Source: a virus. From it: a stretch of 35,189 bases of DNA. A program made the translations under genes and the position numbers. The notes under the pieces were generated by a model. That model was not told the DNA's origin. It searched no databases and saw only the letters and a list, made by a program, of their open reading frames with translations. Within the stretch, counting starts at the first letter, position 1. The number at the start of each line of letters is the position of its first letter. Positions 1 through 35,189 of the stretch are shown here, piece by piece. The stretch lies in UHGV virus genome UHGV-0070883. One strand, given 5' to 3'.

Positions 1-20
1 GAATCCCTCCCGCTCCGCCA
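1..20 (+). tRNA. Partial tRNA gene, 3' end only (T-loop tail ...GAAT, T-stem 3' strand CCCTC, acceptor 3' strand CCGCTCC, discriminator G, CCA); likely the integration target whose 3' end forms the left attachment core
   Basis: Seen in sequence: gaat|ccctc|ccgctcc|g|cca is an exact fit to the last 20 nt of a tRNA. A stem-loop plus T-run terminator follows immediately, then an integrase gene, the classic tRNA-int arrangement. The 5' part of the tRNA is outside the window. Confidence 0.4.
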
Positions 21-27
21 GTTTTCT

Positions 28-49
28 TTTATTGTGGTTTATGTAAAGC
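28..49 (+). repeat. Direct repeat copy 1 (tttattgtggtttatgtaaagc), candidate integrase arm-type binding site
   Basis: An exact 22-mer repeated at 89-110, in the int-proximal arm between the tRNA end and the int start codon. Confidence 0.5.
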
Positions 50-72
50 CTGATTTTATCAGGCTTTTTTTA
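46..72 (+). terminator. Rho-independent terminator (stem aagcctga / tcaggctt, loop tttta, then a T-run) downstream of the tRNA 3' end
   Basis: Perfect 8-bp stem 46-53/59-66 followed by tttttttatttt. Confidence 0.6.
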
Positions 73-88
73 TTTTCGGGCATTCCAG

Positions 89-110
89 TTTATTGTGGTT
101 TATGTAAAGC
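89..110 (+). repeat. Direct repeat copy 2 (tttattgtggtttatgtaaagc), candidate integrase arm-type binding site
   Basis: An exact copy of 28-49, 61 bp downstream. Confidence 0.5.
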
Positions 111-113
111 TTC

Positions 114-150
114 CTGTACATGGAGCTGTACATGATATAAAAAATGTACA
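114..150 (+). promoter_or_regulatory. Three TGTACA palindromic boxes (114-119, 127-132, 145-150) with TATAAA at 135-140, overlapping the integrase start codon; candidate operator and promoter for int
   Basis: ctgtacatg is directly repeated twice, and a third tgtaca spans the int ATG at 144. Confidence 0.3.
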
Positions 151-1340
151 GCATGGCAGGAATCATCAAGAGAAATAACAAATGGGTTGCCGTCTTCCGA
201 ACCCTGGACGGCAAAGAGATCAGAAAAACAACCCGCGTTGACGTTGTTCCAAAGGTTATTCCTCCCGGCGTCAATAAAAGAGCGTTGCTGTCTCAAAATG
301 AAGCCCGGGCTCGCCTTATTGCTGAAGAACTGGAAAACGGATATAAGACGGGCTTCGTAGACTCGAATCGTCTTAAAGCGATAGCGGGGGGAGATATCCA
401 GTCATTCAGCCTTGGAAGAAAGGTGGTGAGTGTTGGCGCCTATTTGAAGGAATGGCTGCAATCAAGATCGGGTAAGATTCAGGCCTATGAACGGGACCGA
501 AAGGCAATCCAGCAGTTTATTGCCTTTTTAGGAAATGATGGGGGACAATCAATCTCGTCTGTGAACAAAAACGTTGTCAGGGAGTTTTCCGAGGTAGAAA
601 TGGAGCGTGTTTCATCGGGTACAGTATCCAGATACCTTGAATCTCTATCATGTGCTTTTAATCAGGCCGTTGAAAAAGAATTGATTAGCTCAAATCCTTT
701 TAGAGGGGCAAGGCTGGACAAGAAAAAGAAACAGGCTGATAAGCAGGAACGGGGGGCTTTCACTGTAGAAGAAGTCAAAAGGCTTGTAGAGATTTTGCCG
801 GACGAATGGCCGGACATGATAAGGGTTTGTCTTTACACCGGAGGCCAGAGGCTGGGAGATATTGCAACGCTTAAATGGGATCAAGTAAATCTGGAGGGCG
901 GCCTGATCTCCATGACCACCCAGAAAACCAAGCGGCGCATGAACAAGCCCATCATTGGACCTCTGAAAGAGATTTTGAAAGAAAGGGAAAAGTATTCTAT
1001 CAATGAATTCGTATTCCCATTGGCGGCCATGAAACATGCTCAAGCGGGCGGGAAGTCCAGCAAGTTGTCTCTCGAATTTACAGGGCTTTTGAAAAAACAT
1101 GGCATCATTTCCTCGGATGGAATGAAAGCGGAAGGTGATAAGCGTGTTCTATCCGAGAAAAGCTTTCACAGTTTGCGGGCTACAGCAGTAACGATTTTAA
1201 GATTGGCTGGAGTACCTGCGGATTTGTGCCGCTTCATCGTGGGTCATGATTCCGAAGAGATTGAGAGGGTTTATTTCCGCCCTGATTCACAGGATGTGGT
1301 TCACGCCATGGAAGAAATCTCAAGCAAGATTATTTTGTAA
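144..1340 (+). CDS. int: Tyrosine-type site-specific recombinase (phage integrase)
   Basis: 398-aa ORF. The C-terminal catalytic signature HSLR...GHDSEEIERVY matches the tyrosine recombinase H-x-x-R / H / Y motifs, and the N-terminal SAM-like domain is typical of phage integrases. Position next to the tRNA 3' end supports the call. Confidence 0.9.
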   Translation: MYSMAGIIKRNNKWVAVFRTLDGKEIRKTTRVDVVPKVIPPGVNKRALLSQNEARARLIAEELENGYKTGFVDSNRLKAIAGGDIQSFSLGRKVVSVGAYLKEWLQSRSGKIQAYERDRKAIQQFIAFLGNDGGQSISSVNKNVVREFSEVEMERVSSGTVSRYLESLSCAFNQAVEKELISSNPFRGARLDKKKKQADKQERGAFTVEEVKRLVEILPDEWPDMIRVCLYTGGQRLGDIATLKWDQVNLEGGLISMTTQKTKRRMNKPIIGPLKEILKEREKYSINEFVFPLAAMKHAQAGGKSSKLSLEFTGLLKKHGIISSDGMKAEGDKRVLSEKSFHSLRATAVTILRLAGVPADLCRFIVGHDSEEIERVYFRPDSQDVVHAMEEISSKIIL

Positions 1341-1348
1341 TCCCGTCG

Positions 1349-1377
1349 AAAAAAACCGCCCGCGTCTCCAGACGCGG
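1349..1377 (-). terminator. Candidate intrinsic terminator on the - strand (stem cgcgtc/gacgcg with a flanking A-run that becomes a T-run on the - strand)
   Basis: 7-bp GC-rich stem 1360-1366/1371-1377 with loop tcca. The A7 run at 1349-1355 gives U7 after the hairpin for a leftward transcript, for example from the repressor gene. No T-run on the + strand. Confidence 0.3.
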
Positions 1378-1573
1378 ACGGAAAAGAATAAATAGAAAGG
1401 ACGTAGTCAGGAATCTGAATACGTGCCTTTTATATCACATTTTACCCTTTAGGCAATCCTTTTCAGCGTTTCAGGAAACGTCATGACTTGTCATCCGGTG
1501 AACGGGAAATTGATGACAAAACGTCTTACCAGCGTCACAAGACATCAAATCTCATGAAAAACTGGAAATCATA

Positions 1574-1591
1574 CCCCCCCCCCCCCCCCCC
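1574..1591. repeat. Homopolymeric C18 tract (G18 on the other strand) in the int-repressor intergenic region
   Basis: Seen directly: atac + 18 C + ttttgtcgc. It lies just upstream of a putative TTGTCG-16-TAAATA promoter-like element and a small ORF. Confidence 0.9.
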
Positions 1592-1685
1592 TTTTGTCGC
1601 TCTTTTTTTATTAGTAAATATAAATATAACGCTTTAAATATTAGAGCATTAGGAGATAAATTTTCAGCAAGAAAGGGTTACGCCC

Positions 1686-1832
1686 ATGTCAGGTAACGTA
1701 ATGCTTGTGTTTTTCTTGCTGGCCGTTCTGTTCGGGTTCACTTGTTTCCGACTCGGCATTATTGAAGGTTGCCGGAGAACCACGAAAAGGATCTTGGAGA
1801 ATATTTCAAAAGGGATGAAGAAAGGGGAATGA
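1686..1832 (+). CDS. Small hydrophobic protein, 48 aa (MSGNVMLVFFLLAVLFGFTCFRLGIIEGC...), single predicted TM helix
   Basis: ATG-to-TGA ORF below the 60-aa cutoff of the supplied track. It ends 1 nt from the stop of the convergent repressor gene. Confidence 0.25.
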   Translation: MSGNVMLVFFLLAVLFGFTCFRLGIIEGCRRTTKRILENISKGMKKGE

Positions 1833-1833
1833 A

Positions 1834-2244
1834 TCATTCCCCTGCATCTTCCTTCTTATCGTTCTCGCATTCAGATCTTTCTGCTATATATTTATATTGC
1901 TTATCCAGTCCGGTGCAGAGATCTATTACTTTACTTCGGAGATAACTTTCTAAATCTATACCGGGAAAGTTTTTCTGAAACCCTCTGACGATCTCCATTT
2001 CTTCTGGAGAGAAATTCAGGGATGAAAGCAGACTCTCATCACTGGAACATTCTGAAAGCGTAGAAGCTTCAGTAGTGTTTTTCATAAGATTTTGAATCAC
2101 TAAAAGCGCATAAGAGGGAACGCGCCCTCGGGAAGTAAACCAGCCATCAACGGAGACTTTCTCCACTCCGCATTTATCAGCTAGCCAAAATCGGTCTTTT
2201 CCAATTCCTTTAAGCCAGTCTTTGATCTCTTCTTTGGTGGGCAT
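1834..2244 (-). CDS. XRE-family helix-turn-helix transcriptional regulator, probable prophage repressor (CI-like)
   Basis: 136 aa. The N-terminal segment KDRFWLADKCGVEKVSVDGWFTSRGRVPSYALLVI has the helix2-turn-helix3 pattern of XRE/Cro-CI HTH domains. It is transcribed divergently from the early genes, the position expected of a lysogeny repressor. Confidence 0.55.
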   Translation of the reverse strand: MPTKEEIKDWLKGIGKDRFWLADKCGVEKVSVDGWFTSRGRVPSYALLVIQNLMKNTTEASTLSECSSDESLLSSLNFSPEEMEIVRGFQKNFPGIDLESYLRSKVIDLCTGLDKQYKYIAERSECENDKKEDAGE

Positions 2245-2321
2245 GAGGAAAGGATATGCATTTATTACATAATTGCAAGCCTTTTATTGTGAATGAGTAT
2301 GCAATAAGTACAGAATTATTG

Positions 2322-2350
2322 TTGACAATCATGTAGAAATTACATATTTT
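2322..2350 (+). promoter_or_regulatory. Candidate sigma70-like early promoter (TTGACA, 17-nt spacer, TATTTT) with an embedded imperfect palindrome tgtagaaattaca, in the divergent repressor/early-gene control region
   Basis: TTGACA at 2322-2327, followed by a 17-nt spacer. It sits in the 135-bp gap between the divergently transcribed regulators. Confidence 0.3.
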
Positions 2351-2379
2351 TAACCACGTAAAGCAACGCTACAAAAAAC

Positions 2380-2595
2380 ATGATCGACGTATCATCATCT
2401 CTTAATCCGGACTTCTCCTTGCCTCCCTCAATCATGGCAACTGTCAGACGATTAGCCAAAGCTTCAGGAAAAACGGAAGAAGTTTTTTTGAGGCAATATC
2501 TCATAGAATGCATGAAAGAAGAAAATGAGGCATTGGAGAATTATAACAATTCTAACAAAACGCAACTGAAGAACCCCGAACCCGCCAAGCGATAA
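2380..2595 (+). CDS. Small DNA-binding protein, ribbon-helix-helix (Arc/CopG/antitoxin-like), probable Cro-like early regulator
   Basis: 71 aa. MATVRRLAKASGKTEEVFLRQYLIECMKEENEALE fits a beta-strand/helix/helix RHH fold. It is the first gene of the rightward early operon. Confidence 0.45.
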   Translation: MIDVSSSLNPDFSLPPSIMATVRRLAKASGKTEEVFLRQYLIECMKEENEALENYNNSNKTQLKNPEPAKR

Positions 2596-2597
2596 TC

Positions 2598-2846
2598 ATG
2601 ACCGCAAAACAAAAAGCAGAGATAATAAGAATACAGGATGATCTTTTTGTCATTCTCTCAAAACTGGAAACAATCTTCGAGGAAGAAAAAAAATATGAAG
2701 CTAGCGTTCCTTTGGACCAGTTCTATTTTTACATGAATTCCAGTTTCAGACTACAGGAGGCGATAGATCTCATAAGATCAGGTAAAAGCGCTCTTGGTGC
2801 TGCCGTTAGGGCATCCATCATCAACGAGGGGGAGGCGAAGAAGTGA
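2598..2846 (+). CDS. Hypothetical protein (82 aa)
   Basis: ORF abutting the neighbouring genes in the AT-rich early region. Confidence 0.5.
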   Translation: MTAKQKAEIIRIQDDLFVILSKLETIFEEEKKYEASVPLDQFYFYMNSSFRLQEAIDLIRSGKSALGAAVRASIINEGEAKK

Positions 2847-3166
2847 AAGCTCTGTTCGTCCTCGTCTTGTCCGGGCTTGTTCTTTCAGGTTGCGATCAGG
2901 GTTCCGAGCCTCAACAAGCCGATAATCAGGGAAAAACCCCTAAAAAAGAGACACCAACATGGGAATTTAAAATTGAACAGAACGGCATTCCCGATGCTGT
3001 TTTTACAACGGGATATGCAAACTGTGTTGAGGCGTTCAGGATGGGAGCGAGGGCAGATGTTCCAATATATGGGTATGTGATTTATAAGCCGGATGGAGGA
3101 CAAATCATCGTGTCAGGAACGACGAGAATCACCAGGACGAAGGTTAAAAATAATAACGAGTTATGA
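2843..3166 (+). CDS. Putative lipoprotein (107 aa)
   Basis: The N-terminus MKALFVLVLSGLVLSGC has a signal peptide and a lipobox-like LSGC. ATGA overlap with the upstream gene. Confidence 0.55.
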   Translation: MKALFVLVLSGLVLSGCDQGSEPQQADNQGKTPKKETPTWEFKIEQNGIPDAVFTTGYANCVEAFRMGARADVPIYGYVIYKPDGGQIIVSGTTRITRTKVKNNNEL

Positions 3167-3268
3167 ATGGTGACGTGCTTCTAATTCTTCTGGGCGGCAT
3201 TATCGTTTTTTTGATGCTTATCATATCAAATTTAGATGGACGTTAAACAATAAACCAATATAAAGAAA

Positions 3269-3607
3269 ATGGATTTACCTCACGAATTAAAAGAAATTCC
3301 TTATAGGAATCGGCATCATTTTGCGTTGGTTAACAATGTTGACGGGATATTTCCAGGCCAAATTGTCAGACACAAAAGAACTAAAAAACTATTAGGATCG
3401 GTCGGAAAAATAAAAGGGGATCAGATATCGATAGGTCATGTTTGTCCTGATTGGCATAACGCTTGGTACAGTACAGATGATCTTGAACCAGCTTTTCCGG
3501 GAGAATGCTGCGGTCTGTGGACATGGCACCAAGACGAACCTAAGTTAAATAAAGGAGATATTTCTTTCCATAGCTGGATGGTAAATCAAATTGTAGGGGA
3601 AAACTAA
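3269..3607 (+). CDS. Hypothetical protein (112 aa)
   Basis: ORF in the early region with no motif I can name. Confidence 0.5.
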   Translation: MDLPHELKEIPYRNRHHFALVNNVDGIFPGQIVRHKRTKKLLGSVGKIKGDQISIGHVCPDWHNAWYSTDDLEPAFPGECCGLWTWHQDEPKLNKGDISFHSWMVNQIVGEN

Positions 3608-3609
3608 TT

Positions 3610-3918
3610 ATGACTAAAGAACAATCAACAGAAATTGAAGTTATCATGGATAAGAATAAAAGCATAGTCGACCTGCTCATTGAGCTGGATAAAGTTCTTA
3701 AAGTCGAAACTCGCAAGGATGCCTCTCCGTATTACTTGTCTTCCGACTCCGAAGATAAGATTTTTCGAGCGAAATACGCAGGGGCAATTTACATAGCCCG
3801 GCGTCTGATTGGGTTGAGCCTTGAATGTAAACCCGGCGCATTATTTCCCTCCGAGCCGGTAGACGAGTTTTCCGACCTGGTGATTAAATCTCAACCCTCC
3901 GAAAACAATGACCATTGA
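3610..3918 (+). CDS. Hypothetical protein (102 aa)
   Basis: ORF starts 2 nt after the previous stop, in the same operon. Confidence 0.5.
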   Translation: MTKEQSTEIEVIMDKNKSIVDLLIELDKVLKVETRKDASPYYLSSDSEDKIFRAKYAGAIYIARRLIGLSLECKPGALFPSEPVDEFSDLVIKSQPSENNDH

Positions 3919-4075
3919 ATACGACGACGAAGACCGGTGCATCCGGGTGGACGGCGAACCTATTTCCTACGGCGTCGCGGTTGGACTCCTGGAGCAGATA
4001 GAGCAGGCCATTGACGAGTGGGATTTTGACCACGCTCCCCAATGCTACAACCCGGACGGACACTACGACGACTAA
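3908..4075 (+). CDS. Small hypothetical acidic protein (55 aa), start overlapping the upstream stop
   Basis: ATG at 3908 lies inside the last codons of the upstream gene (11-nt overlap). Below the track's size cutoff. Confidence 0.3.
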   Translation: MTIEYDDEDRCIRVDGEPISYGVAVGLLEQIEQAIDEWDFDHAPQCYNPDGHYDD

Positions 4076-4220
4076 ACGAATTTTAACCAATCGCCCGGCC
4101 CAGGTGGGGCCTAAAACCAAAACACAAATCGAAAAAACGGTAGATAGAGAAATACGGTCTGGCAGGCGCGGGGATTAAATCCCGTCCGGGCGGCCATTTA
4201 ACAATCAACAGAAGCTAAAT

Positions 4221-4592
4221 ATGGGCAATTACACAAAAACAATGTTGTGCTTAAAAAGGGCCTTGGACGCACAAGCGGACACAATCAAGACACTTTCCCA
4301 GGCATTGGATGAGTTGGCGAGAAACCCGGATCTGGAATCTCCTGAAAAGGCTCCAACTCATTCATCCGATGCCGATGAAGTGAAGTATGCCCGGGCTTCC
4401 ACTCTGGCCAAAAGATTCAATTTCAAAACTGAACAAGGCATCATTCCCATTCTTCAGCGCGGAGTGAAAGAAGGAGCCATCAAGAAGTTAGGAGGGCCTG
4501 GCAACAGTAAAAATCGCGGAGCTATAACTACTTTCCTGGTGTCCGATGTAGATGCCTATATGGAAAAAATAAGAGGAATCCAAAAATCATGA
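4221..4592 (+). CDS. Hypothetical protein (123 aa)
   Basis: ORF ending in an ATGA overlap with the next gene. Confidence 0.5.
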   Translation: MGNYTKTMLCLKRALDAQADTIKTLSQALDELARNPDLESPEKAPTHSSDADEVKYARASTLAKRFNFKTEQGIIPILQRGVKEGAIKKLGGPGNSKNRGAITTFLVSDVDAYMEKIRGIQKS

Positions 4593-4969
4593 CTACGTAT
4601 CAACACCTGATCGACCGGGGCCCCTTCAAGGGGATGGTGGAAACGATCACCAACAACCCGCACCCCGCAAAGACGACGCGCTGCTACATGTGCGCGGCAC
4701 CGCTGAAAGCCTCGACATCATGGATGTCCCTGGTAGGAGACCATCAGGACGGCGTCTTCACCGCGCGCTTTCTGTGCCCGTTATGCGCCAGGGAACGCCT
4801 CAACGGCATCCCGGACGAAGCGGAGCGCTGCTGGAACTATACCCAAGCCGCCCAATCAGGGCCCCGGATTACCAAAATCCTCGCTTACCTGATTTTCTGG
4901 TGTGGACTGGTTACTGCCGGAGGAACATTCCTCTTCTTAATTTTCCTCCTGCTCAAAAACCTTTTTTAA
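4589..4969 (+). CDS. Zinc-ribbon (CxxC...CxxC) protein with a C-terminal transmembrane helix (126 aa)
   Basis: CYMC and CPLC motifs, plus a hydrophobic C-terminus ILAYLIFWCGLVTAGGTFLFLIFLLL. Confidence 0.5.
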   Translation: MTTYQHLIDRGPFKGMVETITNNPHPAKTTRCYMCAAPLKASTSWMSLVGDHQDGVFTARFLCPLCARERLNGIPDEAERCWNYTQAAQSGPRITKILAYLIFWCGLVTAGGTFLFLIFLLLKNLF

Positions 4970-4990
4970 CTGATTAACTAAATAAATAAA

Positions 4991-5593
4991 ATGGAATTTA
5001 AAGATTGCACTGTTGGAACTAAAGTACACCTCGGGGGAGAAATCGTTGATATATCAAACGATAAAAAAGCCGTATTGATTAAGTGGGAAAACGGGAAGGA
5101 ATTCTACATCGGCATTGACTTACTTGAACGAGATTTTAATCAATACGACCCGAAGAGGAAATTCCGAAAGGGCGATATCGTCAAGCCCGATTACAAGGGG
5201 AGGAAATGGGAAGGCATGCTTCCCGAAGAAATAGAATATGAAGTTCTGGAAGATGAAGATGACGAGGGACTGGTACTCATTAAAATAGACAAAAGTATTG
5301 ACCCGACCGGAGAAGGGATTGTGTCTTTTTCAAGATTGGTCTTGATTAAACCAGTAGAAGAAATTGAGAAGAATAATCTCTATTATATTGAAGAAACAGA
5401 AATTAGTTTTGATGTCATCCGTAAAGGTATTGAAAGAGATTTATTAGTCTATTCCATTTCTTTAAGAAACGGCAACGGAGTAAGCAGAGACGAAGCTAAA
5501 AAGAAAGCTGAAGAGCTTTGCGACGAAAAGAATCGCATCTGGAAGGAATGGCTAATACAAGCGAGAAAAAATAGCCGGGTCAGCGGCAACTGA
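4991..5593 (+). CDS. Hypothetical protein (200 aa), acidic
   Basis: ORF, AT-rich, followed by a weak stem-loop spanning 5574-5600. Confidence 0.5.
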   Translation: MEFKDCTVGTKVHLGGEIVDISNDKKAVLIKWENGKEFYIGIDLLERDFNQYDPKRKFRKGDIVKPDYKGRKWEGMLPEEIEYEVLEDEDDEGLVLIKIDKSIDPTGEGIVSFSRLVLIKPVEEIEKNNLYYIEETEISFDVIRKGIERDLLVYSISLRNGNGVSRDEAKKKAEELCDEKNRIWKEWLIQARKNSRVSGN

Positions 5594-5628
5594 ACCCGGC
5601 CTGTTAAACAATAACATATTAAAATAAT

Positions 5629-6396
5629 ATGAATAAGAATAACAACGTAAACACAACTAACACAGAAGACCAAGCCAATCAAGCCCCATGTGCGTCCAAG
5701 CCGATCGCCCCCATGCTGGTGGAATTGGCGGAAAGGATGGGAGTCAACCCCTCCCAGGCATACATGACCATTAAAGCGACCATTGCGCCCAAAGCCACCA
5801 ATGAGGAACTCATGGCCTTTTGCGTCGTCGCCAACCAATACAAACTGAATCCCTTCCTCAAAGAAATTTACGCGTTCCCAGGAAAAAACGGGGGGATAGT
5901 GCCTATTGTCGGCATCGACGGATGGCTGAAACTGATCAACACGCATCCGAAATTTGACGGCATGGACGTGGAAATGAGCGGTGACGGGGAGTCATGCACT
6001 TGCCGAATCTACCGAAAAGACAACCAACACCCGACTGTCATCACGGAATACTTGACCGAATGCAAGAAGAACACGGATCCGTGGCGTCAATGGCCGCGGC
6101 GTATGCTGCGCCACAAAGCCATCATGCAGTGTGGCCGCGTGGCCTTTGGATTCGGAGGCATCTATGACGAAGACGAAGGGAAAGACGTCGCCGGAGGAAT
6201 GAGAAATGCAACGCCGGAAAAAACAGACGGCCCACCCGAAGGGGAAACTCCGTGGAACAACGCTCCGTCCCCTGAAGAATTCCGTGAAGAACCCCGGGAG
6301 GCCCTGCCGGAACCTGAACAGCAGGGCGACTTTATTCCGGGCCTGGAAATTCCGGCCGCGAAAGAATACGCAACCGCCAACATGGAGGACTATTGA
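5629..6396 (+). CDS. recT: RecT-family single-strand annealing protein (phage recombinase)
   Basis: 255 aa. Conserved RecT-like blocks LNPFLKEIYAFP, GIDGWLKL and RMLRHKAIMQCGRVAFG, as remembered for the RecT/Redbeta-like family. It pairs with the downstream YqaJ exonuclease. Confidence 0.8.
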   Translation: MNKNNNVNTTNTEDQANQAPCASKPIAPMLVELAERMGVNPSQAYMTIKATIAPKATNEELMAFCVVANQYKLNPFLKEIYAFPGKNGGIVPIVGIDGWLKLINTHPKFDGMDVEMSGDGESCTCRIYRKDNQHPTVITEYLTECKKNTDPWRQWPRRMLRHKAIMQCGRVAFGFGGIYDEDEGKDVAGGMRNATPEKTDGPPEGETPWNNAPSPEEFREEPREALPEPEQQGDFIPGLEIPAAKEYATANMEDY

Positions 6397-6397
6397 A

Positions 6398-7087
6398 ATG
6401 AGCCTGTCCAAGAACTGCATTGTCTACGAAAACATCTACCAGCGGTCGGAAGCCTGGTTTAAGCTGCGTGCCGGCCGTCTGACCGCGAGCAACTTTAAGC
6501 GGCTGCTGACGCCCACGGGCAAGAAACCACAGCCCAGAACGCACCAGGAAAGGGGCCCTTGGGGAGAACTCATCATTGATCTGTGCTGCTCCTTCCTGCG
6601 GCCCGATGAAATCAAGTGGGAAGGCAACCGTCATACGGACCAGGGAGAAGAACTGGAACCGGAAGCCCGGGACGAATTCAGAACCATCACGGGAATGACC
6701 GTCAAGGAAGTGGGGTTCGTTCTCTGCCAGGACGGACCGGTGGGATGCAGCCCCGACGGGCTCATCGTTGACCAGTCCGGCGACTACATGGCGGGACTTG
6801 AAATCAAGTGTCCTCTCTCTAAGACTCACGCCCTCTACCTGCTCAATGGCGTTCTGCCTCCCGAATATCGACCCCAGGTTCACGGATCCATGGCGGTGAC
6901 GGGGTTGCGGACCTGGTATTTCTTTTCCTACTGCCGAGGCTTGCGCCCCTTTTTGCTCAAAGTGGATTGGGACGAATACACCGAGCGAATCAACGAGACG
7001 CTGAACGAATTTAAGAGGGAATACCGTGATCAATTTGATGTAATCATGCCTCAAATCCGCCCGGAAATAGAAGGGAGGGCGGCATGA
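6398..7087 (+). CDS. YqaJ-like viral recombinase-associated exonuclease (lambda Exo/PD-(D/E)xK fold)
   Basis: 229 aa from the ATG at 6398. The N-terminal SEAWFKLRAGRLTASNF is the hallmark YqaJ motif, and GCSPDG...LEIKCP gives the PD...E-x-K catalytic core. It starts 2 nt after the recT stop. The 293-aa track ORF from 6206 overlaps recT and is rejected. Confidence 0.8.
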   Translation: MSLSKNCIVYENIYQRSEAWFKLRAGRLTASNFKRLLTPTGKKPQPRTHQERGPWGELIIDLCCSFLRPDEIKWEGNRHTDQGEELEPEARDEFRTITGMTVKEVGFVLCQDGPVGCSPDGLIVDQSGDYMAGLEIKCPLSKTHALYLLNGVLPPEYRPQVHGSMAVTGLRTWYFFSYCRGLRPFLLKVDWDEYTERINETLNEFKREYRDQFDVIMPQIRPEIEGRAA

Positions 7088-7428
7088 GAACTCGAGCAAA
7101 AGCGATCCACCGCCCCGGCGTGATGAATAAAACAGAAGCCGCCTATGGATTTCACCTTTCTAATCTTCAAGCCAAGGGAGAGATAAGGGAATTCAAGTTT
7201 GAGGCCGTCAAACTGATCCTTGGGAGCCGATGCTCCTACACGCCCGATTTCATGGTTGTCCGTCCTGACGGCACCCTTGAATTCCACGAAGTGAAAGGCT
7301 TCTGGCGTGACGATGCCCGGGTAAAAATCAAGGCGGCGGCTGATAAGTTCCCCTTTGTTTTTGTAGCTGTTCAAAAAACGAAAACAGGCTGGAACGTGGA
7401 AATCATACAAGAAGGAGAATCGAAATGA
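7084..7428 (+). CDS. PD-(D/E)xK nuclease-fold protein (DUF1064-like; possible Holliday-junction resolvase or recombination nuclease)
   Basis: 114 aa. SYTPDFMVVRPDGTLEFHEVKG matches a PD-x(n)-E-V-K catalytic signature. ATGA overlap with the exonuclease gene. Confidence 0.45.
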   Translation: MRTRAKAIHRPGVMNKTEAAYGFHLSNLQAKGEIREFKFEAVKLILGSRCSYTPDFMVVRPDGTLEFHEVKGFWRDDARVKIKAAADKFPFVFVAVQKTKTGWNVEIIQEGESK

Positions 7429-7781
7429 AAACGCTTAAATGTCCATTATGCGGAGAAGAATTAGCGCCGTCTGTACAAAGATACGGATTTGAATACGTTT
7501 GCTGGAAGTGCAAATGGCAAACCGCTTCACTCTGCTCCACCGAGCAAGGAGCGAAAAAAGCAGCTCAAAAACTAATCTCCAAGTTCCCACCCATCATGCG
7601 GTTAAATCAAGGTGATAACGTCCTGATATGGCTAAGGGATGACATATATACAGTGCTTGGTACGGATTTAGAAGCTGGAAAAATCCATCTCCAAGACGTG
7701 TATGGTGATGCAGATAGTTACTATCCTACCAACATCAAAAAATGGCCGTGGGAATTCGAACAGAAAGGAGGGGATGAATAA
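7425..7781 (+). CDS. Zinc-finger hypothetical protein (118 aa; CPLC...CWKC)
   Basis: ORF with two CxxC pairs near the N-terminus. Confidence 0.5.
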   Translation: MKTLKCPLCGEELAPSVQRYGFEYVCWKCKWQTASLCSTEQGAKKAAQKLISKFPPIMRLNQGDNVLIWLRDDIYTVLGTDLEAGKIHLQDVYGDADSYYPTNIKKWPWEFEQKGGDE

Positions 7782-8035
7782 TGAAACGGAACCCTCACAT
7801 TATTGTCCAGCAGGTCTGCCCCATGAAGAAAACCGACGATGGGAAATATGAAGTTCAGGCCGCGATTGTGCACCACAAAGGGATTATCGCCCGCTATCGC
7901 ATGGAGTACCCCACGAAACGGCATGCCCGGTGGGCGCAGCACCTTATTTGCACGACAAAAAATCATACACGTCTGCGAGTATTTGATGAATTAAGGGCCA
8001 TCATTGACGGAAAGGAATCTAGTAATAATGCTTGA
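7781..8035 (+). CDS. Hypothetical protein (84 aa)
   Basis: ORF joined to its neighbours by ATGA overlaps at both ends. Confidence 0.5.
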   Translation: MKRNPHIIVQQVCPMKKTDDGKYEVQAAIVHHKGIIARYRMEYPTKRHARWAQHLICTTKNHTRLRVFDELRAIIDGKESSNNA

Positions 8036-8183
8036 TATTTTGGAACTTGTAGTTTTTTTGGCAACCCTTGCCGCATATGGCTATTACCTTTATTTGGCGG
8101 GTAAGGTTAAAGGTTTTCTAGATGCTATAAGAGTTTTTATAGAATACAGCGACGATAAATCAAGAAAGGATGATAATAAATGA
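8028..8183 (+). CDS. Small membrane peptide (51 aa; MLDILELVVFLATLAAYGYYLYLAGKVKGF...)
   Basis: Below the track cutoff. Start overlaps the upstream gene by 8 nt. One hydrophobic helix. Confidence 0.3.
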   Translation: MLDILELVVFLATLAAYGYYLYLAGKVKGFLDAIRVFIEYSDDKSRKDDNK

Positions 8184-8300
8184 TAATTATTGATTTATTT
8201 GATATTGTCACGGTTTCAGTTTTGATCGTGTTGGGGATTATTTTAATTATCCAATATATTATATTCAAAATAAAAGGAAAATGAATGCTGAACAGAAAGC
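8150..8300 (+). repeat. Segmental duplication, copy A (micropeptide gene plus 5' end of the Cys4 gene); paralogous to 9215-9363
   Basis: About 85% identity across about 140 bp by eye, including the identical block tcagttttgatc/tcagttttaatc ... atccaatatattatattcaaaataaaag. Confidence 0.7.
8180..8284 (+). CDS. Hydrophobic micropeptide, copy A (34 aa; MIIIDLFDIVTVSVLIVLGIILIIQYIIFKIKGK)
   Basis: ATG overlaps the upstream stop, and its own stop overlaps the ATG of the Cys4 protein. A near-identical paralogue lies at 9239-9343. Confidence 0.4.
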   Translation: MIIIDLFDIVTVSVLIVLGIILIIQYIIFKIKGK

Positions 8301-8610
8301 TTTTTTTGAGTACGGCGGAGCATGGGAACAGGTTGTTTTAACTCACAAGGGTATCAGGTCGACCGTTAAAGCGTTGCCCGGGAAAACTCGCCAAAAACTT
8401 TTAAGGCAAGCTAGAAACGAGACTCATCAACATGAGCTTGTGCTTAACGCTTGGCAGAAACGAGCCGTATGCCGGGCGTGGGTGCATCCTATGCAAAGGA
8501 GATGCTCTAATTGTAAGTATGAAATGTCACAGTACAAATGGTGTACGGCGTGCGCCAATGAAGGATTGCCTATTTACTGGGAGCCGAGAAAGGAGGCCAG
8601 TAATGATTAA
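8281..8610 (+). CDS. Cys4 zinc-finger hypothetical protein, copy A (109 aa)
   Basis: Motif AWQKRAVCRAW...RRCSNCK...YKWCTACANEGLPIYWEPRKE. It is a clear paralogue of the 9340-9660 product. Confidence 0.6.
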   Translation: MNAEQKAFFEYGGAWEQVVLTHKGIRSTVKALPGKTRQKLLRQARNETHQHELVLNAWQKRAVCRAWVHPMQRRCSNCKYEMSQYKWCTACANEGLPIYWEPRKEASND

Positions 8611-9022
8611 CATCCTCTTATCCGTCAGGCGGCCTTTCTCCGGTTTTATCATGGACGGGGAAAAGAAATGGGAGTTGCGGAAAAACGTACCGCGCTTAAA
8701 AAAAGGCGACTCCGTAACACTGTGGCTTTACGAATCCGGGAAAGACGGGATGCGGGCCATCATCGGCAAGTGCCGTTTAGTTGTCACTGCTTCACTTTAT
8801 TTATATCCTCCAAAGGGGATTTTAGAATTGGCCATTAAGAATGCTTGCGTGACGGAAGAGCACCTGCGGAATTACCTGCCTTGCTATGTCTGGGGCGTCC
8901 AGGACCCCGTGAGGATGCCGACCGCAGTGCCGCTGTCTGACATTGGGCTGACCCGTCCGCCGCAGTCTTGGAAGTACCTTACTGACGAGCAAGCGGCGAT
9001 TTTGGAAAGGAGGTTCGCATGA
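8603..9022 (+). CDS. ASCH-domain (PUA-like fold) protein
   Basis: 139 aa from the ATG at 8603, preceded by AGGAGG. MINILLSVRRPFSGFIMDGEKKWELRKN...GDSVTLWLYES matches the ASCH beta-barrel N-terminal pattern. The 196-aa track ORF from 8432 overlaps the upstream gene and is rejected. Confidence 0.55.
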   Translation: MINILLSVRRPFSGFIMDGEKKWELRKNVPRLKKGDSVTLWLYESGKDGMRAIIGKCRLVVTASLYLYPPKGILELAIKNACVTEEHLRNYLPCYVWGVQDPVRMPTAVPLSDIGLTRPPQSWKYLTDEQAAILERRFA

Positions 9023-9252
9023 AACTGACGCCTGAACAGAAAACTTTTTACCAACTGAAAAGGGCCAGACGGCGGGTCATACGCCAGAACAGTGGGTTCA
9101 AAAACGCCGTCGGGTACAGTTACCGGGGGAGGGTCTGGTGGATTCCGCGGAAATGTTTAGTCAAAGGTATATTCATGCGTAAGGCCTTTAATTTTTTTTT
9201 AGATAAAATAATAGAACATAAACAGAAAGAGAACGAAGATGATAATTGTTGA
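9019..9252 (+). CDS. Hypothetical basic protein (77 aa); its first 8 codons are identical to the start of the 9340 gene
   Basis: ATGA overlap with the ASCH gene. The 24-mer atgaaactgacgcctgaacagaaa at 9019-9042 is repeated exactly at 9340-9363. Confidence 0.45.
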   Translation: MKLTPEQKTFYQLKRARRRVIRQNSGFKNAVGYSYRGRVWWIPRKCLVKGIFMRKAFNFFLDKIIEHKQKENEDDNC

Positions 9253-9363
9253 TTTATTCGATATTTTAATATTTTCAGTTTTAATCATACTTTCGATTAT
9301 TTATATCATCCAATATATTATATTCAAAATAAAAGAAAAATGAAACTGACGCCTGAACAGAAA
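9215..9363 (+). repeat. Segmental duplication, copy B
   Basis: See copy A. It additionally contains an exact 24-mer, 9340-9363, that is also present at 9019-9042. Confidence 0.7.
9239..9343 (+). CDS. Hydrophobic micropeptide, copy B (34 aa; MIIVDLFDILIFSVLIILSIIYIIQYIIFKIKEK)
   Basis: Paralogue of 8180-8284, with the same translational coupling to a downstream Cys4 protein gene. Confidence 0.4.
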   Translation: MIIVDLFDILIFSVLIILSIIYIIQYIIFKIKEK

Positions 9364-9660
9364 GATATTTTGAAGTACGGAGAAGCCCTTGGAATCCTGA
9401 AAGAGCGAAAAAGCCTCATGCGCTTCACGGAAGGCTTCAAGGAATGCGGCGATTACCACGGAGAACCTCGGATAATGTACGGCGTTGAAGATGCCATCCG
9501 TGACGCATGGCAGAAGCGGGCCGCGTGCAGGGCATGGATACCACCTCAACAGCGGGGGTGCTTTACTTGCAAACATGATGGGACCCATTACAAGCTTTGC
9601 GCGCTCTGCCACGGTAAAGGCTGGCCTGTTAGTTGGGAACCGAGAAAGGAGGGGGAGTGA
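9340..9660 (+). CDS. Cys4 zinc-finger hypothetical protein, copy B (106 aa)
   Basis: AWQKRAACRAW...RGCFTCK...YKLCALCHGKGWPVSWEPRKE, paralogue of 8281-8610. Confidence 0.6.
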   Translation: MKLTPEQKDILKYGEALGILKERKSLMRFTEGFKECGDYHGEPRIMYGVEDAIRDAWQKRAACRAWIPPQQRGCFTCKHDGTHYKLCALCHGKGWPVSWEPRKEGE

Positions 9661-10163
9661 AAACCATTCTTGATGCCTGCTGCGGGTCCCGCATGTTCTG
9701 GTTTAACCGCCGCCATCCTGATGTGGTGTTCATGGACCGCCGGGAGGAAACACACACGCTTTGCGATGGGCGCGCCTTGGAAATTAAGCCGGATGTAGTC
9801 GGAGATTTCCGGGCGATGCCTTTCAGCGACGGAACGTTTCGACTTGTCGTGTTCGACCCTCCGCACTTGCTCCACGCCGGGGAATCGTCATGGCTGGCCA
9901 GGAAGTACGGAAAACTGGACCGGGAGACCTGGCGGGAGGATTTGTCCGCCGGGTTCCGGGAGTGTTTCCGGGTGCTGGAGCCGGGAGGAATCCTGGTGTT
10001 CAAGTGGTGCGAGGATCAGATTTCAACGGCAAAAGTGCTGAAACTGGCCAGCCGGGAACCTTTGTTCGGGCACCGCCGCGGAAAGACTATCTTCCTCGTT
10101 TTCATGAAATCTACAACCCCAACTGACGCTTTTTTGATATGCCACGCAAACCAACATCTTTAA
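9657..10163 (+). CDS. Small SAM-dependent methyltransferase, putative DNA amino-methyltransferase (motif I ILDACCGS, DPPH motif-IV-like)
   Basis: GTG at 9657 is preceded by AGGAGG, and the track's 9633 start would overlap the upstream gene. ILDACCGSRMFWF, the acidic residue in VVFMDRRE, VVFDPPHL and RVLEPGGILVF together fit a Rossmann-fold methyltransferase. The target, DNA or otherwise, is inferred only. Confidence 0.45.
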   Translation: MKTILDACCGSRMFWFNRRHPDVVFMDRREETHTLCDGRALEIKPDVVGDFRAMPFSDGTFRLVVFDPPHLLHAGESSWLARKYGKLDRETWREDLSAGFRECFRVLEPGGILVFKWCEDQISTAKVLKLASREPLFGHRRGKTIFLVFMKSTTPTDAFLICHANQHL

Positions 10164-10663
10164 TTCCACGGACGCACCGGGAACTGTGCGAAATAGCAGA
10201 ACGCTGGCTTATGGGAACTAAACGTTGCCGGGTAGCGATCGCTGAACCGAATTGCATTATTACTGAAGAGAGGCCTGACGCCATAGGGTTTGGCGGATAT
10301 GCGAGCGTTCTTGTGGAGGCAAAAACCAGCCGAGCGGACTTTTTGGCAGACCTTAAAAAGCCGTTCCGCATCCATCCTAAAAAAGGAATGGGTATGTATC
10401 GGTATTACATATGCGAGCCGGGAGTCATCACTTTTGATGACGTGCCGGGACTTTGGGGATTACTGTATGTTCTCCCTGGCGGAAGGGTTCGGGAAATCCG
10501 ACCCAGCGGCCGCTTCCCTGATATAAACCGCGCCGCAGAAATAAGCCTTTTGACAGCGTGTCTATACATCCAGAAACCGTTAAAGATCAATACTGTTCAA
10601 GGCAGAAAAATACAGCTCTCACCCACATTTGGCGAAGGAGTAAAAGAGACAGAAGGGTTATAG
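10139..10663 (+). CDS. PD-(D/E)xK nuclease-fold protein (174 aa)
   Basis: EERPDAIGFGGYASVLVEAKTSRADF gives D...E-x-K with typical spacing. It overlaps the methyltransferase gene by 25 nt. Confidence 0.4.
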   Translation: MPRKPTSLIPRTHRELCEIAERWLMGTKRCRVAIAEPNCIITEERPDAIGFGGYASVLVEAKTSRADFLADLKKPFRIHPKKGMGMYRYYICEPGVITFDDVPGLWGLLYVLPGGRVREIRPSGRFPDINRAAEISLLTACLYIQKPLKINTVQGRKIQLSPTFGEGVKETEGL

Positions 10664-10666
10664 GAT

Positions 10667-11677
10667 ATGGAATACATCAATATACCACTTTACGTTATCC
10701 GCTCCAATGAGTACATCGGCGCCGATCCCACCCAGAGGGCCACCTGGCTTTCCCTCGTAGCCTGGTCCTGCGACCAGGAGAACATGGGACGGATTGCCGG
10801 GGCCAGGTCCTGGGGAGATCGCCGCTGGATGCAGTCTTGCGGGGTCATGGCCTCCGAGGTAGCCGAGTCCTGCGGATTGTACCACTGGGACGGGGACGAT
10901 CTTGTCATTTCTTTTTATCCTGCTGACGCCCAGCGAGAAATTGAGCGCAAAAGAGAAATTGCGCGTGCCAATGGCAGGAAGGGAGGCCGGAAACCAACGT
11001 CGGAACCTATGCCGGAAACCAACGTTGGCTCCAACATAGGAAACCAACCTTGGATAGCAAATGACACTCCGTCGGAAAGCGAAAAGAAAGGAAAAGAAAA
11101 GAAAGGGAATAGAGAGGGAGAAACTACTACGGTGGACAGTACACCGGGGGAAGAGCCGTCCACTGCTCCTGCGCTGCCTGCCTCTCCTTTCCCGGATCGG
11201 GAACGCTTGAACGACGTCCGGGGGATGCGCTGCGCCGACAACCATGCGGACCTGGGATCTTCTCCCGGCGCTGCCCGGTTCGTGGCAGCGTGCCTGGACA
11301 TCAATCCGTCCTGGGGCCGGACGATACCAACCGCCATTGAGACGGCGGCCGCGCTTGAGGCGTACCGGTCCGCGCAGGGGCGGGTGACGATGCGGGACAT
11401 GGAGATGCTCAAGGCTTACTACTCCAGCGGCTTGACGCACGACCGGAGCAATAAGGCTTTTTGGCGTCCGGACAGCCGGAAGAAGTTTTGGGAGTGCTTC
11501 GGCGACGTTTTGACGCATGCCGACAGGTGGGCTAAGGAGACGCGTTGGAAGCCGGCAGCAGCCCGCAAGAAACCGAAGCCCGAAGAACCACGGCAGCCGG
11601 AAGGGCCCGTTGTGGATGTCGCGGACGCTGCGGCGGAGATCGCATCTCTGCGGGAGGAAATGGGACTGGGGGGATGA
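10667..11677 (+). CDS. Hypothetical protein (336 aa), possibly replication-associated
   Basis: Long ORF with a low-complexity Ser/Pro/Gly/Glu middle linker and a basic C-terminus. The assignment rests on its position between the recombination genes and the packaging genes. Confidence 0.5.
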   Translation: MEYINIPLYVIRSNEYIGADPTQRATWLSLVAWSCDQENMGRIAGARSWGDRRWMQSCGVMASEVAESCGLYHWDGDDLVISFYPADAQREIERKREIARANGRKGGRKPTSEPMPETNVGSNIGNQPWIANDTPSESEKKGKEKKGNREGETTTVDSTPGEEPSTAPALPASPFPDRERLNDVRGMRCADNHADLGSSPGAARFVAACLDINPSWGRTIPTAIETAAALEAYRSAQGRVTMRDMEMLKAYYSSGLTHDRSNKAFWRPDSRKKFWECFGDVLTHADRWAKETRWKPAAARKKPKPEEPRQPEGPVVDVADAAAEIASLREEMGLGG

Positions 11678-11708
11678 AAATCCCCCTGGAATCTCGTATA
11701 GAATGGCG

Positions 11709-12299
11709 TCAGCTGGGAAGATTTTTCGTCGTCCCGCGTTCCATGATCAATTTCATCAGAAGATCCATCGGCGCCCCCGGCCCGCGGTCAGAATCCAACC
11801 ATCTCCACACCGTCACGCGGGTGACCCCGATCACCTCGGCGGCGCGATTCACCGCAGCTGTTTTACTGTTCAACCGATGGGTTGTTTTCAAAAAGTCCAA
11901 AAACTGATGCAATGTCCGAAGTTCTTTTCCTCCCACACCTTCAATTTCGGCCCCGTAAATATAGACTCCATTCCCGTCTCCGGTGACGGGAGAAAAAAGG
12001 AAACGGTTTTCTTCCATCTTATCGCGAAGTTTTTTTTCCAGCAGGTCTCTTTTGGATTCCGGAAGCCAAGAGGCGAAATAAATTGACAGGGAAATATTTA
12101 ATTCTTCATAGTTTTCCACGTCTTCGACCGCGTCCATGTTTTCCGGTTCCTGGAAAAGCAAACTGACGCCGCCCTCGTCAAGGGCGTTCAGCTCGACGCC
12201 CTCGCACTCGTCAATCACGATTTTTTCACGCACCAGCTCATCTTCCAACTCGACGCTGATGCGTTCCAGTTTAGCTTTAATCTCTTTGGTTGCTTTCAT
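11709..12299 (-). CDS. Hypothetical protein with a strongly acidic N-terminal region and a C-terminal helix-turn-helix (196 aa)
   Basis: C-terminal KTAAVNRAAEVIGVTRVTVWRWL is an HTH, transposase-OrfA/terminase-HTH-like. On the opposite strand to the whole flanking phage backbone. Confidence 0.55.
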   Translation of the reverse strand: MKATKEIKAKLERISVELEDELVREKIVIDECEGVELNALDEGGVSLLFQEPENMDAVEDVENYEELNISLSIYFASWLPESKRDLLEKKLRDKMEENRFLFSPVTGDGNGVYIYGAEIEGVGGKELRTLHQFLDFLKTTHRLNSKTAAVNRAAEVIGVTRVTVWRWLDSDRGPGAPMDLLMKLIMERGTTKNLPS

Positions 12300-12320
12300 T
12301 TTTTTAGCAGGTTGACTTTT

Positions 12321-12599
12321 TCAGGCTTCGGCCACAAATCCGTTTTCAATACAGAACCAGGTGGGGAGCGTCAAAAAGCAATCACCGCCCCAGACTCCAT
12401 CTTTCAAAAGCTCAATTTTTGAAACGAGACTTTTCGGAATCCAATGATATTCAGATCCGCTGCTGTATTCCGTATCAATCCGAAGGGCTTTTTCGGACTC
12501 TTTGCTCACAATGGCGCGCACCTTGGAAAGCTTCCAGTTTGATTTTACGGAAGAACCCAGCCTTGTTTCGTCAATGGTCAGTTTGCAGGTGATTTTCAT
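12321..12599 (-). CDS. Hypothetical protein (92 aa), first gene of a reverse-oriented two-gene unit
   Basis: ORF 21 nt upstream of the 196-aa gene on the same strand. Confidence 0.5.
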   Translation of the reverse strand: MKITCKLTIDETRLGSSVKSNWKLSKVRAIVSKESEKALRIDTEYSSGSEYHWIPKSLVSKIELLKDGVWGGDCFLTLPTWFCIENGFVAEA

Positions 12600-12733
12600 T
12601 TTTTTTAATTCTTTCTATGGTGAATGTTTCCGGGGCTTCCCCCGCTCAACAAAGATAATTTACTATCTTTTTGATAGTATGTCAACAGAAAAAGGAGAGG
12701 GAATTTGACTCCGGGGAAAAAAAATCATAGTTT

Positions 12734-13255
12734 TTTGACAGGAAAAAGAAAGCATCACCCACAACCAAAAGAAAGCCGGGGCGGCCGAGTCTCTACACCG
12801 AGGATTTAGCCCAGGAGATCGCCCTCCGGCTCGCCAACGGCGAAACCATGAAAGCCATCTGCGCCGACGGGCACATGCCGGACGTCTGGACCGTCTGGCA
12901 CTGGCGGGAAACCAGGCCGGAGTTTTCCAAACTCATTCAACGCGCGCGGGAAGCGCAATCGGAAGCTTTGATTGACGCCTGTCAGGAGCTGGCCGACGAG
13001 GCCGCGAAAGTCGCCCTCGACCCGGAATGCGGTTCCGCCGCCGTCGCCGCCAAAAAGCTGGCCATTGAAACGCGGCTGAAAGTCGCCGCCCGATTCGCGC
13101 CGGAAAAATTCGGCGACCGGGTCCGTCAGGATGTCGCCGGCGTTCCCGGCGCGCCGCTGGAACGGAAAATCACCCTGGACCCCGAGCAGCTGGCCCAGCT
13201 GCAGGAAGACGAGAAAACCGCGCTGGAAACCATCGCCGGCAAACTCCACGCTTAA
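12734..13255 (+). CDS. terS: Terminase small subunit. The start is uncertain: the conserved N-terminal HTH motif lies upstream of the first ATG at 12848, and a TTG at 12734 is the nearest in-frame candidate
   Basis: In-frame translation upstream of 12848 gives SLYTEDLAQEIALRLANGETMKAICADGHMPDVWTVWHWRETRPEFSKLIQRAREAQSEAL. This matches the well-known TerS N-terminal pattern (Y-T-x-E-L-x-x-x-I-x-x-x-L-A-x-G-E-S...TVYRW...ARARE). The frame is open back to 12659. Confidence 0.65.
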   Translation, partial: FDRKKKASPTTKRKPGRPSLYTEDLAQEIALRLANGETMKAICADGHMPDVWTVWHWRETRPEFSKLIQRAREAQSEALIDACQELADEAAKVALDPECGSAAVAAKKLAIETRLKVAARFAPEKFGDRVRQDVAGVPGAPLERKITLDPEQLAQLQEDEKTALETIAGKLHA

Positions 13256-13327
13256 CAGACCAGGACACGCCTCCCCGTCAGCTTCTTCCTCCGCCATGTC
13301 CTCCGCCTGGATCCCTATCCCTGGCAG

Positions 13328-14635
13328 GTGGAGGCCATCAAGGCGTTGTCCCTCGGCAAGCTGACCCTGGGAGGGAAAAGCGTGGCTCTGGTTGCTCCCA
13401 ACGGATCCGGCAAGACGAGCAACTGCATCGCTCCGGCCATCCTGTACTTCCTTACCTGCTTCCCGCGGGGTCAGGTGCCGGTTACGTCGTCGTCGTGGAT
13501 GCAGGTGGAAAAGCAGCTCTTTCCCGCGCTCCGCCGCTACATGGACAACCCTTTCTTTGACGGCTGGACATTCAACAAAACCGAGATTCGCACGCCGGAG
13601 GGAGGCTTTGCCGTGGGCTTCTCGACCGACAACGCCGGCCGCGCGGAAGGATGGCACCCGAAAATCTCGCCCGACGTGGACCCCGTCTTTTACGTCCTCG
13701 ACGAGGCTAAAACCATCCCGGACTCCATCTTCACCGCCGTTTCCCGCTGCACGCTCTTCCACGCGTTCATTACCTCGTCACCTGGGGCCGATTCCGGCAC
13801 CTTCTACGACTGCTTCCACAAAAATTCATCCCTCTACTACAAGATCCGCGTCAAATACGAGGATTGCCCCCACATTGAGATCAATGACCCGGGCAAGGCC
13901 GAGCGCCTGAAAAAAGAATACGGCGAGCAGTCCTCCTTCTACCGCTCCGCCATCCTCGGCGAATTCACGGACCTCGACGGTCAGTCCGTCATTCCCCGGC
14001 GCGCCCTCATGGATCTGGTCAACAACCCGCCTCCCTTTCTGGACACCGGGGAGACCTGCGGCGGCTTCGACTTCGCGGCCGGAGGCGACGAAAACGTCTT
14101 CGCGGCCGGGCAGGGCAACCGATTCTTCATCGCCGACCACTGGTCGGACCCGGACACCGTAGGAGCGCGCGGACGGTTCCGCCGCAGGGCGTCCGAACTC
14201 GGCATCCCCGCCGACCGCATTTACGCGGACGGAGACGGCCTTGGACTACCCATCATTGACGACTTCCGCGCCGAGGGCTTCCCGGTGCACTCCTACCGGG
14301 GCGGTTTCCCGGCAGACGATACGCAGGCCTTTGTCAACCTCCGCGCCCAGGCGTGGCGGGCCCTGGCCCGAGCCATCGAAGAAAAGGAACTCATCCTCGA
14401 CATTGACGAGGACACGATTGAGCAGCTGGTAGCGCCCCGGCTCCAAACCGACGCGATCGGCCGCGTCAAAATCGAAAGCAAGGAAGACATGGCGAAACGG
14501 GGCGTCCGTTCTCCCGACCGCGCCGACGCCCTCGTCATGGCCTGGCACGCGCGCCGGCACAGCGGACTGGCCCGGACGCTGGGAGCCTGGTACTCACGTC
14601 CCGTGTCATCCAAACGCGCCATCGGGAGATATTAG
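13328..14635 (+). CDS. terL: Terminase large subunit (ATPase/nuclease)
   Basis: 435 aa. Walker A APNGSGKT and Walker B-like VLDEA. It follows terS in the same reading frame, separated by a single TAA, and uses a GTG start. Confidence 0.85.
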   Translation: MEAIKALSLGKLTLGGKSVALVAPNGSGKTSNCIAPAILYFLTCFPRGQVPVTSSSWMQVEKQLFPALRRYMDNPFFDGWTFNKTEIRTPEGGFAVGFSTDNAGRAEGWHPKISPDVDPVFYVLDEAKTIPDSIFTAVSRCTLFHAFITSSPGADSGTFYDCFHKNSSLYYKIRVKYEDCPHIEINDPGKAERLKKEYGEQSSFYRSAILGEFTDLDGQSVIPRRALMDLVNNPPPFLDTGETCGGFDFAAGGDENVFAAGQGNRFFIADHWSDPDTVGARGRFRRRASELGIPADRIYADGDGLGLPIIDDFRAEGFPVHSYRGGFPADDTQAFVNLRAQAWRALARAIEEKELILDIDEDTIEQLVAPRLQTDAIGRVKIESKEDMAKRGVRSPDRADALVMAWHARRHSGLARTLGAWYSRPVSSKRAIGRY

Positions 14636-14682
14636 GATTGACAACATATCAACATATCCGTATATGAAGATATGTAATCAAT

Positions 14683-14756
14683 CGCAGGGTGGTGAAACGG
14701 TATCACGCGGGGTTCCTGTCCCCGAGTAGGAGGTCCAATTCCTCCCCCTGTAACCA
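14683..14756 (+). tRNA. Phage-encoded tRNA-Arg, anticodon CCU (reads AGG), 74 nt with encoded CCA
   Basis: Manual cloverleaf:
- Acceptor: CGCAGGG/CCCTGTA, with a C1-A72 mismatch and a G2-U71 wobble.
- D arm: U8 and G9, D-stem GTGA/TCAC, D-loop AACGGTA with A14, G18, G19 and A21.
- Anticodon arm: stem CGGGG/CCCCG perfect, loop TTCCTGT with U33 and G37.
- Variable loop: AGTA.
- T arm: T-stem GGAGG/CCTCC perfect, T-loop TCCAATT with T54, C56 and A58 but C55 in place of U.
- 3' end: discriminator A, then CCA. Confidence 0.55.
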
Positions 14757-15006
14757 CCTTTTCTTTCGCTTCCGGCTCAGGTTCAACGCATTAAAAAATA
14801 TCCTCAACGCCCCGAAGCTGGTCGCCCAACAGGAGACCAGAATCAAGGAGCTGGAGACAGACCTAGCCCGGCGAGCCCTGACGGAACAAAGCCGGCAGCC
14901 CAACCGTCCCCAATGGTACGAGTACTGGGACCCGCTGCAGGGTGCCGACTTGAGCACTCTTGTGGAGGCCAGGAATGAAGCCCGGCGGGGAGCCTTTGCC
15001 CGGCAA

Positions 15007-16140
15007 ATGCTGATCTGGGATGAAATCATTTATTCGGACGGGCTTCTGGGCATGCTCTACTCCCGCTTAATCGAAAGCGTCGCCATGCAGGGCTGGAAGA
15101 TTGACGCCGCGGACGCCAGCCCGGAGTCCCAGCGCCAGAAAAACGCCCTGGAAGAATTCTACCACTCCGTCAACGGGCTGCAGCAGTCTTTTGGACAGCT
15201 GGCTTCCGCCATGTTTTATGGATACGCCCACCTCCAATACATCGAGGATTCATGGGGCCGCCGATTTGAATTCATCCCGCAGCGCTATTGGGTGAGGCCG
15301 GGAGTGTTGAACGAGTGGCAGTTCAACCCACAGTGCTATATCGGCGTCGACACCGGGGAAAGCGTGGAAGACGAAACGCTCGTCGTGATGGAACACCAGT
15401 ATCCCATCCTGTTCCCGGCTGCCCGCGCTTCTTTTGAGCGCAACCACGCAAAAATCACGTGGGACAACCACATGGACCGCTACGGAAGCGCCCCGGTCAT
15501 CATCACCGCCCCCAAGGACGCGAGTCCCGCCGTCATGGACGCGCTGGAACGGGCCTGCGAACAGCTTAAATCAGGCGCCTCTATCGTGCTGCCTCCTGAC
15601 TGCAAGGCGGAACCGCTCAAGGCGTCCAACATCAACGAAAACTATTTTCTCTCGCGCATCAACATGGCCGACAAGGACCAGGTGCGTTTTGTGATGGCCG
15701 GAACCCTGACGGTCCTGAACGAATCAGGATCAGGCACGCTGGCCGGGTCCGCCCATACGGACAGCTGGAATGCGGTGGTATCCGCCGTCTGCTCCAAAGT
15801 GGCGGAAGCGTTCAACACCGCCATCAGCCCGCTTATATTGGGAGACGGCGAACCGCTGGCCCGCCTCCACATCACCTTTGACACCGTCCAGACGCCATTG
15901 CAGAAGGCCGAGGAAATCGCCGCCCTTGCGGACGGAGGCGTCCGTCCGGAGAAAACCGAAATCGAAGAAAAGATCGGCATGTCGATCGAGGACGCCAGGG
16001 AGCCCGTGCCGGCGGCGGCAGTCAACAGGGATGGCCCCGCATCCCTCATTCCGCCCGACGCCTACGAACAGCTGCAGCAGATGATTTACGACGGCCTCAT
16101 GAAAGGATTTACCGATGATCAGTTCCAGACAATTCAATGA
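15007..16140 (+). CDS. Portal protein. Coordinates are given from the first in-frame ATG after the tRNA. The track ORF 14689-16140 overlaps the tRNA, and the true start may be a non-canonical codon between 14757 and 15006
   Basis: Large ORF immediately after terL and before the prohead protease/scaffold gene, with a size appropriate for a portal. No motif-level confirmation is possible without tools. Confidence 0.5.
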   Translation: MLIWDEIIYSDGLLGMLYSRLIESVAMQGWKIDAADASPESQRQKNALEEFYHSVNGLQQSFGQLASAMFYGYAHLQYIEDSWGRRFEFIPQRYWVRPGVLNEWQFNPQCYIGVDTGESVEDETLVVMEHQYPILFPAARASFERNHAKITWDNHMDRYGSAPVIITAPKDASPAVMDALERACEQLKSGASIVLPPDCKAEPLKASNINENYFLSRINMADKDQVRFVMAGTLTVLNESGSGTLAGSAHTDSWNAVVSAVCSKVAEAFNTAISPLILGDGEPLARLHITFDTVQTPLQKAEEIAALADGGVRPEKTEIEEKIGMSIEDAREPVPAAAVNRDGPASLIPPDAYEQLQQMIYDGLMKGFTDDQFQTIQ

Positions 16141-17230
16141 CCTGTCCAGGCCCGCCAACGGCTGGTTCCACATTGAAAAAAGCGGAGACCATGACGTCGA
16201 CTACGGCGAAGGCCCCGCCGTGCTGCGCATCGACGAACACGCGATCAGGGACATGGTGGACGACTTCAACGCCCGCACCTTTGACGGCCCAGGCATGCTC
16301 ATCGACGGCGACCATCTGAGCCACGACCTTTCCCGCGATACGCGGGCGCTCGGATGGCTCAAAAGACTGGACACCTACCGAGACCCTTCCGGCACGCTCG
16401 AACTGTACGGGTTCATCGAATGGACTCCGCGCGGACTGAAGATGCTCGAGGACAAAGAATATACGCAATCCTCCACCGAATACGGCGACGGGATGTCCTT
16501 CAAAGACGGCGTTTACCGCCCGTCACGGCTGACCGGATTTGCTCTGACCAACCGACCCCGCATCAAGGGCAAGCGGCCGCTGGTCAATCGACAGACTTCC
16601 CCCGCCTCTGACGAGGCCGGGGGCGACACCAAAAGCCCCACCGAAGAGGGGGAAACAAACCAGAAAACCAATATGGACAACGACGATAGAGAATATCCGT
16701 CCAAGGAAATGGACAAGGCCCAGCGGGCCCTGTTTGATTCCCTGCTTGACAAGCTGGATGTCGAATTTGACGGCACCGACGACATGAGCAGGGCTATCCT
16801 CGGACGCCTTGACGAACTGCTCTCGCTGGAAAAGCGTGAGAAAGACCACGTGAACGCCGAAGTGGACGACGCCGTCAGCACGTACGAAAACGCGCTGGAC
16901 GAAGAAGAACGCGAGGAATTCACGGAAGAACGCCGGGAAGAGCTGAAAAACTCTCTCCGGGAAAGCCCCGCCGCGCTGGACGCCTTTGTCAGGGCTCTCA
17001 ACCGCCAGACTCAACCCAGGGACAAAGAGGAGACGGAAAAGAAAGAGCTGCCGAAAAGGCAGCCCCTGAACCGCCGCGCTACCCTCACGCCTCCCAACCC
17101 GTTCCGCAAGAAGGAATCCATCGACGGATTCCAAAACCGCGTGAACGAACTGATGAAGGGAGGCATGGAACGCTACGAAGCCTTCCAGAAAGCCACTGAG
17201 GAAGGATACATCGTCACCTCCGAACGCTAA
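16115..17230 (+). CDS. Mu gpI-like prohead protease/scaffold protein (COG4388-like)
   Basis: N-terminal FNDLSRPANGWFHIEKSGDH, then IDGDHLSHD...ALGWLKRL...GFIEWTPRGLKMLEDKEYTQSSTEY follows the remembered Mu I family pattern (FAN-GW, D-x-EH, GW, W-T-x-x-G, Y-x-SxE). The charged coiled-coil-like C-terminal half fits a scaffold. Confidence 0.55.
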   Translation: MISSRQFNDLSRPANGWFHIEKSGDHDVDYGEGPAVLRIDEHAIRDMVDDFNARTFDGPGMLIDGDHLSHDLSRDTRALGWLKRLDTYRDPSGTLELYGFIEWTPRGLKMLEDKEYTQSSTEYGDGMSFKDGVYRPSRLTGFALTNRPRIKGKRPLVNRQTSPASDEAGGDTKSPTEEGETNQKTNMDNDDREYPSKEMDKAQRALFDSLLDKLDVEFDGTDDMSRAILGRLDELLSLEKREKDHVNAEVDDAVSTYENALDEEEREEFTEERREELKNSLRESPAALDAFVRALNRQTQPRDKEETEKKELPKRQPLNRRATLTPPNPFRKKESIDGFQNRVNELMKGGMERYEAFQKATEEGYIVTSER

Positions 17231-17251
17231 CCATCAACCTGATCAAAACCA

Positions 17252-17683
17252 ATGCCATCAATCAACGTAACACAGAAAAGCGCCATCGTCTATTTCAACG
17301 CCCCGGAAGGCGTTGACCTGTGCGGACAGGAAGGAACCGTCGTGGCGCTGACCGCCAGTCCCGACATTCCTGAATTTGTAGGGACGCCGTTGTCCGCCAT
17401 TCCCACGCAGACGCAGCTGCTCGGCGTGGTTCTGCAGGGACAGCCCAACCAGGGGACCTGCGTGGCCGCCCTCGTCGGCATCTACTCCGGCTTGATTAAA
17501 GCCGCCTTGTCCGACACTCCCGGAACAATCAATGCCGGAACCCCCGTGACCATCACGGCCAACGGGACCTGGAAGGCCGCCGCCAGCGGCGACACCGTCT
17601 ACGCACGTGTCATTCACGCCCAGTGGGAACAGGGCCGTGTGGAAATCGGCTTTGTACCCTCCTACCAGGTCGCGGCAGCTTAA
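17252..17683 (+). CDS. Head decoration/cement protein (lambda D-like position; DUF2190-like)
   Basis: 143 aa, Gly/Ala/Val/Thr-rich, immediately upstream of the major capsid gene as in lambda D-E. Confidence 0.4.
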   Translation: MPSINVTQKSAIVYFNAPEGVDLCGQEGTVVALTASPDIPEFVGTPLSAIPTQTQLLGVVLQGQPNQGTCVAALVGIYSGLIKAALSDTPGTINAGTPVTITANGTWKAAASGDTVYARVIHAQWEQGRVEIGFVPSYQVAAA

Positions 17684-17905
17684 CTCTATTAACCCCAACC
17701 AACAGAAAGACCAAGAACAAGGGCTACTCCATTTTGCTCCGCCGTTCAGTTCACCGATGTCCTGACCTCCTATTCCGCGGGGTCCGGGAACACAGAAGAG
17801 AACTCCATCATCAGCCGCATCGCTCCGATCGTCCCGGTCTATGACCTGAATTTCCAGTACAAGGTCTGGGACACGGAATCGGCCTTCACCGTCCAGCCCA
17901 TCCAG

Positions 17906-18646
17906 GTGGGACCGGGCGAACCTCCCCGCCAGACCGTCCTGCGCGGAAGAAACGAAACCGACACCCTTCAGGGCTACGGCTTGACGCTGCCCATCCCTGA
18001 CGCCTTGCTGGGCGTCAACCGGGAAAAGGCGCAGGCCATCACCCTGGCGGAATACAAACTCATCGAATCCCAGTTTGTGACGTCGTACGAATACGAACGC
18101 GCCAAGCTTCTGATGAGCCAGCTTCCGGCCGCTTCCGGGATGGGTGACTGGGCCAACCAGCAGAAAAACCCGTTGGCGGATCTGGACCAGGCGATCCTGT
18201 CCATCAACGCCGCAACCGGACACATGCCGAACACGATTGTCTTCGGCATCAACGCGTGGCAGCTGCTTCGCTCCAACACGCTCGCGCGCCAGGTGGTTTC
18301 CTTCAACAGCGTCGGCCTGTTCAACGAAGACCTGCTTCGCATGGCTCTGATCCGGCCCATCCGGGATATTTACATCGCCTCCATGCCGTACCGCGACGCT
18401 TCCGGCGACGCGAAAACCATCATGGAAAACGAAGTCTATGTCCTGTACAAGGAAGACTCCCCGACGCAGTTCGACGCCTCCGCCGTCAAGACCTTCGGTC
18501 TTTCCGGCAAGCTTCGCCGCGAAGTCATCACCGAATACAAGCCGACGCCGGCCTTGACGCTCGTCACCAACCGCGTCTACTCGCTGACCAAGCTGACGAA
18601 CCCCAGCGCCATCGTCCGCATCGACGCGACGGCCTCCGCCGATTAA
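17906..18646 (+). CDS. Major capsid protein, lambda gpE family. The true N-terminus very probably lies upstream: the frame is open from 17693 and carries conserved sequence
   Basis: SGMGDWANQQKNPLADLDQAILSINAATGHMPNTIVFGINAWQLLRSN aligns with the lambda E block GTEWSKRDKSTYDPTDDIEAYALNASGVVNIIVFDPKGWALFRSF as I recall it. The upstream in-frame RIAPIVPVYD...AFTVQPIQVGPGE aligns with lambda YVSPIVSGEV...EFTPGYVKPKHE. Confidence 0.7.
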   Translation: MGPGEPPRQTVLRGRNETDTLQGYGLTLPIPDALLGVNREKAQAITLAEYKLIESQFVTSYEYERAKLLMSQLPAASGMGDWANQQKNPLADLDQAILSINAATGHMPNTIVFGINAWQLLRSNTLARQVVSFNSVGLFNEDLLRMALIRPIRDIYIASMPYRDASGDAKTIMENEVYVLYKEDSPTQFDASAVKTFGLSGKLRREVITEYKPTPALTLVTNRVYSLTKLTNPSAIVRIDATASAD

Positions 18647-18667
18647 CCCCCAACGTCCGCCTCCATC

Positions 18668-19144
18668 ATGTCCGCCTTTCCCGCGTGGTCCACGATTTCC
18701 ACCGATGAAGCTGATCGTCTGCTCGGCCTCAACACCGCCGAACGCGACGCCCTGGTGACCGCCGGGGAACAGCGCAGCCTGGACTACCGGGACGTCATGA
18801 TGGAGGCGGTCAACGATGTCTGCATGACCATCCGCGGGGCGCTGGCCAACAACCTCGCCCTGCGGCAATCCCTACAAAACAGCGGCATGTACGACATTCC
18901 GCAAAGCATGCGGTCCCTGGCATGGCCGCTGATTATCCGGCAGCTCTACCTGCGCTACCAGCTCAACCTGACCGAGACGCGCCAGAAGGCCGCCGAATCG
19001 GCGGACGCGATGCTGGCTCTCTATGCCCGGGGCGACATGCTGCCCGAAAGCGTGGACGGATCCGCTCCCGCGGCCCCCGCCTACATGATGCCGCGCTACA
19101 CGCGCCGGCCCTGGTTCAACCCGATGCGAAGCACCTACCGATGA
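18668..19144 (+). CDS. Hypothetical head-associated protein (158 aa)
   Basis: ORF between the capsid gene and the head-morphogenesis gene. ATGA overlap with the next gene. Confidence 0.5.
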   Translation: MSAFPAWSTISTDEADRLLGLNTAERDALVTAGEQRSLDYRDVMMEAVNDVCMTIRGALANNLALRQSLQNSGMYDIPQSMRSLAWPLIIRQLYLRYQLNLTETRQKAAESADAMLALYARGDMLPESVDGSAPAAPAYMMPRYTRRPWFNPMRSTYR

Positions 19145-20277
19145 TGACCGCCGCCCAGAGAGAGATGATCGCCAACGACTACGCCGAGCGCGCCTTTTTC
19201 GTGTCCGGCGTGGAACCCGGCGTCATCCTGTCCGATTTCGAGGACAAGGCCGCGAAAGTCGCATCCGGCGCCTTGAGCTACGAGGAAGCGCAGCAGGCCA
19301 TCCGCGAAACCCTGCGCCAGCAGGGCTACCGTCCCCCGGCGACGGGTCAGGGAGGCATTCGGGATTTGTCCTCCTGGGTCCGCATCCAGGTCGTGATGGA
19401 AACCAACGCGGCCATGGCTCACGGATACCGGAACTGGTACAACTGGACGCAGGATGAAGACACGGCCGCCTTCAAATTTTACCGCTCCCAGGGCAGGGAA
19501 GACCCGCGCTATTGGGCCGAACGCTGGAACCGGGCCAGAGCGGGGCTGGAAGAAGAAGCCACGGAGGCGGTATCCTCCGGATTCATCCGGGGCGAGACCG
19601 TCGGCTATGCCCTGGCGTCCTCCGATATCTGGATCCGTCTGTCGCGGTTCGGCACGCCTTACCCTCCCTTTGATTACTTGTCCGGAATGAACATTGCTCC
19701 CATCGGAGCCGAAGAAGCCCGCGCTGCCGGGCTGGACGTTTCCAGCGTCCGTCCCGCTCCGGCCAGCTTCAACGCCACACTGGAAAGCAATGCCCAGGGT
19801 GTGACGGAAGCCAACAAGAAGAAGATACGCGGCATCCTGAAAGACGCCCTGCGCGTCAGCAACGAAAGCGACGGCAATACCACCTTTGTCTATACCGACC
19901 CGAACGGCACGCGGCCTTACACGGACGCGGAACTGGCGGAACTCCTGTCCGGGGATTTCCCGGAAGAGATCCCCTTGCGGCAGGCCCAGGCCTTCCGCCT
20001 GGCGGCAGCCGGGGGAGCGGTGGCCGGAACGCTGGCATCCCTCTACCTGGACCGCCTGCTGGACCGCCTGTTTTCCGAACCGGAAGGCGTCTGGTTCGCC
20101 CGGCCCGCTGATGTGGCTGCCGCGTCGTCCCGCCAGTTCATCCCCGTCTCCCGGAAGGAAGAGGGGGAATTCACCTGGCGCCTTACCTCCGGGCACGTCA
20201 AAAAAGTGGAAGACGTCGCCGGAGCTCTCCGCGTGGAACTGCCTACCCCTTACGTTTTGCCCGTCAAATGGCTGTAA
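19141..20277 (+). CDS. Phage head morphogenesis protein, Mu F / SPP1 gp7-like domain (378 aa)
   Basis: IQVVMETNAAMAHGYRNWYNW resembles the Mu_F domain motif (R-T-E-x-N-x-A-x-N-x-G). The ATG at 19141 overlaps the upstream stop. The 451-aa track ORF from 18922 overlaps the previous gene. Confidence 0.4.
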   Translation: MMTAAQREMIANDYAERAFFVSGVEPGVILSDFEDKAAKVASGALSYEEAQQAIRETLRQQGYRPPATGQGGIRDLSSWVRIQVVMETNAAMAHGYRNWYNWTQDEDTAAFKFYRSQGREDPRYWAERWNRARAGLEEEATEAVSSGFIRGETVGYALASSDIWIRLSRFGTPYPPFDYLSGMNIAPIGAEEARAAGLDVSSVRPAPASFNATLESNAQGVTEANKKKIRGILKDALRVSNESDGNTTFVYTDPNGTRPYTDAELAELLSGDFPEEIPLRQAQAFRLAAAGGAVAGTLASLYLDRLLDRLFSEPEGVWFARPADVAAASSRQFIPVSRKEEGEFTWRLTSGHVKKVEDVAGALRVELPTPYVLPVKWL

Positions 20278-20933
20278 CCGTCCATATCGACCAGGCCGCG
20301 ATTGACCGGGCGTTTGCCGAGATGGAGCCGTCCGCGGCCCGGCACAAAACAGCCATCCGCAAAGCGGGCGTCGCCCTCAGCCTGCTTATTCAGGAAACCC
20401 TGCGCCAGCAGGGCAAGGACTACTACGACGGCGCGGCGGACGCCACCTCCATGGAAGAAACCGCCGAGGGCGTCAGCGTCTCCATCGCCTGGCGCGGCAT
20501 CGGCCTGCACTGGCTCGGCACGCAGGGCTATCTGGGCGGCCCGCTCCGGCCCACCGGGCGCACCTCGGAAATCACGGGGCAGCCGATCCAAAACCTCGCG
20601 ATTCCCACCATCAACGCCCCGCGCGGGCATGGAGGGGCCCGGAGCATTTACAGCGCCGGGTTCCGCAAAGACGATTTACAATTCATCCCGTCCAGAAACG
20701 GAGGACGCAACGGCAATGTGACCGGAGTCCTCATCCTCAAGACGGCGCAGTCGTCCACCGGAAAGAAAGCGGCCCGGAAGCTGTTCAGCAAAGGCGCCAG
20801 AACCGGGGACGTCCTCTACGTGCTGTGCCGCGAAGTCACAATCCCGCCCACGCCGGGGATTCTCCCGACGCTGGACCGGATGGCGCAGCGCGCCGCGGAA
20901 ACCTACCTCGCCAACATCGGAAACGAATCATGA
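20268..20933 (+). CDS. Hypothetical virion protein (221 aa), possibly head-tail joining
   Basis: ORF in the structural operon, coupled by overlapping stop/start codons. Confidence 0.5.
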   Translation: MAVTVHIDQAAIDRAFAEMEPSAARHKTAIRKAGVALSLLIQETLRQQGKDYYDGAADATSMEETAEGVSVSIAWRGIGLHWLGTQGYLGGPLRPTGRTSEITGQPIQNLAIPTINAPRGHGGARSIYSAGFRKDDLQFIPSRNGGRNGNVTGVLILKTAQSSTGKKAARKLFSKGARTGDVLYVLCREVTIPPTPGILPTLDRMAQRAAETYLANIGNES

Positions 20934-21442
20934 TCCCCTCCCTTGACCAAACCATGTGCCGGCGCATCATTGAGCGCCTGCAGAGCCTCGGAACATTGGA
21001 CTGCCATATCTTTGAGCGGCCCTTTGACCCCCAGTACGCCGCCAATGACATCATCATGTCGGCGATGGGCAACAACGGCGTGGTGCTGGTGTGTCCGGGA
21101 GACGCGGACGAATACCAGGACGGGCACGGGCAGACGGAAGCGCCGACCATGTGGCGGCAGTATTTCATCATTGCGGCCGTCTACCACAACGCGGCCCTGT
21201 TCCCCCCGGAATGCCTGACGCCCGACTACTACCTGCGGGCGGTAGGCGACGAAATTGAAGAAGCCCTGTGGAACTGGAACCCTTTCCCCTTTGCCGCGCC
21301 TGCGATGATGAAACCGAAAATCAAAGGCCGTTTTTCCTCTTCCGCCGTCATCGACGGCGAGAAGCGGCAAATGAACGTTTTGACCGTGGATTACCGCGTC
21401 CCGGTCAATATTAACATCAGAAACAACCCGCAATTCCAATGA
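20930..21442 (+). CDS. Hypothetical virion protein (170 aa)
   Basis: The ATG at 20930 overlaps the upstream stop. The track's 20825 start is in frame but overlaps the previous gene. Confidence 0.5.
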   Translation: MIPSLDQTMCRRIIERLQSLGTLDCHIFERPFDPQYAANDIIMSAMGNNGVVLVCPGDADEYQDGHGQTEAPTMWRQYFIIAAVYHNAALFPPECLTPDYYLRAVGDEIEEALWNWNPFPFAAPAMMKPKIKGRFSSSAVIDGEKRQMNVLTVDYRVPVNINIRNNPQFQ

Positions 21443-21747
21443 GCAGAAGAGCAACAACCAAGAAGAAGGACGCCAGGCAAGTCCCGGCGGAACCCGAATC
21501 AGCCGGGGCATCTCCGGATCAAACGCCGGCAACGCCGGACGAACTCCGGGAATCCGACGATGAACCATCGTCCACGCCCGACCAAACGCCGGCAACGCCC
21601 GGCAAGAAGACCGTCCGGGTTATTCGCACCCGTGAGGAACTGGACGGGGGGCTGGTCATCAGCCTCTCCATGAAAACCGATACTCCGGAACTTCCCGCGC
21701 CCGTCGCGGAAGCTCTGCAAACCCTCAACCTTGTTGACATCAAATGA
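21439..21747 (+). CDS. Acidic Pro/Thr-rich protein with an internal 21-residue repeat (102 aa)
   Basis: SPDQTPATPDE and TPDQTPATPGK are encoded by a direct DNA repeat, 21520-21536 and 21583-21599. Confidence 0.5.
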   Translation: MSRRATTKKKDARQVPAEPESAGASPDQTPATPDELRESDDEPSSTPDQTPATPGKKTVRVIRTREELDGGLVISLSMKTDTPELPAPVAEALQTLNLVDIK

Positions 21748-21941
21748 GCAAAGCAACTGCCGCCAATACCGAACCGGACAAAAAGACGGAGCAGGCCGCC
21801 GTCATTAACACGAAAATCCGTTTTCTTGCCAGGAAAACCCACATAGGGCGTTCAACGTTCTTGAAAGGGGCGGAAATCCGTGTTACGAAAGAACTCGCCG
21901 ACAAACTGGAAGCCGACGGCAAGGCAGCCATTATCTACTAA
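21744..21941 (+). CDS. Hypothetical small protein (65 aa)
   Basis: ORF with ATGA coupling to the upstream gene. Confidence 0.4.
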   Translation: MSKATAANTEPDKKTEQAAVINTKIRFLARKTHIGRSTFLKGAEIRVTKELADKLEADGKAAIIY

Positions 21942-21995
21942 CTTTTTTCAAGCATCAGGGCTACTACATACGATCCTATCTTTACCAACCGCAAC

Positions 21996-22607
21996 GTGAC
22001 GCCGCAGATTACCGGCGTTCTGGCTATTTTCCTCCCCGACGGCATCAAGGTGACCGAGGACGAGGGAGCCTCTTACGTTACCGGCCCCGGCCAATATCCC
22101 GAACCTCCCGCCAATCCTCCGGCCGATCCGACAGCCGGGCCCGAAGCGCCTTGGGTGAGTTTCGGGCTGCTGGGCGCGTTCCAGTCCGTTGCCACGCAGG
22201 TCGAGGGGGAAGTGACGCGCTTTTACGGAGGCAATCTTGGCTACCGGCAGCAGCGCAAGAACACGACGACCGGCAAGCGGATGACTTTCACCACGCCGGA
22301 TATGTCGCCCGAATACTTCCAGCTGGCGTTTGCCCTGGGGGCGGCTCCCGCCAACGGCGAGGAATCGACCACCGTCGGCCATGGCGGCGATAATAAAATC
22401 TCGGGCCATATCCGTTTCTGGTATCAGAACGATGTAGGGACAGTCTACTTGACTGGCGTGGCTCACGGGGAGCTGCGTTTGCTGCAGGACCCCGAACACA
22501 CCACGGCGATCGCTTCACCCCAGTTCGAGTTTGAAATGGATTATCGCGGCGACTACAACTTTACGCCCTCCAATGTGCAGGACGTGACCACGACGCCGGG
22601 TCCCTGA
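21996..22607 (+). CDS. Virion structural protein (203 aa; possible tail component), GTG start
   Basis: ORF. The frame is open upstream to 21942 but has no ATG. Confidence 0.45.
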   Translation: MTPQITGVLAIFLPDGIKVTEDEGASYVTGPGQYPEPPANPPADPTAGPEAPWVSFGLLGAFQSVATQVEGEVTRFYGGNLGYRQQRKNTTTGKRMTFTTPDMSPEYFQLAFALGAAPANGEESTTVGHGGDNKISGHIRFWYQNDVGTVYLTGVAHGELRLLQDPEHTTAIASPQFEFEMDYRGDYNFTPSNVQDVTTTPGP

Positions 22608-22724
22608 CGTGTTTCACCAGGGGGCGGATGACGCCCCCGCATCCTTGTTTTTTTCAGGCAGCAGGCAGGTAAATATGATATCAGGACCGTCACGGGGCTG
22701 AACCAGTCCCTGGTCGTCCGCGTC

Positions 22725-24662
22725 GTGGATTTCCAGGGCGATCCCGTCGATATGAGCGGCGTCACCCTGCGCGGAGCCGTCCGCCTCAAGACGGGCGTGA
22801 CGGAGTTCGGATTTTCCCGAGACGACGAGGGCAACGGCGTGATTTCCTGGGAGTCGGTGCCTGCGGGCATGTGGTCCTATGACGTTTTCATGGACGACGG
22901 CAGCGAAGAAAGCCCCCTTCTCTACGGTTGCTTTGTTTCTTCCGGCCGGGTAACGCCGGACTTGCCCGGCGAGCAGCAGGCCGTGGCGGGCGCGGTCGTC
23001 GTGCAGCTGCCGGAAGGAAGCGGTTGCGTGCAGGTGGTGCTTGATAATGCGTCCAGCGCCGCCTGGTACGCGGAACAGGCCAAGAAGTACGCGGAGAATT
23101 TTAGCCTGTCCGTCGACGAAGTCACCACTGGGGAACCGGGGACGCCCGCCGCCGCGGAAGCCGTCAAAGGGGAGGCTGCCGGCTCCTATAAGCTCTCCTT
23201 CACCATTCCCCGCGGGGATGTTGGTCCTCAGGGACCGTCAGGCCCGCAGGGTGAACGGGGTGAAACCGGCCCCGAAGGGCCGCAAGGCCCACGCGGCGAA
23301 ACCGGGGAACGTGGACCTCAGGGAGATACGGGCGAGCAGGGACCGAAGGGAGAGACAGGCCCGGCGGGGCCCCAAGGCCCGGAGGGCCCCCAGGGGCCGG
23401 AAGGTCCGGCAGGACCCCAGGGACCACAAGGGGAAAAGGGAGAGCCCGGGACGCTGACGTCCAACGTCGGCGACGTCAACATCGGGGGAGCCCTGACCGC
23501 TGAATCGGCTACTATCAACGGGCCTCTGGTCGTCAACAACCCGGACGGAAGCGGAAGCGCCGGAACCCTGAATCAGATTTACGGAATCACCAGGTTTTAT
23601 CAGTCCGTTGATCTTCGTTCGGGCGGCTGGCTGCGCGGGACATTCATGGTAGAGACCGGCATCCTGAATATTTCCCAGGGCGCCAGCTTCAACTGCGCGG
23701 GGACATCCACGTTTTCAAGCGCCATCAACGCCAATGGAGGCGTCAACATCCCGCTGGCCGTGGGAGCGCCGACCAATGAATCCGGCGTCAACCGCCTGTA
23801 TGCCGCGGGCATGGGAGGCGCAGCCAATGCTTATACGGCGGCGGCTTTCCTGAATACGGACACGCTGACAACTACCGGCACGGCAACGGTGACTAAAACG
23901 GTTCCCTACCAGATGGCCCGCATAGGCATTTCCGCGGGCGCTCACACGACTATTCAGGCCCCTTTTGAAGGCCCCAGTTCCCAATGGAATTATTCTTCCT
24001 GGGCCGGCTTTTCATTTGTCTGGCGGGCCACGGCCGCGGCGAAGATAACGATGGGCATCGGACGGGGGGCGAAAACAATCAGGACAGACCTTACCACCGA
24101 CTCCTACACGATTATTCCGGGCAATGACCTGGCATTTAATTCCGGGGAGATTCTGGACATCACCTTTGACAACGTGCGCGATACGGCGCGCAACGGCTAT
24201 ACGGTGCGCGTGCGTGAAATTTATGCGCTGACGTCCGCCGATGGATGGCAGGTCAAGACGACGACCAGCTTTATCCCGGCGACGCAAAACGAGCCCGTCC
24301 CGTGGACGGTGTGCAAGATTATTTACCAGCAGCAGACGGTTGCCAACAGCAGCGTTTATGAAAACCTGGGAGGCCTCTGGCTGCTGGTCACGGGGGCACA
24401 GACCAACAACCTGTTCAAGATCGCCACCTGCCGGGGCGTCTCCAATTTTGAGACCGGCGTCGGCATTTCCAGGTGGGTGACGGATGTGATCAACACCACC
24501 AGCGGCACGGCTTCCGTTTATGCGGGGCCCGGAGAATATGCCTACTACCAGCCGGGCAATGTGAACCCCCTCTTTTACGGGTTGAACGCAATAGGAACGA
24601 ATGCCGTTGAATCCGAGGCAACCGCCGCTTTTGAAGATATTAACGTGCCGATAGAATCATGA
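22725..24662 (+). CDS. Tail fibre protein with a collagen-like (G-X-Y)n triple-helix region
   Basis: 645 aa, GTG start. Residues about 164-244 are uninterrupted [79 protein letters not shown]. The C-terminal part is a large Gly/Ala/Thr-rich beta-rich domain. Confidence 0.7.
23214..23456 (+). repeat. Collagen-like GXY coding repeat (period 9 nt, about 27 triplets)
   Basis: Seen directly inside the fibre ORF. Confidence 0.8.
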
Positions 24663-25063
24663 ATAATTCCGAGATACAAATACAGTTCCCGAAACCCGGT
24701 CAATGGGATGAATTCGGCCTGGCGGCCATTTACCAGGACGAGGAAGGGTACACCCGCATAGACCGCTATACGCAGGACGAGATTCCGGCGAACCAGACCC
24801 CGGCCATGGCCGCCGTAGTGGCCGCGCTGGTGGGATTGGGTGAGGATTGGCAGGCCGTCCAGGTGTGGGCAACACAGGATTGGTATTACCCGGATCCTGT
24901 CAATGAGGATGACCCCATTGTGGGAGTGGAGGCGGTGTATCTGGCCGTGGAAGCCGTCAATCCACAGGGCGGGCGCAGGATTTTTACGGACCGCGACTAC
25001 CCGGAGTTCGTCATTACCGCCCCCGCCGCGGTGGCGTTTTTCAAGCATTTCACTATTAAATAA
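24659..25063 (+). CDS. Hypothetical protein (134 aa), possibly a tail-fibre assembly/chaperone protein by position
   Basis: ORF immediately after the fibre gene, with ATGA overlap. Confidence 0.4.
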   Translation: MNNSEIQIQFPKPGQWDEFGLAAIYQDEEGYTRIDRYTQDEIPANQTPAMAAVVAALVGLGEDWQAVQVWATQDWYYPDPVNEDDPIVGVEAVYLAVEAVNPQGGRRIFTDRDYPEFVITAPAAVAFFKHFTIK

Positions 25064-25064
25064 T

Positions 25065-25355
25065 ATGAGTACGAATAAAGAAAAAGTGAGTTGGCTGACT
25101 GGTCTCCTGACCGGTTGGGGTATTAAAGAGAGTTGGGCAAAAGTCATTGCCGGAGCTGTGATTGGGGCCTTGGTTGCCGCGGGGATTCTGACGCAACCCG
25201 GCTGCGGCCATTCCGTGGACGTAACGCCGGACAAGACGGTCGTATGCAAGGACGGCTCCTGCCTGGTGCTGGAACCGGGCCATATTTCCTATTCACAGGC
25301 GCAACCCGAAACGGACGTTCCGCCCGTTGTGCAGGTAATTCCTTCCAAGAAGTAA
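25065..25355 (+). CDS. Lysis-associated membrane protein (96 aa): one TM helix, then a Cys- and Pro-rich periplasmic tail; holin- or spanin-like
   Basis: MSTNKEKVSWLTGLLTGWGIKESWAKVIAGAVIGALVAAGIL has one TM segment, followed by four Cys and a PPVVQVIP tail. It sits two genes upstream of the endolysin. The track's 171-aa ORF from 24840 is an out-of-context extension. Confidence 0.4.
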   Translation: MSTNKEKVSWLTGLLTGWGIKESWAKVIAGAVIGALVAAGILTQPGCGHSVDVTPDKTVVCKDGSCLVLEPGHISYSQAQPETDVPPVVQVIPSKK

Positions 25356-25359
25356 CACC

Positions 25360-25611
25360 ATGTGCAAACTCTCCGAAGTGCCGGCGCGTTTCATGGATTT
25401 TGCCAAGGCATCACCCGTGTTTGCCTGCGTCATGCTGTCGCTGGTCATTTGCGGCGCGTCCTGCTGGTACATCGGGGATGTCATGGGACACCATAATGAC
25501 CGGCTGTGTGACCTGATGACCATGCAGACACAGGCCCAGATCGAGACGGCCAAGGCGATTCAGCTGCTTGCCGTCAGAATAGAAAATATAGAAAGGAAAC
25601 TGGAAAGGTGA
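25360..25611 (+). CDS. Lysis-associated membrane protein (83 aa): N-terminal TM helix plus C-terminal coiled coil (i-spanin/Rz-like)
   Basis: PVFACVMLSLVICGASCWYIG is a TM segment. QTQAQIETAKAIQLLAVRIENIERKLE has a heptad pattern. Confidence 0.4.
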   Translation: MCKLSEVPARFMDFAKASPVFACVMLSLVICGASCWYIGDVMGHHNDRLCDLMTMQTQAQIETAKAIQLLAVRIENIERKLER

Positions 25612-26771
25612 TTGCTTCTTATCCCAGACGGTTAAGCTCCCCATGCGCTCTTCCGAGAAAAAAACCTGCCAGTTTCGGATTGCCTTATATGGGCTCAAAA
25701 AATAAGATCGCCGCAGATCTGGTGAATATTTTACCAGAAGGGCCGGTATTTGTTGATCTTTTCGCGGGTGGGTGTGCCATGACTCATGCGGCATTATGGT
25801 CGGGGAAGTGGCCCAGGGTCATCGCCAATGATATTCAGCGGCAATTTCCTGATTTATTTTTTCGTGCGGCAACAGGGCGTTTGACAGATTGTGACCGGAG
25901 GGCTGTTGATCGGGATGAGTTCAACCGCGTGAAAGATCATGATGCGGCGGTCGCCCTCTTATGGTCATTTGGAAATCACGGTGAATGTTATTTATGGAAC
26001 GCAGACCTTGAGCCAGTAAAGTTGGCGGCGCTCCGTATGATCATGTCCGAAAACAGAGAGGACCGTCTGGCCTGGTTTAAAAAATTCATTCAGGGCTTAA
26101 GGGATGCACGGGCTGAATTGAAAAGGAGGAAGGAACAAAGGTCTTCTATTTTGGACCAGATTGACAATATTGAAGAATGGCTCAGAGGTGAGCTGCGCGC
26201 TGCGCTGAAAGCGTCTGGGAAAACTCAAGCGGAGGTAAACCGCCATTTGGGGTCTCAAATGGCGGGTCATTATTTTGGATCCAGCCAATGGGCATTCCCC
26301 ACACGGGAAGAGTTTGAAAAGCTGCGTGAGATTTTGCCAACCTTGCACCCCGTTGATTATTACGGTCAACATCTGCAAAGCCTGGAACGCCTGGAAAGAT
26401 TGGAAAGCCTGGAAAGCCTGGAAAGCTTGGAACGTCTGCAAAGATTGGAAAGCCTGGAAAGCGATGTCTATTTGGATAAGAAATTAACAATTAGCGGGAA
26501 AGATTATACTGAAATAACAATTCCGGAAGGTAGTGTGGTTTATGCCGACCCTCCTTATGAGGGGACGGAAAGATATAAGTCCGGACTTTTTAACCATGAT
26601 CGCTTTTGGGAGTGGTGCCGGACGAGAGATTTTCCGGTATTCATTTCAGAATACAAAGCTCCTTCTGATTTCGTTCCCATATGGGAGAAAGCGAAAACGT
26701 GCCACTTTGCGGCAAATAATAACGCAAAAAAAACGATTGAAAAGCTCTTTGTCCATCAACGGTTTAATTAA
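25608..26771 (+). CDS. DNA adenine methyltransferase, D12 class (Dam family), with an internal in-frame LE(S/R) tandem repeat. The start is uncertain: GTG at 25608 or ATG at 25689
   Basis: N-terminal LPYMGSKNKIAADLVNILPEGPVFVDLFAGGCAM matches the Dam/D12 SAM-binding motif. C-terminal VVYADPPY is the catalytic DPPY motif IV. The gene is lower in GC than its neighbours. Confidence 0.8.
   Translation: MIASYPRRLSSPCALPRKKPASFGLPYMGSKNKIAADLVNILPEGPVFVDLFAGGCAMTHAALWSGKWPRVIANDIQRQFPDLFFRAATGRLTDCDRRAVDRDEFNRVKDHDAAVALLWSFGNHGECYLWNADLEPVKLAALRMIMSENREDRLAWFKKFIQGLRDARAELKRRKEQRSSILDQIDNIEEWLRGELRAALKASGKTQAEVNRHLGSQMAGHYFGSSQWAFPTREEFEKLREILPTLHPVDYYGQHLQSLERLERLESLESLESLERLQRLESLESDVYLDKKLTISGKDYTEITIPEGSVVYADPPYEGTERYKSGLFNHDRFWEWCRTRDFPVFISEYKAPSDFVPIWEKAKTCHFAANNNAKKTIEKLFVHQRFN
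26373..26462 (+). repeat. 9-bp tandem repeat x10 (ctgcaaagc, ctggaacgc, ctggaaaga, ttggaaagc ...) encoding (L-E/Q-S/R)10, in frame inside the Dam methyltransferase
   Basis: Seen directly. Ten contiguous 9-mers with 1-2 substitutions each. Confidence 0.9.
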
Positions 26772-26832
26772 CAGTAAAGTTTTTCTTACCAGTTCAATCA
26801 TATTAACAACCAACCATTAAAGGAGAATATTC

Positions 26833-27363
26833 ATGAAAATAGCCATTGATATTGGACATTCCAACAACACCGGAGCCCGCGGGAACGGTCTTGAAGAACA
26901 CGCCGTCGCCGTGACGATCGCCGAATGCCTCGCCCCCATGCTGCGGCAGCTGGGGGCCAAGGTGGACGTGATTGACTTTCCGGGCATGAGCAATGCCCAG
27001 GATTTGAACGCCACCATCAAGGCCGCCAATGAAGGCGGCTATGACTTCGGCATCTCACTGCATTGCGACGCTTCCGACAATCCCCAGGCCCATGGGGCCC
27101 ATGTGTGTTTTTACCCGGGCAGCGTCAAGGGCAGCAGGCTGGCCATGTGCATTGCGGAACCTCTTTCCCGCCTGCTTCCCGGCCGGGCCAATACCGTCCA
27201 GTCGCGTCCGGGCCTCGCCGTCCTGAAAAGGACCCGCTGTCCGTGGGTGCTGTGCGAATGCGGATTTATCACCAATCCTGAAAACGCCGCCCTGATGAAG
27301 GACCATCCCGGACGCATTGCCGAATCCATTGCCGAAGGGGTGAAAGACTACCTCAACCAGTAA
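26833..27363 (+). CDS. Endolysin: N-acetylmuramoyl-L-alanine amidase (Amidase_3 family)
   Basis: MKIAIDIGHSNNTGARG...SLHCDAS matches the Amidase_3 IDxGHG and SxHxDA zinc-ligand motifs. Preceded by AAGGAGAA. Confidence 0.8.
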   Translation: MKIAIDIGHSNNTGARGNGLEEHAVAVTIAECLAPMLRQLGAKVDVIDFPGMSNAQDLNATIKAANEGGYDFGISLHCDASDNPQAHGAHVCFYPGSVKGSRLAMCIAEPLSRLLPGRANTVQSRPGLAVLKRTRCPWVLCECGFITNPENAALMKDHPGRIAESIAEGVKDYLNQ

Positions 27364-27369
27364 CCGCCC

Positions 27370-28884
27370 ATGACCTACCAGGCCCCCTACGCAGCCCGCT
27401 ACATTTCCGCCGCCGGCAACCAGATCCAGCTGCTCAACCTCTGGGACGATACGCCGGAGCCGCCCCGCTTCGGCGGTTCCATGGAGGCATTCGAAACGTC
27501 GCTGGTGGACGGCCCCAGGGCGTTCGCGCAGGGGCTTGGGAGCGCCGTGGAGCAGCGCACCATCGCGTTTTACCGCTGGTTCGTTGATTACCAGGACATG
27601 GCCTCCTATCAGGAGAACATGGCTCTGTGGCTGGCCAGCAACCAGAACGGCTATCTCTACCTGCAGTTCGCCGAACAGCCGCAATGGCGGTTTGCCGCCG
27701 TCATCACCGGCTACCAGTTTGAAACCGAGAACTTTGTTCCGCCTCCGTCTCCCGAGGACGGCTATCTGTGCCTGCTGGTCACGCTGACCATGACCGTCAC
27801 CGACAGGACACCAGACAATTCCAACTGGGTTTTTGCCGTGACACCCGCTTCTTTTGACGTGCCCGTCCAGGGTGGTGAATATACCGTGAACGTGGAATCT
27901 TCGTTTACCCCGGGTCCGGTCGGGCAGGGGTGGCAGATAGCCGACGTCTCCGAAGGGTTGACCGTCTCCGATGTGGTCAACGGGAACAACGGATCATTCA
28001 AGGTGGCAGTCTCCGCCAATGAAGGAGACGAGGACAGGACCATGTCGCTCCAGGTCATTCAGGACGGAACCGGGCAGGCTGTTGAGGTTGAATTTCGTCA
28101 GCCGCTTCCTACTTTCTCATTCAGCCTTTCTCCAACCGAATTGCAGGTTCCCATTACGGGAGGCGATTATTCCGTGAATGTGTCTTCTTTTTACAGTCCG
28201 GGAGATGTCAGCGTTGACTGGACGGCCAGTTCTCCAAGTTCCTCTGTCGTCATCTCCGATGTGGTCAACGGCAACAACGGATCATTCAAAGTAGCAGTCT
28301 CCGCCAATGAAGGAGCATCGGGAACAGTACGTATCACCGCGACACAACAGGACTCCGGGGAAAAAGCGTACCTTAGAGTGCTGCGCGCGGGACTGGTCAC
28401 GCGCAATTATACGCTTCCACCTCCCCAGGGAGAGTATACGGATGTCCCGATGGGATACAGTTCATGGCGGTTCATCCCCTCGGACGTTTATCCCGATTTC
28501 CCGGAAGGCAACCCGGAAGGAAAGGGAATCACGCTGCAGGAAATCGTGACGACGAATCCTACGAGCGCCAATTCAGGCACGTTGTCGCTTTACCGGGTGG
28601 AAAATGGAACGGCTTCTCTTCTGGCGACCAGCAATGAGGCTGTTTCCACCGGAGAGGGGGGGAATGTGAAATGGACGTTTTCTCCAGGCGTGGAAATTCG
28701 TTCGGACTGGCAGCTGGTCGTGGAAAATCAGAACGGCATTTATGAGAAGAACGCCATGCTGAACAACCCTCAGTCATTTGACGGCCTTGGCAATGATGCT
28801 TATCCGGCCGCCGCTACCGCCCCCGGACGCACGTTCAGCTTATCCCTCACTATCCGCTATACTTCCATTGATTACCCTTCTTAA
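27370..28884 (+). CDS. Tail protein with two tandem Ig-like/BACON-like domains (candidate major tail tube protein with display domains, or a tail adhesin)
   Basis: 504 aa. An internal duplication of about 95 aa includes the identical peptide SDVVNGNNGSFKVAVSANEG twice. The FDVPVQGGEYTVNVESSF...GWQIADVS...GSFKVAVSANEG...SLQV pattern resembles BACON/Ig-like carbohydrate-binding domains. It sits directly upstream of the chaperone and tape measure genes. Confidence 0.45.
   Translation: MTYQAPYAARYISAAGNQIQLLNLWDDTPEPPRFGGSMEAFETSLVDGPRAFAQGLGSAVEQRTIAFYRWFVDYQDMASYQENMALWLASNQNGYLYLQFAEQPQWRFAAVITGYQFETENFVPPPSPEDGYLCLLVTLTMTVTDRTPDNSNWVFAVTPASFDVPVQGGEYTVNVESSFTPGPVGQGWQIADVSEGLTVSDVVNGNNGSFKVAVSANEGDEDRTMSLQVIQDGTGQAVEVEFRQPLPTFSFSLSPTELQVPITGGDYSVNVSSFYSPGDVSVDWTASSPSSSVVISDVVNGNNGSFKVAVSANEGASGTVRITATQQDSGEKAYLRVLRAGLVTRNYTLPPPQGEYTDVPMGYSSWRFIPSDVYPDFPEGNPEGKGITLQEIVTTNPTSANSGTLSLYRVENGTASLLATSNEAVSTGEGGNVKWTFSPGVEIRSDWQLVVENQNGIYEKNAMLNNPQSFDGLGNDAYPAAATAPGRTFSLSLTIRYTSIDYPS
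27967..28027 (+). repeat. 61-bp direct repeat, copy 1 (near-identical to 28264-28324, in frame, 297 bp apart)
   Basis: tccgatgtggtcaacgggaacaacggatcattcaaggtggcagtctccgccaatgaaggag against copy 2, with 4 mismatches. Confidence 0.85.
28264..28324 (+). repeat. 61-bp direct repeat, copy 2
   Basis: See copy 1. Confidence 0.85.
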
Positions 28885-28903
28885 CAACATATCAACCATC
28901 ATC

Positions 28904-29185
28904 ATGAACGAACAACAAGAACACGGAATTGAACGGCTTTTCATTGAATTCGCCGAAGAATGCAACAAGAACCCGAATCTGAAACAGGCAGCGCAGGAGA
29001 TGCGCGAAGACGTCTTTGAGGCTGCGGAATCTGCCGGCGTCAATCCCTCCCATGCCTTCGGCGTCATCATCCGCGATATGATGATGCTGGAATTGCTACA
29101 GAAACGCGTCGAAGAATCCCGGACGGCGCTCACGTCCGGGAATTTGCCCGCTTTCGTCGTCGAAGAAGCGAAAAGAGAATTTTAA
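28904..29185 (+). CDS. Putative tail assembly chaperone (94 aa, acidic), by position upstream of the tape measure gene
   Basis: The ATG at 28904 is in frame within the track ORF 28778-29185, which overlaps the upstream gene. Small acidic helical protein. Confidence 0.4.
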   Translation: MNEQQEHGIERLFIEFAEECNKNPNLKQAAQEMREDVFEAAESAGVNPSHAFGVIIRDMMMLELLQKRVEESRTALTSGNLPAFVVEEAKREF

Positions 29186-29316
29186 TCAACTAATAGCGAA
29201 CAATTTACCTTTCCAAAATCAGGAGTACCAAAAAAGAAATAACCGTTGAAGTTAAAAGTACCTTTGACACCAAAGGAATTCAGGAAGCAAAGAAGCAGAT
29301 TGAGACTCTTGGCAGG

Positions 29317-31617
29317 ATGGAGGCCGGAGGCGACCTTTCCGCCTATGACAAGGCCCTTGAAAACGCCAATGAGAAGCTAGGGGAATTCGCCGATAAGATG
29401 ACGGATGCCGGCTCACGCATGCGGGCAGCCTTCCAGGACAACCCCGGACTTGAGGCGTTTATTGACGACGCGACCGGAGCCGTATTGACGGCGGAAGAAC
29501 TCAAAAAGAAATTTGAACAGATTGATGACGTCGCGGAAGTCCTCAATAACAAAATGTCCGATTTGGATCTGGGGGCGAAGTGGGGCGAAAACCTTGATGA
29601 AAACCTCCAAAAGATACTCGACGGCTACAATAAGGAAATGGCCGCGGCCGACAAGGCCACGGAAAAAGCGGCCGCTGCGGAGGCCCGGAAGCAACAGCAG
29701 GCTGCGGCAACCGTGGAACGGATGGAAGCCAACAACCGCCGCGCCGCCGCTTCCTATGAGGAATTAGAGGCGGAGCTTGCTTCATATATTGCCAAGTTGG
29801 AAGAAGCCCGGAAGGCTGGGAACAACGTGGCACAGGCGGATGCCTTGCGGAATATCCAGGAATTGGAAAAAAGACTCCGATCCGCCAGTGCGGGCAGTCA
29901 AAAGGCAACCAGGAGTATCAAGAATATGGGGCAGGGAGCCTTGCAGGCTGCCTACTTTTTTGACGACTTGCAATACGGCATCAGGGGTATCATGAATAAT
30001 ATTCCAGGGCTTGTGATGGGCTTCGGAGGCGGGGCAGGGCTGGCCGGGGCCATCTCCATTGCCACCCTTGCCGGAGCGAAGCTTTACGAGTGGATGGGGA
30101 AGACGGAAGACAAGTCGGCGGATCTTGCAAAAAAAATGAAGGAGCAGAGCAAAGAGATTGCCGAATCATATCGGAAGTCTCTTCGGGCAAGTTATCAGGC
30201 TTTGCAGGAATTCAACCAGCAAGAACGCACCAAAACCGTTAATAAAGAGTATCAAAACTATGTAAAGGGCATTACCCGTGAATTCGAATATCAAACGGAA
30301 GAACTTGAAAAACAAATTCGCTTGAGACGGGAGGAAGCGGCCCGTAAGAAAGGAATTGATACACGCCAGGCAGAGCTTGAGCGCGTCAACCTGGAAAATG
30401 ACTACCAGCAAGGAAGAATCACCAAGAGGCAACGAGATTATGGCCTGATGATGGTGGATCAGAATCTGGACCAGAAAATCCGCCAGCGTGATTTAAGCGT
30501 AGAGCAAGCTAACTATATGGATATGGGGAAACAGCTTGCGGAGGCAGTCAAGGCCAGAGATGCGGCCGAAGCTCATGCTTTTGATATGCAGTTTAAACAA
30601 GGGAACCTTCCTTCCCTTCAAAATATCATGGGGCTTTTGCAGCAGCAAGAACGCATTCAACAAAGGATAGATAGTCTTAATAGCAATTTATTAAGAATAC
30701 AGGAATTACGAGAAATTGGAACTTGGCGTTCTCCCTCAGAACAGGAAGAATATGAAGATGCAGTAGTTAGAGAGCAACAATTTATAAAAGCTCGTAATTC
30801 AGCTCAGGAAGAAGGGAATGCCGCACAATTAAAATTGAATGAATATCAGGACTTGTTAAGAGCCGGAGGGGTGAATCTTGAATTCGACTATAGACAAGGA
30901 ACTGACATAAGCAGTCGCTTCAAACAAGCAATTAGTGCAGTAGAAGAGTTTAAGAAGAATACGGATGCCGCAAAAAAACAGTTTGATGATTTAACTAAAA
31001 AGGCCGGTTCATTAGGTGATGCTATGGCTTCTGCGGAGGCGTCCATAAAAGACATGGAACAAACCGAAGCCCTTCAAAATCAAATAGACGCCGGCAAGGT
31101 CAAATCATTTAACTTGCAAAGAGACAGGGAAGAAGCCGAGGAAGTCCGAAGAAATGAAGAGAAAATAAAGAAGGCTCGTGAACAGGCCGAAAGGGAGGCG
31201 AAAAAGCAGACTGCCGAGAGGCAGCAGGCAATGATCCGCGGCATTACCCTTGAAGGTGTTCCCGAACATCCTACCGCCAAACAACGCCCCCGGATTTCTG
31301 CCGCCCGCGAAGCCTTGAACGAAGGGAAGAAACGCCTTTCGGAAAGCATTTCGGCAACAGATACAGAAATAGATCCAAGCGAACTTCTGGGAGCGTTTGA
31401 CGCTGTGGAAAAAGTATTGGTAGAAAGAGGACAATACACAAAAAAGGCGTTTGATCATTTGGTCTCAATTATTAGAGCGCAGGCCGACAAAATAAATGCC
31501 CAGGAAGTGAATACTCAAAACTATATAGATGACAAAATAGAAAGACTACTGAAAGAGCAGCAACAAACCAACACAAGATTGAGAACTGGAATAAACAGGC
31601 TTGCCGGAGGCTATTAA
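29317..31617 (+). CDS. Tail tape measure protein (766 aa)
   Basis: Long, highly charged alpha-helical/coiled-coil sequence with a Gly-rich hydrophobic segment (IMNNIPGLVMGFGGGAGLAGAISIATLAGAKLY) typical of TMPs. Composition shifts from GC-rich to AT-rich partway through. The frame is open upstream to 29197. Confidence 0.65.
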   Translation: MEAGGDLSAYDKALENANEKLGEFADKMTDAGSRMRAAFQDNPGLEAFIDDATGAVLTAEELKKKFEQIDDVAEVLNNKMSDLDLGAKWGENLDENLQKILDGYNKEMAAADKATEKAAAAEARKQQQAAATVERMEANNRRAAASYEELEAELASYIAKLEEARKAGNNVAQADALRNIQELEKRLRSASAGSQKATRSIKNMGQGALQAAYFFDDLQYGIRGIMNNIPGLVMGFGGGAGLAGAISIATLAGAKLYEWMGKTEDKSADLAKKMKEQSKEIAESYRKSLRASYQALQEFNQQERTKTVNKEYQNYVKGITREFEYQTEELEKQIRLRREEAARKKGIDTRQAELERVNLENDYQQGRITKRQRDYGLMMVDQNLDQKIRQRDLSVEQANYMDMGKQLAEAVKARDAAEAHAFDMQFKQGNLPSLQNIMGLLQQQERIQQRIDSLNSNLLRIQELREIGTWRSPSEQEEYEDAVVREQQFIKARNSAQEEGNAAQLKLNEYQDLLRAGGVNLEFDYRQGTDISSRFKQAISAVEEFKKNTDAAKKQFDDLTKKAGSLGDAMASAEASIKDMEQTEALQNQIDAGKVKSFNLQRDREEAEEVRRNEEKIKKAREQAEREAKKQTAERQQAMIRGITLEGVPEHPTAKQRPRISAAREALNEGKKRLSESISATDTEIDPSELLGAFDAVEKVLVERGQYTKKAFDHLVSIIRAQADKINAQEVNTQNYIDDKIERLLKEQQQTNTRLRTGINRLAGGY

Positions 31618-31663
31618 CAGCTTTTAGGCTTGCACTAAGTATGGTTTATAGCACCATATCGGT

Positions 31664-32128
31664 ATGAATAATTATTACGTCGCTTCCGACTCAAACAATG
31701 CTGAGGGGCCTTACTCTTTTGAAGAACTAGAAGCCATGTTCAAAGAAGGGAAAATCTTCTCCGAAACGCTTGTTTGCCCTGAAGGGGGGCAAGAGTGGTT
31801 TTCTTTTGGAAGTGTGTATAATCATTACAGAGAAGAAATGCTATTAGAGAAAAAACAAGAACTGAATAAGCAACTGGAAACACAAAAAAGCGATGCAGAA
31901 CTTTTTCTAGAACTTTTTCTAGAACTTTTCCGAACAGTTGAAGATATATTTCGTTTTGTAGGCATAATTGCCCTAATTGCTGGATTTATATTGTTTTGGA
32001 ACAACCTGACAGAAAGGCAACCCGAAATAGGCCTTATTTACTTGGTTTCCGGGGCCTTCTCCTGCCTCGTCTGCTTCTGGTTTGCGAAGGTTCTGACATT
32101 GCTTCAAAAGATCGCCGACAAGAAATAA
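31664..32128 (+). CDS. GYF_2 (DUF4339)-like N-terminal domain membrane protein (154 aa), low GC; candidate moron
   Basis: NNYYVASDSNNAEGPYSFEELEAMFKEGKIFSETLVCPEGGQEWFSF matches the GYF_2 pattern (..YY.. GP.s.eEl......G.i...tlVw.eGm.eW.p). Two C-terminal TM helices. Markedly AT-rich compared with the neighbours. Confidence 0.5.
   Translation: MNNYYVASDSNNAEGPYSFEELEAMFKEGKIFSETLVCPEGGQEWFSFGSVYNHYREEMLLEKKQELNKQLETQKSDAELFLELFLELFRTVEDIFRFVGIIALIAGFILFWNNLTERQPEIGLIYLVSGAFSCLVCFWFAKVLTLLQKIADKK
31898..31931 (+). repeat. 12-nt tandem repeat (ctttttctagaa x2.6) encoding ELFLELFLELF
   Basis: Seen directly inside the GYF_2 gene. Confidence 0.8.
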
Positions 32129-32183
32129 ATAAACCACTAACCATTTTACAAGCAGCAGGAACCACGACATCACCATCAATGAT

Positions 32184-34328
32184 TTGCTGGATCTCAAGCC
32201 GTCCCGCCTGACCCACGACCAGCAAAGTTTTGCCGCCTCCACCATTACCGCGGTTTATCCCGTCCGAACGCTGGGGGAAGTCTTGCCCTTCCGGCAATTC
32301 GACACCGTCACCATCTCCCAAAACGGGAACACCATTCTTGCGGGCCTCGTTTCCAGCATCGAAAAGACCTACAGCGGTTCATCCCGTGCCTGGAAAATCG
32401 TCTTTTCCGATCCCTGGTATTACCTGGACAACTGCTTTGCCCTGGATTCCGAATGGAAGCCGGTCTTTTCGATGTGGCAAAGCACCGGCGGCGGAAATGA
32501 AATCATCCCTAAAATAAGCATTTCCTCCGCCCTTTCCCGGGTGCTGAATCTGGCCAAACACCACCCCGCGGACTACGAAATGCGGATCAGCGACGACAAA
32601 ATGCTGATCCCATGGAACACCTCATGCGACACCCTTGGAAGTCTGCTCCAATCCATCCGCCACTGGTCGCCCCGCATGGTCACGTACTACGACTACAGTG
32701 GCGCGCGGCCCAAGCTGATCATCACGGACTATGACGTCCTGACGCCTATCTCCCTGCCATTGCAGCCCTCCAACGATGTTAAAGCCATGGACGTTTCCCT
32801 TGTCCCACGCGCCGACCTCGTGCCTCCCTGCGTGGCGATTGTCGCCGAAACCACCGGAAGCAACGGCTATCGCGTCTCTTACCTGTCCAAATACCCGGAA
32901 GACGGAGACCCGACCTTACCGCATTCCATCGTTTACCGAACGTCCGTAGACTTCTATTATTCTAAGTTTAATTCTACAGGAGAACCGGTAGAAGATCCTC
33001 AACCGGTACAGGGAACCAGGGCCGGCAGTCTGTCCTACCAGCGCATGAAAGTGACGGGGACCCGGATTGACCAGAACGACATGATCAACAGTTTCTGGAA
33101 AAATCATTTCCCATGGATGAAAGACGTTGGAGCCATTGCGGCCTATGACCCAACTCCGGAAATCACCGGGAAGCCCTGGGACGGAACGGAGGAAGACAAG
33201 CCGAAAGGCTATAATACCACGGCCACGGGCTATGAACTGACGGACGGACAAATTCATACCAAATCCATCCGGCCGCAGTGGTGCAATGCCACCATCAAGC
33301 AGCGTCTCGCCATCCCGGAAAGCGCCCCTGCCAAGTGGCGGGAGAAATTCAAGAATGTGGGGACCTTGCAGGGTGTGCCCTGCTTTTGGGAAGAATTCTC
33401 GGTGGATCTGGTCACCATGGACCGCCCCTTTGCGAGCTACCCCATCGACGGCATCTACAACGGGGAGCAGCCCTCCAACGGGCCGGAAGAAGGGGAATCG
33501 CCGGAACCGTCGGAAGGAGTGCCCTATGGGGACATTGCCAAAACGGTGTGGGAATCCATGCAGGAATTGCCCTGGGACGGATCTATATCCTTTGTCGCGC
33601 TGGGGGATGCTCAAACGCGTCAATACATGGGCCGCCGCGTCTCCCTGCTGGGAGGAAATCCCGCATGGCAGAATATTAACACCATGATACAGACGGTGAA
33701 CCGCGACCTGCAGACCAACGTCATTACGTTGTCCTACGGCGCGCCGGAACAGCTGGGAATTGAAGAATGGGTAGAATTGAAGCGCGTGAATGCCACATCA
33801 CGCAGATCCTCCACGCTGGAAAACATGCAGGGCGCGCCGGAATCGACGGAATACGCCTTTGACCCCAAGCCGGAATCCCCGACCATCAGCCAGCACATCA
33901 CGACGGCGACGGGGGAAGCCACGCCCGCGCCGGAATACGGCTTCCAGGTGCGGGTGCAGAAAGATACTGAGGGAGCCGTCACCGGGGCGCAAATCAAGCC
34001 CGGCGCGCTCTACCTGAACGGAAATCTGCTCGGCAAATACCCGCAGGGGGGCAGTTCCGGGTCCTCGTGGGTGCAGCTCACCCAAACCAGCGGGGAAGTA
34101 TGGCTCAACGTTCACTTTGACCAGGACGCCAAATTGACGGGCGTTGACGTCTCCGGCATTCCGGGGACGGTGTACCCAATCATGCTTGCCGAAGAAAAAC
34201 CGGGCGTCAACTTCGACTATTCCTTCCTGATTGCCGACATCGAAGATGACCAGGTGACGCAATACGCCCTGGGAATGATACAGATCCCGGTCTTCGGAGG
34301 AACCTTCTACCCCTACGGACCAGCATAA
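32184..34328 (+). CDS. Large tail protein (714 aa; distal tail, tip or host-specificity protein by position after the TMP), TTG start
   Basis: Long ORF immediately downstream of the TMP and the moron. No catalytic motif recognised. Confidence 0.5.
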   Translation: MLDLKPSRLTHDQQSFAASTITAVYPVRTLGEVLPFRQFDTVTISQNGNTILAGLVSSIEKTYSGSSRAWKIVFSDPWYYLDNCFALDSEWKPVFSMWQSTGGGNEIIPKISISSALSRVLNLAKHHPADYEMRISDDKMLIPWNTSCDTLGSLLQSIRHWSPRMVTYYDYSGARPKLIITDYDVLTPISLPLQPSNDVKAMDVSLVPRADLVPPCVAIVAETTGSNGYRVSYLSKYPEDGDPTLPHSIVYRTSVDFYYSKFNSTGEPVEDPQPVQGTRAGSLSYQRMKVTGTRIDQNDMINSFWKNHFPWMKDVGAIAAYDPTPEITGKPWDGTEEDKPKGYNTTATGYELTDGQIHTKSIRPQWCNATIKQRLAIPESAPAKWREKFKNVGTLQGVPCFWEEFSVDLVTMDRPFASYPIDGIYNGEQPSNGPEEGESPEPSEGVPYGDIAKTVWESMQELPWDGSISFVALGDAQTRQYMGRRVSLLGGNPAWQNINTMIQTVNRDLQTNVITLSYGAPEQLGIEEWVELKRVNATSRRSSTLENMQGAPESTEYAFDPKPESPTISQHITTATGEATPAPEYGFQVRVQKDTEGAVTGAQIKPGALYLNGNLLGKYPQGGSSGSSWVQLTQTSGEVWLNVHFDQDAKLTGVDVSGIPGTVYPIMLAEEKPGVNFDYSFLIADIEDDQVTQYALGMIQIPVFGGTFYPYGPA

Positions 34329-34340
34329 TCCGACAACATC

Positions 34341-35096
34341 ATGATCAGAATTTACCTATTCACTTATGCCGGCGACGCCGATGAAGCTCTCGTATGCGTC
34401 CGGTGCGCTGCGGCGGCCCTCCCGGAAGCCGTCATCACGGTAGTGGACGATGAAGCCGACCCCATTGCCGAACGCGCCAGAACCGCCCTTGTTGAAGCCG
34501 GGGCCCGGTATTGTCAAACCAGCTGGCCAAGGAACGGCAACCTGCGCGGGCCGGACTGCGTCCGTGGCATCATTTCCACGCTGGACGGGGAAGCGGAGGA
34601 CGAAGACATCATCGTCAAAATCGACTCCGATACGCTCCTGTTGTCGGGCGACTGGATCCGAGACATGCAGCGCCATAGGCTAGCTCTTCACGCCTCCGGA
34701 TACCAGGTCCCCAGCCACCCTTCCGAACGCTCTGCCTATGGGCCGTGTTACGCCATCAGCGGACAGGCGGCCAGACTGGCGGCGGAGGAACTGGAACAGG
34801 CTGACCTTCCTCCGCTCGCCCCGGAAGACCTCACCATCTGCCGGGCGGTTCAGAAACACTTCCCCACGGAACAAATCCGCCTTGATGAACCGTGGACGCC
34901 CTTTTACCGGGAAGGGAAGTGGACGGCCTGGAACTGGTTCAGCATCGCCGTGACTCCGCAGAAATACGCGGATTTCTGGATGGTTACCTTCGGCAACCCC
35001 CGTCCCACGAACATCCCGAAATCCGAGCGGGCCCGCGCGATGGACGCCTTGTTCCGCTACCGTTTCCCGCAAAACGAAGACGGATCATCTTGTTGA
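34341..35096 (+). CDS. Glycosyltransferase family 2-like protein (GT-A fold; DxD-like DSD motif)
   Basis: IRIYLFTYAG resembles the GT2 VSVIIPTYN strand, AVITVVDDEADP resembles EIIVVDDGSTD, NGNLRGPDCVRGI resembles NGGxSxARNxGI, and IIVKIDSDTLL resembles the DxD-containing strand. It is the last gene before the AT-rich end of the window. Confidence 0.45.
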   Translation: MIRIYLFTYAGDADEALVCVRCAAAALPEAVITVVDDEADPIAERARTALVEAGARYCQTSWPRNGNLRGPDCVRGIISTLDGEAEDEDIIVKIDSDTLLLSGDWIRDMQRHRLALHASGYQVPSHPSERSAYGPCYAISGQAARLAAEELEQADLPPLAPEDLTICRAVQKHFPTEQIRLDEPWTPFYREGKWTAWNWFSIAVTPQKYADFWMVTFGNPRPTNIPKSERARAMDALFRYRFPQNEDGSSC

Positions 35097-35189
35097 CGTC
35101 ACCAACATGATCTTAATCTTGTAATGTAGGAAAGAAACTGTACAAAATACTTAACATTATTCGTATAAGTATATTATAATCATGAAAAA

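What the first reader, a model, noticed from the sequence alone, without database searches (positions are those of the whole stretch)
1349..1685. C18 homopolymer in the integrase/repressor intergenic region
An uninterrupted run of 18 cytosines sits in the 490-bp non-coding stretch between int and the convergent repressor gene, immediately upstream of a promoter-like element (TTGTCG-16-TAAATA) and a small hydrophobic ORF. Tracts of this length are prone to slipped-strand length changes. Length variation here could modulate transcription across the lysogeny control region or the small ORF downstream. That would make induction or integration phase-variable. It may also be a sequencing-difficult site whose true length differs.
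Basis: partly seen in the sequence, partly recalled or inferred. Interest (0 to 1): 0.55.

Follow-up and report, generated by a model that had tools for sequence, protein, structure and literature searches.

The report
Hypervariable poly-C tract in Akkermansia prophage
The run of 18 cytosines is real and is one allele of a fast-changing poly-C tract (5 to 27 C) that sits at the same place in a whole family of Akkermansia gut phages, just upstream of a conserved 48-residue membrane-peptide gene, so it looks like a slippage-driven expression switch, though its effect on expression has not been measured.

Summary
C18 at 1574-1591 is confirmed. The next-longest C run in the window is 6. The window is an Akkermansia muciniphila prophage: tRNA end, int, then this region. 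In 47 related public contigs that span the site, a poly-C tract lies at the homologous position, with 5 to 27 C (mode 12-13) and a few interrupted alleles. Ten of 11 contig pairs with identical 320-nt flanks differ in tract length. About 25-30 other assemblies break or turn chimeric exactly there. The tract is flanked by a strongly constrained non-coding core on the left. On the right lie a 12-13-bp palindrome, a length-invariant promoter-like and SD region, and an always-48-aa membrane-peptide gene that evolves as a coding gene. I read it as a slipped-strand contingency tract in the upstream control region of that gene, closest to nadA, sabA and Bordetella fim. Whether it acts on the rightward promoter or as the spacer of a leftward promoter is unresolved. 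Effects on induction or integration are unsupported. Verdict: a new member of a known kind, in a new host and phage context.

The parts
1..20 (+). 3' end of a tRNA gene (…GCTCCGCCA), marking the prophage left junction (attL side); context only
   Evidence: Sequence read directly. The match to Akkermansia phage DTMo-2021a begins at window position 29.
144..1340 (+). Tyrosine integrase gene
   Evidence: Pfam Phage_integrase 9.4e-13 plus SAM-like domains; PHROG 1 integrase 2.7e-43.
1349..1381 (-). Intrinsic terminator for leftward transcripts: 11-bp GC-rich stem followed by T7
   Evidence: Terminator scan. It is conserved in many relatives, including ones where int is inverted.
1470..1561 (.). 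Conserved non-coding 'core' left of the tract. It contains the inverted repeat TTGTCATC-N16-GATGACAA and the near-invariant CACAAGACATCAAATCTCATGAAAAA.
   Evidence: Alignments A3-A5. Pairwise diversity is 0.144 (inner part 0.083) against 0.248 at third codon positions of the small ORF. There is no codon-position bias (15/14/15) and only weak consensus RNA structure. It always co-occurs with the tract and the small ORF.
1562..1573 (.). Hypervariable 12 nt directly left of the tract. On the minus strand it reads TAnnA(T/A)TTCCWG, a -10-like hexamer abutting the G run.
   Evidence: diversity 0.388.
1574..1591 (+). C18 homopolymer, the finding itself: one allele of a poly-C tract that ranges from C5 to C27 in relatives
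1592..1626 (+). Window-specific 35-nt insertion (TTTTGTCGCTCTTTTTTTATTAGTAAATATAAATA).
   Evidence: The nearest relative, L014, has identical flanks, C9 and no insertion.
1627..1685 (+). Conserved, length-invariant region upstream of the small ORF. Candidate -35 TTAAAT (1634-1639), 17-nt spacer, candidate -10 TAAATT (1657-1662), SD AAGAAAGGG (1669-1677).
   Evidence: The distance from TAACGC to the ATG is 59 nt in all 47 rows of the table. Diversity is 0.124. The hexamers are my own reading of the alignment; they are not mapped and the scan did not report them.
1686..1832 (+). 48-aa single-pass membrane peptide gene (N-terminal TM helix, basic C-terminal tail)
   Evidence: It is 48 aa in 47 of 49 distinct alleles. 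Variable sites by codon position are 17/11/30. No Pfam, PHROG or PADLOC hit. Only one representative cluster among 1.84 billion proteins.
1673..1706 (+). Predicted mRNA hairpin enclosing the small ORF start codon and part of its SD
   Evidence: RNAalifold consensus on 28 relatives, with one compensatory and two one-sided variable pairs.
1834..2244 (-). 136-aa probable Cro/CI-type HTH regulator, convergent with the small ORF; context only
   Evidence: Homologues hit PF15943 and PF07022. The AlphaFold model (pLDDT 70) gives top fold matches to XRE/Cro/CI HTH proteins, none significant.

Best explanation
The C18 run is one allele of a hypermutable poly-C tract (a simple-sequence contingency locus) kept at a fixed position in a family of Akkermansia temperate phages. 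The tract sits inside the upstream control region of a conserved 48-aa membrane-peptide gene. In some relatives that gene is the first of a rightward operon. Slipped-strand mispairing during replication lengthens and shortens the tract. This changes the distance and helical phase between two fixed elements. One is a strongly constrained distal element (the 'core', 1470-1561). The other is the promoter-proximal block: a 12-13-bp palindrome directly after the tract, then a sigma-70-like -35/-10 and the SD. I infer that the length change tunes or switches transcription of the small gene from cell to cell, as in nadA of Neisseria or sabA of Helicobacter. Shown here: the tract exists, its position is conserved, its length varies extremely even between otherwise identical sequences, the flanks are constrained, and the small ORF is a real gene. 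Inferred: the promoter positions, any effect of length on expression, and the peptide's role (possibly superinfection exclusion or a toxin-like membrane peptide). In this window the palindrome is half-deleted by a unique 35-nt insertion, so this allele may be deregulated or off.
For: C18 is unique in the window. In 626 kb of related loci, 57 of 58 C/G runs of 8 or more are at this one site. 47 spanning relatives carry C5-C27 at the homologous position, with mode 12-13 and interrupted alleles such as C7TC6. Bordetella fim C-stretches show the same pattern, 10-22 C with interrupted alleles (PMC1891110). Ten of 11 contig pairs with 0 differences in 320-324 flanking nt differ in tract length by 1-9 nt. 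The tract is the only indel site: the TAACGC-to-ATG distance is 59 nt in every allele. The flanks are under constraint, with diversity 0.083-0.144 (core) and 0.124 (post-tract) against 0.248 at synonymous-like sites. Core, tract, palindrome and small ORF always occur together in one orientation, while int orientation and the immunity genes vary. The small ORF is coding (17/11/30, always 48 aa). A. muciniphila promoters show -35 and TATAAT-type signals (Cappable-seq, PMC4782308), so a sigma-70-type reading is legitimate. The most divergent allele keeps the palindrome symmetric through a double change (GCAAT-TGT-ATTGC in L098). That fits a dimer-binding operator next to the tract, as for NadR operators flanking the nadA repeat (PMC2791445).
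Against: No transcription start, promoter or expression data exist for this locus. The candidate -35 (TTAAAT) is weak and the promoter scan reported nothing there. Tract lengths from short-read assemblies can be off by a base or two. Within-population switching was not observed directly. Lengths from 5 to 27 show no obvious phasing constraint, which also fits a tolerated spacer. The 12 nt next to the tract are more variable than synonymous sites. The peptide's function is unknown.
Confidence: 0.5

Rival explanations
1. Promoter-spacer switch on the opposite strand. The G run (minus strand) is the spacer of a leftward promoter: -35 GTTACA/GTTATA inside the palindrome, spacer AATGC plus Gn, and -10 TAnnAT directly after the run. 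The spacer is 17 nt at n = 12-13, so length changes turn a leftward non-coding transcript on and off, as with poly-C in opc or poly-G in porA of Neisseria. That transcript would cover the conserved core.
For: The hexamer abutting the G run reads TATGAT, TAATAT, TAGGAT or TACAAT in most lineages, with T1, A2 and A5 kept while positions 3-4 vary. The modal tract length 12-13 gives a 17-18-nt spacer, and 18 of about 49 alleles give 16-18 (my count). Strong conservation starts about 6 nt downstream of the hexamer, where a TSS would lie. A canonical leftward terminator lies about 200 nt downstream, even in relatives with no leftward gene. For opc, 11 versus 12 C changes expression (PMC3447861).
Against: The hexamers score only about 8 of 12 and were never reported by the scan. 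One clade has TAGGAA/TAGAAA (no T at -7) and lacks the terminator, yet keeps a variable tract. The terminator has its own nearer promoter-like site (CTGAAA-16/18-TAAAAT), so it need not belong to this transcript. The core shows almost no conserved RNA structure and no pairing to the small-ORF mRNA (z = -0.24). The hexamer region is hypervariable.
Confidence: 0.2
2. A functionally neutral mutational hotspot. The tract is tolerated spacer DNA between functional elements. It persists because slippage regenerates it, and its length has no effect on expression.
For: Lengths range from 5 to 27 with no visible phasing or periodicity. This window's allele carries a further 35-nt insertion right after the tract, so the site tolerates large changes. 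No promoter was reported by the scan.
Against: No other C/G run of 8 or more occurs in 626 kb of these phages and their flanks. Yet this one is kept in every lineage, including those whose flanks have diverged well beyond the level at which a neutral 12-nt run should be interrupted. Only about 5 of about 50 alleles are interrupted. It lies exactly between two constrained elements and about 45 nt upstream of the best -35 candidate (13 nt in relatives). That is the position where tracts are known to act in sabA and nadA (PMC4081817, PMC2791445).
Confidence: 0.2
3. An RNA-level role. If the tract is transcribed rightward, poly-C could load Rho (poly-C is its best substrate). Alternatively it could be read as a poly-proline stretch of a short upstream ORF starting at the conserved ATG 1554. 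In one frame of three that uORF runs through the small ORF's SD and AUG hairpin and could couple or block its translation.
For: An ATG at 1554 is nearly invariant (ATA in one allele, L073) and lies in a nearly invariant context. In one of three frames the uORF ends at a TAA 8-10 nt past the small-ORF AUG (read). The small-ORF start lies in a conserved hairpin. About 10% of A. muciniphila transcripts are leaderless and many genes here lack an SD (PMC4782308).
Against: No sigma-70-like rightward promoter is found in or upstream of the core (and manual check). In relatives with an inverted int no rightward gene reads into the tract. The uORF frame relative to the tract is not conserved, because some alleles have a 1-nt deletion in the A run.
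Confidence: 0.07
4. An assembly or sequencing artefact: the tract, or at least its length of 18 and the adjacent insertion, was created by the assembler.
For: Long C/G homopolymers are error-prone, and many public assemblies break or become chimeric here. The 35-nt insertion is unique to this window.
Against: The tract occurs at the same site in 47 spanning independent assemblies (dozens more break at the tract), and in a complete phage genome (CP084202, C12). The 5-27 range is far beyond typical homopolymer error.
Confidence: 0.03

Closest known systems
Neisseria meningitidis nadA promoter repeat (TAAA)n with flanking NadR operators and a distal element (PMC2791445)
   Same: A hypervariable simple repeat lies upstream of the -35. 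It is flanked on one side by a promoter-proximal operator-like palindrome and on the other by a conserved distal element, so repeat number changes the spacing between them.
   Different: This tract is a mononucleotide C run, not a tetranucleotide repeat. It lies in a temperate phage of a Verrucomicrobial gut commensal. No regulator, operator occupancy or promoter has been mapped.
Helicobacter pylori sabA T-tract 'rheostat' (PMC4081817)
   Same: An intergenic homopolymer lies next to the -35 region, and its length varies widely between and within strains. It tunes promoter output by changing the axial alignment of upstream elements with the core promoter.
   Different: This tract is poly-C rather than poly-T, so it lacks A/T-tract bending and UP-element character. 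The tract is separated from the candidate -35 by a 12-13-bp palindrome.
Bordetella fim2/fim3/fimX promoter C-stretch (PMC1891110) and N. meningitidis opc poly-C and porA poly-G promoter spacers (PMC3447861, citing Sarkari 1994)
   Same: The base (C) is the same and the length range is similar: about 10-22 C in Bordetella, 5-27 here. The same kind of interrupted alleles occur (C6TC3 and C9TC8 there, C7TC6 and C8TC6 here). The mode of 12-13 equals the 'on' length of opc. A -10-like hexamer abuts the run on the minus strand.
   Different: In fim and opc the tract lies between mapped promoter elements of the regulated gene. Here that geometry exists only for a hypothetical leftward promoter of modest quality, not for the small ORF.
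Type I toxin-antitoxin loci and small prophage membrane peptides (for example hok/sok and tisB/istR; from general knowledge)
   Same: A peptide under 60 aa with one TM helix and a basic tail is carried on a prophage. Its start codon is sequestered in an mRNA hairpin, and a candidate small RNA gene lies nearby.
   Different: No antisense or complementary RNA was found. No homology to a known toxin family was found. Toxicity has not been tested.

Membership tests
Simple-sequence-repeat contingency (phase-variable) locus | Uninterrupted repeat much longer than expected from composition | tested here: met
   C18 against a next-longest C run of 6; expectation about 1e-6. This is the only site with C/G runs of 8 or more in 626 kb of relatives.
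Simple-sequence-repeat contingency (phase-variable) locus | Repeat number varies among close relatives much faster than point substitutions accumulate | tested here: met
   Ten of 11 pairs with 0 differences in 320-324 flanking nt differ in length; the range is C5-C27.
Simple-sequence-repeat contingency (phase-variable) locus | High-frequency, reversible length switching within a clonal population | not testable with these tools
   No reads or colony data are available. The only indirect evidence is that about 25-30 assemblies break at the tract.
Simple-sequence-repeat contingency (phase-variable) locus | Repeat length changes expression of an adjacent gene | not testable with these tools
   Needs reporter fusions or qRT-PCR on isogenic length variants.
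Promoter-spacer type (opc, porA, fim) | Tract lies between the -35 (or activator site) and the -10 of a promoter | tested here: inconclusive
   This holds only for a leftward candidate: GTTACA, AATGC plus Gn, TAnnAT, about 8 of 12 matches, with a 17-nt spacer at n = 12-13. It was not reported by the scan and is degenerate in one clade. It does not hold for the small ORF's candidate promoter.
Promoter-distal type (nadA, sabA) | Tract lies just upstream of the -35, between conserved distal and proximal elements | tested here: inconclusive
   The anatomy fits: a constrained core to the left, and a palindrome plus candidate -35/-10 to the right at an invariant distance from the ATG. The promoter itself is unmapped and its -35 is weak.
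Type I toxin-antitoxin system | Small hydrophobic toxin peptide plus an RNA antitoxin that base-pairs with its mRNA | tested here: not met
   The peptide feature is present. However, no significant pairing was found between the conserved leftward region and the mRNA (z = -0.24), there is no Rfam hit, and toxicity is untested.
Phage genome terminus (cos/pac) as the cause of contig ends | Contigs end at one precise nucleotide, next to the packaging genes | tested here: not met
   Contig ends scatter within and just after the tract. The site is next to int, about 12 kb from the portal and terminase region. Many contigs span it.

The most novel reading that the evidence does not exclude
A widespread family of Akkermansia temperate phages carries its own contingency locus. 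Slippage at the poly-C tract makes expression of a phage membrane peptide stochastic among lysogens. In relatives where that gene heads an operon with RHH regulators and an antirepressor, parts of the lysis-lysogeny circuit would also be affected. The phage, rather than the host, would then bet-hedge superinfection immunity, host cost or induction in the gut.
Probability: 0.35. Interest if true: 0.7.

Novelty: new member of a known kind. Interest (0 to 1): 0.55.

Why it matters
Slippage-driven phase variation is a textbook strategy of mucosal pathogens such as Neisseria, Haemophilus, Bordetella, Helicobacter and Campylobacter. It has hardly been described for gut commensals or for temperate-phage control regions. 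For Akkermansia, the literature I searched reports invertible promoters for the capsule and only mentions a possible mononucleotide repeat in cps1 (PMC13343947). A conserved, hypervariable tract in a common Akkermansia phage family would give a directly testable case of phage-encoded stochastic gene expression in an important commensal. It also has a practical consequence. This site systematically breaks or corrupts short-read assemblies of these 33-34-kb phages, and its reported length should not be trusted without PCR-free or HiFi reads.

Tried and rejected
- Rfam scan of 1-2700 at a permissive threshold returned only a chance miRNA hit.
- RNAalifold on the conserved core gave weak consensus structures on both strands, with a single compensatory pair (GUC/GAC to GCC/GGC). 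The minus-strand consensus was -7.4 kcal/mol. I did not pursue a structured-RNA model.
- The minus-strand 25-aa ORF (1471-1548) is not coding: variable sites by codon position are 15/14/15.
- Trans pairing of the core RNA with the small-ORF mRNA (the divergent type I antitoxin idea) gave z = -0.24. An earlier run timed out.
- The palindrome GCATT(N2-3)AAYGC is not a repeated operator elsewhere in the phages; it occurs only next to the tract.
- The core motif was searched elsewhere in the window and found only at this site.
- The origin of the 35-nt insertion could not be traced. It has no other copy in the window, in 107 loci or in IMG/VR.
- The cos/pac terminus explanation for contig ends was rejected, because the end points vary and the location is wrong.
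- Pfam, PHROGs, PADLOC and an exhaustive HMMER search gave no family or function for the 48-aa peptide.
- A PDB sequence search with the 136-aa protein found nothing.
- The species-representative genome scan found only one true relative.
- I compared 'gcatta' and 'gcatttg' alleles for a 1-nt shift in modal tract length, which the leftward-spacer model predicts. The data are too noisy to tell.

Full report
**Observation.**
The window holds an uninterrupted C18 at 1574-1591. No other C run exceeds 6 and no G run exceeds 7. A run this long is expected about 1e-6 times from composition.

The window is an Akkermansia muciniphila prophage. Its first 5.6 kb match Akkermansia phage DTMo-2021a (CP084202) at about 96% over 59% of the query. 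It starts with the 3' end of a tRNA gene (1-20), followed by a tyrosine integrase (144-1340).

The layout downstream of int is:
- a hairpin that is a canonical terminator only for leftward transcripts (1381-1356 plus T7);
- the tract;
- a 48-aa hydrophobic ORF (1686-1832);
- a convergent 136-aa gene (1834-2244, minus strand).

The rest of the window encodes RecT/YqaJ, a Mu-like portal and protease, a collagen-like fibre and a D12 methyltransferase.

**The tract in relatives.**
I collected related loci in four ways:
- with a conserved 26-mer downstream of the tract;
- with the integrase;
- with the small peptide;
- with the conserved upstream core.

These came from IMG/VR, GTDB genomes and metagenomes, giving 107 loci and 626 kb in total.

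Every locus that spans the site has a poly-C tract at the homologous position. There are 47 relatives, with C5 to C27 and a mode of 12-13. A few alleles are interrupted: C7TC6, C8TC6, C4TC11 and CCAC9. DTMo-2021a has C12.

Of 58 C/G runs of 8 or more in all loci, 57 are at this site. The one exception is in an unrelated spurious hit.

The tract is the only place where length changes. From the TAACGC that follows the tract to the ATG of the small ORF is 59 nt in every allele.

Among 11 pairs of independent contigs with no difference in 320-324 flanking nt, 10 differ in tract length by 1 to 9 nt. The tract therefore changes much faster than bases are substituted.

About 25-30 further contigs end within or just after the tract. 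Others continue there into Nextera adaptor, human-like or low-complexity sequence. Several contigs of about 33 kb are whole phage genomes opened at this point. The break points scatter, and the site is next to int and far from the packaging genes. These are assembly failures at a long or heterogeneous homopolymer, not genome termini.

**Anatomy around the tract.**
- Left of the tract lie about 92 nt (1470-1561) that are conserved more strongly than the synonymous-like sites of the neighbouring gene. Diversity is 0.144, and 0.083 for the inner 40 nt, against 0.248 at third codon positions.
- This core is not coding (15/14/15 variable sites by frame).
- It has only a weak consensus RNA fold on either strand, with one compensatory pair.
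- It has no Rfam match and no significant pairing with the small-ORF mRNA.
- It contains an 8-bp inverted repeat, TTGTCATC-N16-GATGACAA.
- The 12 nt touching the tract are, in contrast, hypervariable (0.388).
- Right of the tract, all relatives have a 12-13-bp imperfect palindrome, GCATT(N2-3)AAYGC, which occurs nowhere else in these phages. The most divergent allele keeps it symmetric through a double change.
- After the palindrome comes a constrained, length-invariant stretch (0.124). In it I read a weak -35 (TTAAAT), a 17-nt spacer, a -10 (TAAATT or AAAAAT) and a good SD.
- A hairpin with some covariation encloses the start codon.

**The small ORF.**
It is 48 aa in 47 of 49 distinct alleles and varies mainly at third positions (17/11/30), so it is a real gene. 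It has one TM helix and a basic tail. It matches no known family and has a single representative cluster among 1.84 billion proteins.

**What travels with the tract.**
Core, tract, palindrome and small ORF always occur together in the same order and orientation. The neighbours change:
- In DTMo-2021a and similar phages the small ORF overlaps (ATGA) a 143-aa RHH gene. It heads a rightward operon with a second RHH gene and, in L019, an antirepressor.
- In this window it stands alone, convergent with a probable Cro/CI-type HTH gene.
- In some relatives int (59% identical) is inverted relative to the module.

The tract therefore belongs to the small gene's control region rather than to int or to a particular immunity system.

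**This window's allele.**
The nearest relative (L014, with a 100% identical integrase) has identical flanks but C9 followed by GCATTTGTAACGC. The window has C18 followed by a 35-nt insertion (1592-1626) that replaces GCATTTG. The insertion is unique among all loci and absent from IMG/VR.

Its spacer is 15 nt, not 16, and its second hexamer lacks the final T. It is not a conserved feature of the locus.

**Mechanism.**
A. muciniphila promoters carry -35 and TATAAT-type signals (PMC4782308). Two sigma-70-type readings fit the anatomy.

Reading (a), which I prefer: the tract lies just upstream of the small ORF's promoter, between a promoter-proximal operator-like palindrome and a constrained distal element. 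Length changes would alter their spacing and phase. This is how the nadA repeat works in Neisseria, where NadR operators flank the repeat (PMC2791445). It is also how the sabA T-tract works in Helicobacter, through axial alignment of upstream elements (PMC4081817).

Reading (b): on the minus strand the G run is the spacer of a leftward promoter (GTTACA, AATGC plus Gn, TAnnAT), with a 17-nt spacer at the modal n = 12-13. This is the opc, porA and fim geometry (PMC1891110, PMC3447861).
- For (b): the -10-like hexamer abuts the run, conservation begins at the predicted +1, and there is a leftward terminator about 200 nt away.
- Against (b): the hexamers are modest and never reach the scan's threshold. 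One clade lacks both the T at -7 and the terminator. The terminator has a nearer promoter-like site of its own, which together with it defines a separate sRNA-like unit of about 85 nt (z = -6.0).

A neutral-hotspot reading cannot be excluded. It is disfavoured because every lineage retains a long, mostly pure run, while these genomes otherwise have none. RNA-level roles (Rho loading, or a poly-proline uORF from the conserved ATG 1554) lack a rightward promoter upstream and are unlikely.

**Comparison and novelty.**
By sequence evolution this is a classic SSR contingency tract, with the same base, length range and interrupted alleles as the Bordetella fim C-stretches. Two defining features could not be tested here: switching within a clone, and length-dependent expression.

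I found no paper describing this tract or any SSR switch in an Akkermansia phage. For Akkermansia the literature reports inverton-based capsule phase variation and mentions a possible mononucleotide repeat in cps1 (PMC13343947). Akkermansia prophages are known to be inducible (PMC8008629, PMC10197239).

I therefore classify it as a new member of a known kind, in a new host and phage context, with moderate interest.

Noticed in passing
window 1592-1626: A 35-nt insertion (TTTTGTCGCTCTTTTTTTATTAGTAAATATAAATA) directly after the tract replaces the left half of the conserved palindrome. It is unique to this window among 107 related loci and absent from IMG/VR. It may be a real repair or slippage product, or an assembly error.
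   Followed up: partly
window 1349-1466 (minus strand): A candidate sRNA gene of about 85 nt. It has a promoter-like CTGAAA-16-TAAAAT (1466-1439), a 5' hairpin, a U-rich linker and a strong intrinsic terminator (1381-1356 plus T7). The fold z-score is -6.0. It is present in relatives even where no leftward gene precedes it.
   Followed up: partly
window 28-49 and 89-110: Two perfect 22-nt direct repeats (TTTATTGTGGTTTATGTAAAGC) lie between the tRNA 3' end (1-20) and int. They are likely integrase arm-type sites. CTGTACA repeats lie just before the int start.
   Followed up: no
window 1673-1706: A predicted mRNA hairpin encloses the small ORF's AUG and part of its SD, with one compensatory and two one-sided variable pairs across 28 relatives. 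This suggests translational control of the peptide.
   Followed up: partly
window 26355-26480: About 11 tandem 9-nt units (CTGGAAAGC-like, encoding Leu-Glu-Ser/Arg repeats) lie inside a D12-class adenine methyltransferase ORF (25608-26771). This is a second potentially length-variable repeat, in frame.
   Followed up: no
window 14683-14756: A tRNA-Arg(CCT) gene lies inside the phage, between a 435-aa ORF and the Mu-like portal gene.
   Followed up: no
window 8180-8285 and 9239-9344: A duplicated segment of about 106 nt (83% identity), including ORF starts. This suggests paralogous small genes in the early region.
   Followed up: no
L007, L051, L076, L084, L040, L057, L093 (contig ends at the tract): Public metagenome and virome contigs carry Nextera adaptor, human Alu-like or low-complexity junk fused exactly at the poly-C tract. 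Several 33-34-kb contigs are whole phage genomes opened at this site. This is a data-quality trap for these phages.
   Followed up: partly
L001 1619-2383; L019 1850-3411: In DTMo-2021a-type relatives the 48-aa gene overlaps (ATGA) a 143-aa RHH gene and heads an operon with a second RHH gene, plus a KilA/Bro-like antirepressor in L019. In L019-type relatives int is inverted relative to the module. The module is a mobile cassette within mosaic lysogeny regions.
   Followed up: partly
window 1562-1573 and homologous positions in relatives: The 12 nt immediately left of the tract are more diverse (0.39) than synonymous-like sites (0.25). This could reflect error-prone repair next to the homopolymer or diversifying selection on a -10-like hexamer.
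   Followed up: no

Follow-up and report, generated by a model that had tools for sequence, protein, structure and literature searches.

pep34, a predicted membrane micropeptide gene usually located ahead of zinc-ribbon protein genes in early operons of temperate Akkermansia phages

The window analysed here is the whole 35,189-nucleotide stretch of virus genome UHGV-0070883. Its early operon, that of a temperate Akkermansia prophage, harbored two units in which a short gene, named pep34 here, is followed by a gene encoding a Cys4 protein (Table 1). As already noticed in a first-pass annotation made from the sequence alone, both units consist of a hydrophobic 34-aa ORF whose stop codon overlaps the ATG of a Cys4 gene of about 107 codons, both Cys4 proteins display the signature CRAW...CxxCK...YKxCxxC...WEPRKE, and a third small TM peptide of 51 residues (TM51) precedes copy A. 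Allele pepA displayed ATGA overlaps at both ends (TM51 stop with pepA start, pepA stop with Cys4-A start), pepB shared the ATGA of its stop with the Cys4-B start, and the Cys4-B stop overlapped the GTG start of the methyltransferase gene (GTGA at 9657-9660). Overlaps of the ATGA type made up all gene junctions from 7084 to 10663; coupling is thus not peculiar to the pep34-Cys4 pair. The GC content of the peptide blocks was 17-28 %, against ~50 % in the surrounding region, and GC3 values were 0.21-0.29 for pep34 and 0.27 for TM51, against 0.48-0.80 for neighbouring genes. The ASCH-like gene lying between the two units matched phrog_3136 (E 8.5e-18) and PADLOC PDC-M11B (E 7.7e-10), with weak ASCH/DUF3850 matches, and directly precedes Cys4 in other phages. 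The methyltransferase gene was a frequent downstream neighbour of the module in the architecture census.

Table 1. Genes and boundary sequence of the two pep34-Cys4 units
Feature	Position	Strand	Description
TM51	8028..8183	+	ORF; 51-aa single-pass membrane peptide
pepA (pep34 allele A)	8180..8284	+	34 aa, MIIIDLFDIVTVSVLIVLGIILIIQYIIFKIKGK
Cys4-A	8281..8610	+	109 aa, zinc ribbon
Breakpoint/gene-boundary sequence AGAAAGGAGG...	8587..8610	+	identity switch between lineages
ASCH-like gene	8603..9022	+	139 aa; between the two units
orf77	9019..9252	+	chimeric ORF, 77 aa
pepB (pep34 allele B)	9239..9343	+	34 aa, MIIVDLFDILIFSVLIILSIIYIIQYIIFKIKEK
Cys4-B	9340..9660	+	106 aa, zinc ribbon
SAM-dependent DNA methyltransferase	9657..10163	+	phrog_954 E 9.5e-80; Methyltransf_25 E 3e-7

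Judged from its sequence and variants, pep34 is a genuine gene; it is conserved and encodes a predicted single-pass membrane micropeptide. Maximal hydropathy over 17 residues reached 2.8-2.9 within the 34 residues, and the predicted topology places the acidic N-terminus outside and the K-I-K-G-K tail inside, with a cytoplasmic part of only about five residues. The pepA peptide was identical in L130 and 97 % identical in L005, while the pepB peptide was 100 % identical in ten loci (L030-L033, L086, L091, L099, L108, L135 and L137). An open frame of 33 codons has a probability of ~0.03 per copy at this composition. Broken frames in homologous phages had been named in the first-pass annotation as an argument against the micropeptide; the frames proved conserved, with neither stops nor frameshifts and with substitutions of the coding type. 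All of at least 14 DNA variants kept the pep34 frame free of stops; in all of these variants, four of the five other frames carried one to eight stops each, and one antisense frame was mostly open (zero to one). The only variant with an indel displayed an in-frame deletion of 6 nt and retained the ATGA overlap. Variable sites numbered 13, 5 and 13 at codon positions 1, 2 and 3, with a mean pN/pS of 0.49, and the sparing of position 2 indicates that hydrophobicity is kept. An exhaustive HMM profile search of 1.84 billion representatives yielded 17 clusters with pep34, including a diverged subfamily from phages of 41-42 % GC. The N-terminal DLFD and the QY motifs were invariant across diverged subfamilies with different DNA, and the homologue from 42 % GC phages, whose GC3 was ~0.41 by hand count, encoded the same peptide.

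A different pattern was seen at the 3' end of pep34, where the final 36 nt were nearly invariant, synonymous sites included; this pattern points to a cis-acting constraint or to recent spread rather than to constraint on the protein. The same end was unpaired by prediction. Rare ATA and TTA codons were enriched in the gene, with a CAI-like score of 0.48-0.54. The variability moment along the helix was not above that of shuffles (P = 0.85), and a conserved helix face was accordingly not detected. Searches of Pfam, PHROG, NCBIfam and PADLOC gave no pep34 match below E 0.1, Rfam and PDB gave no match, and a literature search found nothing on the pep34, TM51 and Cys4 ORFs. From these comparisons, pep34 is considered a new family of small, putative phage membrane proteins.

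Cys4-A could be divided into a helical N-domain (M..EQKAFxEYG), the motif AWQKRAxCRAW, a putative zinc ribbon CxxC-x9-CxxC and a WEPRKE tail. The ribbon comprises four of the five Cys4 cysteines, C74, C77, C87 and C90, each conserved at 90 % or more among 26 family members; the cysteine of the CRAW motif was not invariant in the family. Cys4-A and Cys4-B shared 52 % amino acid identity over the C-terminal half only and were far more diverged than the peptide repeat. Homologues of Cys4-B numbered 199, the best being 86 % identical. Neither protein matched a Pfam, PHROG, NCBIfam or PADLOC family significantly (DZR_2, with E 0.062, lay below the cutoff), and the best PDB sequence match of the Cys4 profile had an E-value of 0.36. 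The AF2 model of Cys4-B displayed a helical hairpin followed by a C-terminal ribbon (pLDDT 69.7, 57-74 in the C-terminal part); Foldseek found nothing significant for it in PDB, the best hit being the coiled coil of Gfh1/GreA (E 0.9). An assignment of Cys4 as a DksA/TraR or Gre-like factor was rejected, there being no Pfam zf-dskA_traR match and Foldseek E-values of 0.9-7 for Gfh1/GreA. A long Cys4 match that resembled a fusion (P0084, 183 aa) was an over-extended ORF call.

Besides pep34, the module includes a second small membrane protein, TM51. It displayed an acidic N-terminus, a TM helix, a K-x-K-G motif, an amphipathic helix and a charged tail, and its homologues were located directly upstream of Cys4 or adjoining pep34 in either order. 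A homologue of 53 residues occurred in a distant group of 42 % GC phages (E 1e-26). Searches of Pfam, PHROGs, NCBIfam and PADLOC gave no significant match, and the protein-database search retrieved only three clusters; ORFs this short are seldom called, which is the probable reason. TM51 and pep34 share an FDI...K-x-K-G layout; a paralogous relationship of pep34 to the TM domain of TM51 was discarded, the hhalign probability being 0.4 %. The ORF that precedes pepB, orf77, was assembled from the first eight codons of a Cys4 gene, a middle part of unrelated sequence and a C-tail (KQKENEDDN) like that of TM51. The first of these parts corresponds to an exact 24-nt repeat, ATGAAACTGACGCCTGAACAGAAA, which was correctly described before and lies at 9019-9042 and 9340-9363. 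The C-terminal resemblance of the 51-aa ORF to the 77-aa ORF, also described before, was recovered as a weak one (E ~0.005 when five sequences were searched with the TM51 profile). The order orf77-pep34 recurred in many contigs at 90-99 % identity, and Pfam, PHROG, NCBIfam and PADLOC scans of orf77 were without significant match.

A DNA repeat of about 85 % had been attributed to tandem duplication with gene conversion. The repeat itself is present, at 83 % identity over 106 nt (8180-8285 against 9239-9344); the proposed origin was not upheld, since the two units match two different phage lineages. Positions 7772-8596 were 99.3 % identical to L130 and positions 8587-9402 were 97.2 % identical to L086/L099/L108, with the switch located in the sequence that encodes the WEPRKE tail and carries the Shine-Dalgarno site of the next gene. 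A related boundary repeat was found at 7762-7785. The highly similar peptide 3' ends and Cys4 5' ends were conserved in all lineages and not homogenised within the genome. From the lineage matches, the two diverged pep34-Cys4 units are best read as lineage segments joined by recombination and not as a local duplication. The joining sites would be short conserved gene boundaries, namely the WEPRKE/AGGAGG gene end and the Cys4 5' end ATGAAACTGACGCCTGAACAGAAA. The gene layout of the window was unique among ~150 loci.

The linkage of pep34 to Cys4 was examined with two pattern scans for pep34 that were not based on Cys4, one on viral and one on metagenome contigs. In both, pep34 was confined to temperate phages of the Akkermansia type. 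The gene located 3' of pep34 was Cys4 in 28 of 46 distinct contexts, TM51 in ten, a fusion in four and another gene in four. Where TM51 followed, it was in turn followed by Cys4 wherever checked, except in one contig, so that Cys4 was adjacent to pep34 or one gene away in at least 38 of the 46 contexts. The upstream neighbour varied among at least seven genes; downstream, almost only Cys4 or TM51-Cys4 was encountered. On the side of pep34 the proposed pairing was frequent, the peptide nearly always lying immediately 5' of Cys4 or TM51-Cys4, with few unrelated downstream genes (L140-142 and L143/144); in L105/L133, just 11 Cys4 codons were left behind pep34. The claim that the coupling is obligate failed in the reverse direction: 29 of 44 distinct Cys4 contexts displayed no membrane peptide upstream, its place being taken by soluble genes (RusA, ASCH-like, a 62-aa protein or a Zn-ribbon protein). 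Wide occurrence of peptide-free Cys4 genes had been named in the first-pass annotation as a refuting outcome. As about two thirds of its contexts are free of the peptide, Cys4 does not need pep34. The adjacency could also be inherited gene order, preserved because the ATGA overlap leaves recombination no room.

In-frame fusions of pep34 to a Cys4-type N-domain were encountered on multiple contigs in P0137, P0141 and P0142, which stem from one phage lineage and are fused at an A-run. Fifteen contigs, drawn from several samples, contained P0137. P0141 carries Ile in place of the internal Met, so that its downstream domain can be made only as a fusion. P0147 displayed the N-domain of the pep34 fusions followed by the Cys4 zinc ribbon. 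A single TM51::pep34 fusion was found (P0165). A further pep34::Cys4 fusion, in L120, was set aside as a probable sequencing error, as it contained one extra homopolymer A relative to a sibling contig and other homopolymer frameshifts occurred in the same project. The AF2 model of the P0137 fusion was a single long helix (pTM 0.32) and was uninformative. These natural fusions suggest that pep34 may act as a membrane anchor or partner.

The anti-Shine-Dalgarno duplex before Cys4 had an energy of -5.8 or -1.1 kcal/mol where pep34 precedes, compared with a median of -11.9 where other genes do, and Cys4-B, with the latter of the two values, had no usable Shine-Dalgarno site upstream; AAAGGAG or AGGAGG was often present upstream of pep34. 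Where pep34 or TM51 is present, it would occupy the position behind the Shine-Dalgarno site and leave Cys4 with a weak site or none. Given this, ribosomes would reach Cys4 most likely by termination-reinitiation at the ATGA, and both products would be made together. The best explanation, to which we give about an even chance, is that pep34, TM51 and the Cys4-family protein form a small shuffled accessory module of the early operon of temperate Akkermansia phages, with coupled translation and with pep34 in an anchor or partner role. Because in-frame fusions to the N-domain of the Cys4 family occur, pep34 would most likely tether the Cys4-family protein to the inner membrane, on its cytoplasmic side, during early infection, and the resulting complex might serve in host takeover, exclusion or anti-defence. 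A more specific proposal, which we regard as speculative and rather unlikely, is that pep34 and TM51 are detachable inner-membrane anchors for modular phage proteins with an early role in the arms race (counter-defence or exclusion). The partner proteins would combine a conserved helical N-domain with a hypervariable, swappable zinc-ribbon or alternative C-domain, often as several paralogues per phage, and the ATGA coupling, perhaps with slippage at the A-run, would determine how much of the protein is free and how much anchored.

The peptide might instead work alone. pep34, with or without TM51, could be an autonomous membrane-acting early effector, involved in superinfection exclusion, inhibition of a host membrane protein or mild depolarisation, and its place beside Cys4 would then reflect conserved gene order only; this is possible, though we hold it to be less probable. 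The short cytoplasmic part fits such a role, as any specific contacts of pep34 must be intramembrane, and so do the TM51-pep34 pair kept before a non-Cys4 gene in the distant L140-142 phages, the TM51::pep34 fusion, the frequency of peptide-free Cys4 and a codon usage and GC3 as atypical as those of accessory morons. It is opposed by the striking asymmetry between at least seven upstream neighbours and a nearly uniform downstream one, by the tolerated fusions to the Cys4 N-domain, obligatory in P0141, and by the lack of matches to exclusion, holin or toxin families. pep34 could also matter mainly in cis, as a uORF: by occupying the Shine-Dalgarno site it would restrain or time the translation of Cys4, by way of reinitiation at the ATGA and of rare codons, and the peptide would be a by-product. 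The weak or absent Shine-Dalgarno sites of Cys4 behind pep34, the near-invariant 3' end with its synonymous sites, its predicted unpaired state and the enrichment of ATA/TTA codons (CAI-like score 0.48-0.54) agree with this idea. We nevertheless consider it improbable: the variable middle keeps its hydrophobic residues with codon position 2 spared, DLFD and QY persist in diverged subfamilies despite different DNA, and pep34 is also placed before TM51 or non-Cys4 genes and survives as the N-terminus of fusion proteins.

Two further explanations appear very unlikely. The AT-rich blocks, at 17-28 % GC inside an operon of ~50 %, might be non-coding (a promoter, a binding site for a nucleoid protein or a small RNA) with an incidental open frame, and the mostly open antisense frame could be cited in favour; yet promoter- and terminator-like sites were no commoner than in shuffles, folding z-scores ranged from -0.7 to +2.2 on both strands without Rfam match, the frame was open in all variants with its sole indel in frame and a coding pattern by codon position, and the 42 % GC phage homologue (GC3 ~0.41) still encodes the same peptide. 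Hardly any credit is likewise given to pep34 as the toxin of a type I toxin-antitoxin system or as a holin or antiholin, a likeness raised in the first-pass annotation because of its size and single helix. With Fst/Hok/TisB-type toxins and small holins it shares size, a single TM helix and a charged C-terminus. The likeness did not extend further: pep34 is embedded in an operon with overlapping genes on both sides, no family matched, and scans for a promoter or terminator of its own gave signals not above shuffles, nor was a structured antisense signal seen. The lysis genes are located elsewhere, an Amidase_3 endolysin at 26833-27363 (E 1.4e-29) and two TM ORFs at 25065-25611 being ~17 kb away.

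Akkermansia muciniphila is a health-relevant gut commensal whose prophages are almost unannotated, and three linked uncharacterised gene families, pep34, TM51 and Cys4, are defined here. If a micropeptide does anchor a hypervariable zinc-ribbon protein, the module would represent a phage early protein split in an unusual way and would give a functional example among the many unstudied small membrane proteins of gut phages. Should the anchor role prove false, the window would still document a conserved 34-codon gene missed by many annotations, and illustrate clearly how modules are shuffled at conserved gene boundaries.

Several known systems share features with the module. The anchor or partner role preferred here recalls the small bacterial membrane proteins AcrZ, MgtS, KdpF and CydX, which bind larger partners and modulate or anchor them. 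Like pep34, these are ~30-50 residues long with one TM helix, a very short soluble part and an adjacent, often translationally coupled partner gene. Small-protein surveys (10.1101/494179, PMC11364881) offer a comparison. Next to pep34, however, lies the gene of a soluble phage zinc-ribbon protein rather than of a transporter or oxidase, the sequences are unrelated, and the pep34 partnership is inferred from gene order and fusions only. Hok, Fst, TisB, BsrG and small holins or pinholins are also short hydrophobic helices with a charged end and are frequent in prophages; unlike these, pep34 lies inside an overlapping early operon, displays no antisense RNA or separate promoter signal and is not located beside the endolysin. 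Com of phage Mu is a small zinc-finger protein of the Cys4 type; its gene lies directly ahead of mom and overlaps it, and Com activates translation of this DNA-modification gene. Similarly, Cys4-B overlaps the start of a DNA methyltransferase gene, and a direct Cys4-methyltransferase layout was found in ~20 other loci; in contrast to Com, Cys4 equally often precedes ASCH-like or other genes, has no sequence similarity to it, and Com lacks a membrane-peptide neighbour. The early protein p16.7 of phi29 is membrane-anchored and organises phage processes at the membrane. In its layout, a TM anchor at the N-terminus leads into a cytoplasmic part that is helical and binds nucleic acid, and this is comparable to the pep34::Cys4-N-domain fusions, whereas in the phages considered here anchor and soluble part are mostly separate genes, no homology is apparent and any DNA binding by the soluble part would be hypothetical. 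Temperate phages are mosaics shaped by recombination at gene boundaries ('linkers') and by the gain of morons. The peptide genes fit this picture as inserted genes of atypical composition (GC3 0.21-0.29), in modules exchanged at short conserved junctions. They differ from classical morons in lacking their own promoter or terminator and in having their translation tied into the operon.

The features noticed in the first-pass annotation were all recovered: two 34-codon ORFs, each overlapping by ATGA a gene of the Cys4 family (zinc-ribbon proteins of about 107 aa), the cysteine signature of these proteins, a 51-aa TM peptide (TM51) and an exact 24-nt repeat at 9019-9042 and 9340-9363. Its interpretation stood only in part: a real, conserved peptide usually coupled to Cys4 was retained, while obligate pairing and duplication were not.

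The micropeptide gene, designated pep34, can be considered a real gene with good confidence. Cys4-fetched loci, two independent DNA-pattern scans and database-protein look-ups yielded 81 pep34-like ORFs in 80 loci. No in-frame stop was encountered among 14 distinct main-type DNA variants; four of the other five frames displayed one to eight stops and one antisense frame, with 0-1, was mostly open. Of the variable sites in these variants, 31 in all, 13, 5 and 13 lay at codon positions 1, 2 and 3, mean pN/pS was 0.49, and substitutions in the helix were hydrophobic-for-hydrophobic in all cases. One variant carried a 6-nt in-frame deletion and retained the ATGA overlap at its end. The last 36 nt were almost invariant, synonymous sites included. 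An exhaustive profile search against 1.84 billion representative proteins returned 17 clusters, one of which was a diverged subfamily (MIIVDLLDIL.VSL.IVLSFIILIQYIIYKVKRK) from phages with 41-42% GC. Invariant features were an acidic N-terminus (D5, D8), S13, the adjacent residues Q25-Y26 and a tail of K-x-K type; under the positive-inside rule, such a charge layout suggests an N-out, C-in topology. pep34 is a real and previously undescribed family of small membrane proteins from Akkermansia phages.

The two alleles in the window, pepA and pepB, were 83% identical over 106 nt of DNA, and Cys4-A and Cys4-B were far more diverged (52% amino-acid identity, in the C-terminal half only). Tandem duplication with gene conversion, as initially proposed, was not borne out, since the two halves matched different contigs: 7772-8596 (orf84-TM51-pepA-Cys4-A) was 99.3% identical to L130 and 8587-9402 (ASCH-orf77-pepB-start of Cys4-B) 97.2% identical to L086/L099/L108. 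More similarity switches were located near 9400, 9500 and 9643. Among the loci examined, the layout TM51-pep-Cys4-ASCH-orf77-pep-Cys4-MT (MT, methyltransferase) was unique to the window, each half being found separately elsewhere. Judged from these sequence comparisons, the "duplication" consists of two alleles juxtaposed by recombination; that pep34 is a real gene and that its alleles were so juxtaposed was regarded as highly probable.

Breakpoints coincided with short conserved boundary sequences of two kinds, a gene end (WEPRKE/AGAAAGGAGG) and the 5' end of Cys4. It is this 5' end that opens orf77 as the exact 24-nt repeat; orf77 appears chimeric, with a Cys4 start joined to a tail resembling TM51. 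Similar AGAAAGGAGG... gene ends, encoding ...EQKGG or ...EPRKEGE, were present at 7762-7785, 8587-8610 and 9640-9660. As they supply the gene that follows with its Shine-Dalgarno site and mark where similarity to other phages switches, they appear to act as recombination linkers. A methyltransferase-like protein with a DPPY motif (L105/L133, 358-783) had the first 11 Cys4 codons (MKITPEQKAFY) as its N-terminus, which identifies the conserved 5' end of Cys4 as a junction for recombination.

Features of the window
Feature	Position	Strand
integrase	144-1340	
RecT	5629-6396	
exonuclease	6206-7087	
Zn-ribbon protein	7425-7781	+
orf84	7781-8035	+
TM51	8028-8183	+
pepA	8180-8284	+
Cys4-A	8281-8610	+
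ASCH-like	8603-9022	+
orf77	9019-9252	+
pepB	9239-9343	+
Cys4-B	9340-9660	+
methyltransferase	9657-10163	+
large terminase	13328-14635	
portal	14689-16140	
late protein, 645 aa	22725-24662	
two TM ORFs	25065-25611	
D12-class methyltransferase	25608-26771	
Amidase_3 endolysin	26833-27363	

The Cys4 family comprised at least 199 clusters, all unnamed; the few with an organism given were from Akkermansia or an uncultured phage. In 44 distinct contexts, the gene upstream of Cys4 was pep34 (11), TM51 (4) or an ordinary soluble gene (29), encoding RusA, an ASCH-like protein, a Zn-ribbon protein or a product of 62 aa, which argues against the obligate coupling claimed earlier. Seen from pep34, the association is strong without being absolute. 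The gene following pep34 was Cys4 in 28 of 46 distinct contexts, TM51 in ten (then Cys4 in all contigs but one), an in-frame fusion in four and another gene in four. Exceptions were a 147-aa non-Cys4 protein after TM51 and pep34 (L140-142), a 40-aa Cys-rich miniprotein (L143/144) and the 11-codon Cys4 remnant fused to methyltransferase. At least seven different genes were found upstream of pep34, the downstream side being nearly constant, and both orders of TM51 and pep34 occurred. A third, unrelated 29-aa TM peptide (MNEYILWNLIVVAPVFLIIYIIIYGLKQR) lay directly upstream of Cys4 at 2415-2504 of L028, from a phage with three Cys4 paralogues. Thus a Cys4-family gene is the usual, though not the obligate, partner coupled to pep34, and in some cases the two are fused.

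Every junction between 7084 and 10663 overlapped, so that overlap is an operon-wide habit and not peculiar to pep34 and Cys4. Behind ordinary genes, Cys4 displayed a strong Shine-Dalgarno site (median duplex energy -11.9 kcal/mol); behind pep34 there was AAAGGA at 3-nt spacing (-5.8 kcal/mol) or nothing (-1.1, copy B), and AAAGGAG or AGGAGG often preceded pep34 itself. From this we infer that Cys4 behind pep34 would be translated together with the peptide, by termination-reinitiation at ATGA. In database proteins P0137, P0141 and P0142, pep34 was joined in frame to a protein with a Cys4-family N-domain; P0147 combined this N-domain with the Cys4 zinc ribbon. Fifteen contigs, from several samples, carried the P0137 fusion, and P0141 had its internal Met replaced by Ile, so that the soluble part can be made as a fusion only. 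These fusions sat at A-runs; pep34::Cys4-N-domain was robust (L145-L148, several contigs), while the L120 pep34::Cys4 fusion, with one extra A, was set aside as a probable homopolymer error. Slippage is conceivable at the A-rich junction (GAGAAAAAAATG; in the window AAAAGAAAAATGA). A TM51::pep34 fusion (P0165), likewise at an A-run and a single case on one contig, hints that these two also act together.

pep34 may accordingly serve as a membrane anchor or partner placing a Cys4-family protein at the cytoplasmic membrane face. Taken on its own, this is the best-supported reading and a tentative one. The toxin or holin likeness suggested for the peptide found nothing to sustain it: a holin was rejected, the lysis region, with the endolysin and two TM ORFs, lying 17 kb away, and a type I toxin locus was rejected for want of a separate transcription signal, antisense structure or family match. 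Nothing at pep34 pointed to an RNA element or promoter: the Rfam search was empty, folding on both strands was no better than for shuffled sequences, and a scan displayed no enrichment of promoter-like or terminator-like sites. GC content of the peptide blocks was 17-28% in a region of ~50%. Despite its atypical GC3 (0.21-0.29) and rare ATA and TTA codons, pep34 was not considered a classical moron because promoter and terminator were lacking.

Cys4 proteins have a predicted helical hairpin and a CxxC-x9-CxxC ribbon; sequence and fold searches gave no significant match. The N-domain was conserved and the C-terminal domain highly variable and exchangeable (alignment A2; P0144, P0145, P0147), sometimes being swapped for a non-zinc domain (...NKINRWTSLDFRNIWRVEDELELYPSLSEA...). 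Several phages carried two or three paralogues. Taken with the conserved N-domain and variable C-domain, this pattern is reminiscent of arms-race proteins. Directly after Cys4, methyltransferase was the commonest identified gene, ASCH or others being also found.

As a whole, the window represents a temperate, siphophage-like phage or prophage with Akkermansia as its host; parts of it show ~82% DNA identity to the Akkermansia phages DTMo-2021a, Chantilly and Chambord. The pep34/Cys4 units lay within the early operon, with a resolvase-like gene on one side and a DNA methyltransferase on the other. The Zn-ribbon protein (CPLCG...) weakly matched the Lar restriction-alleviation family (TIGR03655, E 0.043), which together with the methyltransferases hints at an anti-restriction or counter-defence region. 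The ASCH-like protein had matches at E 7.7e-10 to PDC-M11B, a candidate defence protein in PADLOC, and at E 8.5e-18 to phrog_3136; those to ASCH, DUF3850 and DUF7513 were weak. Inside the late/lysis region, a D12-class N6-adenine DNA methyltransferase (E 2.3e-14) displayed a run of LESLER-like heptad repeats (LQSLERLERLESLESLESLERLQRLESLES). The 645-aa late protein, with a long collagen-like Gly-X-Y stretch, is probably a tail fibre.

What the first reader, a model, noticed from the sequence alone, without database searches (positions are those of the whole stretch)
14683..15006. Phage-encoded tRNA-Arg(CCU) between terL and the portal gene, colliding with the predicted portal start
A 74-nt sequence folds by hand into a near-canonical cloverleaf with anticodon CCU (rare AGG codon). 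It has perfect D, anticodon and T stems, conserved U8, A14, G18, G19, A21, U33, T54, C56 and A58, and an encoded CCA. It has unusual features: a C1-A72 mismatch and C55. Phage tRNAs for AGG/AGA are common codon-usage compensators. Its presence means the 483-aa track ORF for the portal, which starts at 14689, cannot be right. The portal frame has no ATG, GTG or TTG until 15007, although codons 14758-15006 look protein-like.
Basis: seen in the sequence. Interest (0 to 1): 0.55.

Follow-up and report, generated by a model that had tools for sequence, protein, structure and literature searches.

The report
Phage initiator-like tRNA reading AGG starts
An Akkermansia phage carries a tRNA built like a bacterial initiator tRNA but with an anticodon for AGG, and at least six of its essential virion genes appear to begin with AGG instead of ATG, which looks like a natural start-codon reassignment.

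Summary
The tRNA is real. ARAGORN places tRNA(CCU) at 14683-14756 and Rfam scores it 48.7 bits. It sits at the same place in 105 related Akkermansia phage loci, and eight base pairs show compensatory changes.

It does not look like an ordinary elongator tRNA-Arg. The C1xA72 mismatch is invariant (105/105). G2:C71, C3:G70 and A73 follow the initiator pattern, and the anticodon stem has the G:C run typical of bacterial initiator tRNAs.

The 483-aa portal ORF is wrong. Portal conservation begins exactly at AGG 14779, 22 nt after the tRNA. That codon is AGG in 105 loci and ATG or TTG in 3.

The same pattern holds for six more genes:
- terL (13262)
- major capsid (17720)
- a tail protein (21957)
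- a collagen-like fibre (22656)
- a 798-aa tail protein (29221)
- probably a 723-aa protein (32157)

A relative without the tRNA has ATG or TTG at the aligned positions. Start AGGs are never swapped for other Arg codons, whereas internal AGGs often are.

Best reading: a phage-encoded initiator tRNA that makes AGG a start codon for late genes. An engineered E. coli i-tRNA(CCU)/AGG pair works well. I found no natural precedent. Nothing has been tested experimentally.

The parts
14638..14666 (+). Promoter-like site upstream of the tRNA: TTGACA (14638-14643), a 17-nt spacer, then TATATG (14661-14666).
   Evidence: Read from the sequence. TTGACA is nearly invariant in about 100 loci while the surrounding intergenic sequence varies. 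A similar TTGACA-N17-TATGTT lies between terL and the portal in the tRNA-less relative L001. The consensus scan did not call it because the second hexamer lacks the final T. Function is inferred.
14683..14756 (+). tRNA with anticodon CCU and initiator-type features: C1xA72 mismatch, G2:U71 (G2:C71 in all other variants), C3:G70, A73, G29-G31:C39-C41, encoded CCA.
   Evidence: ARAGORN. Rfam 48.7 bits. In 16 distinct variants, 8 pairs change on both sides and pair 1:72 is never a standard pair. In 105 loci, C1/A72 and the CCT anticodon are invariant.
14757..14778 (+). Non-coding spacer between the tRNA 3' end and the portal start codon.
   Evidence: Its length and sequence vary among relatives, with indels that are not multiples of three. 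An in-frame TAG lies 4 codons before the AGG in L020, L021, L025 and L042.
14779..16140 (+). Portal gene (Portal_Mu, PF06074), 453 aa, starting at AGG 14779.
   Evidence: Pfam and PHROG hits. Homologues P0014 and P0037 start at the aligned codon. The aligned codon is ATG in L002 and TTG in tRNA-less L001. It is AGG in 105 loci, ATG in 1 and TTG in 2. Variable sites by codon position between the AGG and ATG 15007 are 27/14/66.
13262..14635 (+). Terminase large subunit, 457 aa, starting at AGG 13262, two codons after the terS stop.
   Evidence: The AGG is invariant in 96 loci while the flanking codons vary. L034, L073 and L001 have an ATG within one or two codons of the aligned position. The conserved PVSFFLRHVLRLDPYPWQ lies upstream of the first canonical start, GTG 13328. 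PHROG terminase hit.
17720..18646 (+). Major capsid protein, 308 aa, starting at AGG 17720.
   Evidence: L001 and L034 have ATG at the identical aligned codon. An in-frame stop lies 5-9 codons upstream. There is no canonical start for 62 codons, and these are conserved. AGG in 103 loci, ATG in 3. Codon-position variability is 15/14/53. The PHROG major head profile aligns from residue 13 to profile position 14.
21957..22607 (+). 216-aa tail-region protein (possibly the major tail or tube protein), starting at AGG 21957.
   Evidence: The AGG is invariant in 76 loci. In-frame stop 5 codons upstream. The tRNA-less L119 and L120 have ATG at the aligned codon (MATTLSPDYANRNV against RATTYDPIFTNRNV). 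The function label is a guess from gene order.
22656..24662 (+). Collagen-repeat tail fibre protein, 668 aa, starting at AGG 22656.
   Evidence: The AGG is invariant. The upstream T-run changes length out of frame. The next in-frame AGG (22683) is CGG or CGA in relatives, which marks it as an internal Arg codon and serves as a control. L119 has ATG at the aligned codon. Pfam and PHROG hits.
29221..31617 (+). 798-aa tail protein (tape-measure-like by position), starting at AGG 29221.
   Evidence: Twenty-one related loci, and phage DTMo-2021a, have ATG at the aligned codon (ATG GCC ACC AAG AAA GAA against AGG AGT ACC AAA AAA GAA). An in-frame ATG at 29317 is an alternative, shorter start.
32157..34328 (+). 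723-aa tail protein, probably starting at AGG 32157.
   Evidence: The AGG is invariant in about 20 loci, with an in-frame stop 7-8 codons upstream. This is the weakest case: TTG 32184 is only 9 codons downstream, and no relative with a canonical codon at this position was found.

Best explanation
The 74-nt gene at 14683-14756 encodes a phage initiator tRNA whose anticodon is CCU instead of CAU.

Proposed mechanism:
- It is transcribed from a promoter-like site just after terL, as the 5' leader of the portal message, and is cut out by the normal tRNA-processing enzymes.
- Its C1xA72 mismatch, G2:C71, C3:G70 and A73 would direct formylation. They would also keep it away from EF-Tu and peptidyl-tRNA hydrolase.
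- The G:C run at the bottom of the anticodon stem would license binding to the P site of the 30S subunit.
- It would therefore pair with AGG in the P site and start translation there.

In this phage, AGG replaces ATG as the start codon of at least six late genes (terL, portal, major capsid, two tail proteins and the 798-aa tail protein) and probably a seventh. Virion production would then depend on the phage's own tRNA. This could act as a translational lock on late genes, comparable to stop-codon recoding with suppressor tRNAs in other phages.

Shown here:
- The tRNA, its conserved initiator-type features and its covariation.
- AGG at the conserved N-terminal boundary of these genes.
- Interchange of AGG with ATG or TTG in relatives.
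- Co-occurrence of the tRNA with AGG starts.

Inferred:
- Expression and processing of the tRNA.
- The amino acid it carries. Arg is the most likely, from C35 and U36, but U20 replaces the A20 that is an identity element in E. coli.
- Formylation.
- The regulatory purpose.
For: 1. The tRNA is real and under selection. ARAGORN and Rfam both call it. Eight stem pairs show double compensatory changes, and the D, anticodon and T stems are 100% paired.

2. It has initiator features.
- C1xA72 occurs in 105/105 loci while pairs 2:71, 4:69 and 7:66 covary.
- G30:C40 is invariant. Pairs 29-31:39-41 are GC/GC/GC in 76 loci, AU/GC/GC in 20 and GC/GC/UG in 9.
- The acceptor arm, CGCAGGG...CCCUG(U/C)A-A-CCA, resembles the E. 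coli tRNAfMet arm CGCGGGG...CCCCGCA-A-CCA.
- Identity is 66-67% to tRNAfMet against 55-58% to E. coli tRNA-Arg(CCU).
- The meaning of these features is taken from PMC6393288.

3. AGG marks the start of conservation in seven genes. Upstream there are in-frame stops or frame-breaking indels. Downstream there are 9-62 conserved codons before any canonical start. Those codons vary mostly at third positions.

4. AGG and canonical start codons replace each other at the aligned codon.
- Portal: ATG in L002, TTG in L001.
- Capsid: ATG in L034 and L001.
- terL: ATG in L034, L073 and L001, within one or two codons of the aligned position.
- Tail protein and fibre: ATG in L119.
- The 798-aa protein: ATG in 21 loci.

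5. Start AGGs are never replaced by CGN or AGA (143 AGG, 0 other Arg). Internal AGGs of the same genes are (237 AGG, 246 other Arg). Fisher p = 2e-37, not corrected for phylogeny.

6. The tRNA and AGG starts occur together.
- All 105 loci that cover the site intact carry the tRNA, and all have AGG starts.
- The 59%-identical phage L001/L119/L120 has no tRNA and only canonical starts.
- L073 (63% identity) has the tRNA, a portal AGG and a terL ATG.
- In IMG/VR, a pattern for the tRNA hits exactly the 45 contigs that carry this portal.

7. The mechanism has experimental precedent. An engineered E. coli initiator tRNA with a CCU anticodon plus an AGG start was the best non-canonical pair in all six strains tested (bioRxiv 10.64898/2026.04.16.719103). 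In wild-type E. coli, AGG is a non-cognate start whose use is suppressed by raised IF3 levels (PMC6868393).

8. The phage looks active. It exists as a deposited phage genome (CP084202.1) and as a circular 32.8-kb replicon (pJ30893), both with the tRNA and AGG starts.
Against: - There is no experimental evidence: no N-terminal peptides, ribosome profiling or tRNA charging data.
- The bacterial initiator pair A11:U24 is absent; the tRNA has U11:A24.
- The three G:C pairs are not invariant. Pair 29:41 is A:U in 20 loci and 31:39 is U-G in 9.
- U20 rather than A20 makes charging by ArgRS uncertain. From my own knowledge, basic aminoacyl groups such as Lys are poor substrates for the formyltransferase in E. 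coli.
- C55 replaces the near-universal U55 in most copies.
- The host's own tRNAfMet and tRNA-Arg(CCU) could not be retrieved for comparison.
- tRNA gain looks like a single evolutionary event, so the presence/absence correlation rests on one tRNA-less lineage.
- Two contigs (L145, L163) have AGG starts but only the last 14 nt of the tRNA next to the portal.
- The cases at 32157 and, to a lesser degree, 29221 have nearby canonical alternatives.
Confidence: 0.8

Rival explanations
1. It is an ordinary elongator tRNA-Arg(CCU) that supplies a rare-codon tRNA for phage genes. The AGG-start pattern would then be read at low efficiency by the host initiator tRNA, or be unrelated to this tRNA.
For: The anticodon is CCU, and ARAGORN labels it tRNA-Arg. 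Phage tRNAs for AGA and AGG are common (my own knowledge). The late genes contain 30 internal AGG codons. A 1x72 mismatch alone does not fully prevent EF-Tu binding if formylation is slow (PMC6393288), so some elongator activity is not excluded.
Against: - The C1xA72 mismatch is kept in 105/105 copies while neighbouring pairs covary. An elongator tRNA would be expected to restore the pair.
- AGG is rarer in late genes (0.55% of codons) than in early genes (1.3%).
- AGG is a non-cognate start whose use is suppressed by raised IF3 levels in E. coli (PMC6868393). That makes it unsuitable for a major capsid gene without a matching initiator.
- Start AGGs are never exchanged for other Arg codons.
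- The tRNA is closer to E. coli tRNAfMet than to argW.
Confidence: 0.08
2. The tRNA has a dual role. It initiates at AGG and also decodes internal AGG codons.
For: Initiator tRNAs with a 1x72 mismatch can enter elongation when formylation is limiting (PMC6393288). Internal AGG codons exist in phage genes.
Against: Nothing in the sequence requires it. Internal AGGs are few and are freely exchanged with CGN codons. The host presumably has its own tRNA-Arg(CCU); this was not tested.
Confidence: 0.25
3. The tRNA-like element is mainly a processing or recombination signal: an RNase P cleavage site that defines the 5' end of the portal mRNA, or an attachment site. The AGG-start genes would then be translated by some other non-canonical route.
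For: The tRNA sits in the 5' leader of the portal gene, downstream of a promoter-like site. In L145 and L163 a rearrangement breakpoint lies inside the tRNA 3' end, where integrative elements often recombine.
Against: - The anticodon CCU and the loop residues U32, U33, C34, C35 and U36 are invariant in 105 copies and in the divergent L073. A pure processing signal would not need this.
- AGG starts occur in genes up to 17 kb from the tRNA, so the effect acts in trans.
- The full set of aminoacylation-end features (A73 and an encoded CCA) is kept.
Confidence: 0.04
4. The genes have lost their start codons, so this is a decaying prophage. The AGGs would be degraded ATGs.
For: AGG is one substitution from ATG. 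Annotation pipelines call truncated proteins.
Against: - The same AGGs are fixed in more than 100 independent assemblies.
- The coding sequence downstream shows strong third-position variation and no disruption.
- The element exists as a deposited phage genome and as a circular replicon.
Confidence: 0.02

Closest known systems
Bacterial initiator tRNA (tRNAfMet, e.g. E. coli metZWV/metY)
   Same: C1xA72 mismatch, G2:C71, C3:G70, A73, a run of G:C pairs at 29-31:39-41 and an acceptor arm of CGC-GG...CC-GCA-ACCA. Identity to E. coli tRNAfMet is 66-67%. It is presumed to act in the P site to start translation.
   Different: The anticodon is CCU, not CAU, so it cannot be a methionine initiator for AUG. 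It has U11:A24 instead of A11:U24, G37 instead of A37 and C55 in the T loop. It is encoded by a phage.
Engineered orthogonal initiator tRNAs: the amber initiator i-tRNA(CUA) and i-tRNA(CCU) with an AGG start in E. coli (PMC6393288; bioRxiv 10.64898/2026.04.16.719103)
   Same: The same principle applies: an initiator tRNA body with a changed anticodon starts translation at the matching non-AUG codon. CCU/AGG was the best-performing engineered pair.
   Different: Those are laboratory constructs derived from E. coli metY. This one is natural, is encoded by a temperate Akkermansia phage, and is paired with AGG starts on the phage's own essential late genes. The amino acid carried is unknown in both cases.
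Stop-codon recoding in phages with phage-encoded suppressor tRNAs (my own knowledge: Ivanova et al. 2014; Borges et al. 2022)
   Same: A phage-encoded tRNA changes how a codon is read, and the affected codons are concentrated in late or structural genes. Their translation therefore depends on the phage's own tRNA.
   Different: That system acts at elongation, on in-frame stop codons read by suppressor tRNAs. This one acts at initiation, on a sense codon used as a start codon. No in-frame stops occur in these genes.
Ordinary phage-encoded tRNA-Arg for rare AGA/AGG codons
   Same: CCU anticodon and a location in a phage genome.
   Different: An invariant 1x72 mismatch, an initiator-like acceptor and anticodon stems, no AGG enrichment in late genes, and AGG used as a start codon.

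Membership tests
tRNA (Rfam RF00005) | Cloverleaf that scores above the family gathering threshold. | tested here: met
   48.7 bits against 29, over the full-length model. ARAGORN call. Covariation in three stems.
Bacterial initiator tRNA | Mismatch at position 1x72 (C1xA72). | tested here: met
   CxA in 16/16 distinct variants and 105/105 loci, and also in the divergent L073.
Bacterial initiator tRNA | G2:C71 and C3:G70 (formyltransferase determinants) with A73. | tested here: met
   C3:G70 and A73 are invariant. G2:C71 occurs in 15 of 16 variants. The window itself has G2:U71.
Bacterial initiator tRNA | Three consecutive G:C pairs at 29:41, 30:40 and 31:39. | tested here: met
   Met in the window and in 76/105 loci. 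Twenty loci have A29:U41 and nine have U31-G39. G30:C40 is invariant.
Bacterial initiator tRNA | A11:U24 pair in the D stem. | tested here: not met
   U11:A24 in all 16 variants. That this pair is a hallmark is from my own knowledge.
Bacterial initiator tRNA | CAU anticodon and methionine identity. | tested here: not met
   The anticodon is CCU in 105/105 loci. It is therefore not a tRNAfMet, although it may work like an initiator.
Bacterial initiator tRNA | Formylation, IF2 binding and direct P-site binding. | not testable with these tools
   Needs biochemistry.
Elongator tRNA-Arg(CCU) | CCU anticodon. | tested here: met
Elongator tRNA-Arg(CCU) | Watson-Crick 1:72 pair, as in elongator tRNAs that bind EF-Tu. 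| tested here: not met
   CxA in every copy. E. coli argW has G1:C72.
Elongator tRNA-Arg(CCU) | A20 in the D loop, a major ArgRS identity element in E. coli (my own knowledge). | tested here: not met
   The D loop is AACGGUA, which gives U20. E. coli argW has A at that place. Identity rules in Akkermansia were not tested.
Codon-compensating phage tRNA | The cognate codon is enriched in phage, especially late, genes relative to the host. | tested here: inconclusive
   AGG makes up 0.55% of late-gene codons and 1.3% of early-gene codons. Host codon usage could not be obtained.
Phage stop-codon recoding system | In-frame stop codons in late genes plus a suppressor tRNA. | tested here: not met
   No internal stops in the seven genes. 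The anticodon is CCU.
Portal_Mu (PF06074), for the downstream gene | Pfam domain scoring above the gathering threshold. | tested here: met
   106.9 bits against 23.9.

The most novel reading that the evidence does not exclude
A temperate phage of Akkermansia muciniphila encodes its own initiator tRNA with a CCU anticodon and has converted the start codons of most of its key virion genes from ATG to AGG. This would be a natural orthogonal translation-initiation system, a start-codon reassignment. It would make late-gene translation depend on the phage tRNA, and it may start proteins with an amino acid other than methionine.
Probability: 0.75. Interest if true: 0.93.

Novelty: categorically new. 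Interest (0 to 1): 0.9.

Why it matters
Translation in bacteria and their viruses is held to start with one initiator tRNA, tRNAfMet(CAU), at AUG, GUG or UUG. Initiator tRNAs with a changed anticodon are known only as laboratory constructs.

If this reading is right, it would matter in several ways:
- It would show that the start codon itself can be reassigned in nature.
- It would give a new way for a virus to gate its late genes.
- It would raise the question of which amino acid begins these proteins.
- It would explain why hundreds of database entries for this phage family carry truncated or tRNA-overlapping gene calls.
- It would hand synthetic biology a naturally evolved orthogonal initiation pair.
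- It would mean that gene finders restricted to ATG, GTG and TTG can systematically miss genes in phages that carry such tRNAs.

Tried and rejected
- **Mis-spaced tRNA pattern.** A scan of IMG/VR with one N too many found nothing. The corrected pattern found the same 45 contigs as the portal search.
- **Other phage initiator-like tRNAs.** I searched IMG/VR for tRNAs with a canonical initiator acceptor arm, three G:C pairs and a middle anticodon base other than A. The only hit was a chance match overlapping an ordinary tRNA-Met. No second family was found under that strict pattern.
- **More tRNA-less relatives.**
  - Searching IMG/VR with P0037 gave only a contig already held.
  - The genome collection gave one locus.
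  - The metagenome scan returned only the main family, at 79-96% identity.
  - The tRNA-less comparison therefore rests on one lineage (L001/L119/L120).
- **Start at the codon before the AGG.** AUC often precedes the AGG, so I considered it as the start. That codon varies within each gene (CTC, CGC and GCC; ACC, GTC, AGC and ATC) while the AGG does not. Relatives place ATG on the AGG position itself.
- **TTG 14950, GTG 14962 or ATG 15007 as the portal start.** Rejected, because 57-76 conserved codons with third-position variation lie upstream.
- **Automated codon threading.** It mis-aligned the first codon of terL for L001 and L034, and that of the 798-aa gene. I used the direct N-terminal alignments instead.
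- **Partner proteins.** Pfam and PHROG scans of the remaining ORFs found no formyltransferase, synthetase or initiation factor.
- **Natural precedents in the literature.** Seven full-text searches found only engineered systems.
Full report
**The observation**

ARAGORN finds a single tRNA in the window, tRNA-Arg(cct), at 14683-14756 on the + strand. Rfam's tRNA model scores it 48.7 bits against a threshold of 29, full length, E = 1.2e-7. The minimum-free-energy fold is the cloverleaf.

These include the C1xA72 mismatch, C55 and the encoded CCA. The 483-aa ORF 14689-16140 does begin at a GTG inside the tRNA.

One statement is wrong. The portal frame does contain TTG 14950 and GTG 14962 before ATG 15007.

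**Context**

The window is essentially a whole temperate phage of Akkermansia muciniphila.
- It begins with the 3' end of a host tRNA, followed by an integrase (144-1340).
- It carries RecT and YqaJ recombination genes, a small terminase (12848-13255), a large terminase, a Mu-type portal (PF06074), a Mu-like protease, a major head protein and tail genes.
- It is 95-97% identical to the deposited Akkermansia phage DTMo-2021a (CP084202.1, 31,946 bp, spanning window 29-35189).
- It is also 95-97% identical to the circular 32.8-kb 'plasmid' pJ30893 of A. muciniphila JCM 30893.

**The tRNA is conserved and structured**

I collected 45 IMG/VR contigs, one GTDB genome, 60 metagenome contigs and several contigs found through protein look-ups. 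In every locus that covers the site intact, a tRNA(CCU) lies between terL and the portal. That is 105 loci, with portal identity of 63-97%.

Sixteen distinct sequences were aligned.
- On the cloverleaf, 8 of 21 pairs show changes on both sides.
- The D, anticodon and T stems are paired in 100% of cells.
- No shuffle or register shift comes close.

**It looks like an initiator, not an elongator**

The pair 1:72 is CxA in all 16 variants and in all 105 loci. Meanwhile the neighbouring acceptor pairs 2:71, 4:69 and 7:66 change in a compensatory way. So the mismatch itself is under selection.
- C3:G70 and A73 are invariant.
- G2:C71 holds everywhere except in the window's own variant, which has G2:U71.
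- The anticodon stem ends in G29-G30-G31:C39-C40-C41 in the window and in 76 loci. G30:C40 is invariant. Twenty loci have A29:U41 and nine have U31-G39.

According to PMC6393288, these are the features that define bacterial initiator tRNAs:
- The 1x72 mismatch with the 2:71 and 3:70 pairs is recognised by the formyltransferase. It also hinders EF-Tu and peptidyl-tRNA hydrolase.
- The three G:C pairs license the P-site steps of initiation.

The acceptor arm (CGCAGGG...CCCUGUA-A-CCA; CGCGGGA...UCCCGCA-A-CCA in L020) is close to that of E. coli tRNAfMet (CGCGGGG...CCCCGCA-A-CCA). I verified that E. coli sequence against all E. coli genomes. Overall identity is 66-67% to tRNAfMet and 55-58% to E. 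coli tRNA-Arg(CCU) argW.

Features that do not fit an initiator are U11:A24, G37 and C55. The anticodon CCU is invariant, and it differs from the initiator's CAU by a single base.

**Where the portal really starts**

Portal homologues were aligned.
- A 59%-identical protein (P0037) begins MIKTLKNLF, opposite the window's F-N-A-L-K-N-I-L.
- P0014 begins MFNALKN.

At the DNA level, P0014's contig (L002) has ATG exactly where the window has AGG 14779 (ggctcATGttcaac against ggctcAGGttcaac). It still carries the tRNA. P0037's contig (L001) has no tRNA and starts with TTG.

Across the family, the spacer between the tRNA and this codon varies in length (16-23 nt) and in sequence. Its indels are not multiples of three, and four loci have an in-frame TAG four codons upstream. 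From AGG onwards the sequence is conserved.

The codon is AGG in 105 loci, ATG in one and TTG in two. The 75 codons between AGG 14779 and ATG 15007 vary at codon positions 1/2/3 in the ratio 27/14/66, so they are translated. The portal is therefore 14779-16140 (453 aa). RefSeq's annotation of pJ30893 instead uses a CTG inside the tRNA's anticodon loop.

**The same pattern in other late genes**

- **Major capsid.** The tRNA-less L001 begins ATG-MPNNFCTAVQFTDVL. The window reads AGG(17720)-ATPFCSAVQFTDVL. An in-frame stop lies nine codons upstream, and there is no canonical start for 62 conserved codons. The codon is AGG in 103 loci and ATG in L034, L119 and L120.
- **terL.** AGG 13262 lies two codons after the terS stop and is invariant in 96 loci, while both flanking codons vary. 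L034, L073 and L001 use ATG there or one to two codons away. The conserved PVSFFLRHVLRLDPYPWQ precedes the first canonical start, GTG 13328.
- **A 216-aa tail protein.** AGG 21957 is invariant in 76 loci. L119 has ATG at the aligned codon.
- **The collagen-like fibre.** AGG 22656 is invariant and is preceded by a hairpin and a T-run whose length changes out of frame. The next in-frame AGG (22683) is CGG or CGA in relatives. L119 has ATG at the aligned codon.
- **A 798-aa tail protein.** The window has AGG 29221 where 21 relatives and DTMo-2021a have ATG.
- **A 723-aa protein.** AGG 32157 is invariant, but a TTG lies nine codons downstream and no relative with a canonical codon at this position was found. 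This case is only probable.

Gene callers consequently report truncated proteins. Among the homologues found, the capsid appears almost only as 246-aa or 278-aa fragments, in hundreds of contigs. Apart from one partial match, the full-length calls come only from the ATG-bearing L001 and L034 contigs.

**A control for codon identity**

Take the internal AGG codons of 14 late genes. In distinct relatives, the aligned codon is AGG 237 times, another arginine codon 246 times and a non-arginine codon 129 times. At the start positions it is AGG 143 times and ATG or TTG 4 times. It is never CGN or AGA. Fisher p = 2e-37, not corrected for shared ancestry. These AGGs are therefore not conserved as arginine codons. 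They behave like start codons.

**Distribution**

- The tRNA-less phage (L001/L119/L120) has canonical starts at all five comparable genes.
- L073 (63% portal identity) has the tRNA, a portal AGG and a terL ATG.
- L034 (81%) has the tRNA and AGG at the portal and the tail protein, but ATG at terL and the capsid.
- The main clade has six or seven AGG starts.

This reads as one gain of the tRNA just upstream of the portal, followed by the spread of AGG starts to other late genes. In IMG/VR, a pattern for the tRNA's D arm and anticodon hits exactly the 45 contigs that carry this portal.

**Mechanism and plausibility**

A. muciniphila is among the 'SD-scarce' bacteria (PMC10783764). Consistent with that, neither the ATG starts nor the AGG starts of this phage have Shine-Dalgarno sequences. 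Both share a similar -3 to -1 context (ATC or ACC). Start-site choice may therefore lean heavily on codon-anticodon pairing.

In wild-type E. coli, AGG is a non-cognate start, and raising IF3 levels specifically suppresses initiation from it (PMC6868393). An E. coli initiator tRNA engineered to carry a CCU anticodon initiates at AGG better than any other non-canonical pair tested. Stimulation was 35- to 402-fold in six strains, and in one strain it exceeded AUG (bioRxiv 10.64898/2026.04.16.719103). An amber initiator tRNA charged with glutamine likewise initiates at UAG (PMC6393288).

The proposed mechanism is therefore established in the laboratory. What is new here is a natural version encoded by a phage.

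A conserved TTGACA-N17-TATATG lies 16 nt upstream of the tRNA. A similar site sits between terL and the portal in the tRNA-less relative. This suggests the tRNA is made from the portal message's leader.

Three things remain inference:
- The amino acid carried. Arg is plausible from C35 and U36, but A20 is missing.
- Whether that amino acid is formylated.
- The biological purpose. A translational lock on late genes, analogous to stop-codon recoding, is my preferred guess.

**Rivals**

- **Plain rare-codon elongator tRNA.** This does not explain the invariant mismatch, the low AGG content of late genes (0.55% of codons), or the start-codon behaviour of the AGGs.
- **Pure processing or attachment signal.** This does not explain the invariant anticodon, or AGG starts up to 17 kb away.
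- **Decay of start codons.** This is contradicted by fixation in more than 100 assemblies with intact, selected coding sequence, and by the existence of phage and circular forms.
- **Dual initiator and elongator role.** This remains possible.

**Open problems**

Two contigs (L145, L163) have AGG-start portal and capsid genes but only the last 14 nt of the tRNA. Upstream of that lie about 500 nt of unique sequence and homologues of tail genes. This could be an element integrated into the tRNA gene, a rearranged tandem prophage, or a derivative that depends on a helper phage's tRNA. I could not resolve it.

The host's own tRNAs could not be retrieved. A strict search found no other phage tRNA with an initiator body and a non-A35 anticodon. 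Seven literature searches found no natural precedent.

**Verdict**

The tRNA is confirmed, and the annotated portal start is wrong. The best-supported explanation is a phage-encoded initiator-type tRNA(CCU) that makes AGG a start codon for at least six late genes. The comparative evidence is strong, but nothing has been shown experimentally.

Noticed in passing
L145:3341-3540 and L163:6010-6545 (junction next to the portal AGG): Two metagenome contigs keep only the last 14 nt of the tRNA before the AGG-start portal. Upstream are about 500 nt shared only by these two contigs (with TGTACAT repeats) and homologues of the window's tail genes at 29.2-32.1 kb. The breakpoint lies exactly in the tRNA 3' acceptor strand. 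This may be an element integrated into the phage tRNA, tandem prophages, or a tRNA-less derivative that needs a helper's tRNA.
   Followed up: partly
window 1-143: The window starts with GAATCCCTCCCGCTCCGCCA, the 3' end of a host tRNA gene. Repeated TGTACAT motifs (115-133) follow, then the integrase. This looks like the prophage attL. The deposited phage genome CP084202.1 spans window 29-35189.
   Followed up: partly
L071 (NZ_AP021899.1 pJ30893) 6791-8218, 5403-6710, 9887-10723: RefSeq annotation of a close relative starts the portal at a CTG inside the tRNA anticodon loop, terL at the downstream GTG, and the capsid at an internal ATG (278 aa). In the protein database, the capsid family appears almost only as 246-aa or 278-aa truncated calls, in hundreds of contigs.
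   Followed up: yes
window 22620-22655: A G+C-rich hairpin (GGGGGCG-GAUGA-CGCCCCC) followed by a U-run sits immediately before AGG 22656. It looks like a terminator. Among relatives, the U-run length varies out of frame.
   Followed up: partly
window about 25000-27000 (25608-26771): A low-GC stretch (47-52%, against about 60% around it) inside the tail region encodes a D12-class N6-adenine DNA methyltransferase. It is probably an inserted accessory gene.
   Followed up: no
window 9633-10163: A class I SAM-dependent methyltransferase of unknown substrate sits in the early region. Whether it acts on DNA or RNA, possibly the tRNA, is unknown.
   Followed up: no
window 14734-14740 (T loop) and the aligned positions in relatives: The T loop has C55 instead of the near-universal U55 in 100 of 105 copies. 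Five copies have U55, and the divergent L073 has a canonical UUCGACU loop. Position G19 also varies in three single loci.
   Followed up: partly
L034 (IMGVR_UViG_3300010163_000397) and L073 (GCA_965336545.1): These are intermediate states. Both carry the tRNA and a portal AGG but use ATG for terL, and L034 also uses ATG for the capsid. This suggests that AGG starts spread stepwise from the gene next to the tRNA.
   Followed up: partly
L001:1588-1616, against window 14638-14666: The tRNA-less relative has a similar TTGACA-N17-TATGTT site between terL and the portal. The tRNA therefore seems to have been inserted downstream of a promoter-like site that was already there.
   Followed up: no

What the first reader, a model, noticed from the sequence alone, without database searches (positions are those of the whole stretch)
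26373..26462. In-frame 9-bp x10 tandem repeat (VNTR) between the SAM-binding and DPPY domains of the Dam-family methyltransferase
Ten contiguous 9-nt units (ctggaaagc-like) encode LQSLERLERLESLESLESLERLQRLESLES, exactly where the target-recognition region of a D12 methyltransferase lies. Trinucleotide-multiple repeats can expand or contract without frameshifting. This is the mechanism behind phase- or specificity-variable methyltransferases (phasevarions), and behind spacer-length switching in type I/III R-M specificity subunits. A repeat-length-variable Dam-like methyltransferase on a prophage would be an epigenetic switch candidate. Changing the linker length between domains could alter activity or site preference. 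I am not aware of this feature in canonical Dam enzymes.
Basis: seen in the sequence. Interest (0 to 1): 0.7.

Follow-up and report, generated by a model that had tools for sequence, protein, structure and literature searches.

The report
Variable leucine repeat in phage methyltransferase
The 9-base repeat is real and codes for a "leucine at every third residue" segment that a large group of phage DNA adenine methyltransferases carry at the same spot; its length changes very fast between near-identical phages, but nothing shows that it works as an on/off or specificity switch.

Summary
Observation confirmed. Positions 26373-26462 hold ten in-frame 9-bp units (consensus CTGGAAAGC) coding LQSLERLERLESLESLESLERLQRLESLES. 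They lie in a 387-aa D12/Dam-like methyltransferase of an Akkermansia muciniphila prophage, after the TRD-like insert and before strand beta3 and DPPY.

The repeat is not a private insertion. An array of L-[EQ]-[SRQ] units, or at least hydrophobic-x-x units, sits at this site in nearly all relatives examined. These span Akkermansia, Alistipes, Bacteroidales, Clostridia and marine viruses, and cultured Lactococcus and Leuconostoc phages. Unit numbers range from 3 to 29.

Length changes fast. Three sister Akkermansia prophages differ by at most 1 substitution in about 5.1 kb, yet carry 6, 7 and 12 units. The window's own allele is fixed at 10 units in all 15 listed members of its 20-member 90% cluster, seen on about 140 contigs.

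The phasevarion reading is not supported. A 9-bp unit cannot frameshift, and the gene is an orphan late phage gene next to the endolysin. Lactococcal relatives with 8 and 20 units are reported to methylate CCAG and CYAG. That argues against spacer-length switching.

Best reading: a length-tolerant, slippage-prone structural segment of unknown fold. I found no description of it in the literature.

The parts
25608..26771 (+). Orphan D12 / Dam-like (alpha-group) N6-adenine DNA methyltransferase gene, 387 aa from GTG 25608. Database annotation (P0001) starts at ATG 25689 and gives 360 aa.
25677..25706 (+). Conserved N-terminal motif GLPYMGSKNK (residues 24-33). G29, S30 and K31 are invariant in the family.
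   Evidence: Alignment A1; coordinates.
25749..25778 (+). AdoMet-binding motif I, FVDLFAGGCA (residues 48-57).
   Evidence: Invariant D50, G54, G55, C56, A57. Aligns with T4 Dam FVDLFCGG.
26055..26216 (+). Long predicted helix (residues 150-203) leading out of the core into the insert.
   Evidence: AlphaFold2 model: H150-203, pLDDT about 80-90.
26217..26342 (+). Small helical, HTH-like insert (residues 204-245, GKTQAEVNRHLG...HYFG.SQW.FPT). It is absent from the shorter (~320 aa) family members.
   Evidence: AF2 helices 207-214, 219-223, 233-242. Weak local Foldseek matches to HTH_XRE/Cro-C1 proteins. One source names a homologue 'XRE-family HTH'. Short homologues lack it but keep the array.
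26373..26462 (+). The finding: ten in-frame 9-bp units coding (L-[EQ]-[SR])x10, residues 256-285.
   Evidence: Predicted helical, with pLDDT falling from about 79 to about 40 along the array.
26395..26417 (+). First copy of a 23-nt perfect direct repeat inside the array (AAAGATTGGAAAGCCTGGAAAGC). It is a potential substrate for a 45-bp (5-unit) deletion or duplication.
26440..26462 (+). Second copy of the 23-nt perfect direct repeat, 45 nt downstream of the first.
26484..26495 (+). Predicted strand beta3 (LTIS, residues 293-296) that follows the array. It is part of the conserved 'DYxxIxIP' block.
   Evidence: AF2 E293-296. Aligns with T4 Dam 'KIIFSS'.
26547..26558 (+). Catalytic motif IV, DPPY (residues 314-317).

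Best explanation
The 9-bp array encodes a length-tolerant structural segment with leucine at every third residue and polar E/Q and S/R between. It sits where the polypeptide returns from the DNA-reading (TRD-like) insert into the catalytic Rossmann core of a phage-borne orphan Dam-like m6A methyltransferase.

Shown:
- The segment is an ancient hallmark of a large clade of phage and prophage alpha-group methyltransferases.
- Its amino-acid pattern is under purifying selection.
- In lineages where its codons are homogeneous it behaves as an in-frame VNTR. Units are lost or gained between identical 9-bp units far faster than point substitutions accumulate.

Inferred:
- The mutational mechanism is replication slippage or recombination between direct repeats.
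- The segment is mostly helical and projects from the body of the enzyme as a spacer or arm.
- A few units are needed to form the helix that leads into beta3. Extra units are largely tolerated.
- Length variation is therefore mainly a by-product of the repetitive DNA. At most it is a quantitative modifier of the enzyme, not an ON/OFF or recognition-spacer switch.
- In the window's prophage the enzyme is expected to be made late, with the lysis genes, to methylate progeny DNA.
For: Family trait:
- All 120 best homologues carry the array at the same site, 3-25 units.
- About 50 of 56 usable loci from bacterial and viral contigs carry it, down to 24-32% identity.
- About 130 of 147 representatives of 50%-identity clusters have at least 5 hydrophobic-x-x units 30-60 aa before DPPY. 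534 clusters match at E<=1e-30.
- Cultured Lactococcus, Leuconostoc and Lau218 phages have it too.
- Of 113 context-free DNA matches to four consensus units in IMG/VR, about 108 lie in this gene family.

Selection on the peptide:
- Position 2 is E/Q in 96% of units and position 3 is S/R in 95%. Other one-step neighbours (D, V, T, C, I) are rare.
- Non-repetitive arrays such as phiMH1 and Lau218 keep the period-3 hydrophobic pattern.

Turnover:
- Codons are homogeneous within an array but differ between lineages: CTG, CTC or TTG/TTA for Leu.
- Codon use inside arrays differs sharply from the rest of the same genes. Ser is AGY in 98% inside versus 51% outside; Leu is CTG in 69% versus 27%.

Speed:
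- L064, L069 and L067 have 6, 7 and 12 units. They show 0 mismatches in the other 1089 nt of the gene, 0 in 2 kb upstream and at most 1 in 2 kb downstream.
- Each allele was seen on 5-20 contigs.
- The alleles differ by clean loss of whole units between identical units.
- Many Alistipes-type pairs have 100% identical flanks but different unit numbers.

Position:
- The array end aligns with the helix before beta3 of T4 Dam.
- An array-less relative, Vibrio phage phiV208, has only a short helix there.

Structure:
- AF2 predicts helix pieces whose confidence is good at both ends and poor in the middle, in both the 10-unit and an 18-unit protein.

Tolerance and function:
- phi15 (8 units) and phi145 (20 units) are about 90% identical elsewhere. 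They are reported to give CC(6mA)G and CY(6mA)G (PMC4190342).

Context:
- The gene lies in an integrase-terminase-portal-fibre-endolysin prophage. Its start overlaps the upstream ORF, and the endolysin follows immediately. Sister prophages share this synteny.
Against: - No experiment addresses the array. 'Tolerated spacer' is an inference from natural variation.
- The deep conservation of the pattern, and the similar typical length (about 8-15 units) even in non-repetitive versions, suggest a more specific role than a passive linker.
- A hydrophobic period of exactly 3.0 fits no canonical amphipathic helix or coiled coil (PMC4786415). Some lineages have Gly or Asn at position 3, which is unfavourable for a long helix. 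AF2 confidence is low, so the fold is unresolved.
- The window's own allele is invariant in all 15 listed members of its 20-member cluster, seen on about 140 contigs, even though those sequences differ by point substitutions. This does not fit simple, uniform hypermutability.
- CCAG versus CYAG is a small difference in specificity that coincides with array length. The motif assignment for Phi93/Phi145 was by similarity only, not by cloning.
- Many variant alleles come from short-read metagenome assemblies, which can mis-assemble repeats. The cultured-phage genomes and repeated independent recovery reduce this concern.
Confidence: 0.5

Rival explanations
1. Tuner of specificity or stringency. 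The array sets the distance or flexibility between the DNA-reading insert and the catalytic pocket. Changing the unit number would then alter which sequences are methylated, or how strictly. A phage population would gain a fast-evolving dial to escape host restriction systems.
For: - The array sits at the TRD/catalytic junction.
- Its length is the fastest-changing character of the locus.
- The long-array lactococcal enzyme is credited with the more relaxed motif: CYAG for the 20-unit M.Phi145II against CCAG for the 8-unit M.Phi15I.
- There is a precedent in Type I HsdS, where one extra TAEL repeat changes GAAN6RTCG to GAAN7RTCG (PMC7383803).
Against: - The motif core is the same short contiguous tetranucleotide despite a 12-unit difference, so there is no ruler effect.
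- The two enzymes also differ at about 10% of other residues.
- The Phi93/Phi145 motif assignment is indirect.
- Unit numbers show no preferred phase, such as multiples of 6 units (18 residues, 5 helical turns) that a rigid helical ruler would favour.
- No methylome data exist for the Akkermansia alleles.
Confidence: 0.17
2. Oligomerisation or docking rod. The leucine ridge mediates self-association or binding to another phage or host protein. Length would then matter little beyond a minimum.
For: - One third of the residues are Leu in an otherwise polar, near-neutral segment. Such a segment is unlikely to stay solvent-exposed as a monomer.
- AF2, run on a monomer, cannot place the middle of the array.
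- The pattern is conserved even without DNA repetition.
Against: - A period of 3.0 lies outside the range of known coiled coils (PMC4786415).
- There is no i to i+4 Glu-Arg enrichment.
- Alpha-group Dam-like enzymes are generally described as working as monomers (my own knowledge, not checked here).
- The array occurs only in this enzyme family and not in other proteins of the same phages, so no partner is indicated.
Confidence: 0.15
3. The DNA matters, not the peptide. The conserved 9-bp unit would serve as a recombination hotspot that shuffles N- and C-terminal halves between alleles. Alternatively it would act as a cluster of binding or methylation sites.
For: - The unit DNA (CTG-SAA-AGK) is conserved beyond what the peptide requires.
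- P0090 and P0112 look like mosaics with a junction inside the array.
- CTGG, the complement of CCAG, occurs in every L-E unit of the window's array (seen in the sequence).
Against: - Different lineages use different codons for the same peptide pattern: CTC, TTG/TTA, GAG, CAA/CGA.
- Non-repetitive arrays keep only the amino-acid periodicity.
- The mosaics are single short-read contigs and could be chimeric assemblies.
- N- and C-half distances are strongly correlated overall (r = 0.89).
- Lactococcal arrays contain no CCAG or CTAG.
Confidence: 0.07
4. Phasevarion-type ON/OFF epigenetic switch.
For: It is a repeat tract inside a methyltransferase gene, and its length is variable.
Against: - The unit is 9 bp, so every expansion or contraction keeps the frame. 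All alleles seen differ by whole units.
- The gene is an orphan phage late gene, not a mod or hsdS gene.
- The one out-of-frame copy (L008) is shifted upstream of the array.
Confidence: 0.02
5. The apparent polymorphism is an assembly artefact, and the array is in fact fixed.
For: Many alleles come from short-read metagenome assemblies. Some variants sit on 1-2 kb contigs.
Against: - Identical alleles were recovered from independent samples and assemblers (L063 = L064).
- Alleles were seen on 5-20 contigs each.
- Arrays of up to 12 units are shorter than one read.
- Finished genomes of cultured Lactococcus phages show 6-20 units.
Confidence: 0.03

Closest known systems
M.Phi15I / M.Phi93II / M.Phi145II, the 'replication-module' orphan alpha-group N6-adenine methyltransferases of lactococcal 936-type (Skunavirus) phages (Murphy et al. 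2014, PMC4190342)
   Same: They share the same clade architecture: GLPYxGSK, FGGGG, SFGN, then a period-3 array L-[EQ]-[QR] encoded by 9-bp units, then beta3 and DPPY. All are orphan phage enzymes. Array length is polymorphic between isolates, 6-20 units.
   Different: They are only about 25% identical to the window protein and lack the HTH-like insert. They lie in the early/replication module next to sav, not next to the endolysin. Position 3 is Q/R instead of S/R. The paper assigns CCAG/CYAG motifs but removed the array from its alignment and does not mention it.
Canonical Dam-family enzymes with solved structures (T4 Dam 1q0s/1yfj, E. coli Dam 2ore/2g1p, DpnM 2dpm)
   Different: They have no repeat array, no long helix and no HTH-like insert. 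The window protein scores far below the NCBIfam 'dam' cut-off, 42.6 against 114.85. The target sequence of the window enzyme is unknown.
[quoted passage not shown]
   Same: An in-frame short tandem repeat in a helical connector of a DNA-modification protein, with the number of units differing between alleles (PMC7383803).
   Different: In HsdS the repeat separates two TRDs, and one extra unit changes the spacer of a bipartite site from N6 to N7. Here there is a single-chain enzyme with one reading region. The characterised relatives recognise a contiguous 4-bp motif whether they have 8 or 20 units.
Phasevarions (phase-variable Type III mod and Type I hsd genes with simple sequence repeats)
   Same: A hypermutable repeat tract inside a methyltransferase gene (PMC2667262 and PMC7383803, listed).
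   Different: Phasevarion repeats cause frameshifts that switch expression ON and OFF in bacterial host-adapted pathogens. Here the unit is 9 bp, expression is never interrupted, and the gene belongs to a phage.
SDS22-like / internalin leucine-rich repeats
   Same: They contain local runs of LxxLxxLxxL. A peptide search of the PDB returns them as the only resemblance.
   Different: There is no LxLxxN core and no 20-30-residue super-period. The HMMER per-domain scores are insignificant and driven by composition.

Membership tests
D12 class N6-adenine DNA methyltransferase (Pfam PF02086), alpha group | Profile match above the curated cut-off | tested here: met
   54.2 bits against a cut-off of 22, in two stretches (N- and C-terminal).
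D12 class N6-adenine DNA methyltransferase (Pfam PF02086), alpha group | Motif I (FxGxG) N-terminal, motif IV (DPPY) C-terminal, variable/TRD region between them | tested here: met
   FAGGCA at residues 52-57 and DPPY at 314-317, with about 190 residues of insert plus array between them.
D12 class N6-adenine DNA methyltransferase (Pfam PF02086), alpha group | Dam-like fold | tested here: met
D12 class N6-adenine DNA methyltransferase (Pfam PF02086), alpha group | N6-adenine methylation of a defined DNA motif | not testable with these tools
   No methylome data for this enzyme. Distant relatives are credited with CCAG/CYAG (PMC4190342).
Orthodox Dam (NCBIfam TIGR00571, GATC-specific) | Score at or above the subfamily cut-off | tested here: not met
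   42.6 bits against a cut-off of 114.85.
Array-bearing phage alpha-methyltransferase clade (includes M.Phi15I / M.Phi145II) | GLPYxGSK, FxGG, SFGN, then a run of hydrophobic-x-x units immediately before beta3 and DPPY | tested here: met
   All elements are present in the window protein and in relatives down to about 24% identity.
In-frame intragenic VNTR | Head-to-tail units whose length is a multiple of 3, at least 3 copies, more than chance | tested here: met
   Ten 9-bp units; 0 matches in 100 shuffles.
In-frame intragenic VNTR | Copy-number polymorphism between otherwise near-identical sequences | tested here: met
   Met in sister lineages: 6/7/12 units with at most 1 substitution in about 5.1 kb. 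Cultured Lactococcus phages have 6-20 units. Not seen in the window's own 90% cluster: all 15 listed of 20 members carry 10 units.
Phasevarion | Repeat-number change shifts the reading frame or promoter spacing and switches the methyltransferase ON/OFF | tested here: not met
   The unit is 9 bp and lies inside the ORF. All alleles differ by whole units and stay in frame.
Phasevarion | The gene is a Type III mod or Type I hsdS/hsdM of a bacterial R-M locus | tested here: not met
   It is a D12 orphan enzyme in a prophage late region between a small ORF and the endolysin. The adjacent ORFs checked showed no res or hsd genes.
Phasevarion | Switching changes expression of a regulon | not testable with these tools
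   Needs methylome and transcriptome data.
HsdS-type spacer-length switch (EcoR124I/II) | The repeat lies in the connector between two target-recognition domains | tested here: not met
   This is a single-chain enzyme with one TRD-like region. The array links that region to the catalytic core.
HsdS-type spacer-length switch (EcoR124I/II) | Unit number sets the spacer of a bipartite recognition sequence | tested here: inconclusive
   Only indirect evidence: relatives with 8 and 20 units are credited with contiguous CCAG and CYAG. That argues against it, but the window enzyme itself is untested.
Canonical alpha-helical coiled coil | Hydrophobic periodicity of about 3.5-3.8 residues | tested here: not met
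   The periodicity is exactly 3.0. PMC4786415 places 3.0 outside the accessible range.
Leucine-rich repeat | LxxLxLxxN/C core repeated every 20-30 residues | tested here: not met
   The period is strictly 3 residues, with no LxL step and no Asn ladder. PDB matches to SDS22 and internalin are compositional only.

The most novel reading that the evidence does not exclude
The period-3 leucine array is a new kind of adjustable protein element. By slipping in 9-bp steps it changes how strictly, how processively or in what oligomeric state a phage orphan methyltransferase marks DNA. One hint is the relaxation from CCAG to CYAG with a longer array. Phage populations would thereby carry a fast-evolving, never-off dial on their protective methylation. 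This mechanism would differ from frameshift phase variation and from HsdS spacer switching.
Probability: 0.15. Interest if true: 0.8.

Novelty: new variant of a known kind. Interest (0 to 1): 0.52.

Why it matters
In-frame repeat variation is known to change the behaviour of some restriction-modification proteins. It has not, as far as I could find, been described for single-chain Dam-like enzymes.

Here an entire widespread clade of phage methyltransferases keeps a "leucine every third residue" segment at one structural junction. The clade runs from dairy phages to gut prophages of Akkermansia and Alistipes to marine viruses. In many lineages this segment is the fastest-changing part of the locus.

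If length affects activity or site choice, it would be a new route by which phages diversify anti-restriction methylation. It would also be a variable to record when linking methylation motifs to genes in metagenomes.

If length is neutral, the array is still useful in two ways. It is a natural high-resolution strain marker for these phages. It is also an unexplained protein sequence pattern (hydrophobic period 3.0) whose fold is worth solving. The question can be tested directly with cultured Lactococcus phages.

Tried and rejected
- Literature. Full-text searches found no description of the array. I searched for the peptide strings (LESLESLES, LQSLQSLQS and others; 0 papers) and for combinations of methyltransferase, tandem repeat, Dam and phage terms.
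- Structure. Two AlphaFold2 runs (10-unit window protein and 18-unit P0003) gave confident cores. In both, the middle of the array had only pLDDT about 40-50 and was broken into helix pieces. The fold of the array remains open.
- PDB search with a 60-aa array peptide. It returned SDS22, internalin and ANP32 LRR proteins. The domain scores were insignificant and biased by composition, so I rejected LRR membership.
- Helix test. I looked for Glu(i)-Arg(i+4) pairing between neighbouring units and found none (odds ratio 1.03). E and R are instead associated within the same unit (odds ratio 2.4), which favours neutral LER and LQS units. The sequences are not independent, so this is descriptive only.
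- Rigid-ruler test. Unit numbers show no preference for multiples of 6 units (18 residues, 5 helical turns).
- Repeat purity as the cause of stability. The window's invariant array is not less perfect than the polymorphic sister arrays: its longest self-match is 17 nt at a 9-nt shift, and it holds a 23-nt repeat at 45 nt. Purity does not explain why this allele is fixed.
- Recombination hotspot idea. N- and C-half distances correlate (r = 0.89). Two apparent mosaics (P0090, P0112) were found but cannot be told apart from chimeric assemblies.
- The module in other proteins. Six-frame scans of all fetched loci, and a context-free DNA scan of IMG/VR, found the array almost only in this methyltransferase. 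The exceptions were L160/L181, L175 and L183, which are unrelated low-complexity sequence.
- I repeated the analysis with a pairwise aligner.
Full report
1. THE OBSERVATION

Tandem Repeats Finder reports one array at 26373-26462: period 9, 10.0 copies, 77% matches, no indels, consensus CTGGAAAGC. The units are CTGCAAAGC CTGGAACGC CTGGAAAGA TTGGAAAGC CTGGAAAGC CTGGAAAGC TTGGAACGT CTGCAAAGA TTGGAAAGC CTGGAAAGC. A two-unit degenerate pattern matches nine times in the window, all inside the array, and never in 100 shuffles.

The array lies in frame in ORF 25608-26771 (+). It codes for LQSLERLERLESLESLESLERLQRLESLES, residues 256-285.

2. THE GENE AND ITS SETTING

The ORF is a D12-class N6-adenine DNA methyltransferase.
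- Pfam PF02086 scores 54.2 bits against a cut-off of 22, and phrog_56 also matches.
- Motif I (FAGGCA) lies at residues 52-57 and DPPY at 314-317.
- It is not an orthodox Dam: NCBIfam TIGR00571 scores 42.6 against a cut-off of 114.85.

Between the two halves of the Rossmann fold the model shows four elements in order: a 54-residue helix (150-203), a small HTH-like helical unit (204-245), the array, and strand beta3 (293-296). Evidence for the HTH-like unit is weak: Foldseek matches to XRE/Cro proteins and one source's name for a homologue.

A profile search of PDB sequences aligns the last units of the array with the short helix that precedes beta3 in T4 Dam. The array therefore sits where the chain returns from the DNA-reading insert to the catalytic core.

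The window is a prophage or phage. It has an integrase (144-1340), large terminase, portal, a collagen-like fibre (22725-24662) and an Amidase_3 endolysin (26833-27363) directly after the methyltransferase.

The exact protein is annotated in Akkermansia muciniphila as WP_283938652.1. A 27-kb IMG/VR contig carries it at 100% identity (L012).

The GTG at 25608 overlaps the stop codon of the upstream 83-aa ORF (GTGA). This start also preserves the conserved FGLPY that every homologue has before GSKNK. The database start at ATG 25689 is therefore probably too short.

3. THE ARRAY IS A FAMILY TRAIT

- All 120 best homologues, down to about 40% identity, carry L-[EQ]-[SR] units at the same place, 3 to 25 of them.
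- So do most loci fetched from bacterial genomes (Bacteroidales, Prevotellaceae, Clostridia, Erysipelotrichaceae, Lentisphaeria) and from viral contigs. This includes environmental viruses at 24-32% identity, where position 3 is Q/R.
- Shorter members (~320 aa) lack the HTH-like insert but keep the array, so the array is the older feature.
- An exhaustive HMMER search finds 534 clusters (50% identity) at E<=1e-30. About 130 of the 147 representatives inspected have at least five consecutive hydrophobic-x-x units 30-60 residues before DPPY. Many of these are degenerate and non-repetitive.
- Cultured phages have it too: Lactococcus Skunavirus (936 group), Leuconostoc LDG and phiMH1, and the marine podophage Lau218. 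In Leuconostoc LDG the gene lies directly upstream of the lysin.
- An array-less relative, Vibrio phage phiV208, has only a short helix there.
- A context-free scan of IMG/VR for four consensus DNA units gave 113 loci, of which about 108 lie in this gene family.
- Within the fetched loci the array never occurs in another gene.

4. SELECTION AND TURNOVER

Across 113 distinct arrays, position 2 is E or Q in 96% of units and position 3 is S or R in 95%. Other amino acids one mutation away are rare. The peptide pattern is therefore under purifying selection.

At the DNA level each array is homogeneous, while lineages differ.
- Leu is CTG in Bacteroidales and Akkermansia, CTC in Clostridia, TTG/TTA elsewhere, and CTT or TTA in dairy phages.
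- Position 3 toggles between codons one step apart: AGT/AGG, AGC/CGC/AGA, or CAA/CGA.
- Codon use inside arrays differs sharply from the rest of the same genes. Ser is AGY in 98% inside versus 51% outside, Leu is CTG in 69% versus 27%, and Arg is AGG in 61% versus 16%.

This is what repeated gain, loss and conversion of units (concerted evolution) would produce.

5. LENGTH POLYMORPHISM

In a sister Akkermansia prophage lineage with the same gene order, three copies from different samples carry 6, 7 and 12 units.
- They show no mismatch in the other 1089 nt of the gene.
- They show none in 2 kb upstream and at most one in 2 kb downstream.
- The shorter arrays are the longer one minus whole units between identical units.
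- Each allele was recovered on 5-20 contigs, and the 6-unit allele was recovered identically from two archives.

A second Akkermansia cluster has alleles of 6, 10, 12, 14 and 18 units in otherwise identical proteins. Alistipes-type proteins with 100% identical flanks differ by up to 9 units. Finished genomes of cultured Lactococcus phages have 6, 8, 10, 12, 13, 14 and 20 units.

By contrast, the window's own 90% cluster shows no variation. It has 20 members, of which 15 are listed. These are 14 distinct sequences that differ by point substitutions and were seen on about 140 contigs, and all carry exactly the same 10 units. The nearest different allele (P0002, about 4% nucleotide divergence) has 3 units.

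The window array is not less perfect than the unstable ones. It even contains a 23-nt perfect repeat 45 nt apart, at 26395-26417 and 26440-26462. I have no explanation for its stability. A recent clonal spread of this prophage is the simplest guess.

6. WHAT THE SEGMENT MIGHT BE

AlphaFold2 predicts helix for the array in the 10-unit protein and in an 18-unit homologue. In both, confidence is acceptable only for the first 2-4 units and the last unit. It drops to about 40-50 in between, and the helix is broken into pieces.

A hydrophobic period of exactly 3.0 residues fits no canonical amphipathic helix. It also lies outside the range accessible to coiled coils (PMC4786415). Some lineages have Gly or Asn at position 3.

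The only PDB resemblance is a compositional one to SDS22 and internalin LRRs, without their defining LxLxxN core. The fold is unresolved.

What can be said is that the ends are anchored in the body of the enzyme and the middle is not placed by the model. The enzyme evidently tolerates 3 to 29 units.

7. FUNCTION

The gene has no restriction partner next to it, overlaps the preceding small ORF, and precedes the endolysin. It is therefore an orphan phage enzyme. It presumably methylates progeny DNA late in infection; this timing is an inference from gene position.

ON/OFF switching is excluded because a 9-bp unit cannot shift the frame.

For specificity switching there is one piece of outside evidence. 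Murphy et al. (PMC4190342) found a single motif, CC(6mA)G, on phage Phi15 and credited it to M.Phi15I. They found CY(6mA)G on Phi93 and Phi145 and credited it to M.Phi93II/M.Phi145II by similarity. Their alignment figure removed "55 aa from mtPhi145-2/mtPhi93-2 and 15 aa from mtPhi15-1" without comment.

Reading the genomes shows what that removed stretch is. It is the array: 8 units in phi15 and 20 in phi145, in proteins about 90% identical elsewhere. A 12-unit difference thus leaves a short contiguous motif essentially unchanged. This argues against a ruler or spacer mechanism of the EcoR124I/II kind (PMC7383803). The slight relaxation from C to Y keeps a tuning role possible, but it is unproven.

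8. VERDICT

The best explanation (confidence about 0.5) is a conserved, length-tolerant structural segment at the TRD-to-core junction. Its repetitive coding DNA makes it an in-frame VNTR, and length variation is mostly tolerated.

Rivals are a tuner of stringency or activity (0.17), an oligomerisation or docking rod (0.15), a DNA-level role (0.07), an assembly artefact (0.03) and an ON/OFF switch (0.02).

I found no description of this array in the searchable literature, although the enzymes themselves are known in dairy phages. I rate it a new variant of a known kind, namely in-frame repeat variation in DNA-modification proteins. It is of moderate interest and can be tested directly with cultured Lactococcus phages.

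Noticed in passing
window 25608-25692: The database annotation of this protein (P0001, 360 aa) starts at ATG 25689. That start cuts off the conserved FGLPY that all homologues have before GSKNK. GTG 25608 overlaps the stop of the upstream 83-aa ORF by 4 nt (GTGA), as in the sister prophages, and is the more likely start.
   Followed up: partly
window 1574-1591: A run of 18 C in the non-coding stretch after the integrase gene (144-1340). It could be a slippage-prone tract near the lysogeny control region.
   Followed up: no
window 14683-14756: ARAGORN predicts a tRNA-Arg (anticodon CCT) overlapping the start of the portal ORF (14689-16140). I did not check whether it is real or a false positive.
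   Followed up: no
L121 (IMGVR_UViG_3300045988_167937), 700-aa ORF around the array: A family member carries an insertion of about 330 aa between 'VVYC' and 'CDPPYENT', with LAGLIDADG-like motifs (LLGIFLTDGS, IIDGDGD). It looks like an intein sitting exactly at the catalytic DPPY motif. The related copy L100 has lost the beta3-DPPY segment and is frameshifted.
   Followed up: partly
L065 3398-3643 (sister Akkermansia prophage): An extra 81-aa ORF with a weak Pfam hit to Acb2_Tad1_hairpin (an anti-defence sponge family) lies upstream of the 83-aa ORF and the methyltransferase. I did not check whether the window has an equivalent.
   Followed up: no
proteins P0090 and P0112 (Alistipes-type homologues): Both look like mosaics of two diverged alleles. 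In P0090 the N-half and the start of the array equal P0069, and the rest equals P0114, with the junction inside the array. This is either recombination at the shared repeat or a chimeric short-read assembly.
   Followed up: partly
L008 (Treponema sp. MAG, CP091737.1): In this copy of the gene the array is read out of frame (KVWKVCKV...) because of a shift upstream of it. It is either a pseudogene or a sequencing error.
   Followed up: no
window 26373-26462, bottom strand: Every L-E unit (CTGGAA) contains CTGG, the complement of CCAG, which is the motif credited to the distant lactococcal relatives. The window array holds 8 such sites. The lactococcal arrays themselves contain none, so this may be coincidence.
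   Followed up: no
window 22725-24662: The putative tail fibre has a collagen-like G-x-y region with its own 9/18/27-bp tandem repeats (23357-23431). Its length differs between sister prophages: 645 aa here against 628 aa and 563 aa.
   Followed up: no
window 31897-31929: A perfect 12-bp tandem repeat (AGAACTTTTTCT, 2.8 copies) inside or near ORF 31664-32128.
   Followed up: no
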